Assembly: GCA_965206595.1 (NCBI GenBank)
Contig: OZ242214.1
Location: forward strand, 5,886,675 to 5,950,674
Length of the DNA: 64,000 nucleotides
Direction of reading: 5' to 3'
Source: Candidatus Latescibacterota bacterium
GTDB taxonomy: Bacteria; Latescibacterota; UBA2968; UBA8231
The position numbers were made by a program, and so were the translations under genes. The notes beneath the pieces are model-generated. The model ran no database searches. It had not been told where the DNA came from and saw nothing but the letters and a program-made list of their open reading frames with translations. Below, piece after piece: positions 1-64,000 of this stretch (its first letter is position 1; every line of letters starts with the position of its first letter).

Positions 1-557
1 CGGACATGATCGTCTTCGGCAAGGCGGCGAGCGCCGGGTACTGCCCGTTGAGCGGGGTGATCATGCGCGGGAAGATCCGCGACAGCTTCCGCGGCAGCGG
101 CGACAGCTTCGCCCACGTCTTCACCTACGTCGACAACCCGGTCGCCATGCGCGTCGGCCTGACGGTGCAGGACATTCTGGAAGAGGAGCAGGTGATCGCC
201 AATGCCGCGGCGACCGGCGCCTACCTGCACGAGCAGGCGCGGCAGCGGCTCGAGCGCCACCCCATTGTCGGGGAAATCCGCGGCAAGGGGATGCTGCTGG
301 GGATCGAGCTGGTCAGGGACCGCGGCACCCGCGAGCCGTTCCCGGCCTCGGATGGGGTTCACAAGCGGATTGTCAGGCTGATGTTCGAGCGCGGACTGTC
401 GGCGTCCGGTACGGGTGGCGCCGCCGACTGGAAGAACGGCGACGACATGCGCTTCTACCCGCCGCTGATCACCACCCCTGCCCAGATCGACGAGGCCCTG
501 GGGATCATCGACGAGGCGCTCGGCCAGCTCGAGGGAGAGCTCGGTGTCGCAGGCTGA
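1..557 (+). CDS. Class-III (PLP-dependent) aminotransferase, C-terminal part; 5' end lies outside the window
   Basis: ORF 6..557 in frame from the window edge; C-terminal fold of omega/acetylornithine-type aminotransferases (…YVDNP…GKGLL…); no start codon upstream inside the window. Confidence 0.75.
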   Translation, partial: DMIVFGKAASAGYCPLSGVIMRGKIRDSFRGSGDSFAHVFTYVDNPVAMRVGLTVQDILEEEQVIANAAATGAYLHEQARQRLERHPIVGEIRGKGMLLGIELVRDRGTREPFPASDGVHKRIVRLMFERGLSASGTGGAADWKNGDDMRFYPPLITTPAQIDEALGIIDEALGQLEGELGVAG

Positions 558-858
558 AACCGCGGGGGCGCGGCGGCTCGGGAAGCTGCGGGAGAGCGAG
601 TACGAGGCCGGACGGTCGTACGGCGATTTCCTCGCGGAGCTGTTCGGGTATCTGGTGGTCGACCCGAAGAAGTTCCGGCGTGCCGCGAAGAAAGTGGCCC
701 CGCTGTTGACCGAGGAAGAGCTTCGCGGTCTCGTGCGGATCGGGCGCGACCTGCCGGCGACGCCGGGGGATTTCGAGGACCGCCTCGAAGAGGTATGCGC
801 CGGCAGGTCGGCCGAGGAGCGCCGCGAGCTGATGCGGTTGTGGCTCCGCTACCTGTAG
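544..858 (+). CDS. Hypothetical protein (104 aa)
   Basis: ORF with protein-like composition; overlaps the aminotransferase stop by 14 nt; no recognisable motif. Confidence 0.35.
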   Translation: MSQAETAGARRLGKLRESEYEAGRSYGDFLAELFGYLVVDPKKFRRAAKKVAPLLTEEELRGLVRIGRDLPATPGDFEDRLEEVCAGRSAEERRELMRLWLRYL

Positions 859-936
859 CAGGTTGTTCCGGTTTTTCCTGAACCGCCTGGGCCGGCTTGG
901 GGAATCGGCTGAAGGCCGGGTGCGGGGTAGGGCTTG

Positions 937-1242
937 CTATCCCGTTTCCAGATGGGGCCGCACCTCCCGATCCAGACGGTCGGACAGTTCGTCCTCTGCT
1001 ACATCGAGCTCATAGTCCATCTGAATCCCCATCCAGAACTGGGACGACATGTTGAAGTAGCGTGCCAGTCGCAGGGCGGTATCGGCAGAAATGCCTCGTT
1101 TCCCCAGGACGATCTCGTTGATTCGCCGGGGAGGCACGCCGATGGCGAGCGCCAGGCGGTTTTGGCTGAGGTTCATCGGCTTGAGGAACTCTTCCAGCAA
1201 AATTTCTCCGGGATGAACGGGAGCCAACTTCCGAGCAGGCAT
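937..1242 (-). CDS. higA: HigA antitoxin (XRE-family HTH)
   Basis: Internal Met start (MPARKLAPVHPGEILLEEFL…) gives ~102 aa; HTH_XRE motif (…QNRLALAIGVPPRRINEIVLGKRGISADTALRLARYF…); lies directly downstream of higB. Confidence 0.8.
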   Translation of the reverse strand: MPARKLAPVHPGEILLEEFLKPMNLSQNRLALAIGVPPRRINEIVLGKRGISADTALRLARYFNMSSQFWMGIQMDYELDVAEDELSDRLDREVRPHLETG

Positions 1243-1252
1243 TTCCTTCTCC

Positions 1253-1534
1253 TCAGTGGTAGTCCACGATCTCAACGTTGTAGGCATCGCCATTTCGCCA
1301 CGTGAAACAGATGCGCCACTGGTCGTTGATTCGAATACTGTACTGGCCCGCCCGATTTCCGCGCAGTTTCTCAAGGCGATTAGCTGGTGGCACGCGAAGA
1401 TCGGACAGGGTGGTTGAGCGATTGAGCATGCGAAGCTTGCGCAGGGCGGGCCGTTGAATATCTGCAGGCAGCTTTCCGGATCGGGTTCGTTGGAATATCC
1501 GTTCGGTCTCTCGATCTCTAAAGGACCGTATCAT
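1253..1534 (-). CDS. higB: HigB toxin (RelE/ParE superfamily, 'killer protein')
   Basis: 93 aa; resembles HigB (…LRVPPANRLEKLRGNRAGQYSIRINDQWRICFTW…EIVDYH); toxin upstream of antitoxin as in hig loci. Confidence 0.8.
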   Translation of the reverse strand: MIRSFRDRETERIFQRTRSGKLPADIQRPALRKLRMLNRSTTLSDLRVPPANRLEKLRGNRAGQYSIRINDQWRICFTWRNGDAYNVEIVDYH

Positions 1535-1638
1535 GTGGATAAAGTATAACTCTTAGCGTTAAACGCAAAAGGTGGTATCCTGAAAAAGCGGATTGGACTG
1601 GTGGAGGCATACGGACTTATTCGCGGAATTTCCCGCGC

Positions 1639-1666
1639 TCAGGACGTGATCAGGACGTGATCAGGA
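1639..1666. repeat. 11-bp tandem repeat (tcaggacgtga x2.5) duplicating the last codons and stop of the CoxIII-like gene
   Basis: Seen directly in sequence. Confidence 0.8.
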
Positions 1667-2189
1667 AGGTCGCGAACATCGCGACCCAGACCGCTTCGAG
1701 AAAATGCCAGTAGGCGGCGCAGCCGCGCACGCTGGGCAGGTGCTCCAGCCCGAGGCGCCCGTACGTGGCGCGCCAGGCGAGAGCGCCCAGCGGCACCAGG
1801 CCGCCGACCACGTGGGCGGCGTGGATGGCGATCAGGCAGAAGGTCACCCCCTCCATGCCGAGATGCGGAGTGCGCAGGGAGAGCTCGTGCTCGTGGAAGA
1901 GGCGCAGGATCGCGTGCGACTGCACCGCGACGAAGGCGATGCTGGCCAGGAAGGTGACCTTCACCCAGCGCCGCACCTCGTCGACAAGGCCCCGGCGCGC
2001 GTTCCAGGCCGCCCTCTCGACAGCCATTCCCGCGAGCAGCAGCAGCGCGGTCGACAGCCACATCGCCAGCGGCGGCGGCTTGCTGACCGGCGGGTACTCG
2101 GGGGGCCGCGACAGGTCGGTCAGGATGAACACCAGCAGCGAGGCGGCGAAGAAGAGGCCGAGCGATACCAGGAACAGGCGCAGCCCCAT
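1650..2189 (-). CDS. Cytochrome c oxidase subunit III-family membrane protein (short ~179 aa form)
   Basis: C-terminal …HAAHVVGG…AAYWHFLEAVWVAMF… matches the CoxIII-family signature (…AAWYWHFVD…); 5 predicted TM helices; start taken as internal Met (MGLRLFLVSL…) because the longer ORF is Pro-rich and overlaps the zeta-toxin gene. Confidence 0.55.
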   Translation of the reverse strand: MGLRLFLVSLGLFFAASLLVFILTDLSRPPEYPPVSKPPPLAMWLSTALLLLAGMAVERAAWNARRGLVDEVRRWVKVTFLASIAFVAVQSHAILRLFHEHELSLRTPHLGMEGVTFCLIAIHAAHVVGGLVPLGALAWRATYGRLGLEHLPSVRGCAAYWHFLEAVWVAMFATFLITS

Positions 2190-2406
2190 GCGCCGGAGCG
2201 AGCCGGCGTCCGGAAGGGGGGCCCTGGGCGTTCGCGGCGCGGGGTCACCGGGCAGTGGTTCGTCTTCGGGAGGTTGTTCCGGGGGAGGTGCCAAGGGGGC
2301 CTTCGCAGGTGCGGTCCGGTAGCGCCTATCCGGTATATTTAAGGAAAAACCTCGGCAGGCGGACCGGTTTTGTTGAGAACTTCTAAGGAGTTGGGGATAT
2401 GAGCCG

Positions 2407-3132
2407 ATGAACTCGGACCGGAAGATCATCATCATCGCCGGACCCAACGGCGCCGGAAAAACGACCTTCGCACGGGAGCATTTACCTCGCGAGGCCGAAT
2501 GTCCCACCTTCGTCAACGCGGATTTGATCGCAACGGGCCTGTCCCCTTTTCAGCCGGAGGTCGCCTTTTTTCGGGCCGCCCGGTTGATGTTGGAGGAAAT
2601 CGGCAACCATGTGCAGCAGCGTAGAAGTTTTGCCTTTGAAACCACCTTGTCCGGTCTTGGCTATGCCAGAATGATCCCGCGCTGGCGCGGTGACGGTTAT
2701 ACGGTGAAGCTGATATTTCTGGCGCTGGCAACGCCGGAAGAAGCGATCAAGCGGGTTGAATTGCGCGTCAGGCAAGGCGGCCACAATGTCCCGCCGGACG
2801 TCATTCGCCGGCGCTTTGCGACCGGTTTCAAGAACTTTAAGAATAGGCACCGCCATATCGTCAATTATTGGCAGTGGTTCGACAACAGTGGCCTTATTCC
2901 CACATTGATTGATAAGGGAGAAAACCCGGTGACTGAACGAACCCGAGAAGTCCCTGTCTCGCAACATGGCGACAAGGAAACGCAGGATGTCCTTAACGCG
3001 CTACATCGTGCCGCCAGACGCGCACATAGGATCGCACACCAGCACCAGACCGGGGTGGTCGTTATGCGAGATGGCAAGGTCGTTGAAATTGAGCCGGATC
3101 CCGAGATGTACTGCGAGCATCGGGAGAAATAG
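2407..3132 (+). CDS. Zeta-toxin family P-loop kinase (AAA_33/Zeta_toxin-like), 241 aa
   Basis: Walker A IIIIAGPNGAGKTTF; zeta-toxin-like core; no epsilon-like antitoxin ORF upstream; stop overlaps the GTG of the Fic fragment (TAGTG). Confidence 0.7.
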   Translation: MNSDRKIIIIAGPNGAGKTTFAREHLPREAECPTFVNADLIATGLSPFQPEVAFFRAARLMLEEIGNHVQQRRSFAFETTLSGLGYARMIPRWRGDGYTVKLIFLALATPEEAIKRVELRVRQGGHNVPPDVIRRRFATGFKNFKNRHRHIVNYWQWFDNSGLIPTLIDKGENPVTERTREVPVSQHGDKETQDVLNALHRAARRAHRIAHQHQTGVVVMRDGKVVEIEPDPEMYCEHREK

Positions 3133-3265
3133 TGCAACAGGGCGTTGAACAATTGAAATAGGCGCCTCCATACCTGTTCACCCCGGAGATACTGTCCTTG
3201 GTGGAGCGGATCGGCGAGGGAATCGGGCGGGCACTATGCTTCCGGGGTCGCGCAGGACCTGTGGA
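3132..3265 (+). pseudogene. Fic/Doc gene 5' fragment (first ~45 codons, premature stop)
   Basis: ~85% nt identity to the 5' end of the Fic gene at 4667 and to the remnant at 9236; reading frame closes after 9 codons. Confidence 0.6.
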
Positions 3266-3299
3266 CCTGCTTCTCCTTTGCCTGACGAGTGGCAAATGA

Positions 3300-4439
3300 C
3301 GATATGAACCCCCCATCCTTCTCCGACCTCCTCGCCTGTGGCCATTTCGACAAGCAGCCCTGTGAGCATTTTTCCATGGAGAACGACCTTGATGACGGGA
3401 CCTGGGCGCGGTTCAGCGGACGCGCCAAGATCCCGGAGGCGATGGATAGGGTAGAGTGGCCCTCCGAAACCTCGGCCTGATCGACGCGCAAGACCGCATG
3501 ACCCACGCCGGGGCATGGCTTGTTGCACGAGACATTCGGACGTTCACGACCAGTGCCCACGTGTCCTGTGCCCTGTTCATGGGCACCGAGAAGGTCAGGA
3601 TTCTCGACCGGCGGAACTTCCACAGCGACATCCCGGCGATGATTGACGAGGTAGTGGCCTGGATTCTCACCAAAATCAATGTCGAATTCATCATCAGGCA
3701 CGTGAGGCGGGAGGAACGGCCGGAATTGCCCGAAGAAGCCCTTCGGGAAGCGGTGGTGAATGCCGTTGCACACCGCGACTACCGCTCGACCGCAAACGTC
3801 CGGATTTACGTCTTCAAGGATCGGATCGAAATCGTCAGTCCAGGCGGGTTGCCCGAAGGGATGGGGGAAGCGGATCTGGGCACCAAGAGCGTCCCCCGCA
3901 ATCCGCTGCTGTTCGGCATGTTGTACCGAATGGATGTGGTGGAGCAGATCGGTTCCGGCATTCGGCGCATTCGGGAGCAATGTCGAGAGCACGGGGTGGC
4001 GGAGCCGGTGATCGAGGTGTCCGAGCACTGGGTTACCACAACCTTCAGGCGCCCGGTCGCAGACGTCGGGAGCAAGTCGGGGGCAAGTGGGGACCAGGTC
4101 GACAACGCCATATCTGACAATACGTTACAATATTCGGGGAACCCTCCCGGGGATTCGACCTTACAAGTGGAGGACCAGATCGGAACCAAGCAAGCACTAA
4201 GTAGGCACCAAGTTGGAATTCTCCGTAACTCCTTGAACGAGCAGGCAATTACGGAGTTGATGGTACTGGCGGGGAAAAAAGATCGCACCAAGTTCAGGAA
4301 CCAAGTGCTCAGGCCCCTGCTGGAGGAGGGGTTGCTGGAGATGACCGTCCCCGACAAGCCCCGAAGCAGCAAGCAGAAGTACCGGGTGACGGCACGGGGC
4401 AGGGACCTGTTGGCGGAGTTGGACAGAAAGCCGGATTGA
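3300..4439 (+). pseudogene. 5'-truncated and frameshifted copy of the AlbA_2/HATPase_c_4 (RecG-C-terminal-like) gene
   Basis: ORFs 3289..3480 and 3456..4439 together align to residues ~115-488 of the full copy at 5565..7031 (…VNAVAHRDYRSTANV…VEQIGSGIRRIREQC…); N-terminal AlbA_2 domain absent; C-terminal wHTH tail differs and is AT-richer. Confidence 0.6.
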
Positions 4440-4489
4440 CCCATTCCTGCACGGTGCCGGCGAAGAGGATCAGGATGAAGTTCCAGGAG

Positions 4490-4667
4490 CTGGGGCTATG
4501 AGGCGATGCACCCGGACCGGAATACCATCACCATCGCCGGACGACCTTTGCATGGGAGCATTACCCCGCGGAGCCGAATGTCACACTTGGTTGTGGTTAT
4601 GGAAAAAGGCAAGGTCGTAGAAATCGAGCCGGATCCCGAGATGTACGGCGAGCATCCGGAGAAATAG
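4490..4667 (+). pseudogene. Remnant of a zeta-toxin gene (P-loop deleted, large internal deletion)
   Basis: Homologous to the 5' end (incl. upstream 'ggggatatgag…') and last ~80 nt of the gene at 2407..3132; 20-nt P-loop-coding deletion and ~0.5-kb internal deletion. Confidence 0.6.
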
Positions 4668-5442
4668 TGCAACAGGTTGCAGCACAATTGAACGAGGCGC
4701 CCCCATACCGGATCACCCCCGAGATCCTGTCCCTGGTGGAGCGGATCGGCGAGGGCATCGGGTGGGCGGAGGCTTCCGGCGTCGCGCAGGATCTGCGGCT
4801 GCGGCGTATCAACCGCATCCGCACGATACAGGGATCGCTGGCGATCGAGGGGAACACCCTGACCGAGGGACAGATATCAACGCTGCTGGATGGCAAACCG
4901 GTTGCCGGACCCCTGCGGGAAATCCGGGAAGCTCGCAACGCCATCAAGGCGTGCGACGTGTACGAGGCGTGGGATCCGGCAAACGAGGCCGACCTCCTTG
5001 AGGCGCACCGCATCCTGATGGCCGGCCTGCTGGACAGGCCGGGGAGTTACCGCCGCGGCGGGGTTATGGTCGGAGGACCTGGAGGGGTCCATCACGTCGG
5101 CCCGCCGCCGGCGCGGGTGCCGGAGCAGATGGGGAGGCTGCTGGAGTGGGTGGGAAGTGCCGGAGAGCATCCGCTGATTTCCAGTTCGGTCTTTCTCATT
5201 ACGAGTTCGAGTTCATCCATCCCTTCGAGGACGGCAACGGCCGCATGGGTCGGCTATGGCAGACGCTGATCCTGACGCGCTGGCGGGACCTGTTCGCTCA
5301 TCTTCCGGTGGAGAGCCTCGTTCACGCCCGTCAGAGCGCTTACTATGCCGCCATCCGCGAGAGCTCGGCCGCGGGGGAGAGCACGCCCTTCATCGTATTC
5401 ATGCTGGAAATCATCCGGCTTGCCGTTACGGAGCAGACCTGA
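4667..5442 (+). pseudogene. Fic/Doc family protein (AMPylator-type), interrupted by a frameshift near 5200
   Basis: ORF 4667..5269 (frame 2) continues as ORF 5146..5442 (frame 1), which holds the Fic motif HPFEDGNGRMGR; frameshift in a T/C-rich stretch. Confidence 0.7.
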
Positions 5443-5469
5443 GCGGGGATGTGAACTTTGCCGGGAGCT

Positions 5470-5555
5470 CTGCTGGAGATTACCGTCCCGGACAGCAGCT
5501 GAAGTACCGAGTGACGGCAAGAGACAGGGACCTGTTGGCGGCGTTGGACAGATGA
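5470..5555 (+). pseudogene. 3'-terminal remnant of an AlbA_2/HATPase_c_4 gene
   Basis: …QQLKYRVTARDRDLLAALDR* matches the C-terminus of the copy at 3300..4439 (…KQKYRVTARGRDLLAELDRKPD). Confidence 0.5.
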
Positions 5556-5564
5556 GTACCCGTT

Positions 5565-7031
5565 ATGAATGAAACCCTCCTCAGCCTGATCACCCTCGGC
5601 GAAGGCTTCACAACGGAGTTCAAGCGCTCTTTCCCCTCCGACCTGGGCACCGAAATCTGCGCCTTCGCGAATTCCACGGGCGGCGTAATTCTGCTCGGCG
5701 TGACGAACGAAGGGGAGACCGTAGGCATTGGGAACCACAACAAGCTGAAATCGCAGGTCCAGTCTACCGCGCGTTCGGCGGAGCCACCGATTGCGGTCGA
5801 AGTGGAATCCGCCGGCGACGTGCTCTGCGTGACCGTGCCCGAACAGCACGGGAAGCCCTATTCCTTCGGCGGAAGGTTCTACATCCGCGAAGGGGCCAAT
5901 TCTCAGCAGATGTCCCGCGACGAAATCCGGGAGTTCTTCTACAAGGAAGGACTCATTCGCTTCGACGAGACGCCTTGCCAGCGCTTCGATCTCCAACGCG
6001 ATCTGACGCCGGAAGCGTGGTCTCGATTCGCCGGGCGGGCTCGAATTCCTGACGGCATGGAGCCGCTGACGGCGCTGGAAAACCTGCATCTTGTCGTTGA
6101 TGGAAAGATGACCCACGCCGGAGCGTGGCTGCTGGCGGACGATATCACCCGGTACAGCTTGCAGGCAGGGGTGACCTGCGCCCTGCTGCGGGGGGTGACC
6201 AAGACGCACATTCTCGATCTCAAGAACTTCACCGGCGATCTCTACTCGATCTACGAGGATTGTGTGGCCTACGCACAGGCCAAACTGAACACGGCGCTGA
6301 TGCCGCACGTTCGCGGCAGGGATGAGCGTCTGGAGCTGCCCGAGGACGCGATTCGCGAAGTATTGGTGAACGCCATCGCGCACCGGGACTATCGATCTAC
6401 CGCCAACGTGCAGATGTACGTGTTCCACGACCGGTTGGAAATCGTGACGCCGGGCGGGTTGCCCGCAGGAATGCGCGAAGAGGATCTGGGCGTCAAGAGC
6501 GTGCCGCGGAACCGGTTGCTGTTCGGGATGTTTCACCGCATGGGGATGGTGGAGCAGATCGGCAGCGGAATCAGGCGCATTCGACAGGAGTGCCGCGACT
6601 ACGGGGTGGCGGAACCGGTGATCGAGGTATCCGAGCACTGGGTGACCATGACCTTTCAAAGGCCGTCCGCACAAATCGGTGAGCAAGTCACGGCGCATGT
6701 CAGGGACCGAGTCCATGCAGGGCCAGAGTCAGGGCCAGAGTCAGGGCCAGAGTCAGGGCCAGAGTCAGGGCCAGAGTCAGGGCCAGAGTCAGGGCCAGAG
6801 TCACTGGAACTGCGCGTCCTGGCGCTGCTGATCGAAGAACCTCTTTCGAGATCCGCCATAGCTGATGGTTTGGGACACCAATCCGTGTCGGCCGGCCTCA
6901 ACAGAGTGATCCGCAACCTGGTGCGTGACAGGCGTATTGCGTACACGGTCCCGGACAAGCCGGGCAGCAGGCTTCAGAAGTACCGGATTACGCCAGCCGG
7001 GAGATCGGCGCTCGAAGAGCCAGCCAAGTGA
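5565..7031 (+). CDS. AlbA_2 (divergent AAA-4) + HATPase_c_4 + C-terminal wHTH protein (RecG C-terminal-like / Schlafen-like putative DNA-binding ATPase), 488 aa
   Basis: N-terminal …TEFKRSF…GGVILLGV… (AlbA_2-like); central …VNAIAHRDYRSTANVQMYVF…MVEQIGSGIRRIRQEC… (HATPase_c_4-like); stops 22 nt before hsdM. Confidence 0.7.
   Translation: MNETLLSLITLGEGFTTEFKRSFPSDLGTEICAFANSTGGVILLGVTNEGETVGIGNHNKLKSQVQSTARSAEPPIAVEVESAGDVLCVTVPEQHGKPYSFGGRFYIREGANSQQMSRDEIREFFYKEGLIRFDETPCQRFDLQRDLTPEAWSRFAGRARIPDGMEPLTALENLHLVVDGKMTHAGAWLLADDITRYSLQAGVTCALLRGVTKTHILDLKNFTGDLYSIYEDCVAYAQAKLNTALMPHVRGRDERLELPEDAIREVLVNAIAHRDYRSTANVQMYVFHDRLEIVTPGGLPAGMREEDLGVKSVPRNRLLFGMFHRMGMVEQIGSGIRRIRQECRDYGVAEPVIEVSEHWVTMTFQRPSAQIGEQVTAHVRDRVHAGPESGPESGPESGPESGPESGPESGPESLELRVLALLIEEPLSRSAIADGLGHQSVSAGLNRVIRNLVRDRRIAYTVPDKPGSRLQKYRITPAGRSALEEPAK
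6721..6804 (+). repeat. In-frame 12-bp tandem repeat (ggccagagtcag x7) encoding (GPES)7
   Basis: Seen directly; perfect copies, last unit ends in c; lies in the linker before the C-terminal wHTH of the 5565..7031 protein. Confidence 0.95.
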
Positions 7032-7053
7032 GCCTCTCCCCCTGACAACACTC

Positions 7054-9169
7054 ATGTCCCAACTCGAACATATCGACGCCATCGAGAAGCGCCTCTGGGA
7101 AGCGGCGGACACGCTGCGGGCAAACTCCCCATACGCCAGCAACGAGTACTTCCTGCCGGTCATGGGCCTGGTGTTTCTGCGCCACGCCTACAGCCGCTAC
7201 CTGGCGGTCAAGGACAAAGTCGAAGCCAGCCTGCCGACCCGGGGCGGCAGGAAACGGGCGCCGACCAAGGAGGACTATTCCCGGCAGAGCGCCATCTTCC
7301 TGCGCCCCGAGGCCCAATTCGACAATCTGGTTGGCCTGCCGGACGGAGAGGACCGCGCCAAGGCCGTCATCGCGGCGATGGACTCCATCGAGGAGGATTA
7401 CCACAGCCTGCGCGGCGCCCTTCCCAAGGCCGAGTACCAGGAGCTGGACAACGACGTGCTCGGCCAGCTCCTGCGCACGCTCAACCCCGACCAGCTGAAG
7501 CAGGTCTCGGGCGACGTTTTCGGACGCATCTACGAGTATTTCCTGACCAAGTTTGCGGATTTGAAAGCCCACGACGACGGCGAGTTCTTCACCCCCGTGT
7601 CGCTGGTCTCGCTGATCGCTCATGTGCTCGACCCCGACCGCGGCACCGTGCTCGACCCGGCCTGCGGTTCCGGCGGCATGTTCGTGCAGAGCGCCCGCAC
7701 CGTGGAGGAGCACGGCAGCAGCCCTGCCGAGCGGCTTACCTTCCGCGGCCTGGAGAAGAACGCCACCACCATCCGCATCGCCCGGATGAACCTCGCCGTC
7801 CACGGCCTCGAGGGGGACATCCGGCAGGCGATCACCTACTACGAGGATCCGCATCAAATGGTGGGAAAGGCCGACTACGTGATGGCCAATCCTCCCTTCA
7901 ACGTCGACGAGATCGACGCCGACAAGGTGGAGACCGACCCGCGCCTGCCGTTCGGCCTGCCGGGAGTCAACAAGAAGGAGAAGGTCTCGAACGGCAACTA
8001 CGTCTGGATCAGCTACTTCTACAGCTACCTGAACGAGAAGGGGCGGGCCGGCTTCGTCATGTCGTCGCAGGCATCCAGCGCCGGCGGGACCGAGGCGCAG
8101 GTGCGGCGGAAGCTGATCGAGTCCGGCGACGTCGACGTGATGATCGCGGTGCGCTCCAACTTCTTCTACACCCGCACCGTGCCCTGCGAGTTGTGGTTCC
8201 TCAACCGCAACAAGCCCGGGGAGTTTCGCGACAAGGTGCTGATGATCGACGCCCGCGATGTCTATCGAAAGGTCACCCGCAAGATCTACGACTTCAGCCC
8301 CGAGCAGGAGCAGAACCTGCTGGCCATCGTCTGGCTCTACCGGGGCGAAACGGAGCGCTATCTCGATCTCGTCTCCCAGTACCTGTGGGACGTTGCCGAG
8401 AATGGAAGGGCCTGTTACGAAGGGATGAGCGTAAACGGCAGGACCTGCCGGCCGCTGCCGGAGTTCATGGAAGCCGTCGCCGCGCTCCGGGAGGACCTGT
8501 CCCCGTTCCTGAAGACCCGGCCGAGGATCGGCCCGCACGCCGAAATCTTCGCCGAGCTGGCGAAGGAGCAGAAGCAGTTCGGAGGCATCCTCAGGAGGTT
8601 CCAGGCTCGGGCCGCCAAGGCGCAGGAACAGTGGGAGCGGGCTCCCGGCACCAGCGCCGGATTGAACAAGCTGGTGGAGCGGTTCGCACCGGCTGGCTGA
8701 GAGCAGCCGCGACCTCGCCGGGCAGTCCGACCAGCTCTACAAGCTCGCCAACCGCCTGATCGAGACCTGCGAGCAGGAGGAGGACGCGAAGGCGAGCGAC
8801 GCCTGGAACGGCCGCGGTATTACCCGGGCCAGGAAAGCGGTCGACGATGCCCGCCGGCAGGCCATCGAGCAGCTCGAACAGGTGCACTACTTCCACCGGC
8901 AGGCGCGCTGGCTCACGGAGCGCTTCCCCGAGGGAGAGTTGCGCGACGTGGAAGGGCTGGTCAAGCTGGTGGACCGCGCCGAGATCGAGGCCAACGACTG
9001 GAGCCTGACTCCGGGCCGCTACGTCGGCGTCGCCCCCGAGGAGGAGGAGGAAGGGTTCGACTTCAAGGAAGCACTTCGAGAGATCCACCTTGAGCTGGAG
9101 GACCTCAACGCCGAGGCAGTGGTGCTGGCGGAGAAGATCAGAAAGAACTTCGAGGAGCTGGGGGTATGA
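7054..9169 (+). pseudogene. hsdM: Type I restriction-modification N6-adenine methyltransferase HsdM, interrupted by a 4-bp tandem duplication (GGCT)2 at 8691-8698
   Basis: MSQLEHIDAIEKRLWEAADTLR… N-terminus and NPPF motif (VMANPPFN); frame 1 stops at 8700; C-terminal ~168 codons (…DWSLTPGRYVGV…) continue open in the +1 frame from 8666 to 9169; deleting one GGCT unit restores one 704-aa ORF. Confidence 0.8.
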
Positions 9170-9235
9170 AGAAGCGAACCAATCTGCGGCCGGGGGGTTT
9201 CGGCGCGGCACACTGGCACTGCCGCCATAAGAAAC

Positions 9236-9492
9236 AGGCTGTTGCACAATTGAACGAGGCACCCCAATACCGGATCACCCCCCAGATACGGTCCCTGGTG
9301 GATCGGATCGGGGAGGGCATAGGGCGGGGCGAAGGCTTCCGGCGTTGCGCAGGACCTGCGGGTTCGGTGTATCAACCGCCCACCAGAGCGCGAACTCTTC
9401 CGCCGACCGGGAGAGCTCGGCGGAAGAGTTCGGCCTTTATCGTATTCATGCTGGAGATCAACCCGTTTGCGGTGCCGGGGGATCAGACATGA
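9236..9492 (+). pseudogene. Fic/Doc gene remnant (5' ~50 codons joined to 3' ~20 codons, internal deletion)
   Basis: ORF 9166..9492: …QAVAQLNEAPQYRITPQIRSLVDRIGEGIG… plus …FIVFMLEI… match the N- and C-termini of the Fic gene at 4667..5442. Confidence 0.6.
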
Positions 9493-9628
9493 GGGACAGC
9501 TACTGCGGGGACTTTCTCACCATCTGTCGAAACGACCTTGGAAAGAGCGCATTTACAGTTGATGGATGTGTGCGAGGGGTCATATTGATGACCGTACGCA
9601 TCCTATGGGGTCCAACGGAGTTTGATCG

Positions 9629-10774
9629 ATGAAATGGACACCTCGAACTCTTGATGAACTTGGCTACGTTAGCCGGGGCAGGTCTCGGCACAGGCCAAGG
9701 GATGCCGCCCACCTTTACGGCGGCCCTTACCCTTTCATCCAGACAGGGGATATAAAACACGCAAGTCTCTATGTAAATAGTTACTCGCAGACCTACACGG
9801 AGGCCGGACTTGCCCAGAGTCGTCTCTGGAAAGCGGGAACACTATGCATAACGATTGCCGCAAATATTGCGGACACGGCGATTCTCGCCATTGATGCCTG
9901 CTTTCCAGACAGCGTTATCGGCTTCATCCCCGACAATGAGAAAGCCGATGCCCGTTTTCTCAAATACCTGTTTGATGCGACGATTCAGAAACGAATCAAG
10001 CAGTTCACTCAAGGCGCCACGCAGGACAACCTTAGCCAAACCAAGCTCCTGTCACTCCAATTCCCCATTCCAGACGTGGCGGAACAACTCCGTATTGCCG
10101 ACCTCCTGTCAGCCTACGACGACTTGATGGAGAAGAACCGGCGCCGGATTCAGTTGCTGGAGCACGCTGCGCGACTGCTCTACAAGGAGTGGTTTGTCCA
10201 TCTTCGCTTCCCTGGAAATGAGAACGTCAAGATCAAGGACGGTGTGCCGGAGGGATGGGAGAGGAAGACGTTGGGCGATTTAGTAGAGGTGACAAAGGGA
10301 AGGAACATTACCAAAAATTCAGCTAAGGATGGCTCTGTGCCCGTTGTTGCTGGGGGCTTATCTCCAGCCTATTATCACGATACGGCCAATGCGGTTGGAC
10401 CAGCCATCACTATTAGTGCATCTGGAGCCAACGCCGGATACGTGAACCTCTACTACGAGGACATTTGGGCATCTGACTGCTCTTATATCAGTACTACATC
10501 AACGGATCGTCTGTATTACCTTTACTTACTCCTCAAGTCGAAACAGAGGGAGATCTTGGGATTCCAGAAGGGCGCAGCACAGCCTCACGTTTACCCAAAG
10601 GACTTGAAAAGGTTGCCGTTGTTGGCTCCAAAGAATATCGTCGTGAATATGTTTGAAGAATCAGTAGTGGCAGACAATTTTCATCAAAAGGTCTTGGTCG
10701 AACAAAACAAACTACTGGTGCAAGCCCGAGACCTGCTTCTGCCGCGTTTGATGAGTAGAAAGGTGGCGGTATGA
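9629..10774 (+). CDS. hsdS: Type I R-M specificity subunit HsdS (two target-recognition domains)
   Basis: 381 aa; conserved central and C-terminal HsdS helices (…LAEQLRIADLLSAYDDLMEKNRRRIQLLE…, …LVEQNKLLVQARDLLLPRLMS…); GC drops to ~50%. Confidence 0.85.
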   Translation: MKWTPRTLDELGYVSRGRSRHRPRDAAHLYGGPYPFIQTGDIKHASLYVNSYSQTYTEAGLAQSRLWKAGTLCITIAANIADTAILAIDACFPDSVIGFIPDNEKADARFLKYLFDATIQKRIKQFTQGATQDNLSQTKLLSLQFPIPDVAEQLRIADLLSAYDDLMEKNRRRIQLLEHAARLLYKEWFVHLRFPGNENVKIKDGVPEGWERKTLGDLVEVTKGRNITKNSAKDGSVPVVAGGLSPAYYHDTANAVGPAITISASGANAGYVNLYYEDIWASDCSYISTTSTDRLYYLYLLLKSKQREILGFQKGAAQPHVYPKDLKRLPLLAPKNIVVNMFEESVVADNFHQKVLVEQNKLLVQARDLLLPRLMSRKVAV

Positions 10775-11544
10775 GCGTATCCTACCCAACCAAACTTCGC
10801 CTAGCTTATCGAAGCGGGGACAGATGCGCCCTTCCCGGTTGTGGGCAGCAATTATCGCCAACGGGCGAAGGCGGCATTCCTAGCAATGTGGGAGAGTACG
10901 CACATATCGCCGGAGAACATAGCGGTAGAGTACGGGGCCATCGGTCCGCTCGCTACGATCCAAATATGACTGAAGAGGAGAGGAACGGCTACCACAACCT
11001 GATTTATTTATGTGCGAACTGCCACAGAAGAATAGACGCTATTCCACAGGGAGAACCAGACTATCCTGTGGAACGTCTCCAGGAGATCAAAGCCGAGCAT
11101 GAGCTAAGGGTTAGCGAGGCAATGGCTGAGGCATTCGCAGATGTCGGCTTCCCTGAACTAGAAGAAGCCACTCTATGGATCATGCAACTTATTCCTCAAC
11201 AACCGGATAGTGACTTCACGGTAATTGCACCCGAAGACAAACTAAAGAAGAACGAATTAGGAAACGCCTCTCGAAATATCATCACAATGGGCCTCAGTGT
11301 TTCGCGGGAGGTTCGAGCATTTATTGAAAATACAGCACAGGAAGATCATAATTTTCCAGAACGTCTGAAGTCAGGATTTCTTGAGGAGTACTACCGACTG
11401 AAGAAAGAGGGGCATTCAGGGGATGATCTTTTCGACTTGATGTGTCGATTTGCACAAAGAGGCTTCACAGAGGAAACAAAGAGGTCTGCTGGGAAGGCAG
11501 TGATGATTTACCTATTTGAGACTTGTGAGGTGTTTGAGAAATGA
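10771..11544 (+). CDS. HNH-nuclease effector protein (N-terminal HNH, C-terminal alpha-helical domain), 257 aa
   Basis: HNH motif C-x2-C … H … N … C-x2-CH (…CALPGCGQ…EYAHIAGEH…NLIYLCANCHRRID…); start overlaps the hsdS stop (ATGA); AT-rich. Confidence 0.7.
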   Translation: MSVSYPTKLRLAYRSGDRCALPGCGQQLSPTGEGGIPSNVGEYAHIAGEHSGRVRGHRSARYDPNMTEEERNGYHNLIYLCANCHRRIDAIPQGEPDYPVERLQEIKAEHELRVSEAMAEAFADVGFPELEEATLWIMQLIPQQPDSDFTVIAPEDKLKKNELGNASRNIITMGLSVSREVRAFIENTAQEDHNFPERLKSGFLEEYYRLKKEGHSGDDLFDLMCRFAQRGFTEETKRSAGKAVMIYLFETCEVFEK

Positions 11545-11768
11545 TTCTTCCGTCGAAGCACATTTCCCAAGACCAATCACTGATCGGCGTCGGTGCTATT
11601 CTACTAAAGAAGATTGGTAGGCCCCAGACCGTAACCAGCCTTTGGGAGACCGTCCGCGAGGAAGATGCGATAGGTACGTTTGAACGGTTTGTACTAGCGC
11701 TTGACATGCTTCACATCGCCGGAGCTGTAGCCTTGGAAAATGGCCTGATCGTAAAGGTGAAAAAATGA
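11541..11768 (+). CDS. Small helical protein (75 aa), candidate 'middle component'
   Basis: ATGA overlaps with both neighbours; no recognisable motif. Confidence 0.5.
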   Translation: MILPSKHISQDQSLIGVGAILLKKIGRPQTVTSLWETVREEDAIGTFERFVLALDMLHIAGAVALENGLIVKVKK

Positions 11769-13525
11769 TCCATAGTATTACCGCTAACCACTCCTCATTC
11801 AATCCCGTCGAATTCACGTCGGGCTTGAACGTGATCTTAGCAGATCGCACTGAAACTTCGACACAAAAAGACACACGAAATGGTCTTGGTAAGTCTACAC
11901 TAATTGAAATTATCCACTTCTGCCTAGGCTCCAACGTTCAAAAAGGTCAAGGGCTTTCAATAGAGCCACTACGGGATTGGGAGTTCACCTTGGAGATTAC
12001 ACTCGCGGGTAACCGTGTGAAAGTAACTCGCGCCGTTGCTAGATCTAATATTTTTGTCATAGATGGCACGACGACTGGTTGGATTGATCAACCTGATTGT
12101 GAGGATATGTTTGGAAAGAAACCAATCAGATTAAAATTGGATCAATGGAGGGCACTCTTGGGGAGGGCACTATTTGGGTTATCGCCATCTGACGAACCCC
12201 ATAGTTACACGCCGTCTTTTCGGAGTCTGCTTTCTTATTTTATAAGATTGGGGAATGACGCTTATGATGATCCCTTCCGAAATACGCGACAGCAGCAACC
12301 GTGGAACGTTCAGCTCCATGTCGGATTTCTTCTTGGCTTGAACTGGGAGAACGCGGCGAGATGGCAGGAGCTTAAGGACCAGGAGAAAGGCGTGAAGGCA
12401 TTTAGTCAAGCAATCAAGTCTGGTGTCACGGAATATGCACGGGGTTCGGTTGGCGAATTGGAGGCTGAGCGTGTTCAGTTGGAAAGTCAATTAGAGCAGG
12501 AGTCCCATGCACTACAAAATTTCAAGGTTCACCCTCAATATGAGTCTATTCAGCAAGAAGCGGACCGGGCCACAGCGATCATTCACAACTTAACTAATGA
12601 TAACGTCGTTGGTCGCAGACGATTGGCACGCTATAGGGAATCTGTTGCAGCGGAAAAGCCCCCATCGGATACCGCAATCGATGAACTGTATAAGGAGGCA
12701 GGCGTTGTTTTTTTTGAAGCGACTCGTCGCACTCTAACGGAAGCGAAGGAATTTCATTCTAAGATCGTGGAGAACAGGCGAGCTTTCCTTGAGATGGAAA
12801 TCGTACGCTTGGAACGACAAATTGAGAATAGAAACAATGACATCAGAAAATGGACCGACACCAGGGCTACTTCGCTGGAAATCCTAAGAACACATGGTGC
12901 TCTACAAGAGCTGACCAAGCTACAAGAGCGCCATGCAGGTACGCGAGAAAGACTGGAAAGTACACGTACGCGAATTTCAGAAATTAGGAATTTGACGGCG
13001 CAGAAGCGTAAGGTTCTAGTTGAGAAGACCGAACTAGCTCAGATTACCGAGCGGGATCACGAGCAACGCCGAGACGTTTGGAACACTCCAGTACGTTTCT
13101 TCAACGACAATTCTCAAGCTTTATACCAAACACCTGGACACTTGGTGATTGACATCGGTAGAGCCGGTTTCAAATACGATGTCGAGATAAACAGGAGCGG
13201 CAGTGAAGGCGTCAATAAGATGAAAATATTTTGCTTCGATTTGATGCTCGTGCAGCTCACGCCGATACGGAACAATCCAATTGATTTTCTGATTCATGAC
13301 AGTGGTCTTTACGATGGCGTTGACTCTAGGCAGCGGGCCCTTGCGCTTGAGCGCGCATGTGAAGTGTCCGAGGCAACCGATACACAATATATTTGCACAC
13401 TTAATTCTGATATGGTTCCGCGAGATGACTTCAGTCCCGGATTTTACTTCGATAAATATGTCAGACTGACGCTTACTGACAAGAATCCCTCCGGCAGTCT
13501 TCTTGGCTTTCAGTTCGAGATGTAA
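11765..13525 (+). CDS. ABC/SMC-like ATPase with a central coiled coil (586 aa)
   Basis: N-terminal Walker A NGLGKSTLIEII; ~200-aa coiled-coil insert; C-terminal signature-like SGSEG, Walker B IDFLIHDSG and D-loop LYDGVD, as in Rad50/SMC/ABC-3C-type ATPases. Confidence 0.75.
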   Translation: MIHSITANHSSFNPVEFTSGLNVILADRTETSTQKDTRNGLGKSTLIEIIHFCLGSNVQKGQGLSIEPLRDWEFTLEITLAGNRVKVTRAVARSNIFVIDGTTTGWIDQPDCEDMFGKKPIRLKLDQWRALLGRALFGLSPSDEPHSYTPSFRSLLSYFIRLGNDAYDDPFRNTRQQQPWNVQLHVGFLLGLNWENAARWQELKDQEKGVKAFSQAIKSGVTEYARGSVGELEAERVQLESQLEQESHALQNFKVHPQYESIQQEADRATAIIHNLTNDNVVGRRRLARYRESVAAEKPPSDTAIDELYKEAGVVFFEATRRTLTEAKEFHSKIVENRRAFLEMEIVRLERQIENRNNDIRKWTDTRATSLEILRTHGALQELTKLQERHAGTRERLESTRTRISEIRNLTAQKRKVLVEKTELAQITERDHEQRRDVWNTPVRFFNDNSQALYQTPGHLVIDIGRAGFKYDVEINRSGSEGVNKMKIFCFDLMLVQLTPIRNNPIDFLIHDSGLYDGVDSRQRALALERACEVSEATDTQYICTLNSDMVPRDDFSPGFYFDKYVRLTLTDKNPSGSLLGFQFEM

Positions 13526-13665
13526 AGTGAAGGGTAGATTTACAGTCTCTGGTCTCATAGACGCAATGGTCAATGGAAAGGGTATCTCCAGATTGACCTT
13601 TTCCCATCTGAAGATCAGGAGGCCAGGGTCAACCTTGATGAAATGAGAAAACAAGGAGGTGACCC

Positions 13666-14562
13666 GTGAACATACGCGAGTACCACCAACTCCAGGCGGA
13701 ACGGACCACCCTGGATGATTTGCTCGAGCGGCTACCCCCGGAAAATGTGATCGAACGAACCGGTCTGGAATTCCGGAAGAAGGAGGTGGATGAAGCACTC
13801 GCTTCGCGTCCGGAGCCCTCCAGAAACCCCACCCGGGTGTGTCTGACCTTTCGCGGAAAACCCATCGCAGGATCCCATGGGATTTTCGCGGATTTCGGGG
13901 CGGAGGCCGTTCAGGCATTTACGAATATGGTTGCCACCATGGGCGCCAGCCAACATGCACCGCTCGGGTCGCGTGGTGCGATACCCAACCGTGAGGAGTA
14001 CCGCCTGCTGATTACCGGCACGGCATCAGGATCGTTCGGTTTCGAGCTGGAAGAGGCCAGGTATGACCTCTTTCCCGAATCTTCTCCGGTCGAGTCCGCA
14101 ATTGTCCAAACAATGACAATTCTTGAGGCTACGGTTGGAGCAGACGAAGTATTGGCGAATGCCGTTTCCGAAGCCGACCCGCGAGCGCTTGAGGCGCTGC
14201 GTGGGTTCTTGGAAACGATGGCGGATCAAGACGCGGTGTGCACGGTTGAATTCAACGACGATGTTTTCCGGTTTGTGGACGTTGGCCAGGTCCGACGAAG
14301 CGAAAGCCGCCTGAGTCCGGAGAACATTCATGAAGAAGTGCGGGAAATCACAGGGCGCATTATTGGGGTATTGCCCTTCCGTCGTACGTTCGAATTTCTG
14401 GAAGATGAAACAGGAGAATTGATCTCGGGCCGGATCGATCGCGCTATCGAAGATGCTGCGGAAATTGATCAGTTTCTCAACAGATCCTTGAAGATCCGCG
14501 TGGATTCCAAACAGGTAGGAACAGCAAGGCCTCGTTACGTCCTTTTGGAATACGACATATAA
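13666..14562 (+). CDS. Hypothetical acidic protein (298 aa), no recognisable domain
   Basis: GTG start 8 nt after AGGAGG; lies between the ATPase gene and hsdR; intermediate GC (~57%). Confidence 0.55.
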   Translation: MNIREYHQLQAERTTLDDLLERLPPENVIERTGLEFRKKEVDEALASRPEPSRNPTRVCLTFRGKPIAGSHGIFADFGAEAVQAFTNMVATMGASQHAPLGSRGAIPNREEYRLLITGTASGSFGFELEEARYDLFPESSPVESAIVQTMTILEATVGADEVLANAVSEADPRALEALRGFLETMADQDAVCTVEFNDDVFRFVDVGQVRRSESRLSPENIHEEVREITGRIIGVLPFRRTFEFLEDETGELISGRIDRAIEDAAEIDQFLNRSLKIRVDSKQVGTARPRYVLLEYDI

Positions 14563-14598
14563 CGGCATTTGATCCTTGGATCCCCCAAGCATAGGGCT

Positions 14599-17500
14599 AT
14601 GACCCCGACTCCCTATACCGAGGACAGCCTCGTCCAGCAGACCACCGCCAACTACCTGGAGCAACGCCTGGGCTGGGAGTCAATCTACGCCTACAACCAC
14701 GAGGACTCCGGTCCCGGCAGCCTGCTCGGCCGCGCCTCCGGCCGCGAGGTAGTGCTGGAGCGGACGCTTCGCGCGAACCTCGCGGAGCTGAATCCGGGCC
14801 TGCCCGCATCCGCATACGACGACGCGGTGCGGCAGATCACCGCTGTCTCCGCCTCCCAGACCCTCGTCGCCGCCAACCGTGAGAAGTACAAGCTGGTACG
14901 GGACGGCCTGCAGGTGGTCTTCACCAACGACCGGGGCAAGCGGAAGACACGCCTCCTGCGGCTGTTCGACTTCGCCGAGCCGGCCAACAATCATTTCCTG
15001 TGCGTGCGCGAGCTGTGGGTGCAGGGGGATCTCTACCGCCGCCGCGCCGACATCGTCGGCTTCGTCAACGGCCTGCCGTTGCTGTTCATCGAGTGCAAGA
15101 ACATCCACCGCGACCTCAAGGCCGCCTTCGAGGGGAACTACTCCGACTACCGCGACACCATTCCCCACCTCTTCCACCACAACGCAGTGGTGATGTTCGC
15201 CAACGGCGAGAAGGCGAACATCGGCTCCATCACCAGCCGCTGGGAACACTTCTACGAGTGGAAGCGCCTGGCCGAGGAGGAGCCGGGTGTGGTCGACATG
15301 GAGACGCTGCTCAAGGGGGTCTGCGACAAGCGCAACTTCATGGACTTGGTGGAGAACTTCATCCTCTTCGACGATTCGACGGGAGAGACGCGGAAGATTC
15401 TGGCCCGCAACCACCAGTTCCTCGGCGTGAACCGGGCCGTCGAGGCGGTGCGCGACCGCGAGAAGCGGCAGGGCCGGCTCGGCGTCTTCTGGCATACCCA
15501 GGGAGCGGGCAAGAGCTACTCGATGGTGATGTTCACCCGCAAGGTTCATCGCAAGCTGGGGGGCAACTTCACCTTCCTGGTGCTGACCGACCGGGACGAT
15601 CTCGACCGCCAGATCTACAAGACCTTCGCCGGCTGCGGCGTGGTGGATCACGATCGCGACCCCTGCCGGGCCGCGGACGGAAAGCACCTCGGCCGGTTGA
15701 TGGCCGAGCACAAGTCCCACGTCTTCTCGCTGATCCAGAAGTTCAACCTGGACCCGGGCGCCGGCTACACGATGCGCGGGGACATCATAGTCATCAGCGA
15801 CGAGGCGCACCGCACCCAGTACGGCACCCTGGCGCTCAACATGCGCAACGCCCTGCCAAACGCCGGCTACATCGGCTTTACGGGCACGCCGCTGTTCACC
15901 GAAGATGAGATCACCCGTCGCGTCTTCGGCGAGTACGTCTCGACCTACGACTTCCAGCGCGCGGTGGAGGACGAGGCCACGGTGCCGCTCTACTACGACG
16001 CCCGCGGCGACAAGCTGGGCGTTGCCATCGGCGACCTGAACGAGCGCATCGCCGACAAGCTGGATGAGTTCGACATCGAGGACGTCGACGTGGAGCAGCG
16101 CCTGGAGCAAGACCTGAAGCGGGACTATCACGTCGTCACCGCGGGCAGGCGTCTCGACCAGGTAGCGCGGGACTTCGTGCAGCACTATTCCGCGGCCTGG
16201 GAGACCGGAAAGGCGATCCTGGTCTGTATCGACAAGATCACCTGCGTGCGCATGCATGGGCTGATCGAGCGCTATTGGAACGAGCGCATCGAGGAACTGG
16301 AGGAGGAGAAGAAGTGGACTGACGACGAGCAGGAGGAGATTTATCTCCAGCGGCAGATCGAGTGGACGCGGGAGACCCGCATGGCCGTGGTGGTGAGCGA
16401 GGATCAGGGGGAGGTGGCGAAGTTCCGCAAGTGGGAGCTGGACATCACCCCGCACCGGAAGCTCATCAAGAATGGTATGGAACTGCCCGAGTCGATGCGC
16501 CGCAAGCCGCAGTTCCGCCGCAAGCAGCGGATGGCGGTCGACGAAGCCTTCAAGGCGGAGGAGCATCCGTTTCGCATCGCCATCGTTTGCGCCATGTGGC
16601 TGACCGGTTTCGACGTGCCGAGCCTTTCCACGCTCTACCTCGACAAACCGCTCAAAGCCCACACCCTTATGCAGGCCATCGCCCGCGCAAACCGGGTCAA
16701 CGAGGGCAAGAACAACGGCCTGATCGTCGACTACTGCGGCATCCTCAGGCACCTGCGCAAGGCCCTGGCGACCTTTGCCGGTACCGCCGACGGAGGAGGA
16801 GGTGGTGGCGGTCCCGGTCAAGAGATTGATCCTGTGCAACCGGGAAAGGAGCTGCTCGCTGGCCTCGCCGAAGCGATTGCCATGGTGCGCGCTTTCCTCG
16901 AAGAACGCCGTGCGCCGCTCGACGATGTCATCCATAAGACCGGCTTCGAGCGCAACGCCGCCATCGTGGCCTGCAAGGAAGCGGCCAACGAGAACGACGA
17001 GACCCGCAAGCGCTTCGAAGTGATCTGCCGCGAGGTTTTCAGGAAGTTCAAGGCCTGCATCAACCTGCGGGGCGTCAACGCCTACCGGGGGGATCGCGCC
17101 GCCATCGACGCCGTCTACCGGAGCCTCCAGCAGGACCGCGAGCAGGCCGACATCACCGACATCATCCGCGCCCTGCACGGAGTGGTGGACGAGGCCATCG
17201 ACCTGCGGCAGGAACGCACTAGGGATAGTCATCGGGATCCGTTGGACATCAGCCGGATCGACTTCGACCGGCTCAAGCGGGAGTTCGAGGGCAGCCCCGC
17301 CAAGCGGACGACAGTGCAGTCCCTCAAGGAGGCAGTGGAGGAGAGGCTCCGGCGCCTTTTGGCCCGCAACCCGCTACGGACCGACTTCCAAAGACATTTC
17401 GAGGAGATAGTCAGAGAGTACAACCGGGAGAAGGAGCGGGTGACCATCGAGCATACCTTCGAGGCATTGCTCAACCTCGTGAAGGAGCTGGATGAGGAGG

Positions 17501-17853
17501 AAAAGCGGGCCTTGAACATGGGATTGAACGAGGAATCGCTGGCGATCTACGATCTTCTGCAGAAACCGGATCTCGGGGCGCGTGACATCAACCGCATCAA
17601 AATGGTCTCCATTGAGCTGCTGCGAACGTTGAAAGAGGGGAAGCTCCGCGTCGAACAATGGCGCGAAAAGGAGGCGACCCGGGCCGCGGTCAAGGGAGAG
17701 ATCCAGGACTTCCTGTGGAGCGACGTAACCGGGCTGCCGCCCGACAGCTACACGGATGACGATGTGCAGGTGAGGGTGGACGGCGTTTTCGGCCACGTAT
17801 ACCGGGCCTACCCTACGGTGCCATCACCTTTCTACATGAGCGACGCCGCGTGA
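14599..17853 (+). CDS. hsdR: Type I R-M restriction subunit HsdR (helicase/nuclease), ~1084 aa
   Basis: N-terminal …EDSLVQQTTANYLEQRLGWES…; DEAH box (IVISDEAHRTQYG); helicase motifs; start placed at the internal Met. Confidence 0.9.
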   Translation: MTPTPYTEDSLVQQTTANYLEQRLGWESIYAYNHEDSGPGSLLGRASGREVVLERTLRANLAELNPGLPASAYDDAVRQITAVSASQTLVAANREKYKLVRDGLQVVFTNDRGKRKTRLLRLFDFAEPANNHFLCVRELWVQGDLYRRRADIVGFVNGLPLLFIECKNIHRDLKAAFEGNYSDYRDTIPHLFHHNAVVMFANGEKANIGSITSRWEHFYEWKRLAEEEPGVVDMETLLKGVCDKRNFMDLVENFILFDDSTGETRKILARNHQFLGVNRAVEAVRDREKRQGRLGVFWHTQGAGKSYSMVMFTRKVHRKLGGNFTFLVLTDRDDLDRQIYKTFAGCGVVDHDRDPCRAADGKHLGRLMAEHKSHVFSLIQKFNLDPGAGYTMRGDIIVISDEAHRTQYGTLALNMRNALPNAGYIGFTGTPLFTEDEITRRVFGEYVSTYDFQRAVEDEATVPLYYDARGDKLGVAIGDLNERIADKLDEFDIEDVDVEQRLEQDLKRDYHVVTAGRRLDQVARDFVQHYSAAWETGKAILVCIDKITCVRMHGLIERYWNERIEELEEEKKWTDDEQEEIYLQRQIEWTRETRMAVVVSEDQGEVAKFRKWELDITPHRKLIKNGMELPESMRRKPQFRRKQRMAVDEAFKAEEHPFRIAIVCAMWLTGFDVPSLSTLYLDKPLKAHTLMQAIARANRVNEGKNNGLIVDYCGILRHLRKALATFAGTADGGGGGGGPGQEIDPVQPGKELLAGLAEAIAMVRAFLEERRAPLDDVIHKTGFERNAAIVACKEAANENDETRKRFEVICREVFRKFKACINLRGVNAYRGDRAAIDAVYRSLQQDREQADITDIIRALHGVVDEAIDLRQERTRDSHRDPLDISRIDFDRLKREFEGSPAKRTTVQSLKEAVEERLRRLLARNPLRTDFQRHFEEIVREYNREKERVTIEHTFEALLNLVKELDEEEKRALNMGLNEESLAIYDLLQKPDLGARDINRIKMVSIELLRTLKEGKLRVEQWREKEATRAAVKGEIQDFLWSDVTGLPPDSYTDDDVQVRVDGVFGHVYRAYPTVPSPFYMSDAA

Positions 17854-18031
17854 ACTTCCGCGGCCCGCAACAGGCCCTGGCCGGGGTTGATTTTTCGCGG
17901 CTCGCGGCCAAAGTTCCCCACATGGCCGCGGCGCGGACTGGCCGGCCGATACCTGCCCAGCAGCGCCGGGCTCAAACCGCGGACCGGGAAGCGCCCGTAG
18001 CTCGTTCCGCCATAGCGGCAGGGGATTCGAA

Positions 18032-18499
18032 ATGACTGAAAAAGCGATGTTCGGTGCCGGCTGTTTCTGGGGGGTGGAGGCCGCCTTCCTCGAGGTTCCC
18101 GGGGTCGTCGACGTCGCCTCCGGCTATTCCGGTGGCCGCACCGACAACCCGACCTACCGGCAGGTGTGCAGCGACACCACCGGCCATGCCGAGGTGGTCG
18201 AGATCGACTTCGATCCCGAGAAGGTCTCCTACGAGCGGCTCGTCGAGATCTTCTTCGACATCCACGATCCCACCACCCTGAACAGGCAGGGGCCGGACTT
18301 CGGCTCGCAGTACCGCTCCGCCATCTACTACCACACCGCGGAGCAGCGGGACGCGGCGGTGCGGGTCAAGGAGGAACGGGAGGCATCCGGCCGGCACGGC
18401 CGCCCCATCGTCACCGAGGTGACCGCGGCAGGTCCCTTCTACCGCGCCGAGGAGTACCACCAGCGCTACTTCCAGCGGCGCGGCATCGCCCACCATTAG
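18032..18499 (+). CDS. msrA: Peptide methionine sulfoxide reductase MsrA
   Basis: GCFWGVE active-site motif; 155 aa. Confidence 0.9.
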   Translation: MTEKAMFGAGCFWGVEAAFLEVPGVVDVASGYSGGRTDNPTYRQVCSDTTGHAEVVEIDFDPEKVSYERLVEIFFDIHDPTTLNRQGPDFGSQYRSAIYYHTAEQRDAAVRVKEEREASGRHGRPIVTEVTAAGPFYRAEEYHQRYFQRRGIAHH

Positions 18500-18540
18500 A
18501 TCCATCGCATCAGAAGCATCATTCCCCAGATCGGAGCGGC

Positions 18541-18730
18541 AGTGAACGACAATTCCAGGGCGCTGTGCGAACGGGCGACCCAGCTCATTCCCGGCGGCGT
18601 CAACAGCCCGGTGGGCGCTTTCAAGGCGGAGGGAAAGTGAACGACAACTCCAGGGCGCTGTACGCACGCGCGACGAAGTTCATCCCGGGCGGCGTCAACA
18701 GCCCGGTGCGGGCCTTCAAGGCGGTCGGCG
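18541..18730 (+). repeat. ~95-bp imperfect tandem duplication covering the hemL start region
   Basis: Unit 18541-18635 vs 18636-18730, seen directly. Confidence 0.85.
18542..18640 (+). other. 32-codon upstream ORF formed by a tandem duplicate of the hemL 5' end; its stop overlaps the hemL GTG start (GTGA)
   Basis: GTG 18542 … VNDNSRALCERATQLIPGGVNSPVGAFKAEGK* ; ~85% nt identity to 18637..18730. Confidence 0.4.
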
Positions 18731-19920
18731 GGGACCCCCTCTTCATCCGCGAGGCGGACGGCCCCTACGTCGTCGACGCCGACGGCAGGCGCTACATCGA
18801 CTACGTCGGCTCCTGGGGGCCGATGATTCTCGGGCACCGCCCGCCGGCCGTGATCGAGGCGCTGGCCGGGGTGCTCGGCCGCGGCACCAGCTTCGGCGCC
18901 CCGACCGACATCGAGGTGGAGATGGCCGCCCTGGTCGCCGAGGTCGTGCCGTCGGTGGAGAAGGTGCGCATGGTCAACTCCGGCACCGAGGCCTGCATGA
19001 CCGCGGTCCGCCTGGCCCGGGGGTTCACCGGCCGCGACGTGGTGCTGAAGTTCAACGGCTGCTACCACGGCCACTCCGACAGCCTGCTGGTCGACGCCGG
19101 CAGCGGCGTCGCCACCTTCGGCATCGCCGGCAGCCCCGGAGTCCCCGCCGATGTCGCCCGCCTCACCGCCAGCATCGAGTTCAACGACCTCGACCTGCTG
19201 GGGCGGTCGATCGCAAGCGTCGGGCCCGGCAACGTCGCCGCGGTGATCCTCGAGCCGGTGCCGGGCAACATGGGACTGGTGCTGCCGCATCCCGGTTTTC
19301 TGCAAGGGGTGCGGGGTTTGTGCAGCGAGCACGGCATCCTGCTGATCTTCGACGAGGTGATGACCGGGTTCCGCGTCGGCCTGGGAGGGGCCCAGGAACG
19401 CTTCGGCGTCACGCCCGACCTGTGCACCTTTTCCAAGGTCATCGGGGGCGGCCTGCCGGTCGGCGCCTTCGGGGGCAGGGCCGACATCATGGACGCGCTG
19501 GCCCCGGCCGGCCCGGTGTACCAGGCAGGGACCCTGTCGGGAAACCCCCTCGCCATGACCGCAGGGCTGGCGACCTTGCGCTGCCTCCGCGACCAGGACC
19601 CCTACCGGGAGCTGGAGGAGCGCGGCGCCCAGTGGGTCGCCGGCATGAGGGAAGCTGCTACCGCCGCCGGGGTCGAGGCCGTGGTCGATCACTGCGGCTC
19701 GATGGTCGGCCTGTTTTTCAGCTCCGGCCCGGTCTCCAACTACGCCGACGTCCTGCGCGCCGACACCGGGTTGTTCCAGCGCTACTTCCGCGGCATGCTG
19801 GAGGAGGGGATCTACATCGCCCCCTCCGCCTTCGAGGTCGGGTTCATATCGACGACGCACACCTCCGAACTGGTGGATGAAACCGTCGCCGCGGCCGGCC
19901 GCGTGCTGTCGCGGCTGTAG
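18637..19920 (+). CDS. hemL: Glutamate-1-semialdehyde 2,1-aminomutase
   Basis: …IPGGVNSPVRAF… N-terminus and class-III aminotransferase fold; GTG start preceded by GGAGGG. Confidence 0.9.
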   Translation: MNDNSRALYARATKFIPGGVNSPVRAFKAVGGDPLFIREADGPYVVDADGRRYIDYVGSWGPMILGHRPPAVIEALAGVLGRGTSFGAPTDIEVEMAALVAEVVPSVEKVRMVNSGTEACMTAVRLARGFTGRDVVLKFNGCYHGHSDSLLVDAGSGVATFGIAGSPGVPADVARLTASIEFNDLDLLGRSIASVGPGNVAAVILEPVPGNMGLVLPHPGFLQGVRGLCSEHGILLIFDEVMTGFRVGLGGAQERFGVTPDLCTFSKVIGGGLPVGAFGGRADIMDALAPAGPVYQAGTLSGNPLAMTAGLATLRCLRDQDPYRELEERGAQWVAGMREAATAAGVEAVVDHCGSMVGLFFSSGPVSNYADVLRADTGLFQRYFRGMLEEGIYIAPSAFEVGFISTTHTSELVDETVAAAGRVLSRL

Positions 19921-20148
19921 CCGGGTTCTCAGCGCGGCATAAAGCCTTTTCCGTGCCGGGGGCAACGCGACCTGCGATTTGCCTGACTTGCGCCGCGGCA
20001 ATACGTTTGCAGACAGCTTTAAAGCTCACCTACCCAATCCTTCCGCGATTTCCAGCGTCACTTCTCGGCTCCAATTCGACCTGTTTTGGTGGTATCTCCC
20101 GAGGTCACGTCGCCGTTTATCCCGGGTCCCACTGAAACAGGAGTCGTC

Positions 20149-21393
<1,245 letters not shown>

Positions 21394-21532
21394 ACGGTCC
21401 CCGGATGAACGGATGATGAACCGTTCCCGCCTGCGCTGCATTTGACCGAACCGCTCCATGTTTCCCTGCCGGTTGCACACGCGGCAGGTGTTTCTTCTCC
21501 TGCTCAATACATCTCAGGAAAGGACTGACTCG

Positions 21533-22102
21533 ATGAAGAAATCCACACTTGCACTGCTCGCTGCCTTCGCCACCACCGCTTTTTCGGTATCCGCCGAGGA
21601 GGGTGGCGAGATGCCCGCCGAAGGGGAAGGCTCCATGCATCCCCCGCCTTACGTCGGCTCGCCGGAGTTCGAGCGGATGAAAGCGCTAGCCGGCAGCTGG
21701 GTGGTGACCGAGGGCATGCCGAAGGGCGAGGGAGCCGAAGGCACGAAGGAGATGATGGTCGCGGCCGAGTACCGCGTCGCCGCCAACGGCAGCGTCGTCG
21801 TCGAGCGCAACTTCCCGAACACGCCGAAGGAGATGATCTCCGTGTACCACGACCGCGGCGGCAAGCTGTCGATGACCCACTACTGCGCCATGGGCAATCA
21901 GCCGCAGATGAGCCTTACCAGCTCCGCGGACGGGGTGATGACCTTCGAGCTGGTGAAGGGCTCCCTCGAAGCGGAAGAAATGCCGCACATGAACTCCGTG
22001 TCGATTGCCTTCGAAGGGGGGGACGAGATGTCCCAGACCTGGTCGATGTTCGATGGCAGCGGGCAGATGGCGCACGCCATGACCTTCCGCCGCGCCCAAT
22101 AG
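21533..22102 (+). CDS. Secreted hypothetical protein (DUF1579-like), signal peptide
   Basis: MKKSTLALLAAFATTAFSVSA signal peptide after an RBS; start at the internal Met of the longer ORF. Confidence 0.55.
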   Translation: MKKSTLALLAAFATTAFSVSAEEGGEMPAEGEGSMHPPPYVGSPEFERMKALAGSWVVTEGMPKGEGAEGTKEMMVAAEYRVAANGSVVVERNFPNTPKEMISVYHDRGGKLSMTHYCAMGNQPQMSLTSSADGVMTFELVKGSLEAEEMPHMNSVSIAFEGGDEMSQTWSMFDGSGQMAHAMTFRRAQ

Positions 22103-22128
22103 TTCAGTTTAGTCCCGTTCCAATTGCA

Positions 22129-22166
22129 CCCGCCGTGACCGAAGCTTGCGTCGCGGCGGGTTTTTT
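22129..22166 (+). terminator. Rho-independent terminator
   Basis: GC stem cccgccg…cggcggg followed by TTTTTT. Confidence 0.6.
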
Positions 22167-22181
22167 CATGTAATGCCAGTA

Positions 22182-22322
22182 ATGCCCGAGCGTCCGAACA
22201 TCATCCTGATCACGACCGATCAGCAGCGCGGAGACTGTGTCGGCCGCGGGGGATCGAAGCAAAAACGGATTGCGAGCTGGTTGAAGCCGAACCGACTACC
22301 TGACAGGATGGGGACCGAATGA
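22182..22322 (+). pseudogene. 46-codon fragment with a sulfatase N-terminus (MPERPNIILITTDQQRGD…); stop overlaps the start of the next sulfatase gene
   Basis: Typical sulfatase N-terminal beta-strand motif but stops after 46 aa (ATGA overlap with 22319). Confidence 0.4.
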
Positions 22323-23795
22323 GAGCGGTAATGGTGATGTTCGACTCGCTGAACCGGCACATGCTGCCTCCCTACGGCTGCGACTGGACGCACGCGCCCA
22401 ACTTCCGGCGGCTCGCCGAGCGCACCGTCACCTTCGACAACAGCTACATCTGCTCGATGCCCTGCATGCCGGCGCGCCACGACCTGCATACCGGGCGCCC
22501 CAATTTCCTGCACCGGGCCTGGGGGCCGCTGGAGCCGTTCGACGACTCGGTCCCGCGCCTGCTGCGCGACAGCGGCGTTTCCTCGCACCTGGTCAGCGAC
22601 CACTACCACTACTGGGAAGCCGGCGGCGCCACCTACCACACGCAGTACTCGACCTGGCAGTTCTTCCGCGGCCAGGAGGGAGACCCGTGGATGGGGCAGG
22701 CGGCCCCGGCTCCTCCCGGCCCGGCCGCGGGTCAGAACGCCTCGGAGAGCGGCTGGCACCGCCAGGACCGGGTCAACCGCGGCTTCATGGGCCGCGAGCA
22801 GGACCAGCCGCAGTCGCAGACCTTCGCCGCCGGCATCGACTTCCTGCGCCGCAACAGCGGCGAGGACGACTGGTTTCTGCAGATCGAGACCTTCGACCCG
22901 CACGAGCCGTTCTTCACGCAGCGGCACTACCAGGACCTCTACCCCGAGCTGATCCGGGACCGCGCGGCGCCCCTGTTCGACTGGCCTGCCTACGGACCGG
23001 TGACCGAGCCGCGGGAGCTGGTCGATCAGTGCCGTGGCCGCTACGCGGCGCTGCTGAGCATGTGCGACGCCCGTCTCGGGGATGTGCTCGACGAGATGGA
23101 CCGCCTCGAGATGTGGGAGGACACGATGCTCGTCGTCTGGACCGACCACGGGTTCCTGCTGGGGGAGCGGGATCTCTGGGCCAAGGGTCAGATGCCCTGG
23201 TATCGCGAGCATGCCAACACCCCGTTTTTCGTATGGGACCCCCGTTGCGGCAAAAGCGGCGAACGCCGCAGCTCGCTGGTGCAGCCGTCCATCGACCTGG
23301 GGCCGACCCTGCTCGACCTGTTCGGCCTCGAGCCGGCCCCCGACATGCTCGGGCGGCCGCTTGCCGGTGTCGTCGACGGCGACCGTCCCGTAAGGGAGGC
23401 CCGCCCTCTTCGGGGTTCACGGCGGGCACGTCAACGTCACCGACGGCCGCCACGTGTACATGCGCGCGTCTGCCACCGATGACAACGGCCCGCTCTTCAA
23501 CTACACCCTGATGCCCGCCCACATGCGCGACATGTTCCCCGTGCAGGAGTTTGCCGGCATGGAGCTGGCGTCCCCCTTTTCCTTCACCAAGGGATGCCGG
23601 CCGATGCGCATCCCCTGCCTCAAGCCGCCCCCGTCGATCAGCTTCGAGACGCTGCTCTTCGACCTCGAAAGCGACGAGTGGCAACGGCGGCCGCTCACCG
23701 ATGCCGGAGTGGAAGATCGCATGTCCGGCCTGATGCGGGGGTTGATGCGGGAATGCGACGCCCCGGGCGAGCAATACGAACGCCTCGGACTGTAA
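22319..23795 (+). pseudogene. Sulfatase (alkaline-phosphatase superfamily), frameshifted near 23391
   Basis: C-x-P-x-R active-site motif (CMPARHDLHTGR); ORF 22319..23482 continues in another frame as 23394..23795 with a sulfatase C-terminus (…LFDLESDEW…). Confidence 0.7.
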
Positions 23796-23810
23796 GGACC
23801 CCTTTTACCC

Positions 23811-24002
23811 GTGATCGACAGTCTCGTCCGCTACCTCGAGTCCCTTGTGCGCAGCGACGCCCTCGAGATCGTCCTCGCCGTCGCCGCCATCCTCGCCTGG
23901 TGGTTCGCCGCCAGGGTGCGGCGCGCACTGCGCCTGCTGAACGGCGAGGACCCTGCGGCTCCTGCCGAGCCGCGGCCGCGCCGGCGCCTGCCCCTCTCCT
24001 GA
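23811..24002 (+). CDS. Small hypothetical membrane protein (63 aa)
   Basis: One hydrophobic helix; weak. Confidence 0.3.
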   Translation: MIDSLVRYLESLVRSDALEIVLAVAAILAWWFAARVRRALRLLNGEDPAAPAEPRPRRRLPLS

Positions 24003-24014
24003 CCGCACGCGGGT

Positions 24015-25226
24015 TTGCCGATGGAACAGGACCGGATTCGCGAGCGCTGCGAGGCGATGTCGGACCGCGAGCTGCTCCTCGCCGCGACCCTGCGCCGCGG
24101 GGAGAACAGCCAGCGGTTCCGCGAGGAGGCCCTGCGCCACCTCAAGCGCCGCGGGATCGACATCGACGAGTTCACCGGCCGCGCCCGCGTGCGTGTCGAC
24201 GACGGCGAGGCGCAGACGCTGCCGGACGCCAGGGCGGTCGAGCTCCTCGGCCACGCCGAACCCTGGCAGACCCTTTCGTTCGTCAGCTGCGTCGGCGACA
24301 GCCTGCTGGTGCAGCGCGAGCCGCGGCAGTGGTGGTGCCATTTCTACGACGGGGACACCTATCGCGGCTCCTTCCGCTGTCGCGCCGGCGAGGAGGTCGC
24401 CGGGGTCCTGCGCCCTTTCCTGAATCTCGAACCCTGGGACGGTGGGGCCGGCGAACTGCAACGGCTCGACGACTGGTCCCTCCTCATCGATTCCGACGCC
24501 GTCGATTTCATCGAGTCGATCGCCCTCGACCTCGACGACGCCGGCATCCCGCACACGGTGAGAATGCCGCTGTTCGACGGGGGAGCCGGGGAAGAGGAAG
24601 GGGAGGTGTACGCCCTCCTGGTGCCGCGGCAGCACTTCGGCGAGGCCTTCGACGCCATCGAGGAGGTGGAGGAGACCATTGTCGACCTCTACGAGGAAGC
24701 CGAGGAGCTTGCGGCCCGGGGCAACCTCTCCGCTGAGCTCGAGGTGTACGACGAGCTCGTCGAGACCGACCCGGAGAACCATGCGGTGTTCTACAACCGC
24801 GGCCACATACTCCTGGAGCTCGGGCGCTGGGAAGAGGCGGCCGCGGCCCTGATCGAGGCGGTCTCAATCGGCATGCAGCGGGCCGACAAGTCGCTGCAGC
24901 CGGAACAGAGGGGGGCGGCCGGGATCGGCGGCCTGGCCGGGCTGCTGGCCTTCCTGCTGCGGCGCGAGGTCGCCGCCCCCTCGGCCTCCGCTTATCCCGA
25001 CTACATCGACGACAGCGAGATGCTGCTGGAGCGGCTGCTGCAGAGGCTGCCCGAAAGCGTCGAGATACTGCATTGCCTCGCCTCCATCGCCCGCCTCAAG
25101 AACCGGCGGGAAGCCGCGGAAGCCCACTACCGGCGGGTGCTGGAGATAGATCCGGAGGACAAGGTCGCCTGGTTCAACCTCGGCTACATGCACTCCGAAA
25201 AGGGGGGCGACGCGACCTCGGGCTGA
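24015..25226 (+). CDS. TPR-repeat protein (403 aa)
   Basis: C-terminal TPR-like repeats (…AVFYNRGHILLELGRWEEA…, …AWFNLGYMHSEKG…). Confidence 0.55.
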   Translation: MPMEQDRIRERCEAMSDRELLLAATLRRGENSQRFREEALRHLKRRGIDIDEFTGRARVRVDDGEAQTLPDARAVELLGHAEPWQTLSFVSCVGDSLLVQREPRQWWCHFYDGDTYRGSFRCRAGEEVAGVLRPFLNLEPWDGGAGELQRLDDWSLLIDSDAVDFIESIALDLDDAGIPHTVRMPLFDGGAGEEEGEVYALLVPRQHFGEAFDAIEEVEETIVDLYEEAEELAARGNLSAELEVYDELVETDPENHAVFYNRGHILLELGRWEEAAAALIEAVSIGMQRADKSLQPEQRGAAGIGGLAGLLAFLLRREVAAPSASAYPDYIDDSEMLLERLLQRLPESVEILHCLASIARLKNRREAAEAHYRRVLEIDPEDKVAWFNLGYMHSEKGGDATSG

Positions 25227-25422
25227 AGTTGCCGCACGCCGCGGCGGGCCGTACCGTTAGCAGCCCGTTGATATAGTTGCTCTGCAGTCGAGTCCGAGTC
25301 ATGGCGGTCGAAGGCAAGGCGCGCGACTGAGTCGAATCGAGGGATTCGGGGAGGGAGCGCAACGCCGGCCGCAGCCCGGATGGACTTTTTCAACGGGCCG
25401 TTTAGCCCGAGGAGGACGAGAC

Positions 25423-26184
25423 ATGGCGGGTGTCGCGCAATCTATCTGTTACGGCTGCTTTGCCGGCGGCGAGCTGTCGGGCGAGGAGGTGATCGCCGAG
25501 GCCGCCCGCATCGGCTATCGCTCCGTCGAGATGCTGCCCGGGGAGCTGTGGCCGCTGGTGCGCAGGCACGGCATGGAGATCGCCGCGGTGAGTGGCCACG
25601 CATCCCTGCCGGACGGGCTCAACAAGCGCGAGAACCACGACCGTATCGAGGCGGAGCTGCTCGCCAACATCGACGCCGCCGCGGAGAACGGGATCGCCGC
25701 CCTGATCTGCTTCTCCGGGAACCGCGAGGGCAAGTCGGAGGAGGAAGGTCTCGCCAACACCGCGGCCGGCCTCCAACGGGTCGCCGCCGCAGCCGAGAGG
25801 AAGGGGATCTCCCTGGTCCTCGAGCTGCTCAACAGCAAGGTCAACCACCCCGACTACCAGTGCGACAGCACCTCCTGGGGTATCGAGGTCTGCCGGCGCG
25901 TCGGCTCCGACAGGGTCAGGCTGCTCTACGACATCTACCACATGCAGATCATGGAGGGGGACCTGATCCGCACGATTGCCGACAACATCGGCTTCATCGC
26001 CCACTTCCACACCGCCGGCAACCCGGGCCGTAACGACCTCGACGAAGAGCAGGAGATCTTTTACCCGCCGATCATGCGGGCCATCGCCGCCACCGGGTAC
26101 GGCGGCTTCGTCGGCCACGAGTTCGTCCCGAAGGGGGCGGTCGCCGCGGCCATGCGGGCCGCCTTCGAGACCTGCAACGTATAG
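25423..26184 (+). CDS. Sugar-phosphate isomerase/epimerase (xylose-isomerase-like TIM barrel; hydroxypyruvate isomerase family)
   Basis: Hyi/OtnI-like sequence; GGAGGA RBS. Confidence 0.75.
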   Translation: MAGVAQSICYGCFAGGELSGEEVIAEAARIGYRSVEMLPGELWPLVRRHGMEIAAVSGHASLPDGLNKRENHDRIEAELLANIDAAAENGIAALICFSGNREGKSEEEGLANTAAGLQRVAAAAERKGISLVLELLNSKVNHPDYQCDSTSWGIEVCRRVGSDRVRLLYDIYHMQIMEGDLIRTIADNIGFIAHFHTAGNPGRNDLDEEQEIFYPPIMRAIAATGYGGFVGHEFVPKGAVAAAMRAAFETCNV

Positions 26185-26373
26185 TGGGTTCCGGGTACCC
26201 TCTTCGATTGCAGGAGCCGGCCGCAGACCAGATGCAGTTTTTCGACAGGCAGCCGACCAAGTCCCGACGGAGCCCGGTGCCGCCTCCTGCGAAGCGGGCG
26301 CCTCGACACTCCGAATCCAGCCAGTAACGTGCGGAGAGGACGGATTCCGCATTTCATCCCAGGAAAAACCGAG

Positions 26374-27420
26374 ATGACCGATCCGACCCCGTTTCTCGAT
26401 TCCACCGCCGTCGCCGAGGACGGCCCGGAGCTGCGCCGGCGCATGCAGCGGGACGGCTACCTGTTCGTGCGCGGTCTGCTGCCCTCCGATGACCTCGAGC
26501 CTTTGCGGCTGAGGTTCCTCGAGATCACCCGCGACGCCGGCTGGGTGGCGCGCGACCAGCCGCTCGCCGAGGCGGTCGCCGACCTCGACGGCTTCTGCGT
26601 CGAGCCGCAGCCGGAGTACATGTCGATCTACGCCGAGATGTACAAGGTGCAGGAGTTCCACGCCCTCCAGCACCACCCCGCCATCCTCGGCCTGCTGGAG
26701 CGCATGTGCGGCGAACCCGAAGGTGGGAACGGCAAGGAAGGGCCGGTGGTGATCCCGCATCCGCGCATCATAGGGCGCACCATGTTTCCTCAGCGCGAGG
26801 CCTACACTACCCCGGCTCACCAGGACTTCGTGCCGATTCAGGGCACCGCCGACACTTGGACCGCCTGGTTCCCCCTGCACGATCTGAAGCCGGAAATGGG
26901 CGGCCTTCAGGTCGCCGAAGGGTCGCATACATCCGGGGTGTACGAGTTTCGCCCCGCCCTCGGAGCGGGTGGATTGGAGATAGTCGACCCGCTCGAGGGA
27001 CGCTGGCGCAGCAACCCCATGAACCAGGGGGACGTGCTGTTCTTCCACAGCCTGTGTGTGCACAAGGGGGTGGCCAACACCGGCCGCAACCTGCGGCAGT
27101 CGATCGACGCGCGCTTCCAGCGGCTCCGCGACACCATCGAGGAGAAGAGCCTGGTGCCCCACGTCAGCCCGGTGACCTGGGAGGAGATCTACGCCGGCTG
27201 GCCGAACGAAGACTACCAGTACTACTGGAAGGAATGGGACCTGGATTTCACCGAATACGACTACAGCTACAACCAGGAGCGGGACCGGCTCGCCTTCGAG
27301 ATGGCCGCGGCCGGCGACGGGCGCGCCCGCTCGGCCCTGCAGCGGATCGTCGCCCGCGACGCCGACCCGGAAAAGCGGCAGCGGGCCGAAGCGGCCCTGG
27401 TTTCTCTGGACGCCTCCTAA
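26374..27420 (+). CDS. Phytanoyl-CoA dioxygenase (PhyH) family Fe(II)/2OG oxygenase
   Basis: PhyH-like length and His/Asp…His spacing; start at the internal Met MTDPTPF. Confidence 0.7.
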   Translation: MTDPTPFLDSTAVAEDGPELRRRMQRDGYLFVRGLLPSDDLEPLRLRFLEITRDAGWVARDQPLAEAVADLDGFCVEPQPEYMSIYAEMYKVQEFHALQHHPAILGLLERMCGEPEGGNGKEGPVVIPHPRIIGRTMFPQREAYTTPAHQDFVPIQGTADTWTAWFPLHDLKPEMGGLQVAEGSHTSGVYEFRPALGAGGLEIVDPLEGRWRSNPMNQGDVLFFHSLCVHKGVANTGRNLRQSIDARFQRLRDTIEEKSLVPHVSPVTWEEIYAGWPNEDYQYYWKEWDLDFTEYDYSYNQERDRLAFEMAAAGDGRARSALQRIVARDADPEKRQRAEAALVSLDAS

Positions 27421-27441
27421 GTTCCACGGGGTGTTATCCGT

Positions 27442-27477
27442 ATGAAACTCGAAGGCAAGATGAAACTCGAAGGCAAG
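27442..27477 (+). repeat. 18-bp tandem duplication of the start codon region (atgaaactcgaaggcaag x2) giving MKLEGK-MKLEGK
   Basis: Seen directly. Confidence 0.9.
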
Positions 27478-28185
27478 GTGGTCCTGATAACGGGAGGGGG
27501 TTCCGGCGCCGGCGCCGGGATCGCCGAGGTATGCGCCCGCGAAGGGGCTCAGGTGGTGGTCACAGGGCGCACCGCCGGCAAGCTCGAGTCGGTCTGTGCC
27601 GAGATCGGCAGGGGCTGCGCCGGCTTCGCCGCCGACGTAATTGACCGCGCCCGCGTCGCCGAGCTCGTCGACTGGGTGATGTCGCAGTGGGGCCGGATCG
27701 ACGTGCTCGTCAACAACGCCGGCGTCAACGTGACGGAGCGCAAGCTCGCGGAGATGACCCTCGAAAGCTGGGATTTCGTCCTCGACACCAACGCCACCGG
27801 GGCCTACAACCTCGTGCACGCGGTGCTGCCCCACATGCGCGCCCGCGGCGAGGGGCATATCGTCAGCATCTGCTCGACCGCCGGCACCTACGCCAGCCCG
27901 ATCGCCGGCATGGCCTACAGCGCCTCCAAGCACGCCATGGCGGTGATGACCAAGTTCATCGACCACGAAGAGGCTGCCCACGGGGTCAGGGCGACGGTCA
28001 TTTCCCCGGGCGAGATCAACACCCCCATCCTCGACACCCGGCCGGTCAAGGTCAGCGACGAGCACAAGGCCCGCATCCTGCAGCCCGAGGACATCGGCGC
28101 GGCCGTCCTCTACGCGGTGACACAGCCTCCCAACGTCTGCGTCACCGAGATGGTCATAAAGCCCCGCGGTCAGGGTCTGATCTGA
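27442..28185 (+). CDS. SDR-family oxidoreductase
   Basis: TGGGSGAG…, catalytic YSASK, NAG motif. Confidence 0.8.
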   Translation: MKLEGKMKLEGKVVLITGGGSGAGAGIAEVCAREGAQVVVTGRTAGKLESVCAEIGRGCAGFAADVIDRARVAELVDWVMSQWGRIDVLVNNAGVNVTERKLAEMTLESWDFVLDTNATGAYNLVHAVLPHMRARGEGHIVSICSTAGTYASPIAGMAYSASKHAMAVMTKFIDHEEAAHGVRATVISPGEINTPILDTRPVKVSDEHKARILQPEDIGAAVLYAVTQPPNVCVTEMVIKPRGQGLI

Positions 28186-28201
28186 CCCCGGGAAAACCCG
28201 G

Positions 28202-28723
28202 ATGAAGCAGCTCCGCGGCAAGCCGCTGCGCGACTTTCTCCGCCGCACCCGCCGCCCCGGCGTCGACCTGGTTTTCCTCCTCCAGGACATCGAGGACCCG
28301 GTGAACGTCGGGGCCGCCTTCCGCATCGCCGACGCCTGCGGGGTCCCCGAGATGATCCTCACCGGGATCAGCGCCCGGCCGCCGCACCCGCTGATCGCCA
28401 AGGTCAGCCGCGGCCGCGACCGCAGGGTCTCCTGGCGCTACGTCGAAACCGCGGTCGAGGCTATCGCCCCGTACCGCGACGACGGCTGGGACATCTGCGC
28501 TCTCGAGATCACCGCCGAATCGGAGCCCTACTGCGAAACCGGGTACCGCGACCGCGTGCTGCTGGTCGCCGGGCACGAGGACCACGGGGTCACCAACCGC
28601 ACCTTGTCCGCTTGCGACCGCGCCGTCTACATCCCGATGTACGGGAAGGGTTCCTCCCTCAACGTCGGCGTTTCCCTGGCGATCGCCGCCTCCCACATCC
28701 TGCACTGCGGCGGCCGCCGATGA
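28202..28723 (+). CDS. SpoU/TrmH-family RNA 2'-O-methyltransferase
   Basis: SPOUT motifs; stop overlaps the lhr start (ATGA). Confidence 0.75.
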   Translation: MKQLRGKPLRDFLRRTRRPGVDLVFLLQDIEDPVNVGAAFRIADACGVPEMILTGISARPPHPLIAKVSRGRDRRVSWRYVETAVEAIAPYRDDGWDICALEITAESEPYCETGYRDRVLLVAGHEDHGVTNRTLSACDRAVYIPMYGKGSSLNVGVSLAIAASHILHCGGRR

Positions 28724-31700
28724 CCGCGGACGAGGAAGGCCTGGGTCCGCCTAGCCCCGAAACAGCCGCATCGGCGTCCACGGACGGGCTCGAGTTGTTC
28801 CACCCGCTCGTGGCGCGCTGGTTCCGCGAGCGTCTCGGCGCTCCGACCGACGTCCAGCAACAGTCCTGGCCGCGCATCGCCGCGGGCGAGCATCTTCTGA
28901 TCACGGCGCCGACCGGCAGCGGCAAGACGCTGACCGCCTTCCTGTGGGCCCTCGACCGCCTGGTGAGCGGCGAGTGGCAGACCGGGGCAACCCGCGTCCT
29001 CTACGTGTCGCCGCTCAAGGCGCTCAACAACGATATCCGCCGCAACCTGCTGCGCCCCCTGCGCGAGTTGCGCGAGACCTTCGCCGCGACCGCGGCCCCG
29101 TTTCCCGAGATCCAGGTGCAGACCCGCAGCGGCGACACCCCGCAGTCGGAGCGCCGCGCCATGCTGCGCCGGCCCCCCGAGATCCTGATCACCACCCCGG
29201 AGAGCCTCAACCTGCTGCTGAGCTCGCGGGGCGGGGTCGGCCTGCTCGGCAACGTCGCCACCGTCATTCTCGACGAGGTGCACTCCGTGGTCGGCAACAA
29301 GCGGGGGGTGCACGCGATCACCGCGGTCGAGCGGCTCGTGCCGCTGTGCGGGGAGTTCCAGCGCATCGCCCTGTCGGCGACGGTGAGGCCGCTGCGGACG
29401 GTGGCCGGGTTCGTCGGCGGCCTGCGCGCCGAGGTCGAAGGGGAGGAGGGAGAGCCGCGGTTGCGCCCGCGTCCCGTCGGCATCGTCCAGTCGGCCGACG
29501 CCAAGCAGTACGACATCCGCGTCCGCTTTCCGCGCACCGCCGCGGACGAGCAGGGGGCGGACCCAGAATCGGTCTGGCCGCCGCTGGTAGAGGAGTTCTC
29601 CCGCATCATCGCCGGCAACCAGTCGACCTTGCTGTTCACCAACAACCGCCGCCTGTGCGAGAAGCTGACCCTGCTCGTCAACGATGGCGGCGAACGTCCC
29701 CTCGCGTACGCCCACCACGGCTCCCTGTCGCGGGAGATCCGCGAAACCGTCGAGCGCAAGCTCAAGGACGGGGAGCTGCGGGCGATCGTCGCCACCGCCT
29801 CCCTCGAGCTGGGGATCGACATCGGCGCCCTCGACGAGGTCGTCCTCGTGCAGTCCCCCCACTCGATCGCCTCCGGGATTCAGCGCATAGGGCGCGCCGG
29901 CCACGACGTCGGCGAGGTCAGCCGCGGCACCCTCTATCCGACCTATTCCTCCGACTTCATTGAGTCGGCGGTGATGGCCGCGGGGGTCCTGAACCAGGAT
30001 ATCGAGGAGGTGCGGCCGGTAGACGCCCCCCTCGACGTCCTCGCCCAGGTCGTCGTTTCCATGGCCGCTGTCGAGCCCCGGGACCTCGACGAGGTCTACG
30101 AGGTGGTGCGCTCCTCGTACCCGTACCGCGATCTCGGGCGGCGGCAGTTCGATCTCGTCGTCGACATGCTCGCGGGCCGCTACGCCCACACCCGCATACG
30201 AGAGCTGCAGCCGAAGCTCTCCGTCGACCGCCTCGACAACACTGCCGCCGCCCGCAGGGGGGCGGTTCATGACCTCTACTTCTCCGGTGGAACCATCCCC
30301 GACCGCGGCTATTTCCACCTGCGCGTCGAGGAGTCCAACGCCCGCATCGGCGAGCTCGACGAGGAGTTCGTGTGGGAGTGCTCGGAGGGGCAGACCTTCA
30401 CGATGGGTTCGCAGAGCTGGACCATCCGGCGCATTACCCACAACGACGTGTTGGTGATCCCGTCGTCGCCGAAGGCGGCCGATCTGCCGTTCTGGAAGGC
30501 GGACGGGGGCGGCCGCGATTTCCACTTCTCCGAGCGCATCGGGCAGTTCCTCGAGATCGCCGACTGCTCCCTCGACGACCCGGGCTTCCGGCAGCGGCTG
30601 CAGCGCGACCACGCCATGGACGAAATCGCGGCGGAGCAGCTGCTCGAGCTGTTGCGGAGGCAGAAGAAGGAGACCGGCTGTTCCCTGCCGCACCGCCGCC
30701 ACGTCGTCGTCGAGTACGCCGGCGCCGCGCCCCTCGGCCACGAGGGCAACCAGGTGGTGCTCCACACCTTCTGGGGGGAGCGCGTCAACCGGCCGTTCGC
30801 CCTCGCTCTCGACGCCGCCTGGGAGGAGAGGTTCGGCCAGCGGCTGGAGGTCTACCCGGCCAACGACTGCATCGCCGTGATGCTGCCTAACGAGGTCGAA
30901 GCGGAGGAACTGCTCTCCCTGGTGTCGTCGGCGCGGCTCGACGACCACCTGCGCCGGCGCTTGGAGAGCTCCGGCTACTTCGGGGCGCGCTTCCGGGAGT
31001 GCTGCGGCCGTGCCCTGCTTCTCAGCGGCAAGCGCATGAACCAGCGTTTGCCGCTGTGGCTGACGCGGCTGCGCTCCCAGAAGCTGCTCGACGCGGTGCG
31101 GCGCTTCGACGACTTCCCGATCCTGATAGAGGCCTGGCGCTCCTGCCTTCAAGACGAGTTCGACATGCCGGCCCTGCACCAGCTTCTCACCGAGTTGGAG
31201 TCGGGGGGAATCTCATGGTCCGCGGCCCACACCGGACAGCCGAGCAGCTTCGCCCGGACCATCTCCTGGCGGCAGGTCGACAACTACATGTACCGGGGGG
31301 ACGAGCCGGCTGCCACGGAGTCCTCGCGGCTGCGCGGCGATCTCCTGCGCGAAGTAGTATTCAGCGCCGATCTGCGCCCCGCGGTGTCTCCGGCGGTCGT
31401 TCGCAGCTTCGTGGAGAAGCGGCAGCGCCTTGCTCCCGGGTACGCCCCCCGGAGCGCCCGCGAGCTCGTCGATTGGGTGGTGGATCGCCTGCTGATCCCG
31501 ATGGCGGAGTGGGAGGAGCTGATCGCGGCGATCGACCGCCACAGGGGGATCGACCCCGATGCCGGGGAAGCCGCCGCGGACCTGGTCGCCGCCGCGGGGG
31601 ACCGCCTGGTGCGCCTCGCTGCTGGTGGCGCCGTGCTCATCGCCGCTCGCGAGCAGCTGCCCTGGCTCGCCTGGGCCTGGAGCCGGCTGCCCGGAGGCGG

Positions 31701-33297
31701 CAGCGGCGTCGAGGTGCTCGCCGATGGCAGTTCCGCTGTCGTTCCGCAGGAAGCCGGCGGTGCCGATGGGGACGGGGACGCCCAAGGGGACGGCGGCCTG
31801 ACCGGGCTGATCGGGCGCTGGCTTCAGTTCTACGGCCCCCTCTCTCCACCGGAAATCGAGCGGATGCTCGGCATCGAACCGGCCCTGTTGCGGCAGGCGC
31901 TCGACGATCTCGTCGACTCCGAGGCCGCGGTTCGCGGCTTGCTGGTCGCCGGCGCCGGGACCGAGACCTGGTGCGACGCGGAAAACCTCGAGATTCTGCT
32001 GCGCCTGGCGCGCGCCGACGCGGTGCCGGCGTTCCGGCCGCTGCCGTTTTCGCGGCTGCCGCTGTTTCTCGCCGCCTGGCAGGGGCTGACCGAAGCCGAG
32101 GCGGACGTCGAGGCCCTGCCGCGTCGCCTCGAGCAGCTGCTGTGCTACGAAGCGGCTGCCGCGGCGTGGGAGGGCGAGTTCCTTCCAGCCCGCCTGCCCG
32201 GGTACTCGACCTCCTGGATCGACGCCTGCATGCAGGAGAGCTCCCTGCGCTGGGTCGGCCGCGGCAGCGAGAGGGTCGCCCTCTGTTTCGACGCCGACCT
32301 CGATCTGCTCCAGGGCCCGGCCGGCCCCGGTGAAGGGGAGGAGAGCGCACCGGACGCGGAAGAGGTGGAGGCGGTGGCCGGGCTGTTTCCCGATCCGGCC
32401 GGGCGCTACGACTTCGCCACCCTGCAGCGGCTGACGGGGATCTCCGCGTCCGACCTGGCGGAGCGGCTCTGGTCCGGGGCTTGGGCGGGCCGGGTCACCA
32501 ACGACAGCTTCAGCGCCCTGCGCAAGGGGATCGAGACCCGTTTCGAAGTCCCGGAAGTGCGGGCGGCGGGCGGGCGCCGCCCCGGGACCGGAGGGCGCGG
32601 CGCCTTTTCCCGCTGGAAGGGGTCGCTGCCGTTCGCCGGCAACTGGCACCTGCTTCCGGAATTCGAGCCGGCCGCGGACGCCCTGGAGTCCGAGGAGCGC
32701 TGCAAGGAGCGCGTGCGCCTGCTGCTCGACCGCTACGGCCTGTTGTTCCGCGAGCTTCTGCAGCGGGAGTCCGCCCCCTTCCGCTGGTCCGCCCTGTTCC
32801 GCTCGCTGCGCCTGATGGAGCTGTCGGGGGAGATCCTTTCCGGCTGCTTCTTCGAGGGCATCCCCGGTCCGCAGTTCATCTCTCACCGGGCCTTCCGCAG
32901 GCTGCAGCGTGACCTTCCGGAGAAGGAGATCTTCTGGGTCAACGCCACCGATCCGGCCTCCCTCTGCGGCCTGCCGCTGGAGGAGCTGCGCGTTTCCCCC
33001 CTCCCGAGGCGGGTCGCCGGCACCCACCTTGTCTACCACGGCCCCGACCTCGTCGTCGTCTCGTCACGCCGGGGCCGGGCGCTGACCTTCCGGGTGGATG
33101 CGGACAGCCCCGATCTGCCGCGCTATTTCGGCTTCATACATCACCTCCTGACGGCTCCGTTCCGTTCCTCGCGCCGCGTGGTGATCGAAACCATCGACGG
33201 AAGTCCGGCGTCCCGCAGCCCCTGCCTCGACGCCCTGCGCACCTGCTTCGAGGTCCTGCCCGACTACAACGAGGTCGTGATCATGGGGGGCAGGTAG
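28720..33297 (+). CDS. lhr: Lhr-type large DEAD/DEAH-box helicase (~1525 aa)
   Basis: N-terminal helicase motifs (TAPTGSGKT, DEVH) plus a long Lhr-like C-terminal extension. Confidence 0.85.
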   Translation: MTADEEGLGPPSPETAASASTDGLELFHPLVARWFRERLGAPTDVQQQSWPRIAAGEHLLITAPTGSGKTLTAFLWALDRLVSGEWQTGATRVLYVSPLKALNNDIRRNLLRPLRELRETFAATAAPFPEIQVQTRSGDTPQSERRAMLRRPPEILITTPESLNLLLSSRGGVGLLGNVATVILDEVHSVVGNKRGVHAITAVERLVPLCGEFQRIALSATVRPLRTVAGFVGGLRAEVEGEEGEPRLRPRPVGIVQSADAKQYDIRVRFPRTAADEQGADPESVWPPLVEEFSRIIAGNQSTLLFTNNRRLCEKLTLLVNDGGERPLAYAHHGSLSREIRETVERKLKDGELRAIVATASLELGIDIGALDEVVLVQSPHSIASGIQRIGRAGHDVGEVSRGTLYPTYSSDFIESAVMAAGVLNQDIEEVRPVDAPLDVLAQVVVSMAAVEPRDLDEVYEVVRSSYPYRDLGRRQFDLVVDMLAGRYAHTRIRELQPKLSVDRLDNTAAARRGAVHDLYFSGGTIPDRGYFHLRVEESNARIGELDEEFVWECSEGQTFTMGSQSWTIRRITHNDVLVIPSSPKAADLPFWKADGGGRDFHFSERIGQFLEIADCSLDDPGFRQRLQRDHAMDEIAAEQLLELLRRQKKETGCSLPHRRHVVVEYAGAAPLGHEGNQVVLHTFWGERVNRPFALALDAAWEERFGQRLEVYPANDCIAVMLPNEVEAEELLSLVSSARLDDHLRRRLESSGYFGARFRECCGRALLLSGKRMNQRLPLWLTRLRSQKLLDAVRRFDDFPILIEAWRSCLQDEFDMPALHQLLTELESGGISWSAAHTGQPSSFARTISWRQVDNYMYRGDEPAATESSRLRGDLLREVVFSADLRPAVSPAVVRSFVEKRQRLAPGYAPRSARELVDWVVDRLLIPMAEWEELIAAIDRHRGIDPDAGEAAADLVAAAGDRLVRLAAGGAVLIAAREQLPWLAWAWSRLPGGGSGVEVLADGSSAVVPQEAGGADGDGDAQGDGGLTGLIGRWLQFYGPLSPPEIERMLGIEPALLRQALDDLVDSEAAVRGLLVAGAGTETWCDAENLEILLRLARADAVPAFRPLPFSRLPLFLAAWQGLTEAEADVEALPRRLEQLLCYEAAAAAWEGEFLPARLPGYSTSWIDACMQESSLRWVGRGSERVALCFDADLDLLQGPAGPGEGEESAPDAEEVEAVAGLFPDPAGRYDFATLQRLTGISASDLAERLWSGAWAGRVTNDSFSALRKGIETRFEVPEVRAAGGRRPGTGGRGAFSRWKGSLPFAGNWHLLPEFEPAADALESEERCKERVRLLLDRYGLLFRELLQRESAPFRWSALFRSLRLMELSGEILSGCFFEGIPGPQFISHRAFRRLQRDLPEKEIFWVNATDPASLCGLPLEELRVSPLPRRVAGTHLVYHGPDLVVVSSRRGRALTFRVDADSPDLPRYFGFIHHLLTAPFRSSRRVVIETIDGSPASRSPCLDALRTCFEVLPDYNEVVIMGGR

Positions 33298-33445
33298 CGG
33301 AACAGGCAGCCCCCCGGGCGCTGTTCCGGCATGCCATTGGCTGGGCAGCCCCGGGCCGCGCTTCCGGTTGGATCGAGGGGCTCCGGCGAGTAGGTTATGG
33401 GCCCACGGAGCAGCGCGGTTTCGCGCTTTTTCGAAAGGATCAGCG

Positions 33446-33913
33446 ATGACCGACCAGGTGACGGCAGAGGACATTCTCGCAGCAAAGGGAGGCGATCTCC
33501 TCAGCGTCTCGGAGGACGCGACCATCGGGGAAGCGCTCGAGGTCATGGTCGGGGGCAAGGTGGGATCCATTCTGGTAAGGGAGGGCAGCCGCATCGTCGG
33601 CATCTACACGGAACGGGATCTCATGCGCAACTCCATCGACGCCGGTTTCGACCCGGGGAAGTCGCGCATCGGGGATCACATGAGCCGCGGCCTCAAGTTT
33701 GCTCCCCACACCGACACCGCCTACGAGCTGATGGACAAGTTCCTCGGGTTGCGGATCAGGCATCTCCTGATCGACAAGAACGACCAGTTCATCGGGCTGC
33801 TGTCGGTCGGGGACGTCATCAAGGCGGCCCTGCAGGCGCGCACCGACGAACTGGAAGAGCTCGAGGCGATCGCCAAGTGGGAGTACTACGAGGAATGGAA
33901 GCCCCGCCGTTGA
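33446..33913 (+). CDS. CBS-domain pair protein
   Basis: Two CBS motifs; 155 aa. Confidence 0.7.
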   Translation: MTDQVTAEDILAAKGGDLLSVSEDATIGEALEVMVGGKVGSILVREGSRIVGIYTERDLMRNSIDAGFDPGKSRIGDHMSRGLKFAPHTDTAYELMDKFLGLRIRHLLIDKNDQFIGLLSVGDVIKAALQARTDELEELEAIAKWEYYEEWKPRR

Positions 33914-33928
33914 GGCCGGGCAGACTTC

Positions 33929-34549
33929 ATGCCGAGAATTGAGGTCATCCCGGTGGAGCGCGCGACCGGCGCGCTCAAGACCGAGTACGACAAGGCGATC
34001 GGCCGCGCCGGGCGGGTGTGGAACATCGTCGGCGTCATGAGCTGCAATCCCGCGGTCCTGCGGGATTCGATCAAACTCTACGGCAGCGTGATGCACGGGC
34101 CGTCGCCGCTGACCCGCAGGCAGCGGGAGATGCTGGCCGTCGTCGTCTCGGCGCGCAATCACTGTGTCTACTGAACCCGCTCCCACGCCCACGATCTCCG
34201 GGAAGAGATCGCAGCGTCCGATGACATGAGCGCCGCCGAAGCGGACGCCTTCGTTCACGCGATTGCGCGCGACTGGCGAAGCGCCGGGCTCGGCACGCAG
34301 GATCGCGAGCTGTGCGGGTTCGCCGAGCGCCTCACCGACGATTCGGAAGGGGTGGACGATGGGGGCATAGCCGCCCTGCGCCGCTGCGGCCTCGACGACC
34401 GCGCCATCCACGATGCGACGCAGGTAGTGGCGTATTTCAACTACATCAACCGCGTCGCCTCCGCCCTCGGGGTGGAGCAGGAGACCTTCGCGCGCGCCTG
34501 GGAGCAGGCGGATGCCGGGAGCGGCTCGGACGGAGAGGGAAGCGCGTGA
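33929..34549 (+). CDS. AhpD-like (carboxymuconolactone decarboxylase family) protein, predicted selenoprotein with Sec at codon 82 (in-frame TGA 34172-34174)
   Basis: ORFs 33929..34174 and 34226..34549 share one frame, separated only by a TGA. That TGA sits at the second Cys of the AhpD motif E-x11-C-x2-C-x3-H (here E…CVY[TGA]TRSH). A 7-bp stem-loop lies 17 nt downstream. Confidence 0.7.
34192..34211 (+). promoter_or_regulatory. Candidate bacterial SECIS hairpin (stem cgatctc / gagatcg, loop CGGGAA)
   Basis: Seen directly; starts 17 nt after the in-frame UGA. Confidence 0.5.
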
Positions 34550-35295
34550 GCTGGTCGCAAGAGGAGCTCCGGTCCTACCGGGACCGCGGCTACGCCCTGT
34601 GCCGCGGCCTTCTGTCTTCTGCTGAGGTGACGAATCTGCGGGAAGCGCTGCCGCGGCTGCTGAATGGCGAAGGGGACGGCATGCACCGCGAGCGGGAGCG
34701 CGGCGGTGCGGTGCGGCAGGTCTACCTCGCACACCGCCATGTCGGTGCGTTCTCCGAGGTTGTCCGCCACTCCGCGATTCTCGAACCGGTGAAACAGATC
34801 GTCGTCGGCGACGTGTACGTCTGGCACAGCAAGCTCAACGTCAAGGAGGCGTTCGAGGGCACCGTATGGCTGTGGCACCAGGACTACGGCTACTGGATGT
34901 GGGACGGCGTCGATCCCCGCCTGGTGTCGGCGATGGTCATCCTCGACAGGTCAACGGCGAACAACGGCTGCATGATGGTGGTCGCCGGCTCTCACAAGTG
35001 GGGCCGCCAGGAGCATTTCGCCGACGAGGAGACGACGAGCTACAAGCAGTGGTGCATCGATACCGAAACCCTCAAGACCAAGCTGCGCGAGGAGCAAATC
35101 CAGCAGATCACCGGCGAACCGGGAGACGTGCTGTTCTTCGACTGCAATCTCGTGCACGGCTCCGGGCACAACATGTCCCCCCTTCCGCGCAAGGTATTCA
35201 TCATCGCCTACAACTCCGTCGACAACAGGCCGCGGCCGGTGGAGAACCCGCGGCCCGACTGGGTGGTGTCGCGCACGTACGACCCTGTTGGATAG
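34546..35295 (+). CDS. PhyH-superfamily dioxygenase, ectoine-hydroxylase-like
   Basis: …WLWHQDYGYWMWDG… resembles the EctD/PhyH signature; GTG start overlaps the previous stop (GTGA). Confidence 0.65.
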   Translation: MSWSQEELRSYRDRGYALCRGLLSSAEVTNLREALPRLLNGEGDGMHRERERGGAVRQVYLAHRHVGAFSEVVRHSAILEPVKQIVVGDVYVWHSKLNVKEAFEGTVWLWHQDYGYWMWDGVDPRLVSAMVILDRSTANNGCMMVVAGSHKWGRQEHFADEETTSYKQWCIDTETLKTKLREEQIQQITGEPGDVLFFDCNLVHGSGHNMSPLPRKVFIIAYNSVDNRPRPVENPRPDWVVSRTYDPVG

Positions 35296-35446
35296 GGCGG
35301 CGTCGAGAAAAGGGCAGGCCGATTCGAGGTGAGGCGGCCGCAGGGCAACCGGGAGATCCCGGAATGAGCCCTGTCCGGGCGCGGCAACCTGCGGTTTCTC
35401 CGTTCTCGAAATTCCCGATTCAGTTGATGAAAATGGGGGCACCGAA

Positions 35447-36532
35447 ATGACGGCGTCGGGCGACTGGTCCCGGCTCGCTTCCTTCGACGTGGTGCGGCTC
35501 AACTCCGAGCTGTTCCCGGTGGGCGGCCTCGAGGCGGATCTCTACGAGCGCTTCGGGCTGCGGCCCCGGGAGGTCGAAGCCAACACCCCCGAGACGATCA
35601 TCCCGCACGTAGCGGAATGCGACGCCCTGTTCGCCGTGTCGGTCGCCCTTCCCCGCGAAGTGATCGACAGCCTGCGAAACTGCCGGCTGATATCCCGCCT
35701 CGGCACCGGCACCGACAAGATCGACGTCGCCCGCGCCACCGAGCGCGGCATCGTCGTCTCCAACGTTCCGGAGTTCGGGGTCGAGGACATGGCCGACCAC
35801 ACCATGGCGATGGTCCTGTCGCTGCAGCGGCGGCTGCCCTGGATGCACCGCCGGATGCTGCGGGGAGAATTTTTTGCCGCCCGCAGCGAGACCCTGACCA
35901 TTCGGCGGCCGGGGGAGTGCGTGCTCGGCCTGGTCGGGTTCGGGGCCAGCGCCAGGGCGGTGGTGGCGCGGGCGCTGCCGTTCGGATTCCGCCTGCTGGC
36001 GACGCGCCGGAACATGCAGGCGCCGACGGACGAGGCGGACCGGCTGCAGGTGCGGATGGTCGATCTTCCGACACTGCTGCGGGAGTCGGATTACGTGTCG
36101 CTCCATCTGCCGCTCGATGCCGGCTCCTACCACCTCCTCAACGAGGCGGCCATCGCCCTGATGAAGCCGGGGGCCTTCCTCGTAAACACCTCGCGGGGGG
36201 CGATCGTCGACGAGCGGGCGCTCGCCGCGGCCCTGCGTGAGGGCCGCCTGGCAGGGGCAGGGATCGACACCTTCGAGGGGGTTGAAATTTTCACCCCTGA
36301 CGAGCGCCCCCCCGACCACCCGCTCGTCGGGCTCGACAACGTCATCCTGAGCCCGCACGTCTCCGGTCTGTCGCGGGCAGCGGAGCGCACCTGCGCGAAC
36401 AGCGGCGTGCGCAATCTCGTCTGCGCGCTGAGCGGCTGTCTTCCCCCCGCCGGCAACATCGTCAACCGGTCGGTGGTTCCCCGGGTGCCGCTGGCCCCGT
36501 ACGATCCGGGCCTGTTCGACCATGTCTGGTGA
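35447..36532 (+). CDS. D-isomer-specific 2-hydroxyacid dehydrogenase (CtBP/PGDH-like)
   Basis: NAD-binding GxGxxG (GLVGFGASA), catalytic R/E/H triad region. Confidence 0.85.
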   Translation: MTASGDWSRLASFDVVRLNSELFPVGGLEADLYERFGLRPREVEANTPETIIPHVAECDALFAVSVALPREVIDSLRNCRLISRLGTGTDKIDVARATERGIVVSNVPEFGVEDMADHTMAMVLSLQRRLPWMHRRMLRGEFFAARSETLTIRRPGECVLGLVGFGASARAVVARALPFGFRLLATRRNMQAPTDEADRLQVRMVDLPTLLRESDYVSLHLPLDAGSYHLLNEAAIALMKPGAFLVNTSRGAIVDERALAAALREGRLAGAGIDTFEGVEIFTPDERPPDHPLVGLDNVILSPHVSGLSRAAERTCANSGVRNLVCALSGCLPPAGNIVNRSVVPRVPLAPYDPGLFDHVW

Positions 36533-36838
36533 CCTCCCGGGGATTCCCCGGAATTCATCCACAGGCATACTGTCGCCCGATCCCGCGCCTTGCGAGCCGG
36601 GCGCTTCTGCGCCCCCCTTCGAACGCTTGCCTGCTGCGCAGGCCCAGTGCGTTGACGCGCGGCTTTCCCGGGATTCACTCGCGAGACATCCGACCAGCGG
36701 GGTCGCGCCCGGTTGCCCTGCGCTTGCGATGCTTCCGTCTGTTTCGGGGAAGGCACCCCTGCCCCCGGGTCTTCTTGCCGCCATGCAGGCCGGGGGATAA
36801 GTTCACCCGCTCGCAAACAGGGGGCTGGGAACGCGCAG

Positions 36839-37648
36839 ATGACCGCATCGCTTTTTGATCTCGAGGGAATGGTGGCCGCCGTGTCGGGCGGGGCCCGGGG
36901 CCTGGGACGGGCAATGGCCCTCGCCCTGGCCGGCGCGGGCGCCGACGTCGTGATCGCCGACATCGACGCCGCCGCGGCTGCCGAAACCGCCGGCGAAATC
37001 GAGAGCATGGGCCGCCGCGGCGCCGCGGTCGACTGCGACATCTCCCGCCCGGAGCAGATAGACACCTGGTTCGAGCGGATCGACGCCTTCGGAGGGATCG
37101 ACTTCCTCGGCAACGTCGCCGGCGCCGGTCTGCTCAAGGCCCCGGAGGAGCTGTCGCTCGAAGAGGTCCGAAAGGTGCTCGACGAGCTGGTCGCCTGCCG
37201 TTTCTACTGCTGCCAGCAGGCGGGGCGGCGCATGCTGGCGGCCGGCAGGGGCAGCATCGTCAACATCGGCTCGCTGGCGAGCGTCACCGCCCTCGGCCGC
37301 GGGCACATCTCCTACAGCATGGCGATGGGGGGCGTGGTGCAGATGACGAGGGAGCTGAGCACGGAATGGGCGGCGCGCGGGGTGCGCGTCAACGCCATCC
37401 TGCCGGCCCAGGTGCTCAACCCCGGGCTCCAGGAGCGCATGGAAAAGGTACCGGAGCTCAAGGCCACCTATCTCGGCGGCATCCCGAGGGCCCGCTTCGG
37501 ACACCCGGACGACATCCGCGGGCTGGCGGTGTTTCTCGCTTCGGACTCCTCCGCATGGATCACCGGGGCGCTGATCCCGATGGACGGGGGCAACCTGGCG
37601 ATGAACGCCGGCGGCAGTTATCCCGGCGGCCCGCGGGCGAGCGGATAA
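36839..37648 (+). CDS. SDR-family oxidoreductase
   Basis: Rossmann fold plus YSMAMGG catalytic region. Confidence 0.8.
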   Translation: MTASLFDLEGMVAAVSGGARGLGRAMALALAGAGADVVIADIDAAAAAETAGEIESMGRRGAAVDCDISRPEQIDTWFERIDAFGGIDFLGNVAGAGLLKAPEELSLEEVRKVLDELVACRFYCCQQAGRRMLAAGRGSIVNIGSLASVTALGRGHISYSMAMGGVVQMTRELSTEWAARGVRVNAILPAQVLNPGLQERMEKVPELKATYLGGIPRARFGHPDDIRGLAVFLASDSSAWITGALIPMDGGNLAMNAGGSYPGGPRASG

Positions 37649-37674
37649 GGCCGCGGCGCAACCGGACACAAGAC

Positions 37675-38652
37675 TTGCAACTCTCGAAGAAAACCGCGCT
37701 GGGGCTCTACCGGCAGATGCTGGCGATCCGCCGCACCGAGGAGCAGCACGCCCGCTCCTACGCCTCAGGGCTCATCCTCGGCGCCTGCCACACCTACATC
37801 GGCGAGGAAGCGGTGGCGGCCGGTGTCTGCGCCCACCTGCGGGACGACGACGCCGTCTTCAGCACGCACCGCGGCCACGGCCACGCCCTGGCCAAGGGGG
37901 TGCCGATCCGCGAGGTGATCGCCGAGCTGTTCGGCAAGGTCACCGGCTGTTCCCAGGGCCGCGGCGGCAGCATGCACCTGTTCTCTCCCGAGGTCGGCAT
38001 GATGGGGACGAGCGGCATTGTCGGGCCCTGCATTCTGCAGGCCGCGGGCGCCGCCTACTCCTTCAAGCTTCTGGATACCGACCGCATCGGCGTCGCCTTC
38101 TTCGGGGACGGGGCCGTCAGCAACGGCGCCTTTCACGAAGGGCTGACGATGGCGGCCAGGTGGGAGCTGCCTGCCCTGTTCGTGTGCGAGAACAACCTCT
38201 TCGCCACCGAGATCGCCTTTTCCACGGCGACGAGCAATCCCGAAGTCGCCAACCGCGCCGAGGCGTACGGGTTGCCCGGGGTCGCCCTCGACGGAAACGA
38301 CGCCGCCGCGGTGTACGAAGTCGCCCGGGAAGCGGTTGCCCGAGCCCGCGGCGGCGGCGGCCCCACCCTGATCGAGTGCAGGACCTACCGAACCCGGCCC
38401 CACTCCGAGGGCATGAGGGACACCGGCTACCGCACCCAGGAAGAGATCGATTCCTGGAAGAGGCGCGACCCGATTCGGGCGCTGCGTGAAAGGATCCTGG
38501 CGGCGAATCTCGCCGCGAAGGTGGAGCTCGATGCCATCGACGCCGGCATCGAGGCGGAAGTGAAGGAAGCGGCGAAGTATGCCGAAGAGTCCCCCTGGCC
38601 CGACCCGGCCACCATCTCCGACCACATCTACAGCGGTACCCGCAATGCGTGA
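37675..38652 (+). CDS. TPP-dependent dehydrogenase E1 alpha subunit (acetoin/pyruvate dehydrogenase type)
   Basis: TPP motif GDGAVSNGAFHEGLTMAA…N; TTG start inferred from N-terminal conservation (…LSKKTALGLYRQMLAIRRTEE…). Confidence 0.75.
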   Translation: MQLSKKTALGLYRQMLAIRRTEEQHARSYASGLILGACHTYIGEEAVAAGVCAHLRDDDAVFSTHRGHGHALAKGVPIREVIAELFGKVTGCSQGRGGSMHLFSPEVGMMGTSGIVGPCILQAAGAAYSFKLLDTDRIGVAFFGDGAVSNGAFHEGLTMAARWELPALFVCENNLFATEIAFSTATSNPEVANRAEAYGLPGVALDGNDAAAVYEVAREAVARARGGGGPTLIECRTYRTRPHSEGMRDTGYRTQEEIDSWKRRDPIRALRERILAANLAAKVELDAIDAGIEAEVKEAAKYAEESPWPDPATISDHIYSGTRNA

Positions 38653-39622
38653 GCTCACCTACACGGAAGCGGCCCGCGAAGGCCTGAGCGAGGAGATGGC
38701 CGCCGACCCGACGGTCTTCGTGGTCGGCCAGGGGATCGGTCCTCGGGGCGGCAACTTCAACACCACCACCAGCCTGCACGAGATCTACGGCGACATGCGG
38801 CTGCGCGACACGGGGATCACCGAGCGCGGGTTCACCGGCCTGTGCACGGGGGCCGCGATGACCGGTTCGCGTCCGGTCGTCGACTACATGTTTCACGACT
38901 TCGCCCTCGACGCCCTCGGCGAGATCGTCAACCAGATCCCCAAGATCCAGTACATGAGCAGTGGCCGTCTGCGTATGCCGATCGTGCTGCGCGGCTGCAT
39001 CGGCGTCGGCGGGGCCGCGGCGACCCATCACTCCGGCAGCTACTATCCGCTGTTCGCGCACCTGCCCGGCTTCCGGGTCTGCCTGCCGAGCACGCCGTAC
39101 GACGTCAAGGGGCTGCTTAAGACGTCGATCCGCAGCGACGATCCGGTAATCTTCATGGAGCACAAGTCGCTGCTCAACACCCGCGGTCCGGTTCCCGAAG
39201 AGGAGTACACCATCCCCTTCGGCGAGGCGTCGATCCGCCGCCGGGGGGAACACGCCACCGTCGTCGCCCTGACCACCATGGTGGGGCGCACCCTCGAGGT
39301 CGCCGCCGGGCTCGAGGCCGAGGGGATCTCCCTCGAGGTCATCGATCCCCGCACCGTCGCCCCGCTCGACATCGACGCCGTGCTCGAGTCGGTGCACAAG
39401 ACCGGACGTCTGCTCGTGGTCGACGAGACCTGGGCCCCTTGCGGCATAGGGGCGGAGATCGCCGCACAGGTGATCGACCGCGGCTTCGACGATCTCGACG
39501 CGCCGATCCGGCGCCTGAATGGAGCCCACACCAACATCCCCTACAGCGCCCCGCTCGAGGCGGCCGTCGTGCCGCAGAAGGGGGACATCCGCGACGCTGT
39601 CCGGGAGCTGGTCGCCGAGTAG
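38645..39622 (+). CDS. Dehydrogenase E1 beta subunit (transketolase-like)
   Basis: Typical E1-beta sequence; ATG overlaps the alpha stop. Confidence 0.85.
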   Translation: MRELTYTEAAREGLSEEMAADPTVFVVGQGIGPRGGNFNTTTSLHEIYGDMRLRDTGITERGFTGLCTGAAMTGSRPVVDYMFHDFALDALGEIVNQIPKIQYMSSGRLRMPIVLRGCIGVGGAAATHHSGSYYPLFAHLPGFRVCLPSTPYDVKGLLKTSIRSDDPVIFMEHKSLLNTRGPVPEEEYTIPFGEASIRRRGEHATVVALTTMVGRTLEVAAGLEAEGISLEVIDPRTVAPLDIDAVLESVHKTGRLLVVDETWAPCGIGAEIAAQVIDRGFDDLDAPIRRLNGAHTNIPYSAPLEAAVVPQKGDIRDAVRELVAE

Positions 39623-39630
39623 GAGCAGCA

Positions 39631-40725
39631 GTGGCGGTCGACGTCGTCATGCCCCGCCTCGGGTGGACCATGGAGGAGGGCACCCTGGTGGAGTGGACGA
39701 GGAAGGACGGCGACGCGATCGCCGCGGGCGAGGTGATCATGCTGGTCGAGAGCGACAAGGCGGTCACCGAGGTAGAGTCGTTCGATGACGGCATCCTGCG
39801 CATTCCCCCTGACTCGCCCCCCCCGGGAACCACGGTGCCGATCGGTACCGTGCTCGCCTTCATCCTGCAGCCGGGCGAGGAGATGCCGGAGTCTCCGACC
39901 GGGAGCGCGCCTGAAGCCACGGCCTCGGAGTTGCCCGGACCGGTTCCGGCGGCTGCACCGGAAACCGCGCTGGCCGTCTCTCCGGTCCCGGTCCCGGTTC
40001 CGGCGCAGGCACAGGCTCCCCCGCCCCGCGGGCGCCGCGGGTCGGCGATTTCCCCGCGCGCCCGTAGGGTTGCGGTCGAGCTTGGTATCGACTGGCAGCG
40101 CCTGCGCGGCAGCGGCCGCAGCGGCCGTATTGTCGAACGCGACGTGCGCGCCGCCGCGAAAACCGCATCCGCGGTACCTGCCGCAGCGGCCGCCTCTCAG
40201 GCCGCAGAGGTGGATATGACGGCGTTCGTCAGCCACTGCGACCGGCTGGCGGAGCTGATGAAGCGGACCCCTGTCGTGCCGGGAATGTTCGACTTGGTTC
40301 TGCGCTCTGTTGGACAGGCCTTGGCAGAGGTGCCGTCCCTGTCGGGGGCGGACTCCGGTGTCCGCGTTCAGCGCGACGACTCCGCAGCGGTTCTCAAGAG
40401 CTTTCAGTCGCTCTCCGTTCTCGATATCGGCCGGGCCATGGCTGGGGACGAAACCGCTGGCCGCGGGGCAGTCGCGGCTTCGACTCCGTTCAACGTCATT
40501 GCCCTCGAGGGTGTCGATGCGCTGGCTCCCGGGCTGCCCCCCGGCGCCGTTGGCGTGCTGGGACTGGGTTCGGTGCGGGAGAGAGAGGGCGCCGCCGGGA
40601 CGAGGAAGTCCCTGAACCTGCAGTTGACCTACGACCTCTCGGCGGTGACGGACGCCGAGGCGCAGCAGTTCATGGGGGCGTTGCGGTCGTACCTCGAAGA
40701 CCCCTTCACCTGGCTCTCCTGGTGA
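39631..40725 (+). CDS. E2-like lipoyl protein (lipoyl domain plus E3-binding domain) with a degenerate acyltransferase domain
   Basis: Lipoyl-lysine motif ESDKA and E3-binding motif present; catalytic DHRxxDG replaced by DLSAVTD. Confidence 0.65.
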   Translation: MAVDVVMPRLGWTMEEGTLVEWTRKDGDAIAAGEVIMLVESDKAVTEVESFDDGILRIPPDSPPPGTTVPIGTVLAFILQPGEEMPESPTGSAPEATASELPGPVPAAAPETALAVSPVPVPVPAQAQAPPPRGRRGSAISPRARRVAVELGIDWQRLRGSGRSGRIVERDVRAAAKTASAVPAAAAASQAAEVDMTAFVSHCDRLAELMKRTPVVPGMFDLVLRSVGQALAEVPSLSGADSGVRVQRDDSAAVLKSFQSLSVLDIGRAMAGDETAGRGAVAASTPFNVIALEGVDALAPGLPPGAVGVLGLGSVREREGAAGTRKSLNLQLTYDLSAVTDAEAQQFMGALRSYLEDPFTWLSW

Positions 40726-40837
40726 TCTGAGCCGGGTGTTTCCTGGAATGATGGCGGCGATCGATCCGGGACAAGATGAGAATGGCGGCATGAGCGGCGC
40801 CGGGCGCTAAGAGGTGTTGCCGAGACAGGAGAACGGA

Positions 40838-41578
40838 ATGAAGCTGGCGGGCAAGATTGTAGTTACGACCGGAGGCGCCACAGGCATCGGGGGGGCAACC
40901 GCGGAACTGGGCGCGGCCGAGGGCGCCGTGTCGATCATCCTCGACTACAACCGGAACCAAGGCCGCGTCGCCCTCGAGCGCATCGAGAAAGCCGGGGGCA
41001 GGGGCGACTTCCACGAGGTCGACGTTCGCAGCGAGGAGCAGGTCGCCGGGGTGTTCGCGAAGATCGCCGCGGCCCATGGCCGGATCGACGTGCTGATCTG
41101 CAGCGCCGGGGTTCTAACCGGGGCTCACCAGGGAATTACGGAGCTGGCCGAAGAGGATTGGGACACCACCATCGACACCAACCTGAAGGGGACGTACCTG
41201 ACAGGAAAGCACGCGGCGCCCCTGCTCAGGGCTTCCCCGTCTTCGGTGCTGTTGCTGATATCCTCGGGCGCCGGGGTGAGCGGCGGCAGCTCGTCGTACG
41301 CCTACGCGGCGAGCAAGGGGGGGATGCACGGGATGCAGTACAACTTCGGCAACGAGCTGCCCGGTACCCGGGTTCACGTCGTCTGCCCCGGCAGCATCGC
41401 CACGCCGCTCAAGCTGAAGAACATCGGGCAGGCGGCCGTAAAACGGGGGGAGGACCCCGAAGCCGCCAAGGAAGCGGCGAAGAAAACCCTGGGCGACCCG
41501 ATGGGGATAGCCCGCGTTCTCGCTTTCCTCGCCTCGGACGACGCCGACTACATCAGGGGTGTGATCAGGACCCGGTAA
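40838..41578 (+). CDS. SDR-family oxidoreductase
   Basis: TGGATGIG… and catalytic Y-x3-K (YAYAASK). Confidence 0.8.
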   Translation: MKLAGKIVVTTGGATGIGGATAELGAAEGAVSIILDYNRNQGRVALERIEKAGGRGDFHEVDVRSEEQVAGVFAKIAAAHGRIDVLICSAGVLTGAHQGITELAEEDWDTTIDTNLKGTYLTGKHAAPLLRASPSSVLLLISSGAGVSGGSSSYAYAASKGGMHGMQYNFGNELPGTRVHVVCPGSIATPLKLKNIGQAAVKRGEDPEAAKEAAKKTLGDPMGIARVLAFLASDDADYIRGVIRTR

Positions 41579-41596
41579 ACTTGGAGTGTCTGTGCG

Positions 41597-42769
41597 CTAG
41601 TGTCATGTCGTGTAATTAACTGTACAAACAATTGAAAGTGCCGTAGGTTTCCCTTATCCCCCTTCTGAAAGGAGAGACCTATGGTGACGGGGCGTCCATT
41701 AACGCCGTTAGAGCTGAGTCCGTCGGACCGGGAACGACTGGAATCGATGGCCAAATCACGAAGTCTTCCCCACGGATTGGTGCGGCGAGCCGAGATGGTG
41801 CTGCTGGCCGCCGATGGCTGGCCCAATGAAGCGGTCGCTTCCGCGGTGGGTGTGACGCGAGCTACGGTGGGCAAATGGCGCCGGCGTTTTCTCGACAACG
41901 GACTCAATGGCTTGTATGATGAACTACGTTCAGGGGCGCCGCGATCGATCACGGACGAGCAGGTAGCCGAGGTGGTATACAAGACCCTGAAGACCAAGCC
42001 CAAAGACGAAACACAGTGGTCGGTGCGCTCCATGGGCGAAGAAACCGGCCTGACCAAGGACGCGGTTCATCGCATTTGGCGCACGTATGGTTTGCAGCCC
42101 CATCGACACAAGCGCTTCAAGCTTTCCACCGATCCTTTCTTTGTCGACAAAGTACGGGATATCGTCGGCTTGTACCTGAATCCCCCCGAGCACGCCTTGG
42201 TGCTGTGCGTGGACGAGAAGAGCCAGATCCAGGCGTTGGAACGAAGTCAGCCCATGCTGCCCCTGGGACTGGGATACGTGGAAGGGATTACGCACGACTA
42301 CAAGCGGCACGGCACCACCACCCTGTTTGCCGCCCTGGACATCGCCACCGGGGAAGTGATGACCCAGTGCAAGCCCCGTCATCGTCACCAGGAGTTCCTC
42401 CAGTTCCTGCGCCACATCGAGGCCAACGTGCCCGCTGACCTCGATATTCATCTCGTCGTCGACAACTACGCCACGCATAAGCATGCCAAGGTCAAGCGAT
42501 GGCTGGCACGGCGTCCCCGATTTCACCTTCACTACACTCCCACGTATGCTTCGTGGCTCAATCAGGTGGAGATCTGGTTCAATATCCTCACCCGCCAGGC
42601 GGTTCGGCGCGATTCGTTCCGCAAGGTGTCGGAGCTCATCGAGCGAATCGAACGCTACACGGCCAAATGGAACGCCAACGCACACCCTTTCGTCTGGACG
42701 GCTACGGCGGATTCCATCCTCGCCAAAATCAAGAGACTTTGTGAACGAATCTCTGCGACAGGACACTAG
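41597..42769 (+). mobile_element. IS630-family insertion sequence (~1.17 kb)
   Basis: Imperfect terminal inverted repeats ctagtgtcatgtcg / cgacaggacactag; TA at both ends; single DDE transposase; lower GC. Confidence 0.8.
41681..42769 (+). CDS. IS630-family DDE transposase (362 aa)
   Basis: N-terminal HTH plus DDE region (…LVLCVDEKS…, …[11 protein letters not shown]…, …[12 protein letters not shown]…). Confidence 0.85.
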
Positions 42770-43653
42770 GGCATGATCTGCTTGCTGAGGACGGCGCGCG
42801 TCGTCACCGGAAACTCCCCCGGTTCGCAGCACTGGCAGATCTGCACGTCCGCGGCGGCGCTCATCAGCATGTAGGCCTCCTCGAAGCTCAGGCCCATCCG
42901 TTTCTGCATCAGCAGGACCATCTCTTCAGCCGCCATTCTCGCCGCGGCCCCCAGGTCCTGGTGGTCCCCGGTCGTTATCCAGGCGTCGTCCGTCTCGATA
43001 AGAGGACGGCGCAGCGGCTCCCCCTTGCGCAGCTCCACCCGGACCGTCACCTCGGCGCAGATCTCCAGGCCGATGAAGGTGATCTCGCCGTCTCCCATGG
43101 CCGCGTGGACGTCGCCGAGCGCCAGACCCGCTCCCGGAACCGCGATCGGCAAATGGATGCGGCTGCCGGCAGCGGCGTGCTTGTTGTCCATGTTGCCGCC
43201 GTGGGGACCGGCGAAGGCCGTGCGGATGCCGTCACCGGCTGGGGCTGTGCCGATCACTCCTATCATCGGGTGAGCGGGAAAGCGGATGTCGCCGAAACGG
43301 ACGACCCCGTCCTTCACCTCGACGATGCGCGTAGCGTACTCCTCTGCGAGATGGGCGAGCAGTCCCTCCCCCTTCTTCACCGCGAGGAAGCCATGGTCAG
43401 CAGGATCGATGGCCTCGACGTGAACGCACAGGCTGTCTCCTGGTTGGGCGCCGCGAACTTCAACGGGTCCTGTCGCCGGATTCGAGCCGTCGGGGTGGGG
43501 GCGGTCGAGCAGGTCGGCGTCAGTACGAATCGTTCCGGTGCGGGCGTCGAAGGTCTCGAACAGGACGGTGTCGCCGCTGTCGATCATCGCGGCAGGGGGC
43601 AGCTCCTTGTCGAGGCGGTACTGGATGTGATCGCGGGTTATGCGATGTATCAT
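42766..43653 (-). CDS. Acetamidase/formamidase-family (FmdA_AmdA) protein
   Basis: FmdA/AmdA-like sequence; its TAG stop codon lies inside the IS630 right terminal repeat. Confidence 0.65.
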
Positions 43654-43796
43654 GCCGCCCTGGCTTGTCCGGGGAAAGGTGCTTTTGCGGGGGCAAAAGG
43701 ATCGCGCGGATTCCGCGTCTACCGGGCAATCCGGCATGGTTGAGGGGCTGTTCAGGCTGCGGGCAAGCAGATGATCGGGAGGACCAGGAGGCGTCC

Positions 43797-44120
43797 TCAG
43801 ATCTCCGTGGCTTTGTCGCTGCCGGTTCCTTCCAGGTCGGCCCTGATCCGCCCGAGCTCCTCCTCCTTCTCCGTCAGCTCGCGCTCACAGGCCCGGATCC
43901 GGTCGCATAGTTCCTGCACCGCGGAGTCGTCCGGCGCGGGGATCCTGCCCGACTGCACGCGGCTGTAGACCTCGTTCCCCAGTTCGGCCTTGAGCCTGGA
44001 AAGGCGGGTCTTGGCAGCGGCAATGTCGAGCCGGGCACGGCCGAGAAGGGTCAGCTCCTCGGCCTTGTTGACGGCCAACTCGGCTCCGTCATGGAGCCCT
44101 CTCTTGATGCTGTTCCACAT
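43797..44120 (-). CDS. Hypothetical coiled-coil protein (107 aa)
   Basis: Heptad-rich sequence; start at the internal Met. Confidence 0.4.
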   Translation of the reverse strand: MWNSIKRGLHDGAELAVNKAEELTLLGRARLDIAAAKTRLSRLKAELGNEVYSRVQSGRIPAPDDSAVQELCDRIRACERELTEKEEELGRIRADLEGTGSDKATEI

Positions 44121-44197
44121 TTTTTCCACGTCAGGTCTCCGTATTCGAGTGTCGCTTCCTGTTGCCGCGGCGCACCCCGGTCCGTGGTTTTCCGCAA

Positions 44198-44247
44198 TAA
44201 AAAAACCGCCAAACCATTTCGATGTCGGCTTGCAGCATCGAAATGGC
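44198..44247 (-). terminator. Rho-independent terminator downstream of rpsR
   Basis: 11-bp stem ccatttcgatg…catcgaaatgg followed by a U-run on the minus strand. Confidence 0.5.
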
Positions 44248-44348
44248 ATCGGCGGTATTGCGGGCGGATTCTCCGCGAGCCGGCATCCGGAAGCAACAGG
44301 TGCCTCCGGCGCTTCTTCCCGAATCCCGGGCTCGAACCCGGCGGCGGA

Positions 44349-44633
44349 CTAGCGGGTGTCGTTGATCGAGTACGGCAGCAGACCGAGGTGACGCGCCCGC
44401 TTGATGGCCTGAACGATACGCGCCTGCTGCTTGCGGTTCGCACCGGTTCGCCGCGCTGCTTCGATCTTGCCGCTGGGACCCAGGAATCTGGAAAGGACGT
44501 CGAGCTTCTTGTAGTCTATGTCTTCCAGTTTGAGCTTGGCGGTGAACTCTTTGCGGCTGGATCTGTTGATTTTCCAATCCCCTTGAGAGAGCGTTAAGCC
44601 GGTTAAACTACCGAGTTTGGGCGCCAAAGTCAA
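44349..44633 (-). CDS. rpsR: Ribosomal protein S18, Cys-less (C-minus) paralog type
   Basis: …IDYKKLDVLSRF…GKI…RTGANRKQQARIVQAIKRARHLGLLPY…; isolated from the rpsF/rplI context; TTG start. Confidence 0.7.
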   Translation of the reverse strand: MTLAPKLGSLTGLTLSQGDWKINRSSRKEFTAKLKLEDIDYKKLDVLSRFLGPSGKIEAARRTGANRKQQARIVQAIKRARHLGLLPYSINDTR

Positions 44634-44650
44634 TTTTCCATCGGGTTGCA

Positions 44651-45079
44651 GTGAACGACGTTCGCATACATTCCGGCTTCGCGATTCCCGAGCGGGAACT
44701 GCGGTTTGTTTTCACCGCCAGCCCCGGCCCGGGAGGGCAGAACGTCAACCGCGTCAACACGCGAGCGGAGCTCCGCTTTGACGTGAAGGGGAGCCCATCC
44801 CTCGACGAGGTGCAGAGAGGCCGCATTCTCCGCGCCCTCGGCTCCCGGCTTTCCGGGGAAGGCATTCTGGCGATTCGGTCTTCCCGCTTCCGGTCCCAGT
44901 GGCGCAACAGGGCCGATTGCATCGACCGCTTCGTCCGCCAGATCGCCGAAGCCCTGCGTCCGCCCCCGAAACCGCGCAAGCGCACCCGGCCCAGCCCGGC
45001 CTCCCAAGCCCGTCGAATCCAGCAGAAGCGCAATCAGTCGCTGAAGAAGGCGCTGCGCCGGCGTCCTCCGACGGCGTAA
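44651..45079 (+). CDS. arfB: Alternative ribosome-rescue factor ArfB (peptidyl-tRNA hydrolase, GGQ)
   Basis: GGQ motif SPGPGGQNVNRVNT plus a basic C-terminal tail. Confidence 0.8.
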   Translation: MNDVRIHSGFAIPERELRFVFTASPGPGGQNVNRVNTRAELRFDVKGSPSLDEVQRGRILRALGSRLSGEGILAIRSSRFRSQWRNRADCIDRFVRQIAEALRPPPKPRKRTRPSPASQARRIQQKRNQSLKKALRRRPPTA

Positions 45080-45419
45080 ACGAGTCGCCATCGTCTGGAC
45101 GGGGTGGTCCGGTCTGCAGAAGGGCGTTCGGATCCGGGTTCCTGAAGTTCTGGGGGGAGATGCCAGACGGCTTCGCCCGCGCACCGCCGCCGTCATCCCC
45201 TCCGGAACCTCTCGCCGCTTCGGGGGACCGGCCCTGCCCGGTTTCACCATTCCTAGCCTCCCCCCCCATTCCGAAATGACTTGCGAAAGTTTAATGTCAT
45301 GCGTTAAGTTGACGTTAACGTAAAAGTCGTGATTGAAAATCGGCGCCACGGGAACCAGGTGTCCCGTGGCGCCGTCCATGAAGACTGAAACCCCCTTGGC
45401 GACAGTCAGGAGACAGTTG

Positions 45420-46268
45420 ATGCCTGGAACGAAGGAGCGGGACAAGGTCGAGAACCTCACCGAGATCTATTGGCGCGATATCAGGGACACCCAGCCGCTG
45501 AGCCGCTTGGAAGAGTTCGATCTGTTCACTCGCATCAAGCAGGGGGATGAAGAGGCGAGGGAAAAAGTCATTACCGCCAACCTCAGGTTCGTCGTCAGCG
45601 TCGCGCGTGAATACAAGGATTACGGGCTTTCGCTGCTCGAGCTGGTCTCCGAGGGCAACGTCGGTCTTCTCGAGGCGGTCAAGAGATTCGACGAGACTCG
45701 CGGGTTCAAGTTCATCACGTACGCCGTCTGGTGGATCCGTCAGGCGATCCTCAAGGCCCTGGCCGAGCATGGAAGGATCGCCCGCCCGCCGATGAGCCAG
45801 GTGAACGACCTGCAGAAGATCGAGAAAGAGGCGGGGGTGCTCGGCCAGCGCCTCGGCCGCGAGCCGACCGATGCCGAGCTCTGCGAGCATGTCGACATCA
45901 GCTGGGTGCGAGCTCGAAACGCCCGGCGGATATCGCAACAGGACCTCTCCTTCGACGCCCCGGTCTTCCCCGACGAAAACACGACCCTTCATGCCGTGAT
46001 CGGGTCGGACCAGGAAGGTGCCGAGGATGTCCTCCACGAGGGCGAGATGAAACGCAGGATCGCCGACTGCCTGGAGATCCTCGACGAGCGCGAGTACCGG
46101 ATTGTCCGCGACTACTACGGGTTCGGCAGCCTGCCGCCGATGACCCTGGAGGAGATCGGCGGAACCCTGGGTGTCACGCGCGAACGCGTCCGGCAGCTCC
46201 GCAACCGCGCCCTGGAAAAGCTGCGCGAAAGCTGCGGGGAAACCCTCGTCCTGCTCTCGGAAAACTAG
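45420..46268 (+). CDS. RNA polymerase sigma factor, sigma-70 family (group 3-like, 282 aa)
   Basis: Regions 2 (…FITYAVWWIRQAI…), 3 and 4.2 (…LEEIGGTLGVTRERVRQLRNRALEKLR…); AGGAG RBS. Confidence 0.8.
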   Translation: MPGTKERDKVENLTEIYWRDIRDTQPLSRLEEFDLFTRIKQGDEEAREKVITANLRFVVSVAREYKDYGLSLLELVSEGNVGLLEAVKRFDETRGFKFITYAVWWIRQAILKALAEHGRIARPPMSQVNDLQKIEKEAGVLGQRLGREPTDAELCEHVDISWVRARNARRISQQDLSFDAPVFPDENTTLHAVIGSDQEGAEDVLHEGEMKRRIADCLEILDEREYRIVRDYYGFGSLPPMTLEEIGGTLGVTRERVRQLRNRALEKLRESCGETLVLLSEN

Positions 46269-46409
46269 GGTCGCGTCCCCCGAAAAACCGGGAGTTGACC
46301 CGCATGGCGCAGCTTGGGGAACCCTCTTCCTGTCTGTGCATTGCGCCTTTTCCGCCCATTCGGCGCCAGCGCTCCCTGCAGGTGGGGCGTTCGGTCACCG
46401 ATCCAGCCA

Positions 46410-48260
46410 TTATTCCGGCACACCCGCCGGGGGTTCCCCGGGCCGCCCGTCACCCGGCGATTTTTCCAAACCCGGCAGCAGGGCTTCGAGCTGTTCTACC
46501 GGCTCGCGCAGGGTCTCAATGGCGCCGCGCCAGAAGTCCGGGGACTCCAGCTCGCATCCGACCGTGGAGCGCGCCACCTCCTCCGCGGTAGCGCTTCCCG
46601 TCAGCCGCAGGAACTGCTCGTAGCGAGGCAGGAAGCCGGCCCCCTCCTCCCTGAAGCGGGCGAACAGACCCCGGCTGAGCAGGAATCCGTAGGTGTAGGG
46701 AAAGTTGTAGAACGTCACCCCGGTGATGTAGAAGTGCAGCTTCGAGGCCCAGAACAGCGGGTCCTCTCCTCCCGGAATCAGCAGGTCGCCGAACAGCTCG
46801 CGCTGGGTCGAGACCATCAGCTCCTTCAGACGGCTGACCGCGACCTCCCCCTTCGAACGCTCCTCGTGAAAGCGCTTTTCGAACTCGTAGCGTACCGGGA
46901 TGTCCATCAGGTAGATGGTCGCGTGAGCGGTCTCCAGGTCGAGGATGCGCGCCTTCTCCTTGTCTCCGATCCCCGGGTCGGCCAGCAGCCCCTCCGTCAG
47001 GATCATCTCGGCGAAAGTCGATGCGGATTCGGCCAGTGTCATCGGGTACTGGTGCGCCAACGGACGCACTTCCCGCATTACGTGGCTGTGGAAGGCGTGG
47101 CCGGCCTCGTGCGCCAGCGTGCGCACGTCGTTGGCGCTGTCGTTGAAGGTCATGTAGATCCGCGATTCCCGCGTCAGGAGCGAGCCGGCGCAGAACGCTC
47201 CCGCCCGCTTGCCCGCCCGCGGCTCCCATTCGATCCACCCTGCGTCGATCAGGCCGCGAGTGAAGCGGCCGAGCTCGGGATAGGCGCCGGAGAACGCCGC
47301 GGTGACCAGCTCTCCGGCCTCGGTCCAGGAGATTCCGGATGATTGCCTGCTCTCCAGAGGCAGGGGGGCCTCGAGATCGTACCAGGCGACGCCGTCCGTG
47401 CCCATCGCGTCCGCTTTCAGCCGCAGGATGCGCCGCGGCAGCTCGGAGGCGTCGAAAATCGCCTCGAACATCGCGTCGAGGGTCTTGCGAGAGGTGGCCG
47501 CCTGAAACAGGGCGACGTCGAGGAAGTGGTCGATGCCGCGATTGCGGTTGAGCGTGAGGCGCGTCCCGGCGATGGCGTTGAGGGCCGCCGCGGCCACGTC
47601 CTCGACTTCCGACCAGGCGCGGTTGCCTCCTGCGAAGGCAGCCTGCCGCACCGCCCGGTCCGGGTGGCCGGTCAGGGCGCGCCGCTGGGACATCGGCAGG
47701 CGCTCGCTGCGGCCGTCGGGCCAGATCATGTCGAACTCCAGCTTCCCCGACAGGGTGTCGTAGAGACGGCCCCAGGCGTGGATCCCGTCCACTGCGAGGT
47801 CGGAGGCAACCCGTTCTTCTCCGGGCGCCATGGTGCGCCGCCCCAGCTCGCGGACGCGGATCAGGTGGTGGGCGCAACCGGCGAGTTGGGGGGCTTCGAG
47901 AAAGGCGGAGAACTCCGCTTCCCCCGCTCCCGCCAGGCCCCGCTTGAGCTCGACGTCCAGCTTTTCCGAGCGCGCTTCGATCAGGGCGAAGGCAGTTTCC
48001 TCTCCCTTGTAGGCCTCGTTGGCGGCCTCGGCCGCGGTCAGGCAGCCGAGGTAGGAGCCCAGGTGGGAAAGCCGCGCCAGCAGCTCCTCGGTGCGGACGA
48101 AGACAGCTACCCAGTCGCCGATGTTGTTGTCCTGTCCGAGCGGGGCCAGGGAAGCGGCCTCCTGTTCGACGGCATCCAGGTCGCGCTTGAGCTCCTGCTT
48201 GAAGCGGCGCATCTCCGGCCCGTCGAAAGAGGGGAAGTAGCTGCTCAGATCCCAGTTCAT
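46410..48260 (-). CDS. pepF: M3-family oligoendopeptidase (PepF-like)
   Basis: Zinc motif HEAGHAFH; 616 aa. Confidence 0.85.
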   Translation of the reverse strand: MNWDLSSYFPSFDGPEMRRFKQELKRDLDAVEQEAASLAPLGQDNNIGDWVAVFVRTEELLARLSHLGSYLGCLTAAEAANEAYKGEETAFALIEARSEKLDVELKRGLAGAGEAEFSAFLEAPQLAGCAHHLIRVRELGRRTMAPGEERVASDLAVDGIHAWGRLYDTLSGKLEFDMIWPDGRSERLPMSQRRALTGHPDRAVRQAAFAGGNRAWSEVEDVAAAALNAIAGTRLTLNRNRGIDHFLDVALFQAATSRKTLDAMFEAIFDASELPRRILRLKADAMGTDGVAWYDLEAPLPLESRQSSGISWTEAGELVTAAFSGAYPELGRFTRGLIDAGWIEWEPRAGKRAGAFCAGSLLTRESRIYMTFNDSANDVRTLAHEAGHAFHSHVMREVRPLAHQYPMTLAESASTFAEMILTEGLLADPGIGDKEKARILDLETAHATIYLMDIPVRYEFEKRFHEERSKGEVAVSRLKELMVSTQRELFGDLLIPGGEDPLFWASKLHFYITGVTFYNFPYTYGFLLSRGLFARFREEGAGFLPRYEQFLRLTGSATAEEVARSTVGCELESPDFWRGAIETLREPVEQLEALLPGLEKSPGDGRPGEPPAGVPE

Positions 48261-48490
48261 TGGCTAATGGCCCTGGTTGCGCCGGCCAGCGAGGGCCGGC
48301 TTCAGCGAGTCCGGTACGGCGACGAGATCGATGCGGGTCCTGTCGGCGACGAGGCCCAGCGCCCGCACCAGGTTGACGGCCGTCGGCGCGTGCCGCAGCT
48401 GTTGGCAAACGGTACGGCGAGCAACTCGCCGGGGCTGCAGGCGGGTGACCTTCGGGCCGACGGGACGGAGGGAGTTGCAGCCGGCGGAGG

Positions 48491-50377
48491 CTACAGGAAT
48501 CTGCAGGACTTCAGCTCGCGGGCAGAGAGGCGGATGCCCCCCGCCTTCAGGCCGCGTACCGGGTAGTCGGACACGGCGAAGCACTCGTTAAGCACACGCA
48601 GCCTGGGCTTCGGCTTGTAGTCGACCGAAACGGTGGCGTCCGGACTGGTGGTAAGGCGCAGCAGCTTGCAGCCTTCCGGGACCAGTTCGTACGAGCGGTT
48701 GAGGATGAACTGGTCGATGACGCAGCGCTTGATGCAGGGCCGGCCCTTCGCGTCGCGGTAAACGGCGTTGAAGACCGTGTCCTTGTCGACGAAGCCGCAG
48801 TGAAGCATCCCCTTGCCGACGAAGAGCTTGTCGGGAGCGTCGATCACCGAGTAGGAGCCGCCGGCGCGGATCACCAGCACGCGGTCGTACTGGGATACGT
48901 TGAACTGCGCCTGTCCGTTCACTTCGTAGCCGAGATAGCCGCTCCCCTTGTCGTAGGCCAGTTTGAGGTCGCGCTTGGCAGCCTCGCGGACGTCGACCTT
49001 CTCGAGGGACAGGATCTCGGTGCGGCGCGGAAACAGCGGGCGCTGCTTCTCGATCAGGTTTTCGAGAAAGGCGATCGCGTACGGAATGATGTTTTCCAGG
49101 TGGTGGGCGACCTGTTTCAGCCGCTCCTCGATCTCGCGCGCTTCCTTATTGGCGCGCTCCATGTCGTAAAGCGAGATGCGGCGGATGGGGATCCTGAGCA
49201 GGGTGTCGACGTCGTCGAGGGTAACCTCTCTGCCGATCTCTGCACGGTGCGGCTCGAGGCCGGACAGTACCGCCTGCAGGACGGCGTCGGCGCTCTTCTT
49301 GTCCTCGATCTCCTGGTAGATCCGGTTTTCGATGAAGATCCGTTCGAGCGTCCGGGCGTGCAGCCTGTCCTTGAGCCGGCCCTGCTCGACCAGAAGCTCG
49401 GCCTTCAGGATGTCGACGAGCCGGTCGACGTTGTGCCGCAGGATCTCGGCGACGCCCATTACCCGCGGTTTGTCGCCATCGATCACCACCGGGTTGCAGG
49501 ACAGGGACAGTTCGCAATCGGTGAAGGCGTAAAGCGCGTCGACCACCTCCTGGCCGTAGACGCCGCGCGGCAGCTTGATCTCGACCTCGACGTTCTCGGC
49601 GGTGTAGTCGTGGATGCTGGAGATCCTGACCTTGTTCTTGCGGGCGGCGTCCTCGACCGAGGCGATCAGCAGCTCCGTGGTCGTGCCGTAGGGGATCTCG
49701 GTGATGACGATCCGCTTGGGGTCGGACAGATCCATGCGCGCCCGCACCAGCACCTTGCCCTTGCCGCCGGCGTACTGCGACACGTCGGCCATGCCCGCCG
49801 TAGGGAAGTCCGGGAGGAGCTCGAACTCCCCATTCTTCAAGTAGGCGACCTGCGCCTCGAGCAGCTCGATCAGGTTGTGCGGCAGGATGCGCGTCGCCAT
49901 GCCCACGGCGATCCCTTCAGCTCCCTGCGCCAGCAGCACCGGTAACTTCGCCGGCAGGATCACCGGCTCCTTGTTGCGGCCGTCGTACGAATCGACGTAC
50001 TCGGTGATCTCGGGATCGAACAGGACCTCGGAGGCGAGAGGGGACAGGCGGCACTCGATGTAGCGGGCGGCCGAGGCCATGTCGCCGGTGTAAATGTTGC
50101 CGAAGTTCCCCTGCCGGTCGATGAACAGCTCCTTGTTCGCCAGCACGACGAGGGCCGAATAGATCGAGGCGTCGCCGTGCGGGTGGTATCTCATGGTGTG
50201 GCCGACGACGTTGGCGACTTTGTGAAACTTGCCGTCGTCGAGCTCGAAGAGGGCGTGCAGGATGCGCCGCTGCACCGGTTTGAGCCCGTCGTCGACGTGG
50301 GGAATGGCGCGGTACTTGATCGCGTACGAGGCGTACTCGACGAAGTTTTTCTCGTACAGGGTGTCTACGTAAGCCAT
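48491..50377 (-). CDS. Type IIA topoisomerase subunit A (GyrA/ParC-like), short form (628 aa)
   Basis: …GLKPVQRRIL…, active-site Tyr context AARYIECRL; canonical ~300-aa beta-pinwheel C-terminal domain absent. Confidence 0.8.
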   Translation of the reverse strand: MAYVDTLYEKNFVEYASYAIKYRAIPHVDDGLKPVQRRILHALFELDDGKFHKVANVVGHTMRYHPHGDASIYSALVVLANKELFIDRQGNFGNIYTGDMASAARYIECRLSPLASEVLFDPEITEYVDSYDGRNKEPVILPAKLPVLLAQGAEGIAVGMATRILPHNLIELLEAQVAYLKNGEFELLPDFPTAGMADVSQYAGGKGKVLVRARMDLSDPKRIVITEIPYGTTTELLIASVEDAARKNKVRISSIHDYTAENVEVEIKLPRGVYGQEVVDALYAFTDCELSLSCNPVVIDGDKPRVMGVAEILRHNVDRLVDILKAELLVEQGRLKDRLHARTLERIFIENRIYQEIEDKKSADAVLQAVLSGLEPHRAEIGREVTLDDVDTLLRIPIRRISLYDMERANKEAREIEERLKQVAHHLENIIPYAIAFLENLIEKQRPLFPRRTEILSLEKVDVREAAKRDLKLAYDKGSGYLGYEVNGQAQFNVSQYDRVLVIRAGGSYSVIDAPDKLFVGKGMLHCGFVDKDTVFNAVYRDAKGRPCIKRCVIDQFILNRSYELVPEGCKLLRLTTSPDATVSVDYKPKPRLRVLNECFAVSDYPVRGLKAGGIRLSARELKSCRFL

Positions 50378-50441
50378 CTCTGTTCAGTGGGGGTGGAGGC
50401 GGAGGCCGCCCGGCTCGCCGGGCGGCCTCCGCCTCCACCCC

Positions 50442-52325
50442 TCAGACGAGGTTCTCCATGATGAAATCGCGGCGCTCGGGGGTGTTCTTGCCCATGTAGA
50501 AGGACATGGTTCCCGGCACTTCGGCAATCGACCGGACGCTGACTTTCACCAGCCGCATGTCGCCGCCGATGAACTGCCCGAACTCCTTCGGGGAGATCTC
50601 GCCCAGTCCCTTGAATCGCGTCACCTCGGGCTGCTGCATGCCTTGGAGCGCCCGGTCCCGCTCCTTGTCGCTGTAGCAGTAGACGGTCTCCTTCCTGGAG
50701 CGCACCCGGAACAGCGGCGTTTCCAGTATGTAGAGATGCCCGGCGATGACCAGCTCCTCGAAGAAATTGAGGAAGAACGTCATTAGCAGGTTGCGGATGT
50801 GGAAGCCGTCGACGTCGGCGTCGGTGGCGATCACGACGCGTTCGTAGCGCAGATTCTCGATTCCGTCCTCGATACCGAGGGCCATCATCAGGTTGAACAG
50901 CTCTTCGTTTTTGTAGGTGGCGGCCTTGCCGCGGCCGAACATGTTCTGCGGTTTCCCCTTGAGGGTGAAGATCGCCTGCGTATTCGGGTCGCGCGCCGAC
51001 ACGATCGACCCGGCCGCGGACTGCCCCTCGGTCAGGAAGATCGTCGACTCCCCGCCGTGCCTGTGGCCGCGGTTGTACTTGCAGTCGCGCAGATTCGGAT
51101 TCCTGATCTGGATTTTGCGGGCCGCGTCCTTGGCCTCCTTCTTAACCGCGTTCAGCTCCTTGCGCAGCTTCTCGTTATGAACGATGCGCCTTTCCAGGGT
51201 TTCGGCGGCGTCGCGGTTCTTGTGCAGGAAGTCGACGACCGCCCCCTTGACCTCGTTGACGACCCAGCCTCGCAGGTCGGTGTTGCCGAGCTTGTTCTTG
51301 GTCTGCGACTCGAACACCGGATCCCGCAGCTTGACGGCGACGGCCCCGGCCAGTCCTTCGCGGACGTCGACGCCGCCGTAGTTCTTGCGGTAGAACTCGT
51401 TGACCCCCTTGAGAATCCCCTCGCGGAAGGCGCTCTGATGGGTGCCCCCGTCGCTGGTGAACTGGCCGTTGACGAAGGAGCGGTAGGACTCGCCGTAGCC
51501 GTCGATGTGGGTGAAGGCGAACTCGAGCGCCTGCGACCGGAAATAGGCCGGGGGGTAGGTTTCCCCGTCTCCCACCTCGCGTTTCAGCAGATCGAGCAGA
51601 CCTCCTTTCGACTTGAACTTCTCGCCTTCGAGAAACAGCTGCAGGCCCCTGTTGAGGCAGGCGTAGTTCCACAGGCGCCGGGCGAGGAAATCGCGCTCGT
51701 ACCGGTATTCTCCGAAGATCTCCTCGTCCGGGGTGAACTCGACCAGGGTGCCGGCCGGTTCCCCCTGGGCTTTCCCGGTTCGGGTGCGGCCGACCTGGGT
51801 ACCGCGCTTGAATTCCGCCTTGGCGTACTTCCCGTCGCGGTAGCTGACGACGCGAAACGACCTCGAGAGGGCGTTGACGGCCTTGGTGCCGACCCCGTTC
51901 AGGCCGACGCTGAACTGGAAGACGTCGTCGTTGTACTTGGCGCCCGTGTTGATGACGGATACGCACTCGACCACCTTGCCGAGCGGAATGCCGCGCCCGT
52001 AGTCGCGCACCCGCACCGCTGCGCCTTCGGTCCCGTCCTCGATTGCGATCTCGATCTTCTTTCCGAATCCCATGATGTGCTCGTCGACACCGTTGTCGAT
52101 CACCTCCTTGATCAGCACGTAGATGCCGTCGTCCGGGTCGGACCCGTTGCCGAGGCGCCCGATGTACATGCCGGTGCGCAGGCGGATGTGCTCGAGAGAG
52201 CTGAGGGTCTTGATCTTGCTCTCGTCGTACGCCGAGCCGGGAGGTTGCTTGCCGTTCTTTCCGGAGCCGGTGGCGCCGGATTTGGAGAAGGATATCTCGC
52301 TCTGAAGTGCTGTCGCTGAAGTCAT
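50442..52325 (-). CDS. Type IIA topoisomerase subunit B (GyrB/ParE-like, 627 aa)
   Basis: GHKL ATPase plus Toprim motifs (…EGDSAGGS-like TEGQSAAGS, …PLRGKILN-like TLKGKPQNM). Confidence 0.85.
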   Translation of the reverse strand: MTSATALQSEISFSKSGATGSGKNGKQPPGSAYDESKIKTLSSLEHIRLRTGMYIGRLGNGSDPDDGIYVLIKEVIDNGVDEHIMGFGKKIEIAIEDGTEGAAVRVRDYGRGIPLGKVVECVSVINTGAKYNDDVFQFSVGLNGVGTKAVNALSRSFRVVSYRDGKYAKAEFKRGTQVGRTRTGKAQGEPAGTLVEFTPDEEIFGEYRYERDFLARRLWNYACLNRGLQLFLEGEKFKSKGGLLDLLKREVGDGETYPPAYFRSQALEFAFTHIDGYGESYRSFVNGQFTSDGGTHQSAFREGILKGVNEFYRKNYGGVDVREGLAGAVAVKLRDPVFESQTKNKLGNTDLRGWVVNEVKGAVVDFLHKNRDAAETLERRIVHNEKLRKELNAVKKEAKDAARKIQIRNPNLRDCKYNRGHRHGGESTIFLTEGQSAAGSIVSARDPNTQAIFTLKGKPQNMFGRGKAATYKNEELFNLMMALGIEDGIENLRYERVVIATDADVDGFHIRNLLMTFFLNFFEELVIAGHLYILETPLFRVRSRKETVYCYSDKERDRALQGMQQPEVTRFKGLGEISPKEFGQFIGGDMRLVKVSVRSIAEVPGTMSFYMGKNTPERRDFIMENLV

Positions 52326-52705
52326 GGTTGCTTTTGCATCTCACTCGACCCGGCCGGGAGACTGGCGGGCAAAGCGGCCGCGGAAAACGGATGGGTTGTC
52401 CCGCGGATTATTCGTTGGACCGGGGATGGAGAAACGGCGTCACCGGGGAGGCAGCCGACCGACTTTGCCAAGATAATCACGCTTGCGGATCGGCGCACCG
52501 GGCGCGGCGGCAGGGAGAATTCGGGCTGGTTCTGCCGGGTCGTCTTCCCGGCGTGGGGGGGGTTCGCATGCACGGGGTTTCGATCCTTCGGCCGGAAAAC
52601 GCCCTTCGCCTTCAAACCTGCCGGCGGTCGGCCTCGCAACGACACCGGAACTCTTTGCCTCGAAAACGGCCGCGGGCGCGACCGTGTCAAGCCAGAGGCA
52701 AAGCT

Positions 52706-53974
52706 CTACCGTCGTTTTCCCCGGTGCTCGCGGTGAGGCGGCGGTCCGTGGTGTTCCACCCGCCCGGCGCCCCTCTCTTGCGGCCGGGGACGGCCGCGGC
52801 GACGGCCCCCGCCGGTTTGCGACAGGTCCGGCTCGTGCCCCCGCCAGGTCGGCTCGATGCTGTTGGCGTGGAGCAGGCTCTTCAGGTCTCTGAGATCGCG
52901 ATCGGTCACCAGGGTCATGGCGATTCCGGTGCGGCCCATGCGGCCGGTGCGGCCGGTGCGGTGGGTGTAGGTCTCGGCGCTCCTGGGGAAATCGTAGTTG
53001 ATCACGTGGCTCACGTGGGTGAAGTCGAGCCCGCGGCCGGCGACGTCGGTGGCGATCATGTACTTGATCTTGCGCTCGCGGAAGCGGGTGAAGAGAGAGG
53101 TGCGCCGGTCCTGGGTCAGGCCGCCGTGGATGATTTCCAGGGATTGCAGGCGCCGGCGAAGGTCGCGGTGCAGATCGCTTGCCTTGTCGCGGGAGTTGCA
53201 GAAGATCAGCGCCTGTCCGACTCCGTCCTCGGTGAGGAAGCTCTCGAGCGCCTTCGTGCGATCGCGGCCGGTGTGCAGGAAATGGTGTTGCAGCGATTGC
53301 GGCGCCTGCTGCTCGCGGTTGAGCTCGACGCGGACCGGATCGCGCTGAAAGCGCTTGGTCAGGGAGTCGATCTGAGGGGGCATGGTGGCCGAGAACAGCA
53401 GCGTCTGATGCTCCTGTAAAAGGCAGGAGAGGATGAAGTCGACGTCCTCGATGAACCCCATCTTCAACATTTCGTCCGCCTCGTCGAGAACGACGGTGCG
53501 GACCTGCGTCAGGTCGAGCCGGGTGTTCCAGATGAAGTCGATCAGGCGGCCGGGCGTCGCCACCAGGATGTGGACGCCGTGGTTCAACTTTGACTTCTGG
53601 ATACTCATGTCGAAGCCGCCGAAGACAGCGAAGCAGACGACGCCGGTGTGTCCGGCGAGGGAGTCGAGCTCCTGCACGTACTGGAGTGCGAGCTCCCGCG
53701 TCGGGACGAGTATGAGGTACTGTATCGCCCCGGTCTCGGGATCGGCGGCGTTGACCATCGGCACGCCGCAGGCCGCGGTCTTTCCCGAGCCGGTCTCGGC
53801 CAGTCCCAGGAGGTCACGGCCTTCGAGTATGTGGGGGATGGCTTCTTCCTGGATCGGGGTCATGTCGTCGTACCCCATTACGGCGAGGGCCTCGAGGACT
53901 TCCGGCTTTAGATCTATTTCGGTGAATTTCACGTAGGGTTGATACTCCTTGCAGGGTGATATGCGCGTCCGCAC
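52706..53974 (-). CDS. DEAD-box RNA helicase with an RG-rich C-terminal tail
   Basis: Q motif, AETGSGKT, DEAD (VLDEADEML), SAT, HRTGRTGR; GTG start after AGGAG. Confidence 0.8.
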   Translation of the reverse strand: MRTRISPCKEYQPYVKFTEIDLKPEVLEALAVMGYDDMTPIQEEAIPHILEGRDLLGLAETGSGKTAACGVPMVNAADPETGAIQYLILVPTRELALQYVQELDSLAGHTGVVCFAVFGGFDMSIQKSKLNHGVHILVATPGRLIDFIWNTRLDLTQVRTVVLDEADEMLKMGFIEDVDFILSCLLQEHQTLLFSATMPPQIDSLTKRFQRDPVRVELNREQQAPQSLQHHFLHTGRDRTKALESFLTEDGVGQALIFCNSRDKASDLHRDLRRRLQSLEIIHGGLTQDRRTSLFTRFRERKIKYMIATDVAGRGLDFTHVSHVINYDFPRSAETYTHRTGRTGRMGRTGIAMTLVTDRDLRDLKSLLHANSIEPTWRGHEPDLSQTGGGRRRGRPRPQERGAGRVEHHGPPPHREHRGKRR

Positions 53975-54263
53975 TGTGGCGACGGACTGTTTGGTGCTTT
54001 GGGTTCGAGGAGATGGGAACTGCCGCCGGGGGCCGGCAATCAGCTGGCGTCTGCGGTGGGAGACTATAATTATAAAGGTAGGAACAGGGACCGAACCGGT
54101 AAAATCCGAGCGCGCGGATCACGCGATCCGGCCCAGGTGAATCCGCTGCGGCTCGCCAGCGCCGCGGCCGTTTCGGCATCGGCTGCTATCCCGGAGAAGC
54201 GGTCCTCCGGCAGCCCACCATGGCCCGGATTCGGGAGTCAGTCAGGCTAACGGCGCGGGGGGA

Positions 54264-55304
54264 TCAGGTGCCTCCCAGCACCGACTGCGTCTGTTTTTCC
54301 ACCTCGTCCCAGTCGAACTCGGCGCCCAGACCCGGTCCCTGCGGCACGGGGAGGTGGCCGTTCTCCACCGCGAGGGGATTGACGATCAGGGGCTCTCCCC
54401 CCTGTGACCCGGTCGCCGTGGTTTCGTAGAAGGTGCAGTTCCTGATGGCGCCGATGACGTGGGCGTGAACGAACCCGTGCATCACTCCGCGCGAGGTGAT
54501 TTCGCAGCTCATGCCGAAGGCCTCGGCGAGGCGGGCGATCATGAGCATGTCGGTGATGCCGCCGCGCCAGGGGACGCTGGCGCGCACGATGTCCACCGCC
54601 TGTTGGGCTACCAGCTGCGAGGTGGAGTAGATGGTTCCAGGCAGGTACTCGGTGGCCGCGATCGGGATGTCGAGGGCCGCGGCGAGCTTCTTGAGCCCCA
54701 TGAGGTCGAAGTCCCTCAGCGGCTCCTCGAACCAGAAGTACTCCTCTTCCTGCAGGACGCGGCCGACGCGCAGGGCGTCGCTGAACACGTACTGCTGCAC
54801 GGCGTCGTGCATCAGGTGGAAATCAGGTCCGACGGCGCGCCGGGATTCCCGCGCCACTTCCATCATCATTTCCGGCGGATTGTCGCGGAAGTGGTCCTTG
54901 TAGCCGAAGAACCCCTCGTCCCGGGCTTGCACCGCCTCGGCGACGAAGCGCTCCACCGTGTCGAAGTTCGGGCCCATCTTGTAGGCGGGAATCGAGTCGC
55001 GGAATCCGCCGATGAGCCGGTACACCGGCAGGCCGGTCGCCTTTCCGAGCAGGTCCCAGATGGCGACGTCGACGTGCCCCCGCACCGGTTGCGGCAGGTA
55101 CTGGAAGCGGTCGCGGCGGCTCAGCTCCTCCCAGATGCGCTGGCGGTCGAACGGGTCCTGGCCGATCAGGTAGTCGCGGTACGCCGACTGGATGTGCCGT
55201 GCGGTGTTCTCGTCCAGTCCCAGGCAGCAGCCCTCGATGCCCTCGTCAGTGCCGATGCGCAGGAGTCCGATCGGCAGGTGGATGCGGATGTCGGTGATTT
55301 TCAT
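54264..55304 (-). CDS. Enolase-superfamily enzyme (mandelate racemase / sugar-acid dehydratase-like)
   Basis: MR/MLE family sequence; 346 aa. Confidence 0.75.
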   Translation of the reverse strand: MKITDIRIHLPIGLLRIGTDEGIEGCCLGLDENTARHIQSAYRDYLIGQDPFDRQRIWEELSRRDRFQYLPQPVRGHVDVAIWDLLGKATGLPVYRLIGGFRDSIPAYKMGPNFDTVERFVAEAVQARDEGFFGYKDHFRDNPPEMMMEVARESRRAVGPDFHLMHDAVQQYVFSDALRVGRVLQEEEYFWFEEPLRDFDLMGLKKLAAALDIPIAATEYLPGTIYSTSQLVAQQAVDIVRASVPWRGGITDMLMIARLAEAFGMSCEITSRGVMHGFVHAHVIGAIRNCTFYETTATGSQGGEPLIVNPLAVENGHLPVPQGPGLGAEFDWDEVEKQTQSVLGGT

Positions 55305-55604
55305 GGCCTGCCTCGTCTGGTTCGTCGGAGCGGTATCCGGAAACGGGAAATACCGGCTGCTGCAGGAGCCGAGTCAACATTTGCCCGCGTGGATGCACAT
55401 CCCCGACCTGATCGCACCAGGCACCCGGGCCGTTCGCCAATCTCCATCGGGGGCGCTGCGCCGCTGAGGGGACACGCAGAATCGCCCAGAATTCAGCAGG
55501 CCGCTGCGTGACAGATCATCCCGGCTGCCTTCAACCGGACAAATCGCGGTGGAGAGCATGGCTGCAGCACCTTTTATTGAGCTGTTCCAAATGAAAGGAT
55601 GGAT

Positions 55605-56876
55605 ATGTCCGAAAAACTTCCCCTCGCCATCGTCGGTTGCGGCGGCATGGGTCACCGCCATCTCTACGGCCTCGCCGAGCTGCAAAGCGCCGGCCTGTCC
55701 CCCTTTGAGCTGGTGGGTGCCTGCGACCCCAACCTCGACAACGCCCACTCGCTCGCCGACCAGGCAGAAGAGCGGCTGGGCACGCGACCCCACCCCGTCA
55801 AAGACCTCGCCCAACTGGCTTCCGTCGGCCCGGTCCAGGCCGTCGATATCACCACCCTGCCGGCCCATCATCACACCGTGGCCGTCGCGGCCATGGAGCG
55901 AGGCTGGCACGCGATGTGCGAAAAACCGATGGGGCTTACGGTCCGCGCCTGCAAGCAGATGATCGCCAAAGCCCAGGAGACCGGGTGCCTCCTCTCAGTG
56001 GCGGAAAATTACCGGCGCGACCCGGTGAACCGCCTCGCCAAGGCCCTGCTCGATGCCGGCGTCATCGGGCCTCCTCGCCTGATGCAGCAAATGACCATGG
56101 GCAGCGGCGACCGCATGGTCATTTCGGTGTGGCGGCACCAGAAGAACTCGAGCGGCATCCTCCTCGACGCGGGGGTTCACTATGCCGACATCATGGAGTA
56201 CTTCCTCGGGGAGGCCGACACGGCCTACGCGCAAACCCGCCTGCACGAGCCGACCCGCAAGAACCCGGTAGCCGGACGCACCGACGTAAGCAGCGGCTCG
56301 CCGGGGGGCGTCTACGAGCGCTGGCAGAAAGACATGCCCGCCGAGTTTACGGCCACCGCGGACGATGCGGCCTACGCCACCATCCTCTTCAAAAGCGGCG
56401 CGGTCGCCCAGTACATCGAAGACCACGCGGCCCACGGCCAGAACCTGCGGCGGCGATCCATCCACGGCAGCCGCGGCTCGCTGGAGCTGCCCGGCGATCG
56501 CTCGGGCAACCGCCTCACGCTCCACCTCGACGGCGCGGACCCCATGGACGGCGAGGACCTGCTCGACCTCGTGCCCGACCACCGCCTCGACGAGGCCACG
56601 TCCGCGCTCTTCGGCGGCGACCGGTTGTTCGAGTACCCCTTCCCCTTTCCCGAGACCGACCGCAAGCTGATCGCCGTCGAATACCACGAGCTCGGCATCT
56701 GCATTCAACAGGGGCGACAGCCCGAAGTCGATGCCCGGCAGGGCGCCCGTTCCGTGGGCCTGTCCTACAGCCTGATGGAGTCGCAGGTCGCCGCCGGCGC
56801 GCTCTCCGTCGATGCCGTCTGCGACGACCGGATCAACGCCTACCAGGCCGAGATCAACGAGCACCTGGGGCTTTGA
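55605..56876 (+). CDS. Gfo/Idh/MocA-family NAD(P)-dependent oxidoreductase
   Basis: N-terminal Rossmann motif LAIVGCGGMGHRH. Confidence 0.8.
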   Translation: MSEKLPLAIVGCGGMGHRHLYGLAELQSAGLSPFELVGACDPNLDNAHSLADQAEERLGTRPHPVKDLAQLASVGPVQAVDITTLPAHHHTVAVAAMERGWHAMCEKPMGLTVRACKQMIAKAQETGCLLSVAENYRRDPVNRLAKALLDAGVIGPPRLMQQMTMGSGDRMVISVWRHQKNSSGILLDAGVHYADIMEYFLGEADTAYAQTRLHEPTRKNPVAGRTDVSSGSPGGVYERWQKDMPAEFTATADDAAYATILFKSGAVAQYIEDHAAHGQNLRRRSIHGSRGSLELPGDRSGNRLTLHLDGADPMDGEDLLDLVPDHRLDEATSALFGGDRLFEYPFPFPETDRKLIAVEYHELGICIQQGRQPEVDARQGARSVGLSYSLMESQVAAGALSVDAVCDDRINAYQAEINEHLGL

Positions 56877-57040
56877 ACGATGGTCCAAAGCGAACCTGGC
56901 TTCCCGTGGCCCGGGTTGGCCGATGCCGGAGAAAGGGTCCTGCGAGGCGATAGGGCTCGGTCCCTTGACCATCAAAGGCCGGTGATCAAAGTCCCGCCTC
57001 CGCTTGTTGACCCCGCTGCAGGAGGCCGATTCCTTTTGTC

Positions 57041-57066
57041 TCCGATCCCGATCCCGATCCCGATCT
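57041..57066. repeat. Hexanucleotide tandem repeat (cgatcc x3 + cgatc), each unit holding a GATC site, 11 nt upstream of the 57077 start codon
   Basis: Seen directly. Confidence 0.8.
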
Positions 57067-57076
57067 GGAGCCCGAC

Positions 57077-57436
57077 ATGCACGAAGCTGCAAGAGACTGG
57101 CTGGCACAGTGCCGGAACAAGCTCGGCGCCGAGGCGATAACCGCCGCGGATCTCGACCGTCTCGGCGACCTGCTCGCCGAACCCCGCCAGCAGGTCCTCT
57201 ACCTCTACGGCAAATCGACCAACATGCGCTCGCCGCTGGCCAGCTGGGCCCTGTACGACCCTACCCAGCCGCAAACGCCGACTCTGCCCAGCGACGAACC
57301 ACCCTACGAATCGGTGCTCGCGGCCGTGGCCGATGGCTGGCGCGTGGTGCAGTTTCCCATCGCCAAGCTCTACGCGTACGAGGGCCAGGACAACGACTAC
57401 CTCGGTTACGAGTTCGTGCTCGAGAAATTCGTTTAG
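57077..57436 (+). CDS. Hypothetical protein (119 aa)
   Basis: ORF with a GGAG RBS; no motif. Confidence 0.45.
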   Translation: MHEAARDWLAQCRNKLGAEAITAADLDRLGDLLAEPRQQVLYLYGKSTNMRSPLASWALYDPTQPQTPTLPSDEPPYESVLAAVADGWRVVQFPIAKLYAYEGQDNDYLGYEFVLEKFV

Positions 57437-57445
57437 GAGGAGCGG

Positions 57446-58240
57446 ATGTTTTCAGTTGAACCGACGCTGAACGACGACGGCGTCATGGACTTCGTCGCCT
57501 CCGGTCTGGTCGTCCTCGAAGGGGTCATCGAAGAGAGCTTCAATCGCCGCTGCGACGACCTCGCCGCGGGCAACTGCGACGCCTTGATCGCTTCGGACGA
57601 CTTCACTCACCAGGTGCTCCTGCATCCCCGGGTCGCCGGGGTCGCGCGCTCGCTCCTGGGCGAGGAATTCCTGGTTCCCCGGGGCGGGCACCACCACTAT
57701 TTCAAGGAGCCGCACCTCGGCCAAACCTGGCATTCGGACGGGCTTTCGGGCAGCGGCTACGATGTCGTCGAGCTCCAGTGCTACTACTACCCTCACAGCG
57801 TCGGGCTGGCCGACGGGCCGACCATGGTTCTGCCCGGCTCGCATTGCCGCGCCGTCGACCGCGAGGCCATCGCCCACTACGGCGATATCCGCGGCCAGGT
57901 TTCGCTGACGGTGCAGGCCGGCACCGTGGCGATGACCCGCTATGGCATCTGGCACAAGGCCGGCCCCAAGACCAACGACCGCGCCCGCAGCATGATTAAG
58001 TTTTCCTACCACCGGACGGCGGAACCCCGGAGGGACTGGCTCTGCGATACGCCGGATATTCCCGCCTACCGCGACCGCCCGCGCCTGCCGTATGTCACCG
58101 AAGTCGAATCCTACCGCGACCGGGTGCGGCGCATCCGCACCTGGAACTGGCTTTGCGGCATTGACCAGGAGGTCGAGCTGCGCTGGGAACCCTCGAGGCG
58201 TGTCTCGGAACTGACAGGCGAAGGCGCTCCAGCGTCATAG
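57446..58240 (+). CDS. Phytanoyl-CoA dioxygenase (PhyH) family protein
   Basis: PhyH-like sequence; …WHSDG… iron-binding region. Confidence 0.7.
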   Translation: MFSVEPTLNDDGVMDFVASGLVVLEGVIEESFNRRCDDLAAGNCDALIASDDFTHQVLLHPRVAGVARSLLGEEFLVPRGGHHHYFKEPHLGQTWHSDGLSGSGYDVVELQCYYYPHSVGLADGPTMVLPGSHCRAVDREAIAHYGDIRGQVSLTVQAGTVAMTRYGIWHKAGPKTNDRARSMIKFSYHRTAEPRRDWLCDTPDIPAYRDRPRLPYVTEVESYRDRVRRIRTWNWLCGIDQEVELRWEPSRRVSELTGEGAPAS

Positions 58241-58471
58241 GATCCTGGGCGCTGTTCCGGCCTGGAGCTCAGGGCTGACATAGCCATCTTCATCACCCCG
58301 GTGCCGCGTCTCCCTCCGCGGCCTCGCCATCGAGGCCATCGGCTGCCTCGCCACCGCCGCGAGCCATTTTGCCGTCCAGCCGTCCGGGGCGGTGCGAAAG
58401 TCCAGCAGCGGACCCCGGCGAGCCGTCGATGGATGAACATCTCGATGGCCATATCGATGCTCCTTTTTCTT

Positions 58472-59248
58472 TCAGGGATGTTCGAAAACGGTCTGGCGCA
58501 TGCTCCAAACAACCGGTTGCTGTCCGTCAAGTTGAGATCTGTAATGGAGCGCGTCGGCCAATGCGGCAAGTTCCGGGGGGCTGGCGGAAGCCTGCACTGC
58601 GGGGTTCTCACGGAGGGTTACGAAGGTCATCCCGAACATGGCGGCGGCGTCCTTCGCGGCAACGGTGTGCGGCGCGACGCGGTTTGAGCGGACTCGCAGG
58701 CCGTTCAGTTCCCTGATCGCGCCCAGCCTCCGCCCGACGTAGAGCTCGCCACCCCTGCCGCGGATGGCTGCTTCCACCAGGGCCAGATACTTCACGAACA
58801 CCGGGTCACTTGTGTGAATGGATTCCACCTCGTCCACCAGAATTGTCCCCGCGGGCGCCAAGCATCCCTTCCATGCCTCGATGGCGATGGCCGGATCCGG
58901 GAGGTGGGAGAGCAGCAGATGGCAGAAGACAACGTCCGCGGGCTCGATTGACGGAGGGCCTTCAGTCAGATCGTGGCGGACGAACCGCAGCGTTGGCGCA
59001 GACTCGGCGGCGAGACGCAGGAAGTGTTCCGACCGGTCGACGCCCATAGTCAGGGCAGCGCCCGACGTCTGCTGCAAGAGCCGGGTGGTGTAACCGGGGC
59101 CGCAGCCCAGGTCTGCCGCAACCTCGGGATGAGGGGGCGCGTCATCCCGGATGAACCTCTTCATCTCGGGCTCGAAGAGCCGCGCGGCGACCTTCAGCCG
59201 TTCGGCGGCCTGCTCGGAGTCCCCTAATGCGTACGCCTCGTCGCTCAT
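58472..59248 (-). CDS. Class I SAM-dependent methyltransferase
   Basis: Motif I DLGCGPGYTT; start at the internal Met, overlapping the upstream stop. Confidence 0.7.
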   Translation of the reverse strand: MSDEAYALGDSEQAAERLKVAARLFEPEMKRFIRDDAPPHPEVAADLGCGPGYTTRLLQQTSGAALTMGVDRSEHFLRLAAESAPTLRFVRHDLTEGPPSIEPADVVFCHLLLSHLPDPAIAIEAWKGCLAPAGTILVDEVESIHTSDPVFVKYLALVEAAIRGRGGELYVGRRLGAIRELNGLRVRSNRVAPHTVAAKDAAAMFGMTFVTLRENPAVQASASPPELAALADALHYRSQLDGQQPVVWSMRQTVFEHP

Positions 59249-60297
59249 CGACCATCCAAAGTCTTGCCGGTGTATCGCAAAATGTGGTGCCGGGGAGGAT
59301 GGTAGAAGCGGCCCACCTCCTCCAGGATTTCGCGTTTGCGCCGCATACGTTCCCTTGCCGGGAGAGTCAGCGCGATATCCTCGACATCGTGCGGCCCTAT
59401 GCGCCAGTGGCCACACACAGCTCCGGTCAACTCTCCGTCAATGAGCAGGTAAGCAAGCACCTCCAGCCCTTCGAAGCGCTCCCTGAGCTCGACCGCATGG
59501 GGGATGACCAGAGGATCTCCCGGGTGAAGCATGAATACGTCTGCGACTGTTCGAGCCGGATCCAGGTTGCGGTCTTCAACGCAGGTCCATCCTGCTCCCA
59601 GGCCTGCCACCTTAACGGTCGCGATCCCTGCGTTTTCCAACTGGGTCAGAACGCCCGTCAGCCCTCGTTCAGTGAATCCCGACCAGCTTTTGAGCTCCTG
59701 GAAGGTTGCAAACACGTGGCTTTGTAGGAAGCGTTTGATAACGGCCATGGTCGCTTCCTCCCACGACAGGCGACCCGGGTCAACCTCCGGAAGGGCCGAA
59801 CTCAGCAGGGACCAGGGCCGGTCCCAACTGGCATCGCTTTGATCTTCGAACACCAGAAACGCCTCCTGCAGACGATGCAGCACGGGCATCAGCTTCTTGT
59901 GTTGAATGTCCATCTCCAGCCGCAGCTGGCGCGGGGACAATCCGTCGTGGTAGCCCAAAACCTGAAGGACTCGGTCCTGTACGCTGTTGAGGGACTTCAG
60001 CGGCCGGCGAAACGCGGTGGCATAGAGTTCGAAATCCGCGGCCAGCACATAGCCGATTCTGCCGCCGGAGAACCGGCCTTTCAGCAGGTCGTGACGGGCG
60101 CGCAACGCGTCGGCCAGGGCCCGATCGTCCCCGTGACAGCGGTGCATGAGGCGGGGAGGCGAGCCGGGCATGTCGCGAGCTACGGGAGTCACGGGCTGCA
60201 GTCTCCTCACGAGCTCGAGGTGTTCCCCCTCGTCGCGGGCAGGCGATACCAGTCGGTGGCGCCCGAGGCGGTGGGCGAGGATGGATTCCTTTCTCAT
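59245..60297 (-). CDS. Winged-helix DNA-binding protein (YcaQ-like DNA-glycosylase family)
   Basis: YcaQ-like sequence from the internal Met (MRKESILAHRLGRHRL…); the upstream 159-codon extension was rejected. Confidence 0.55.
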   Translation of the reverse strand: MRKESILAHRLGRHRLVSPARDEGEHLELVRRLQPVTPVARDMPGSPPRLMHRCHGDDRALADALRARHDLLKGRFSGGRIGYVLAADFELYATAFRRPLKSLNSVQDRVLQVLGYHDGLSPRQLRLEMDIQHKKLMPVLHRLQEAFLVFEDQSDASWDRPWSLLSSALPEVDPGRLSWEEATMAVIKRFLQSHVFATFQELKSWSGFTERGLTGVLTQLENAGIATVKVAGLGAGWTCVEDRNLDPARTVADVFMLHPGDPLVIPHAVELRERFEGLEVLAYLLIDGELTGAVCGHWRIGPHDVEDIALTLPARERMRRKREILEEVGRFYHPPRHHILRYTGKTLDGR

Positions 60298-60305
60298 TGC
60301 CGGGG

Positions 60306-60947
60306 CTATTTGTCGGGGCGGGCTTCCGTACTCGGCCCTGGCGCCAACATACCGCGCGCTTCGGGATGTGCGGCTTTGAGGTTTTTTTCGGCCAGCCGTA
60401 CGGTTTCGCTGACGCGTCTGGCGCGAGTTTCTTCGCGCTTCGCCGTCTTGATCCAGAGCAGGATGACTTTCTTTGCCGCCTTGTTGAACGCTTCGAAGTT
60501 GCTTTTCGCTGGTTTGTTCCGGGCGAGCGCCTGTGCAAGATCTTTCGGGATAAAGAGCTTCTCGACGTCGTCGAGAAACGCCCATGAGCCCTCTTTCTTT
60601 GCCGCGTCGATTTTCGCCTGCCCGGCGGGCTGCATGAGGCCGGCTCTGGCAAGCCGCCTGACGCGTTTCTTGTTCGATTCCGACCATGTACTTCCGGGTT
60701 TCCTCGGTGCAACGAGCAGCATCGTGCGATCGTCGTCGAGGCGGTTGGTACGGGCATCCACCCAGCCGAAACAAAGCAACTCCTCGACCACGTGGTCGTA
60801 CGGCAGGTATTCCCCGATCACATGTTTTTTGTAAGTAACCAGCCAGAACGTGTCTGCGGTTTCATGATGGGTCCGCAGCCATTTGCGCAGGGCAGCCCGC
60901 GATGCGAATTCAATCCTTGGGAAGTCTCGTAACTTGCTCATGCGCAA
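60306..60947 (-). CDS. YdeI/OmpD-associated family protein
   Basis: Conserved C-terminal region (…KAAKKVILLWIKTAKREETRARRV…). Confidence 0.6.
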   Translation of the reverse strand: MRMSKLRDFPRIEFASRAALRKWLRTHHETADTFWLVTYKKHVIGEYLPYDHVVEELLCFGWVDARTNRLDDDRTMLLVAPRKPGSTWSESNKKRVRRLARAGLMQPAGQAKIDAAKKEGSWAFLDDVEKLFIPKDLAQALARNKPAKSNFEAFNKAAKKVILLWIKTAKREETRARRVSETVRLAEKNLKAAHPEARGMLAPGPSTEARPDK

Positions 60948-61010
60948 TCTGGCTTGCCGCGTAGCCGTCGCATCGCCGGTCGCATCTCGCGAATACAGTC
61001 CGACTGCGGG

Positions 61011-61841
61011 CTACCGCTTCTCCGCGATGATCCCGAGCATCGGCGGCGCCGACAGGAACGCGCCGGGATCCTGCTCGCGCTCACGCCACTCGGCCTCGAA
61101 CGCACGGCGTTCCGCTCCCGTCAGCAGCCCGGCTTCCACCAGCCTCGGCACGTAACCGAAGAAGAACCCCGCCGGCCACTGCCAAAACTCCGTCCCGGGT
61201 CGGGCGAAACGCAATATCGGGACGAGGTCAAGCACACGGCATCCGGCTCTTGCTAACAATCCCGGAAGCCGCTCGCCGACGTTGAGATCTCCTCCGGTGC
61301 GCCGCCAGCTCTCGTACACCGCCGCGAGCACGCGATCGAACGCAGGGGTTGGCGGATACAGCTTCGTCGCGTGGTAGTTCAGGTAATCCCAAACCACGAA
61401 CCGGCCTCCCGGCCGCAGCCCCGACACCACCCTTTCGATGACCGGCGCCGGGTCGGGGAGAAAACAGAAAAGCCAGCGCGCGAAGGCGCCGTCGAGGGAG
61501 CCGGGTTCGAACTGCAGGGCCTCAACCCGCTCCACGCGCGCCGCGAGCTGCGTGAGTCCGCGCCGCTTCGATTCCTGGACCAGCTTTTCGATGAAGCGTG
61601 GCGACTCGTCTACCGCGAGCACGTGTCCGCTGGCGCCGACCCGGTGCGCCAGCTCGAGAGCGGCGAACCCCGGACCGCAGCCGAGATCGAGCAAACGGTC
61701 GCCCGGGCCGAAACCGGCGCGGTCCCAGAGGTCGTGCGCTTCCTGCGACCACAGGCGATGCTGCGTCTCAAGCCGCCGCCCTTCCTCGGGATCTGTGCCG
61801 AGGAGATACGGTTTCTCCGGGGAGGGTTCGGCGTCTGTCAC
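61011..61841 (-). CDS. Class I SAM-dependent methyltransferase
   Basis: Motif I LDLGCGPGFAA. Confidence 0.75.
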   Translation of the reverse strand: MTDAEPSPEKPYLLGTDPEEGRRLETQHRLWSQEAHDLWDRAGFGPGDRLLDLGCGPGFAALELAHRVGASGHVLAVDESPRFIEKLVQESKRRGLTQLAARVERVEALQFEPGSLDGAFARWLFCFLPDPAPVIERVVSGLRPGGRFVVWDYLNYHATKLYPPTPAFDRVLAAVYESWRRTGGDLNVGERLPGLLARAGCRVLDLVPILRFARPGTEFWQWPAGFFFGYVPRLVEAGLLTGAERRAFEAEWREREQDPGAFLSAPPMLGIIAEKR

Positions 61842-61935
61842 TGACTGCGGTCGGGGTGGTGGAACGGCGCGTCTCGCGACACCTCACTCCTTCGTCCCGC
61901 GGTTCCCGCCCAGCCAACATTGGGCGGGCGGAGGA

Positions 61936-62307
61936 TCATCTGTCGCGGAAGCCTTTGCCGTCCAGGATCTTCCGGGTGTACTTCCCGACTCGTGCGGCGC
62001 GGGTCTTGGCTTGCCTGGCACCTGAGAAGTACAGGTTGTACTCCCGCTGGCGACCAGGGGTCAGCGACTCGAACGCAGCCTTCAACGCCGGGTCCTGGTC
62101 CAGGCGACTCTGGAGCTCCTCGACCAGGAGGAGCTCGGGTGGCGAGCCCACCTTTTTGCCCGCCTCCTCGACATCGATGGCCTCGTCGATGTATGCCTTG
62201 ACCGTGTCGGCCAGCCGGGCAACGTCCTCAACCGAGGTGAACCGGATACGGCGAGCCGACCGTGAGTTCGGCCCTTGCTCCTCGAGGACGCCTTCAGAAT
62301 CATTCAA
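61936..62307 (-). CDS. YdeI/OmpD-associated-like small protein (123 aa)
   Basis: C-terminal …REYNLYFSGARQAKTRAARV… resembles the same family as 60306..60947. Confidence 0.45.
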   Translation of the reverse strand: MNDSEGVLEEQGPNSRSARRIRFTSVEDVARLADTVKAYIDEAIDVEEAGKKVGSPPELLLVEELQSRLDQDPALKAAFESLTPGRQREYNLYFSGARQAKTRAARVGKYTRKILDGKGFRDR

Positions 62308-62727
62308 CAGGGCACCTTCCGATTTTCCGTCGACATCAGCAATGCGCGGCCTGTGGTGGTCGTCGGAGAATCACCGTCCATCTGGCAATCGGCGATGCTT
62401 CTGTCCCTGTGCGTCAAAGATGAAGGTCTGGTGCTCGTTATAGCGGTTCCGACACCTTTCCTTTCATCCCGTCTAACGGGATTGCGAATTCGGCATTCTT
62501 GAATGTACCCGCGCCGTCCTCTAGAGTTCAACCATCCGCATCAGTACCAAGCCGTTCGCTGAAACCGTACGCAAGGGTCCAGCAGGGGCCCTGATGAATC
62601 GATGGTCGTGGCACCGAATCGTTCGCGACTGCACTCAGTACCGTTGTAAAGGATTTCGGCAGGGCGCTCCTGCCCGCCGCGTCCAGGCAGGGTGAGCGGA
62701 GGGCTCGAGCCAGCGGGACTGCGGAAT

Positions 62728-63669
62728 ATGTCCATTCGCCTCAGGAAGCTGCATCCATTAATCGGGGCTGAAGTCACCGGGGTCGATCTGGCCGGCCCCC
62801 TCGACCGGGCCACCGTGGAAGCCATCAAGAGCGCCTGGAGCCGGTACGGCGTGCTCCTCTTCCCGCAACAACCGATTACCGATGAGCAGCAGGTGGCCTT
62901 CAGCCGCCATTTCGGGTCGCTGGAGATCTTCCCCCAGGCGGCAAACCGTTCCCGGACAGTACCGGAGATCTTTCGCGTCGCCAATGTGGGCGATGACGAC
63001 CGCATCCGGCCGGTCGACTCACCCGGCGCCCGTTACAGCACGCTGATTTGTGTCTGGCACACCGACAGCAGTTACCGTCGAGTGCCCAGCAAGGGGGCGG
63101 TGCTGCATGCCATCGAGGTGGTCGGCAAAGGCGGCGACACCCTGTTTGCCAACATGTGCCACGCCTACCAGCAGATGCCGGGGGAGCTGAAAGAGAGGAT
63201 CGCGGGGCTGAAGGCGCGCCACAGTTTTGAATACTCCCGCCAGCTGCGCCAGCTCCCTCCCATGGATCCGGCCGAAGCCGCCCAGGTGCCGGCGGTGGAC
63301 CATCCCCTGGTCCGCCGGCACCGGGACGGGCGCCTCTCGCTCTACGTCAGCGCCACCTACATGGAAGCGCATCCCGGGGCTGAGCGAAGCCGACAGCAGG
63401 GGGCTCATCGACGAGTTGATGACCTGGGCCACACAGGACCGGTTCGTCTACCGGCATCGCTGGCGTCGCCACGACGTCCTGATGTGGGACAACCGCTGGT
63501 GCCTCCACGTGGTGACCCCCTTCGACCACGGCGCCGAACGCCGGGTGATGCATCGCACCACCATCGCCGGCACCGAACCGGTGGAAGGGGAGCGGCATAC
63601 AGCCGCTCGCCAGTGCAGTTCTCCAAAGCTGGTCGAGGGTTACGAGCGCGACGGTTTTGAGCTTGACTG
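62728..63669 (+). pseudogene. TauD/TfdA-family Fe(II)/2OG dioxygenase, frameshifted in a G4 run at 63376-63379
   Basis: N-terminal …LHPLIGAEVTGVDL… and His-x-Asp (WHTDSS) in frame 1; C-terminal …VLMWDNRWCLHVVTPF… in frame 2; removing one G restores the ORF. Confidence 0.7.
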
Positions 63670-63697
63670 AGGGGGTTGAGATCCGTACGGTCTGAGC

Positions 63698-64000
63698 ATG
63701 ACAGAACCCAGGAAAACGGTCGAGACCGCCGCCGCCATCGACGACGGATCCACGACGCGCGCCGCCAAAGGCGAGTGGGCTCCTCGAATTCTGGGGAAAG
63801 CACAGCCTTTCGTCTGGCCGATCCAGCCCAAAAAGCTCCTCCAGTTTCTGCTCGGTTTCCCCGGTTTCCTTTGGCCGTTCGGCGCCGTCGCCTTCTACGG
63901 CCTCGCGGCCGTAACGTGGCACTATCTCCAGCCGGGGGCCGACGAGTTGAGCAACTTCAGCGAGCTGCGCGCCTCCTGGATCCTGCCGATGTTCGCCCGC
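63698..64000 (+). CDS. Membrane protein, N-terminal part (runs off the window end)
   Basis: ATG 63698 with no stop before 64000; hydrophobic segments (…LLGFPGFLWPFGAVAFYGLAAV…). Confidence 0.4.
   Translation, partial: MTEPRKTVETAAAIDDGSTTRAAKGEWAPRILGKAQPFVWPIQPKKLLQFLLGFPGFLWPFGAVAFYGLAAVTWHYLQPGADELSNFSELRASWILPMFAR

Follow-up and report, generated by a model that had tools for sequence, protein, structure and literature searches.

An AhpD-like protein has been listed as a selenoprotein family since the Sargasso Sea study of Zhang, Fomenko and Gladyshev in 2005 (PMC1088965), held rank 4 in abundance in GOS according to Zhang and Gladyshev in 2008 (PMC2398784), and is entered in a 2026 review as 'AhpD-like protein, TIGR01926, CxxU' (PMC13188914). 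The NF041238 family corresponds to 'hypothetical protein 1' of the Sargasso Sea (PMC13188914). In Mycobacterium tuberculosis AhpD, the second Cys of the motif (Cys133) is exposed and forms a mixed disulfide with AhpC (PMC3141380, PMC6626918), and the enzyme is itself reduced by a lipoyl protein (PMC8945050). The proton-relay residues of AhpD have been described as E118/C130/H132/C133/H137 in M. tuberculosis and E36/C48/Y50/C51/H55 in P. aeruginosa PA0269, and gamma-carboxymuconolactone decarboxylases do not have this CxxC proton-relay motif (PMC3141380). Furthermore, the AhpD-like DR1765 of Deinococcus radiodurans, which is of the COG2128 type, provides CxxC-dependent protection against H2O2 (PMC8945050).

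Here we describe a related gene that public annotation presents as two. Judged from its sequence and that of its homologues, it is very probably a genuine selenoprotein gene, coding for a 206-residue AhpD-like thiol/selenol oxidoreductase in which an in-frame UGA is decoded as Sec.

One reading frame and an in-frame TGA

The gene (Table 1) forms a single 206-codon frame in the window, i.e. the whole 64-kb stretch of DNA that was analysed, and as the original prediction had it, the sole stop within 33929-34546 is the TGA that separates two same-frame ORFs. These ORFs, one of 81 aa at 33929-34174 ending in ...NHCVY and one of 107 aa at 34226-34549, are found as separate entries in public gene calls, just as had been anticipated. 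The split recurs in 4 independent assemblies and 6-7 strain variants, and since four independent assemblies agree on it, it is not a sequencing error. In all six strain variants at least 90% identical, the N-terminal piece ends in ...NHCVY, and at that level of identity the C-terminal half is likewise intact, with the TGA kept and the 107-codon downstream frame uninterrupted. TGA is also the commonest ordinary stop of the high-GC3 ORFs in the window (20/43, including the AhpD-like gene and its upstream neighbour), which shows the code to be standard and rules out genetic codes 4 and 25. A search of the window for a second selenoprotein gene, by way of TGA-split pairs of high-GC3 ORFs in one frame, came up with a single further junction; there the TGA (24000-24002) closes an ordinary gene and a new one starts at MEQDR..., and the candidate was rejected.

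The 206-aa read-through product bears out the assignment to the carboxymuconolactone-decarboxylase family, with a Pfam CMD domain (PF02627, 46.6 bits) and a match to NCBIfam TIGR01926 "peroxidase-related enzyme" that runs as one stretch over residues 3-184 (profile positions 2-175 of 178); at 122 bits against a cutoff of 81.8, comparison with the AhpD-like selenoprotein families, as originally suggested, thus leads to the CxxU family. The CMD domain notwithstanding, the protein has a CxxC-type motif and does not qualify as a gamma-carboxymuconolactone decarboxylase. Its best solved homologues are the PDB entries 6k40 ('Alkyl hydroperoxide reductase AhpD'), 2oyo, 3c1l, 2pfx and 2prr, with E-values from 5.5e-24 for 6k40 to 1e-11 over residues 7-182. 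These sequence matches settle the fold. The 6k40 entry is presumably DR1765 of D. radiodurans. The chains of 6k40, 2oyo, 3c1l and 2pfx (188-197 aa) align over both halves of the window protein, 6k40 as one chain over query residues 7-182. In this alignment ...RELLAVVVSGLNRCVYCAVSH... of 6k40 and relatives is placed on ...REMLAVVVSARNHCVY-U-TRSH... of the window, so that CVYC of 6k40 and CLYC of 2oyo fall on C-V-Y-TGA. All five structures carry Cys where the window has Sec, and the TGA therefore lies where it had been predicted, at the second Cys of E-x11-C-x2-C-x3-H. Unlike the Sec clade, these Cys proteins do not have the insertion of about 10 residues past the hairpin region, and no SECIS is expected in their DNA.

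Table 1. Coordinates and basis of the features discussed, in window positions
Feature	Position	Strand	Basis
Predicted AhpD-like/TIGR01926 peroxidase-related selenoprotein gene, 206 codons and true stop TGA 34547-34549	33929..34549	+	One frame; TIGR01926 match; 6k40 alignment
In-frame UGA, read as putative selenocysteine U82, where AhpD has the exposed second Cys of its CxxC	34172..34174	+	TGA column in 81/81 loci; CxxC homologues and PDB chains have Cys here
Active-site segment E67-x11-C79-V-Y81-U82-T-R-S-H86 (E67 34127-34129, C79 34163-34165, U82 34172-34174, H86 34184-34186)	34127..34186	+	Sequence; residue roles from PMC3141380
17 conserved codons (TRSHAHDLREEIAASDD) from UGA to first possible restart codon	34175..34225	+	First ATG/GTG/TTG past TGA is at 34226
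Candidate bacterial SECIS hairpin within the H-D-L-R-E-E-I codons (5' arm CGAUCUC 34192-34198, loop CGGGAA 34199-34204, 3' arm GAGAUCG 34205-34211)	34192..34211	+	MFE fold; 81-locus pairing; covariation; synonymous-site constraint; bSECIS rules
CBS-domain protein, upstream neighbour, stop TGA 15 nt before AhpD-like start	33446..33913	+	Gene context
PhyH-family Fe(II)/2-oxoglutarate dioxygenase, downstream neighbour, GTG start overlapping AhpD-like stop (GTGA)	34546..35295	+	Gene context
2-oxoacid dehydrogenase genes for E1-alpha, E1-beta and lipoyl-E2 (the last at 39439-40725), some 3 kb past the AhpD-like gene	37366..40725	+	Pfam E1_dh, Transket_pyr, Biotin_lipoyl/E3_binding/2-oxoacid_dh

The comparative set consisted of the best 80 homologous genome loci and the window, and TGA occupies the identical column in all 81. 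MAG labels of these homologous loci cover at least six phyla (Chloroflexota, Gemmatimonadota, Latescibacterota, Planctomycetota, Actinomycetota, Acidobacteriota and Calditrichaceae), and the aligned Sec motif reads C-x-Y-U-x-x-[AS]-H-A-H-D-L-R. Within the H-A-H-D codons that follow the UGA, substitutions across the 81 loci are confined to third positions, and constraint at the protein level, as seen in the homologue alignment, is equal on the two sides of the TGA. Homologues of the Cys form (CxxC) align their Cys with the window TGA.

Other states of this codon occur in the family. One homologue (P0009) has a genuine TGG (Trp) at the Sec position and a hairpin that is still 6/7 paired, the closest Cys-form clade has kept a degraded hairpin, and a T-x-x-C variant carries a fossil SECIS hairpin. 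For another homologue (P0001), the 'W' at the Sec position is an artefact of code-4 translation, as its DNA has TGA; reading every database 'W' at this position as such an artefact is thus true for P0001 and false for P0009. The TGG-Trp and T-x-x-C variants are natural experiments, and could show how the protein adapts to a loss of Sec decoding.

The hairpin downstream of the UGA

The Escherichia coli fdhF-type SECIS, and with it the bSECIS model, is a stem-loop located right past the UGA inside the coding region, and the same arrangement is seen in the window. The 7-bp stem with its 6-nt loop that had been proposed to start 17 nt past the TGA is indeed included in the MFE fold. The published bSECIS rules ask for a loop of 3-9 nt with G and then G/U in its first positions, a stem of 4-16 bp, a spacing of 16-37 nt and an MFE of at most -7.5 kcal/mol. 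Folded alone, the window hairpin is perfectly paired (7/7) at -9.5 kcal/mol, and with a 7-bp stem, a 6-nt loop that has G at positions 2 and 3, and a spacing of 24 nt it passes all four of these rules, in line with the bacterial SECIS placement of the original prediction. The N1-N2 loop-closing pair that is 'mostly' part of the bSECIS pattern is absent here (C...A). Searching the whole window with Rfam at gathering thresholds gave no match; Rfam may have no model for such SECIS.

So could this small hairpin be a product of chance? As a single sequence, its fold stability is unremarkable (z = -1.5, with 17/200 shuffles folding as well), and on these weak statistics the window hairpin alone could be just that. 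This doubt is removed by the conserved TGA column together with the in-register pairing over 81 loci: at the same offset from the TGA, 97.3% of the cells in helix columns 21-27/34-40 are paired, as compared to 21-45% in controls with the 3' arm displaced by 1-3 columns, while none of 500 shuffles reached the observed pairing or covariation. Compensatory C-G to U-A double changes are found at three pairs (in 9, 2 and 7 sequences), and the four loop-proximal pairs are without a single mispair in the 81 loci. Furthermore, the loop reads C-G-[G/U]-G in 80/81 loci. On the other side, only 67/81 loci pass the -7.5 kcal/mol rule with the 24-nt hairpin folded alone. Distant CxxC homologues, taken as a control, have 2/7 pairs in register.

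Because the hairpin overlaps the conserved peptide H-D-L-R-x-E-V, part of its conservation is at the protein level, and tests of synonymous sites and covariation were used to separate this from conservation of the RNA. The Arg codon in the loop is CGG or CGU in 81/81 loci, and elsewhere in these genes the two make up 39% of Arg codons; the Leu codon in the stem is CUC in 79/79 (30% elsewhere), and the stem Glu codon is GAG in 79/81 (56% elsewhere). RNA pairing thus sets synonymous codons and also one amino acid, as Val gives way to Ile where the paired Asp codon is GAU. As such, the 81-locus alignment provides an unusually clean case of a bacterial SECIS inside a catalytic helix.

Probable selenocysteine decoding and its alternatives

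In the mechanism that we propose, the hairpin would act as a bacterial SECIS while the ribosome sits at the UGA, and its apical loop 5'-C-G-G-G-3', 24 nt past that codon, would recruit SelB.GTP.Sec-tRNA(Sec), leading to insertion of Sec at the UGA and no termination. Searches with ARAGORN, Pfam and tblastn (E. coli SelA/B/D) found no selA, selB, selD or tRNA-Sec in the 64-kb window, nor did ARAGORN find a tRNA-Sec in 60 related loci. Since the window, which is the part of the genome covered, holds none of the Sec genes, SelB-dependent Sec insertion in the host organism is what we infer. In one relative (L076), selB (TIGR00475, 327.6 bits) starts 170 nt past the homologous AhpD-like gene; a literature search on Sec use in Gemmatimonadota gave nothing informative.

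With data on the Sec machinery confined to 64 kb, it could be argued that the gene and its SECIS descend from a Sec-using ancestor, and that the UGA now terminates translation or is read through by a near-cognate tRNA (Trp, Cys or Arg), leaving a truncated or weakly active product. Lineages do leave the Sec state, as seen from the TGG homologue with its 6/7-paired hairpin and the Cys-form clade with its degraded one. In the lineages that left, however, the codon itself has changed, whereas the window has its TGA, 7/7 hairpin and canonical loop intact, and several strains and assemblies show the TGA and hairpin with little or no change. Moreover, a catalytic Trp or Arg would be unfit for CxxC chemistry, and we consider this course of events improbable.

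Poorer still are the prospects of a pseudogene, in which a Cys codon (TGC/TGT) has mutated to TGA and left the gene dead in its host. It would take one base change, the Sec machinery was not seen within the window, and public annotation does give two short ORFs. Against this, the TGA column is fixed in 81/81 loci with labels from at least six phyla, protein-level constraint is equal before and after it, and strain variants of at least 90% identity retain both the TGA and an intact 107-codon frame downstream; in a dead gene, the covarying hairpin and its synonymous-site constraint would serve no role.

Termination and reinitiation, yielding separate proteins of 81 and 107 aa, is hardly credible despite the ATG at 34226 and the acceptance of both ORFs by gene callers: the 17 codons from TGA to ATG precede any restart codon and are translatable only via UGA read-through, and they hold the invariant catalytic His and H-A-H-D-L-R with changes at third positions only, while the first restart codon lies at least 13 codons past the TGA in 78/81 loci, at positions varying from 13 to 83 codons, and one locus is without any. 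The original prediction would have been undermined by homologues in which the halves are normally separate proteins, but the homologues show one polypeptide, as the Cys-form relatives and solved structures are all single chains of about 190 aa over both parts, and the TIGR01926 match is one stretch.

Predicted function and relation to described families

Returning to a selenoprotein read through its UGA, Sec82 would stand in for the second Cys of the CxxC motif, whose counterpart in M. tuberculosis AhpD is the solvent-exposed Cys of the mixed disulfide. Resolution of the selenenylsulfide would fall to Cys79, the putative proton relay being formed by Glu67, His86 and Tyr81, and by analogy with AhpD the protein would carry out peroxide or disulfide reductase chemistry. 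The E2 gene nearby makes a lipoyl protein a possible reductant, for which the E1/E2 cluster could be the source. In the syntenic relatives L003 and L006 the E1/E2 genes directly adjoin the AhpD-like gene, an adjacency that is limited to one lineage. Functional coupling to the adjacent 2-oxoacid dehydrogenase genes in the lineage of the window, L003 and L006 strikes us as doubtful; if true, it would make for a selenoenzyme reduced by lipoyl-E2, a Sec-based counterpart of the AhpD-DlaT link by which mycobacteria join central metabolism to peroxide defence. Closer by, the CBS-domain gene is probably on the same transcript as the AhpD-like gene, and the GTGA overlap with the PhyH gene suggests translational coupling. 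No linkage to ahpC/Prx was found among the 30 annotated window ORFs, and all-vs-all clustering of +/-5 kb around the 81 loci gave no conserved partner gene, the largest cluster comprising 7/81 loci. Without such a partner or conserved neighbour, the biochemical role given here is an extrapolation from distant homologues.

M. tuberculosis AhpD (TIGR00777), a lipoamide-dependent reductase of AhpC, has the same catalytic helix-turn-helix as the window protein, which shows the E-x11-C-x2-C-x3-H spacing of AhpD proper at E67, C79, U82 and H86; Cys133 is the residue that Sec replaces. However, the TIGR00777 score is 21.4 bits against a cutoff of 191.95, and by this sequence measure the window protein is not an orthologue. 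The motif lies in its N-terminal half instead of at the C-terminus, and the middle residue is Tyr instead of His. The NF041238 family (AhpD_rel_CFYUT, 'alkylhydroperoxidase-related (seleno)protein') has a near-identical Sec motif, C-F-Y-U-T as compared to C-V-Y-U-T, and a homologous C-terminal domain. The match to this family of about 357 aa is partial and sub-cutoff (66.8 bits against 175, profile positions 215-339 of 357), which means that the window protein belongs to a different, shorter family.

That family is the AhpD-like selenoprotein family ('AhpD-like 1'; COG2128/TIGR01926), of which the model match, the CxxU motif and the SECIS features are all present here. Because it is already established, the window gene amounts to a mis-annotated addition, an ordinary selenoprotein gene of a catalogued family that leaves the knowledge of selenoprotein biology unchanged. 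What does matter, in a modest and practical way, is that public protein sets contain wrong versions of this gene's product and of hundreds of orthologues from MAGs of Chloroflexota, Gemmatimonadota, Planctomycetota and others. Some are broken into two fragments, like the 81 and 107 aa of the window, some are reduced to a C-terminal half of 113-120 aa, and at least one has been verified to carry a spurious Trp from code-4 translation. Sec-trait surveys and family statistics that draw on called proteins are thus bound to overlook such members or get them wrong. With the described family, the window protein shares a TIGR01926 score above cutoff and a CxxU motif with Sec second, and its gene shares a SECIS that comes right after the UGA and has a G in its apical loop. 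The family was defined from marine metagenome reads, whereas the present copy lies on a large contig and is publicly called as two ORFs; between them there is no difference of kind.

A single reading frame across an in-frame TGA

The AhpD-like frame runs from the ATG at 33929 to the TGA stop at 34547-34549, and its sole interruption is the TGA at 34172-34174. As the original prediction described it, this TGA alone splits two same-frame ORFs, and reading through it yields a 206-aa product with the motif E67-x11-C79-V-Y-U82-T-R-S-H86. The foreseen split in annotation was borne out in four independent assemblies (ERZ25068966, ERZ23495124, ERZ23495182 and ERZ6103948), where an identical 81-aa product is followed by a 107-aa ORF. 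Among strain variants of at least 90% identity, six N-terminal products keep the ...NHCVY end and seven C-terminal ones keep the 107-codon frame, bar one of 114 aa.

In profile and domain searches run with the TGA replaced by Cys, the read-through product matches Pfam CMD (PF02627, 46.6 bits) and NCBIfam TIGR01926 'peroxidase-related enzyme' (122 bits against a cutoff of 81.8), the latter in one stretch of residues 3-184 over profile positions 2-175 of 178. The best solved relatives, 6k40 'AhpD' (E = 5.5e-24) and then 2oyo, 3c1l, 2pfx and 2prr, are single chains of 188-197 aa aligned over residues 7-182, and their C-V-Y-C or C-L-Y-C falls exactly on the C-V-Y-TGA of the window. PF02627, TIGR01926 and the 6k40 and 2oyo alignments thereby confirm a CMD-family product with the TGA at the second Cys of the AhpD motif. 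As to whether the halves are separate proteins in homologues, single-chain structures span both, and together with the uninterrupted TIGR01926 match this makes the two ORFs parts of one domain.

Coordinates of the AhpD-like gene, its surroundings and compared loci
Feature	Position	Strand	Remarks
N-terminal ORF	33929-34174	+	81 aa, ends ...ARNHCVY (mechanical ORF list)
C-terminal ORF	34226-34549	+	107 aa, same frame as 33929-34174 (mechanical ORF list)
SECIS hairpin	5' arm CGAUCUC 34192-34198; loop CGGGAA 34199-34204; 3' arm GAGAUCG 34205-34211	+	17 nt past TGA
Sec-form insertion	34211-34243		window residues ~95-105; family alignment A1, columns ~144-156
CBS-domain gene			upstream neighbour; stop 15 nt before AhpD-like start
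PhyH-family dioxygenase gene			downstream neighbour; GTG start overlaps AhpD-like stop (GTGA)
2-hydroxyacid dehydrogenase, SDR, then 2-oxoacid dehydrogenase E1-alpha, E1-beta, lipoyl-E2			after PhyH gene
Schlafen/AlbA_2 or HATPase_c_4 + Fic-like_C proteins (two)	3456-4439, 5565-7031
Type I restriction-modification HsdM	6925-8700
Type I restriction-modification HsdS	9629-10774
DUF2326 protein	11765-13525
Unannotated 1094-aa ORF	14569-17853
P0009 (homologue) gene	L092 2001-2582; also L093 1417-1998, L094 547-1128
P0014 (homologue) gene	L085 3001-3570		Cys-form, T-R-Y-C
AhpD-like selenoprotein gene, selB	L076 (Planctomycetaceae MAG) 10001-10588, 10758-12734	same

Conservation of the TGA and of the hairpin behind it

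Matches in the protein search were of three kinds: full-length proteins with CxxC, many proteins of 113-120 aa starting just past the TGA column, and full-length proteins with W at that column, mostly on contigs of ~1 kb; P0106 is a fragment that stops at ...CHY, just ahead of the column. When the family alignment was run against GTDB, each species represented by one genome, 594 stretches were confirmed; the best 80 of these, analysed here, carry MAG labels of Chloroflexota (Anaerolineae, Caldilineaceae, Roseiflexaceae and others), Gemmatimonadota, Latescibacterota, Planctomycetota, Actinomycetota, Acidobacteriota and Calditrichaceae. All of these best 80 have an in-frame stop at the same column, TGA every time, within C-x-Y-U-x-x-[AS]-H-A-H-D-L-R. 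With the window included (81 loci), the codons right after it (His CAC/CAU, Ala GCN, His CAC/CAU, Asp GAC/GAU) never differ at positions 1 and 2 but do at the third, a hallmark of translation. Furthermore, the first in-frame ATG, GTG or TTG lies at least 13 codons past the TGA in 78 of the 81 loci (range +13 to +83), so that the catalytic His and H-A-H-D-L-R can arise only via UGA read-through.

The hairpin is likewise as originally described (7-bp stem, 6-nt loop, 17 nt past the TGA), and is contained in the minimum-free-energy structure of the 61 nt that follow the UGA. On the window sequence alone this fold is unexceptional (z = -1.5; 17 of 200 shuffled sequences do equally well), and the hairpin is therefore real yet not decisive by itself. 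Across the 81 loci, an ungapped nucleotide alignment covering 48 nt from the UGA onward has the helix columns (21-27/34-40) paired in 97.3% of cells, with zero mispairs in the four loop-nearest pairs and compensatory C-G to U-A double changes in nine sequences at 24/37, two at 25/36 and seven at 21/40. Sliding the 3' arm by one to three columns lowers pairing to 21-45%. The window holds the U-A variant (GAU-CUC...GAG-AUC), which recurs in loci labelled Anaerolineales, Caldilineaceae, Ardenticatenaceae, Pirellulaceae, Planctomycetaceae and Gemmatimonadota, and thus arose several times.

The hairpin shares its nucleotides with codons for the conserved peptide H-D-L-R-x-E-V, and synonymous sites were therefore tested. 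In statistics that treat related loci as independent, 0 of 500 column shuffles match the real alignment in pairing or covariation score; for the loop Arg, 81/81 loci use CGG or CGU and none CGC or CGA (CGG and CGU account for 39% of the 1,478 Arg codons elsewhere in the same genes); the stem Leu is CUC in 79/79 versus 30% elsewhere; and the stem Glu is GAG in 79/81 versus 56% elsewhere. This kinship bias is mitigated, not removed, by the multi-phylum recurrence of compensatory variants and by the slid-register control. Two Phe replacements (UUC) of the stem Leu pair with GAA, and the RNA pairing dictates even an amino acid: opposite a GAU Asp codon, Ile (AUC) takes the place of Val (GUC).

Bacterial SECIS placement had also been proposed, and the window hairpin (C-G-G-G-A-A loop, 24-nt spacing, -9.5 kcal/mol for the hairpin alone) agrees with all four rules of the bSECIS model: an apical loop of 3-9 nt with a G among the first two positions, usually then G or U; an upper stem of 4-16 bp; a UGA-loop distance of 16-37 nt; and a minimum free energy <= -7.5 kcal/mol (PMC13188914). 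With the 24-nt core alone folded, 67 of the 81 loci pass, and the negative controls, distant CxxC homologues at L086 and L088, form 2/7 of the pairs in register and are essentially without local structure. Directly after the hairpin, Sec-form members carry a ~10-residue insertion (...AASDDMSAAEAD...) that Cys-form relatives lack, perhaps a spacer that the RNA element permits or requires.

At the level of sequence, these comparisons establish one gene, translated through the UGA, whose active site is CxxU and whose SECIS looks functional. Its worth lies in annotation hygiene and in offering a clean example of RNA/protein co-constraint.

Departures from the Sec form, competing readings and gene neighbourhood

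In P0009 the Sec position is occupied by a true Trp codon, TGG (C-S-Y-W-T-Q-A-H-A-H-D-L-R); this homologue is present on 11 contigs, and three places were read in ENA, Logan and JGI data that are independent of one another. Its SECIS-like hairpin retains 6/7 pairs (-9.4 kcal/mol). P0009 is a natural Sec-to-Trp replacement, the protein staying full length with its catalytic residue gone, and may reflect either loss of Sec decoding in the lineage or a new function. The W in the record of P0001 (L095 202-786) is an artefact: the DNA reads TGA, and translating the gene does not reproduce the record, most likely through code 4 (TGA-as-Trp) gene calling on a short contig, and perhaps the same holds for P0002-P0008, P0016 and P0024. 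Given this artefact and the many C-terminal fragments, the AhpD-like Sec family is systematically mis-stored in protein collections. In the closest Cys-form clade (P0014, P0010), T-R-Y-C replaces C-x-Y-U, the first Cys being lost and Sec changed to Cys (TGC). At the same offset P0014 has a degraded hairpin (6/7 pairs, -6.0 kcal/mol, against 2/7 in distant CxxC forms), which looks like a fossil SECIS after Sec-to-Cys conversion.

An unlikely reading is that the gene is still intact in an organism that has lost Sec decoding; within the 64-kb window selA, selB, selD and tRNA-Sec were not found by searches that included tblastn with E. coli SelA/B/D. However, the lineages that left the Sec state changed the codon, and the window keeps the TGA and a perfect hairpin. 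In L076, the orthologous AhpD-like gene is followed after 170 nt by the start of a full-length selB (TIGR00475, 327.6 bits, cutoff 242), the only Sec-machinery match across the 1.33 Mb examined. Two separate proteins are contradicted by the conservation pattern across the TGA, with the motif lying before any restart codon in 78 of the 81 loci, and a pseudogene by conservation of the TGA, its flanking codons and the hairpin. A reassigned code is ruled out, TGA being the commonest stop of high-GC3 ORFs in the window (64% GC; 20 TGA, 17 TAG, 6 TAA) and also terminating the CBS gene and the AhpD-like gene itself; sequencing error is ruled out by the identical 81 + 107 aa in four assemblies.

The order Lhr-CBS-AhpD-like-E1a-E1b-E2-SDR is common only to the window and loci L003 and L006 (70-79% aa identity over six neighbouring genes), and in the latter two E1a directly follows the AhpD-like gene. 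The P0014 gene lies directly after E1-beta/E2 2-oxoacid dehydrogenase genes. None of the neighbouring genes is conserved over the 81 loci as a whole, where the largest cluster of neighbours comprises 7 loci, so that coupling to lipoyl-E2 would be lineage-specific and no family property.

The host is an uncultured bacterium whose ParC (48491-50377) is at least 90% identical to an NCBI 'Gemmatimonadota bacterium' protein; this conflicts with the Candidatus Latescibacterota label of L003 and L006, the only syntenic genomes, and one of the two labels is probably wrong. Compared with contig L081, to which it is otherwise nearly identical, the window has a 1,169-bp insertion (~41600-42769), the alignment offset jumping from 23930 to 25099 at window 42770. 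Since its ORF (41681-42769, +), between SDR and formamidase genes, encodes an HTH + DDE_3 transposase and is absent from L081, the insertion is an IS element polymorphic between strains. A defence-type gene cluster occupies 3456-17853, and its 1094-aa ORF may be HsdR.

Proposed mechanism and known systems

So how would such a protein be made and work? By analogy with the families, SelB.GTP.Sec-tRNA(Sec) would bind the apical loop with the ribosome paused at the UGA, where Sec82 would be inserted. A selenol has a lower pKa and higher nucleophilicity, properties that would pay off at attacking position 82, with C79 as the likely resolving residue. Candidate substrates are a peroxide directly, or a peroxiredoxin/OsmC-type partner. 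The catalytic apparatus of P. aeruginosa PA0269 (Glu36, Cys48, Tyr50, Cys51, His55) is reproduced exactly by E67, C79, Y81, U82 and H86; that of M. tuberculosis AhpD consists of Glu118, Cys130, His132, Cys133, His137 and a water (PMC3141380). Sec82 occupies the attacking position of Cys133, the second Cys, which is exposed at the cleft base and makes a mixed disulfide with AhpC, Cys130 being partly buried (PMC6626918). Deinococcus DR1765, a COG2128-type AhpD-like protein, guards against H2O2 in a CxxC-dependent manner, and lipoyl proteins serve as reductants of AhpD (PMC8945050).

M. tuberculosis-type AhpD (TIGR00777) is a distant relative only (21 bits against a cutoff of 192), and NF041238 'AhpD_rel_CFYUT', a 357-aa selenoprotein family, matches partially (66.8 bits against 175). 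The 'AhpD-like protein' (COG2128, CxxU, 27 sequences) was reported as a new selenoprotein family from the Sargasso Sea in 2005, with its predicted SECIS (PMC1088965). 'AhpD-like 1' (COG2128, CxxU) ranked fourth in abundance among the selenoprotein families of the GOS data, which held 299 Sec forms of it alongside 902 Cys homologues (PMC2398784), and a 2026 review tabulates 'AhpD-like protein, TIGR01926, CxxU' (PMC13188914). The gene at 33929-34549 has every testable trait of this family, which with the conserved TGA and hairpin supports the original selenoprotein reading and makes it a new, mis-annotated member of a known selenoprotein family.
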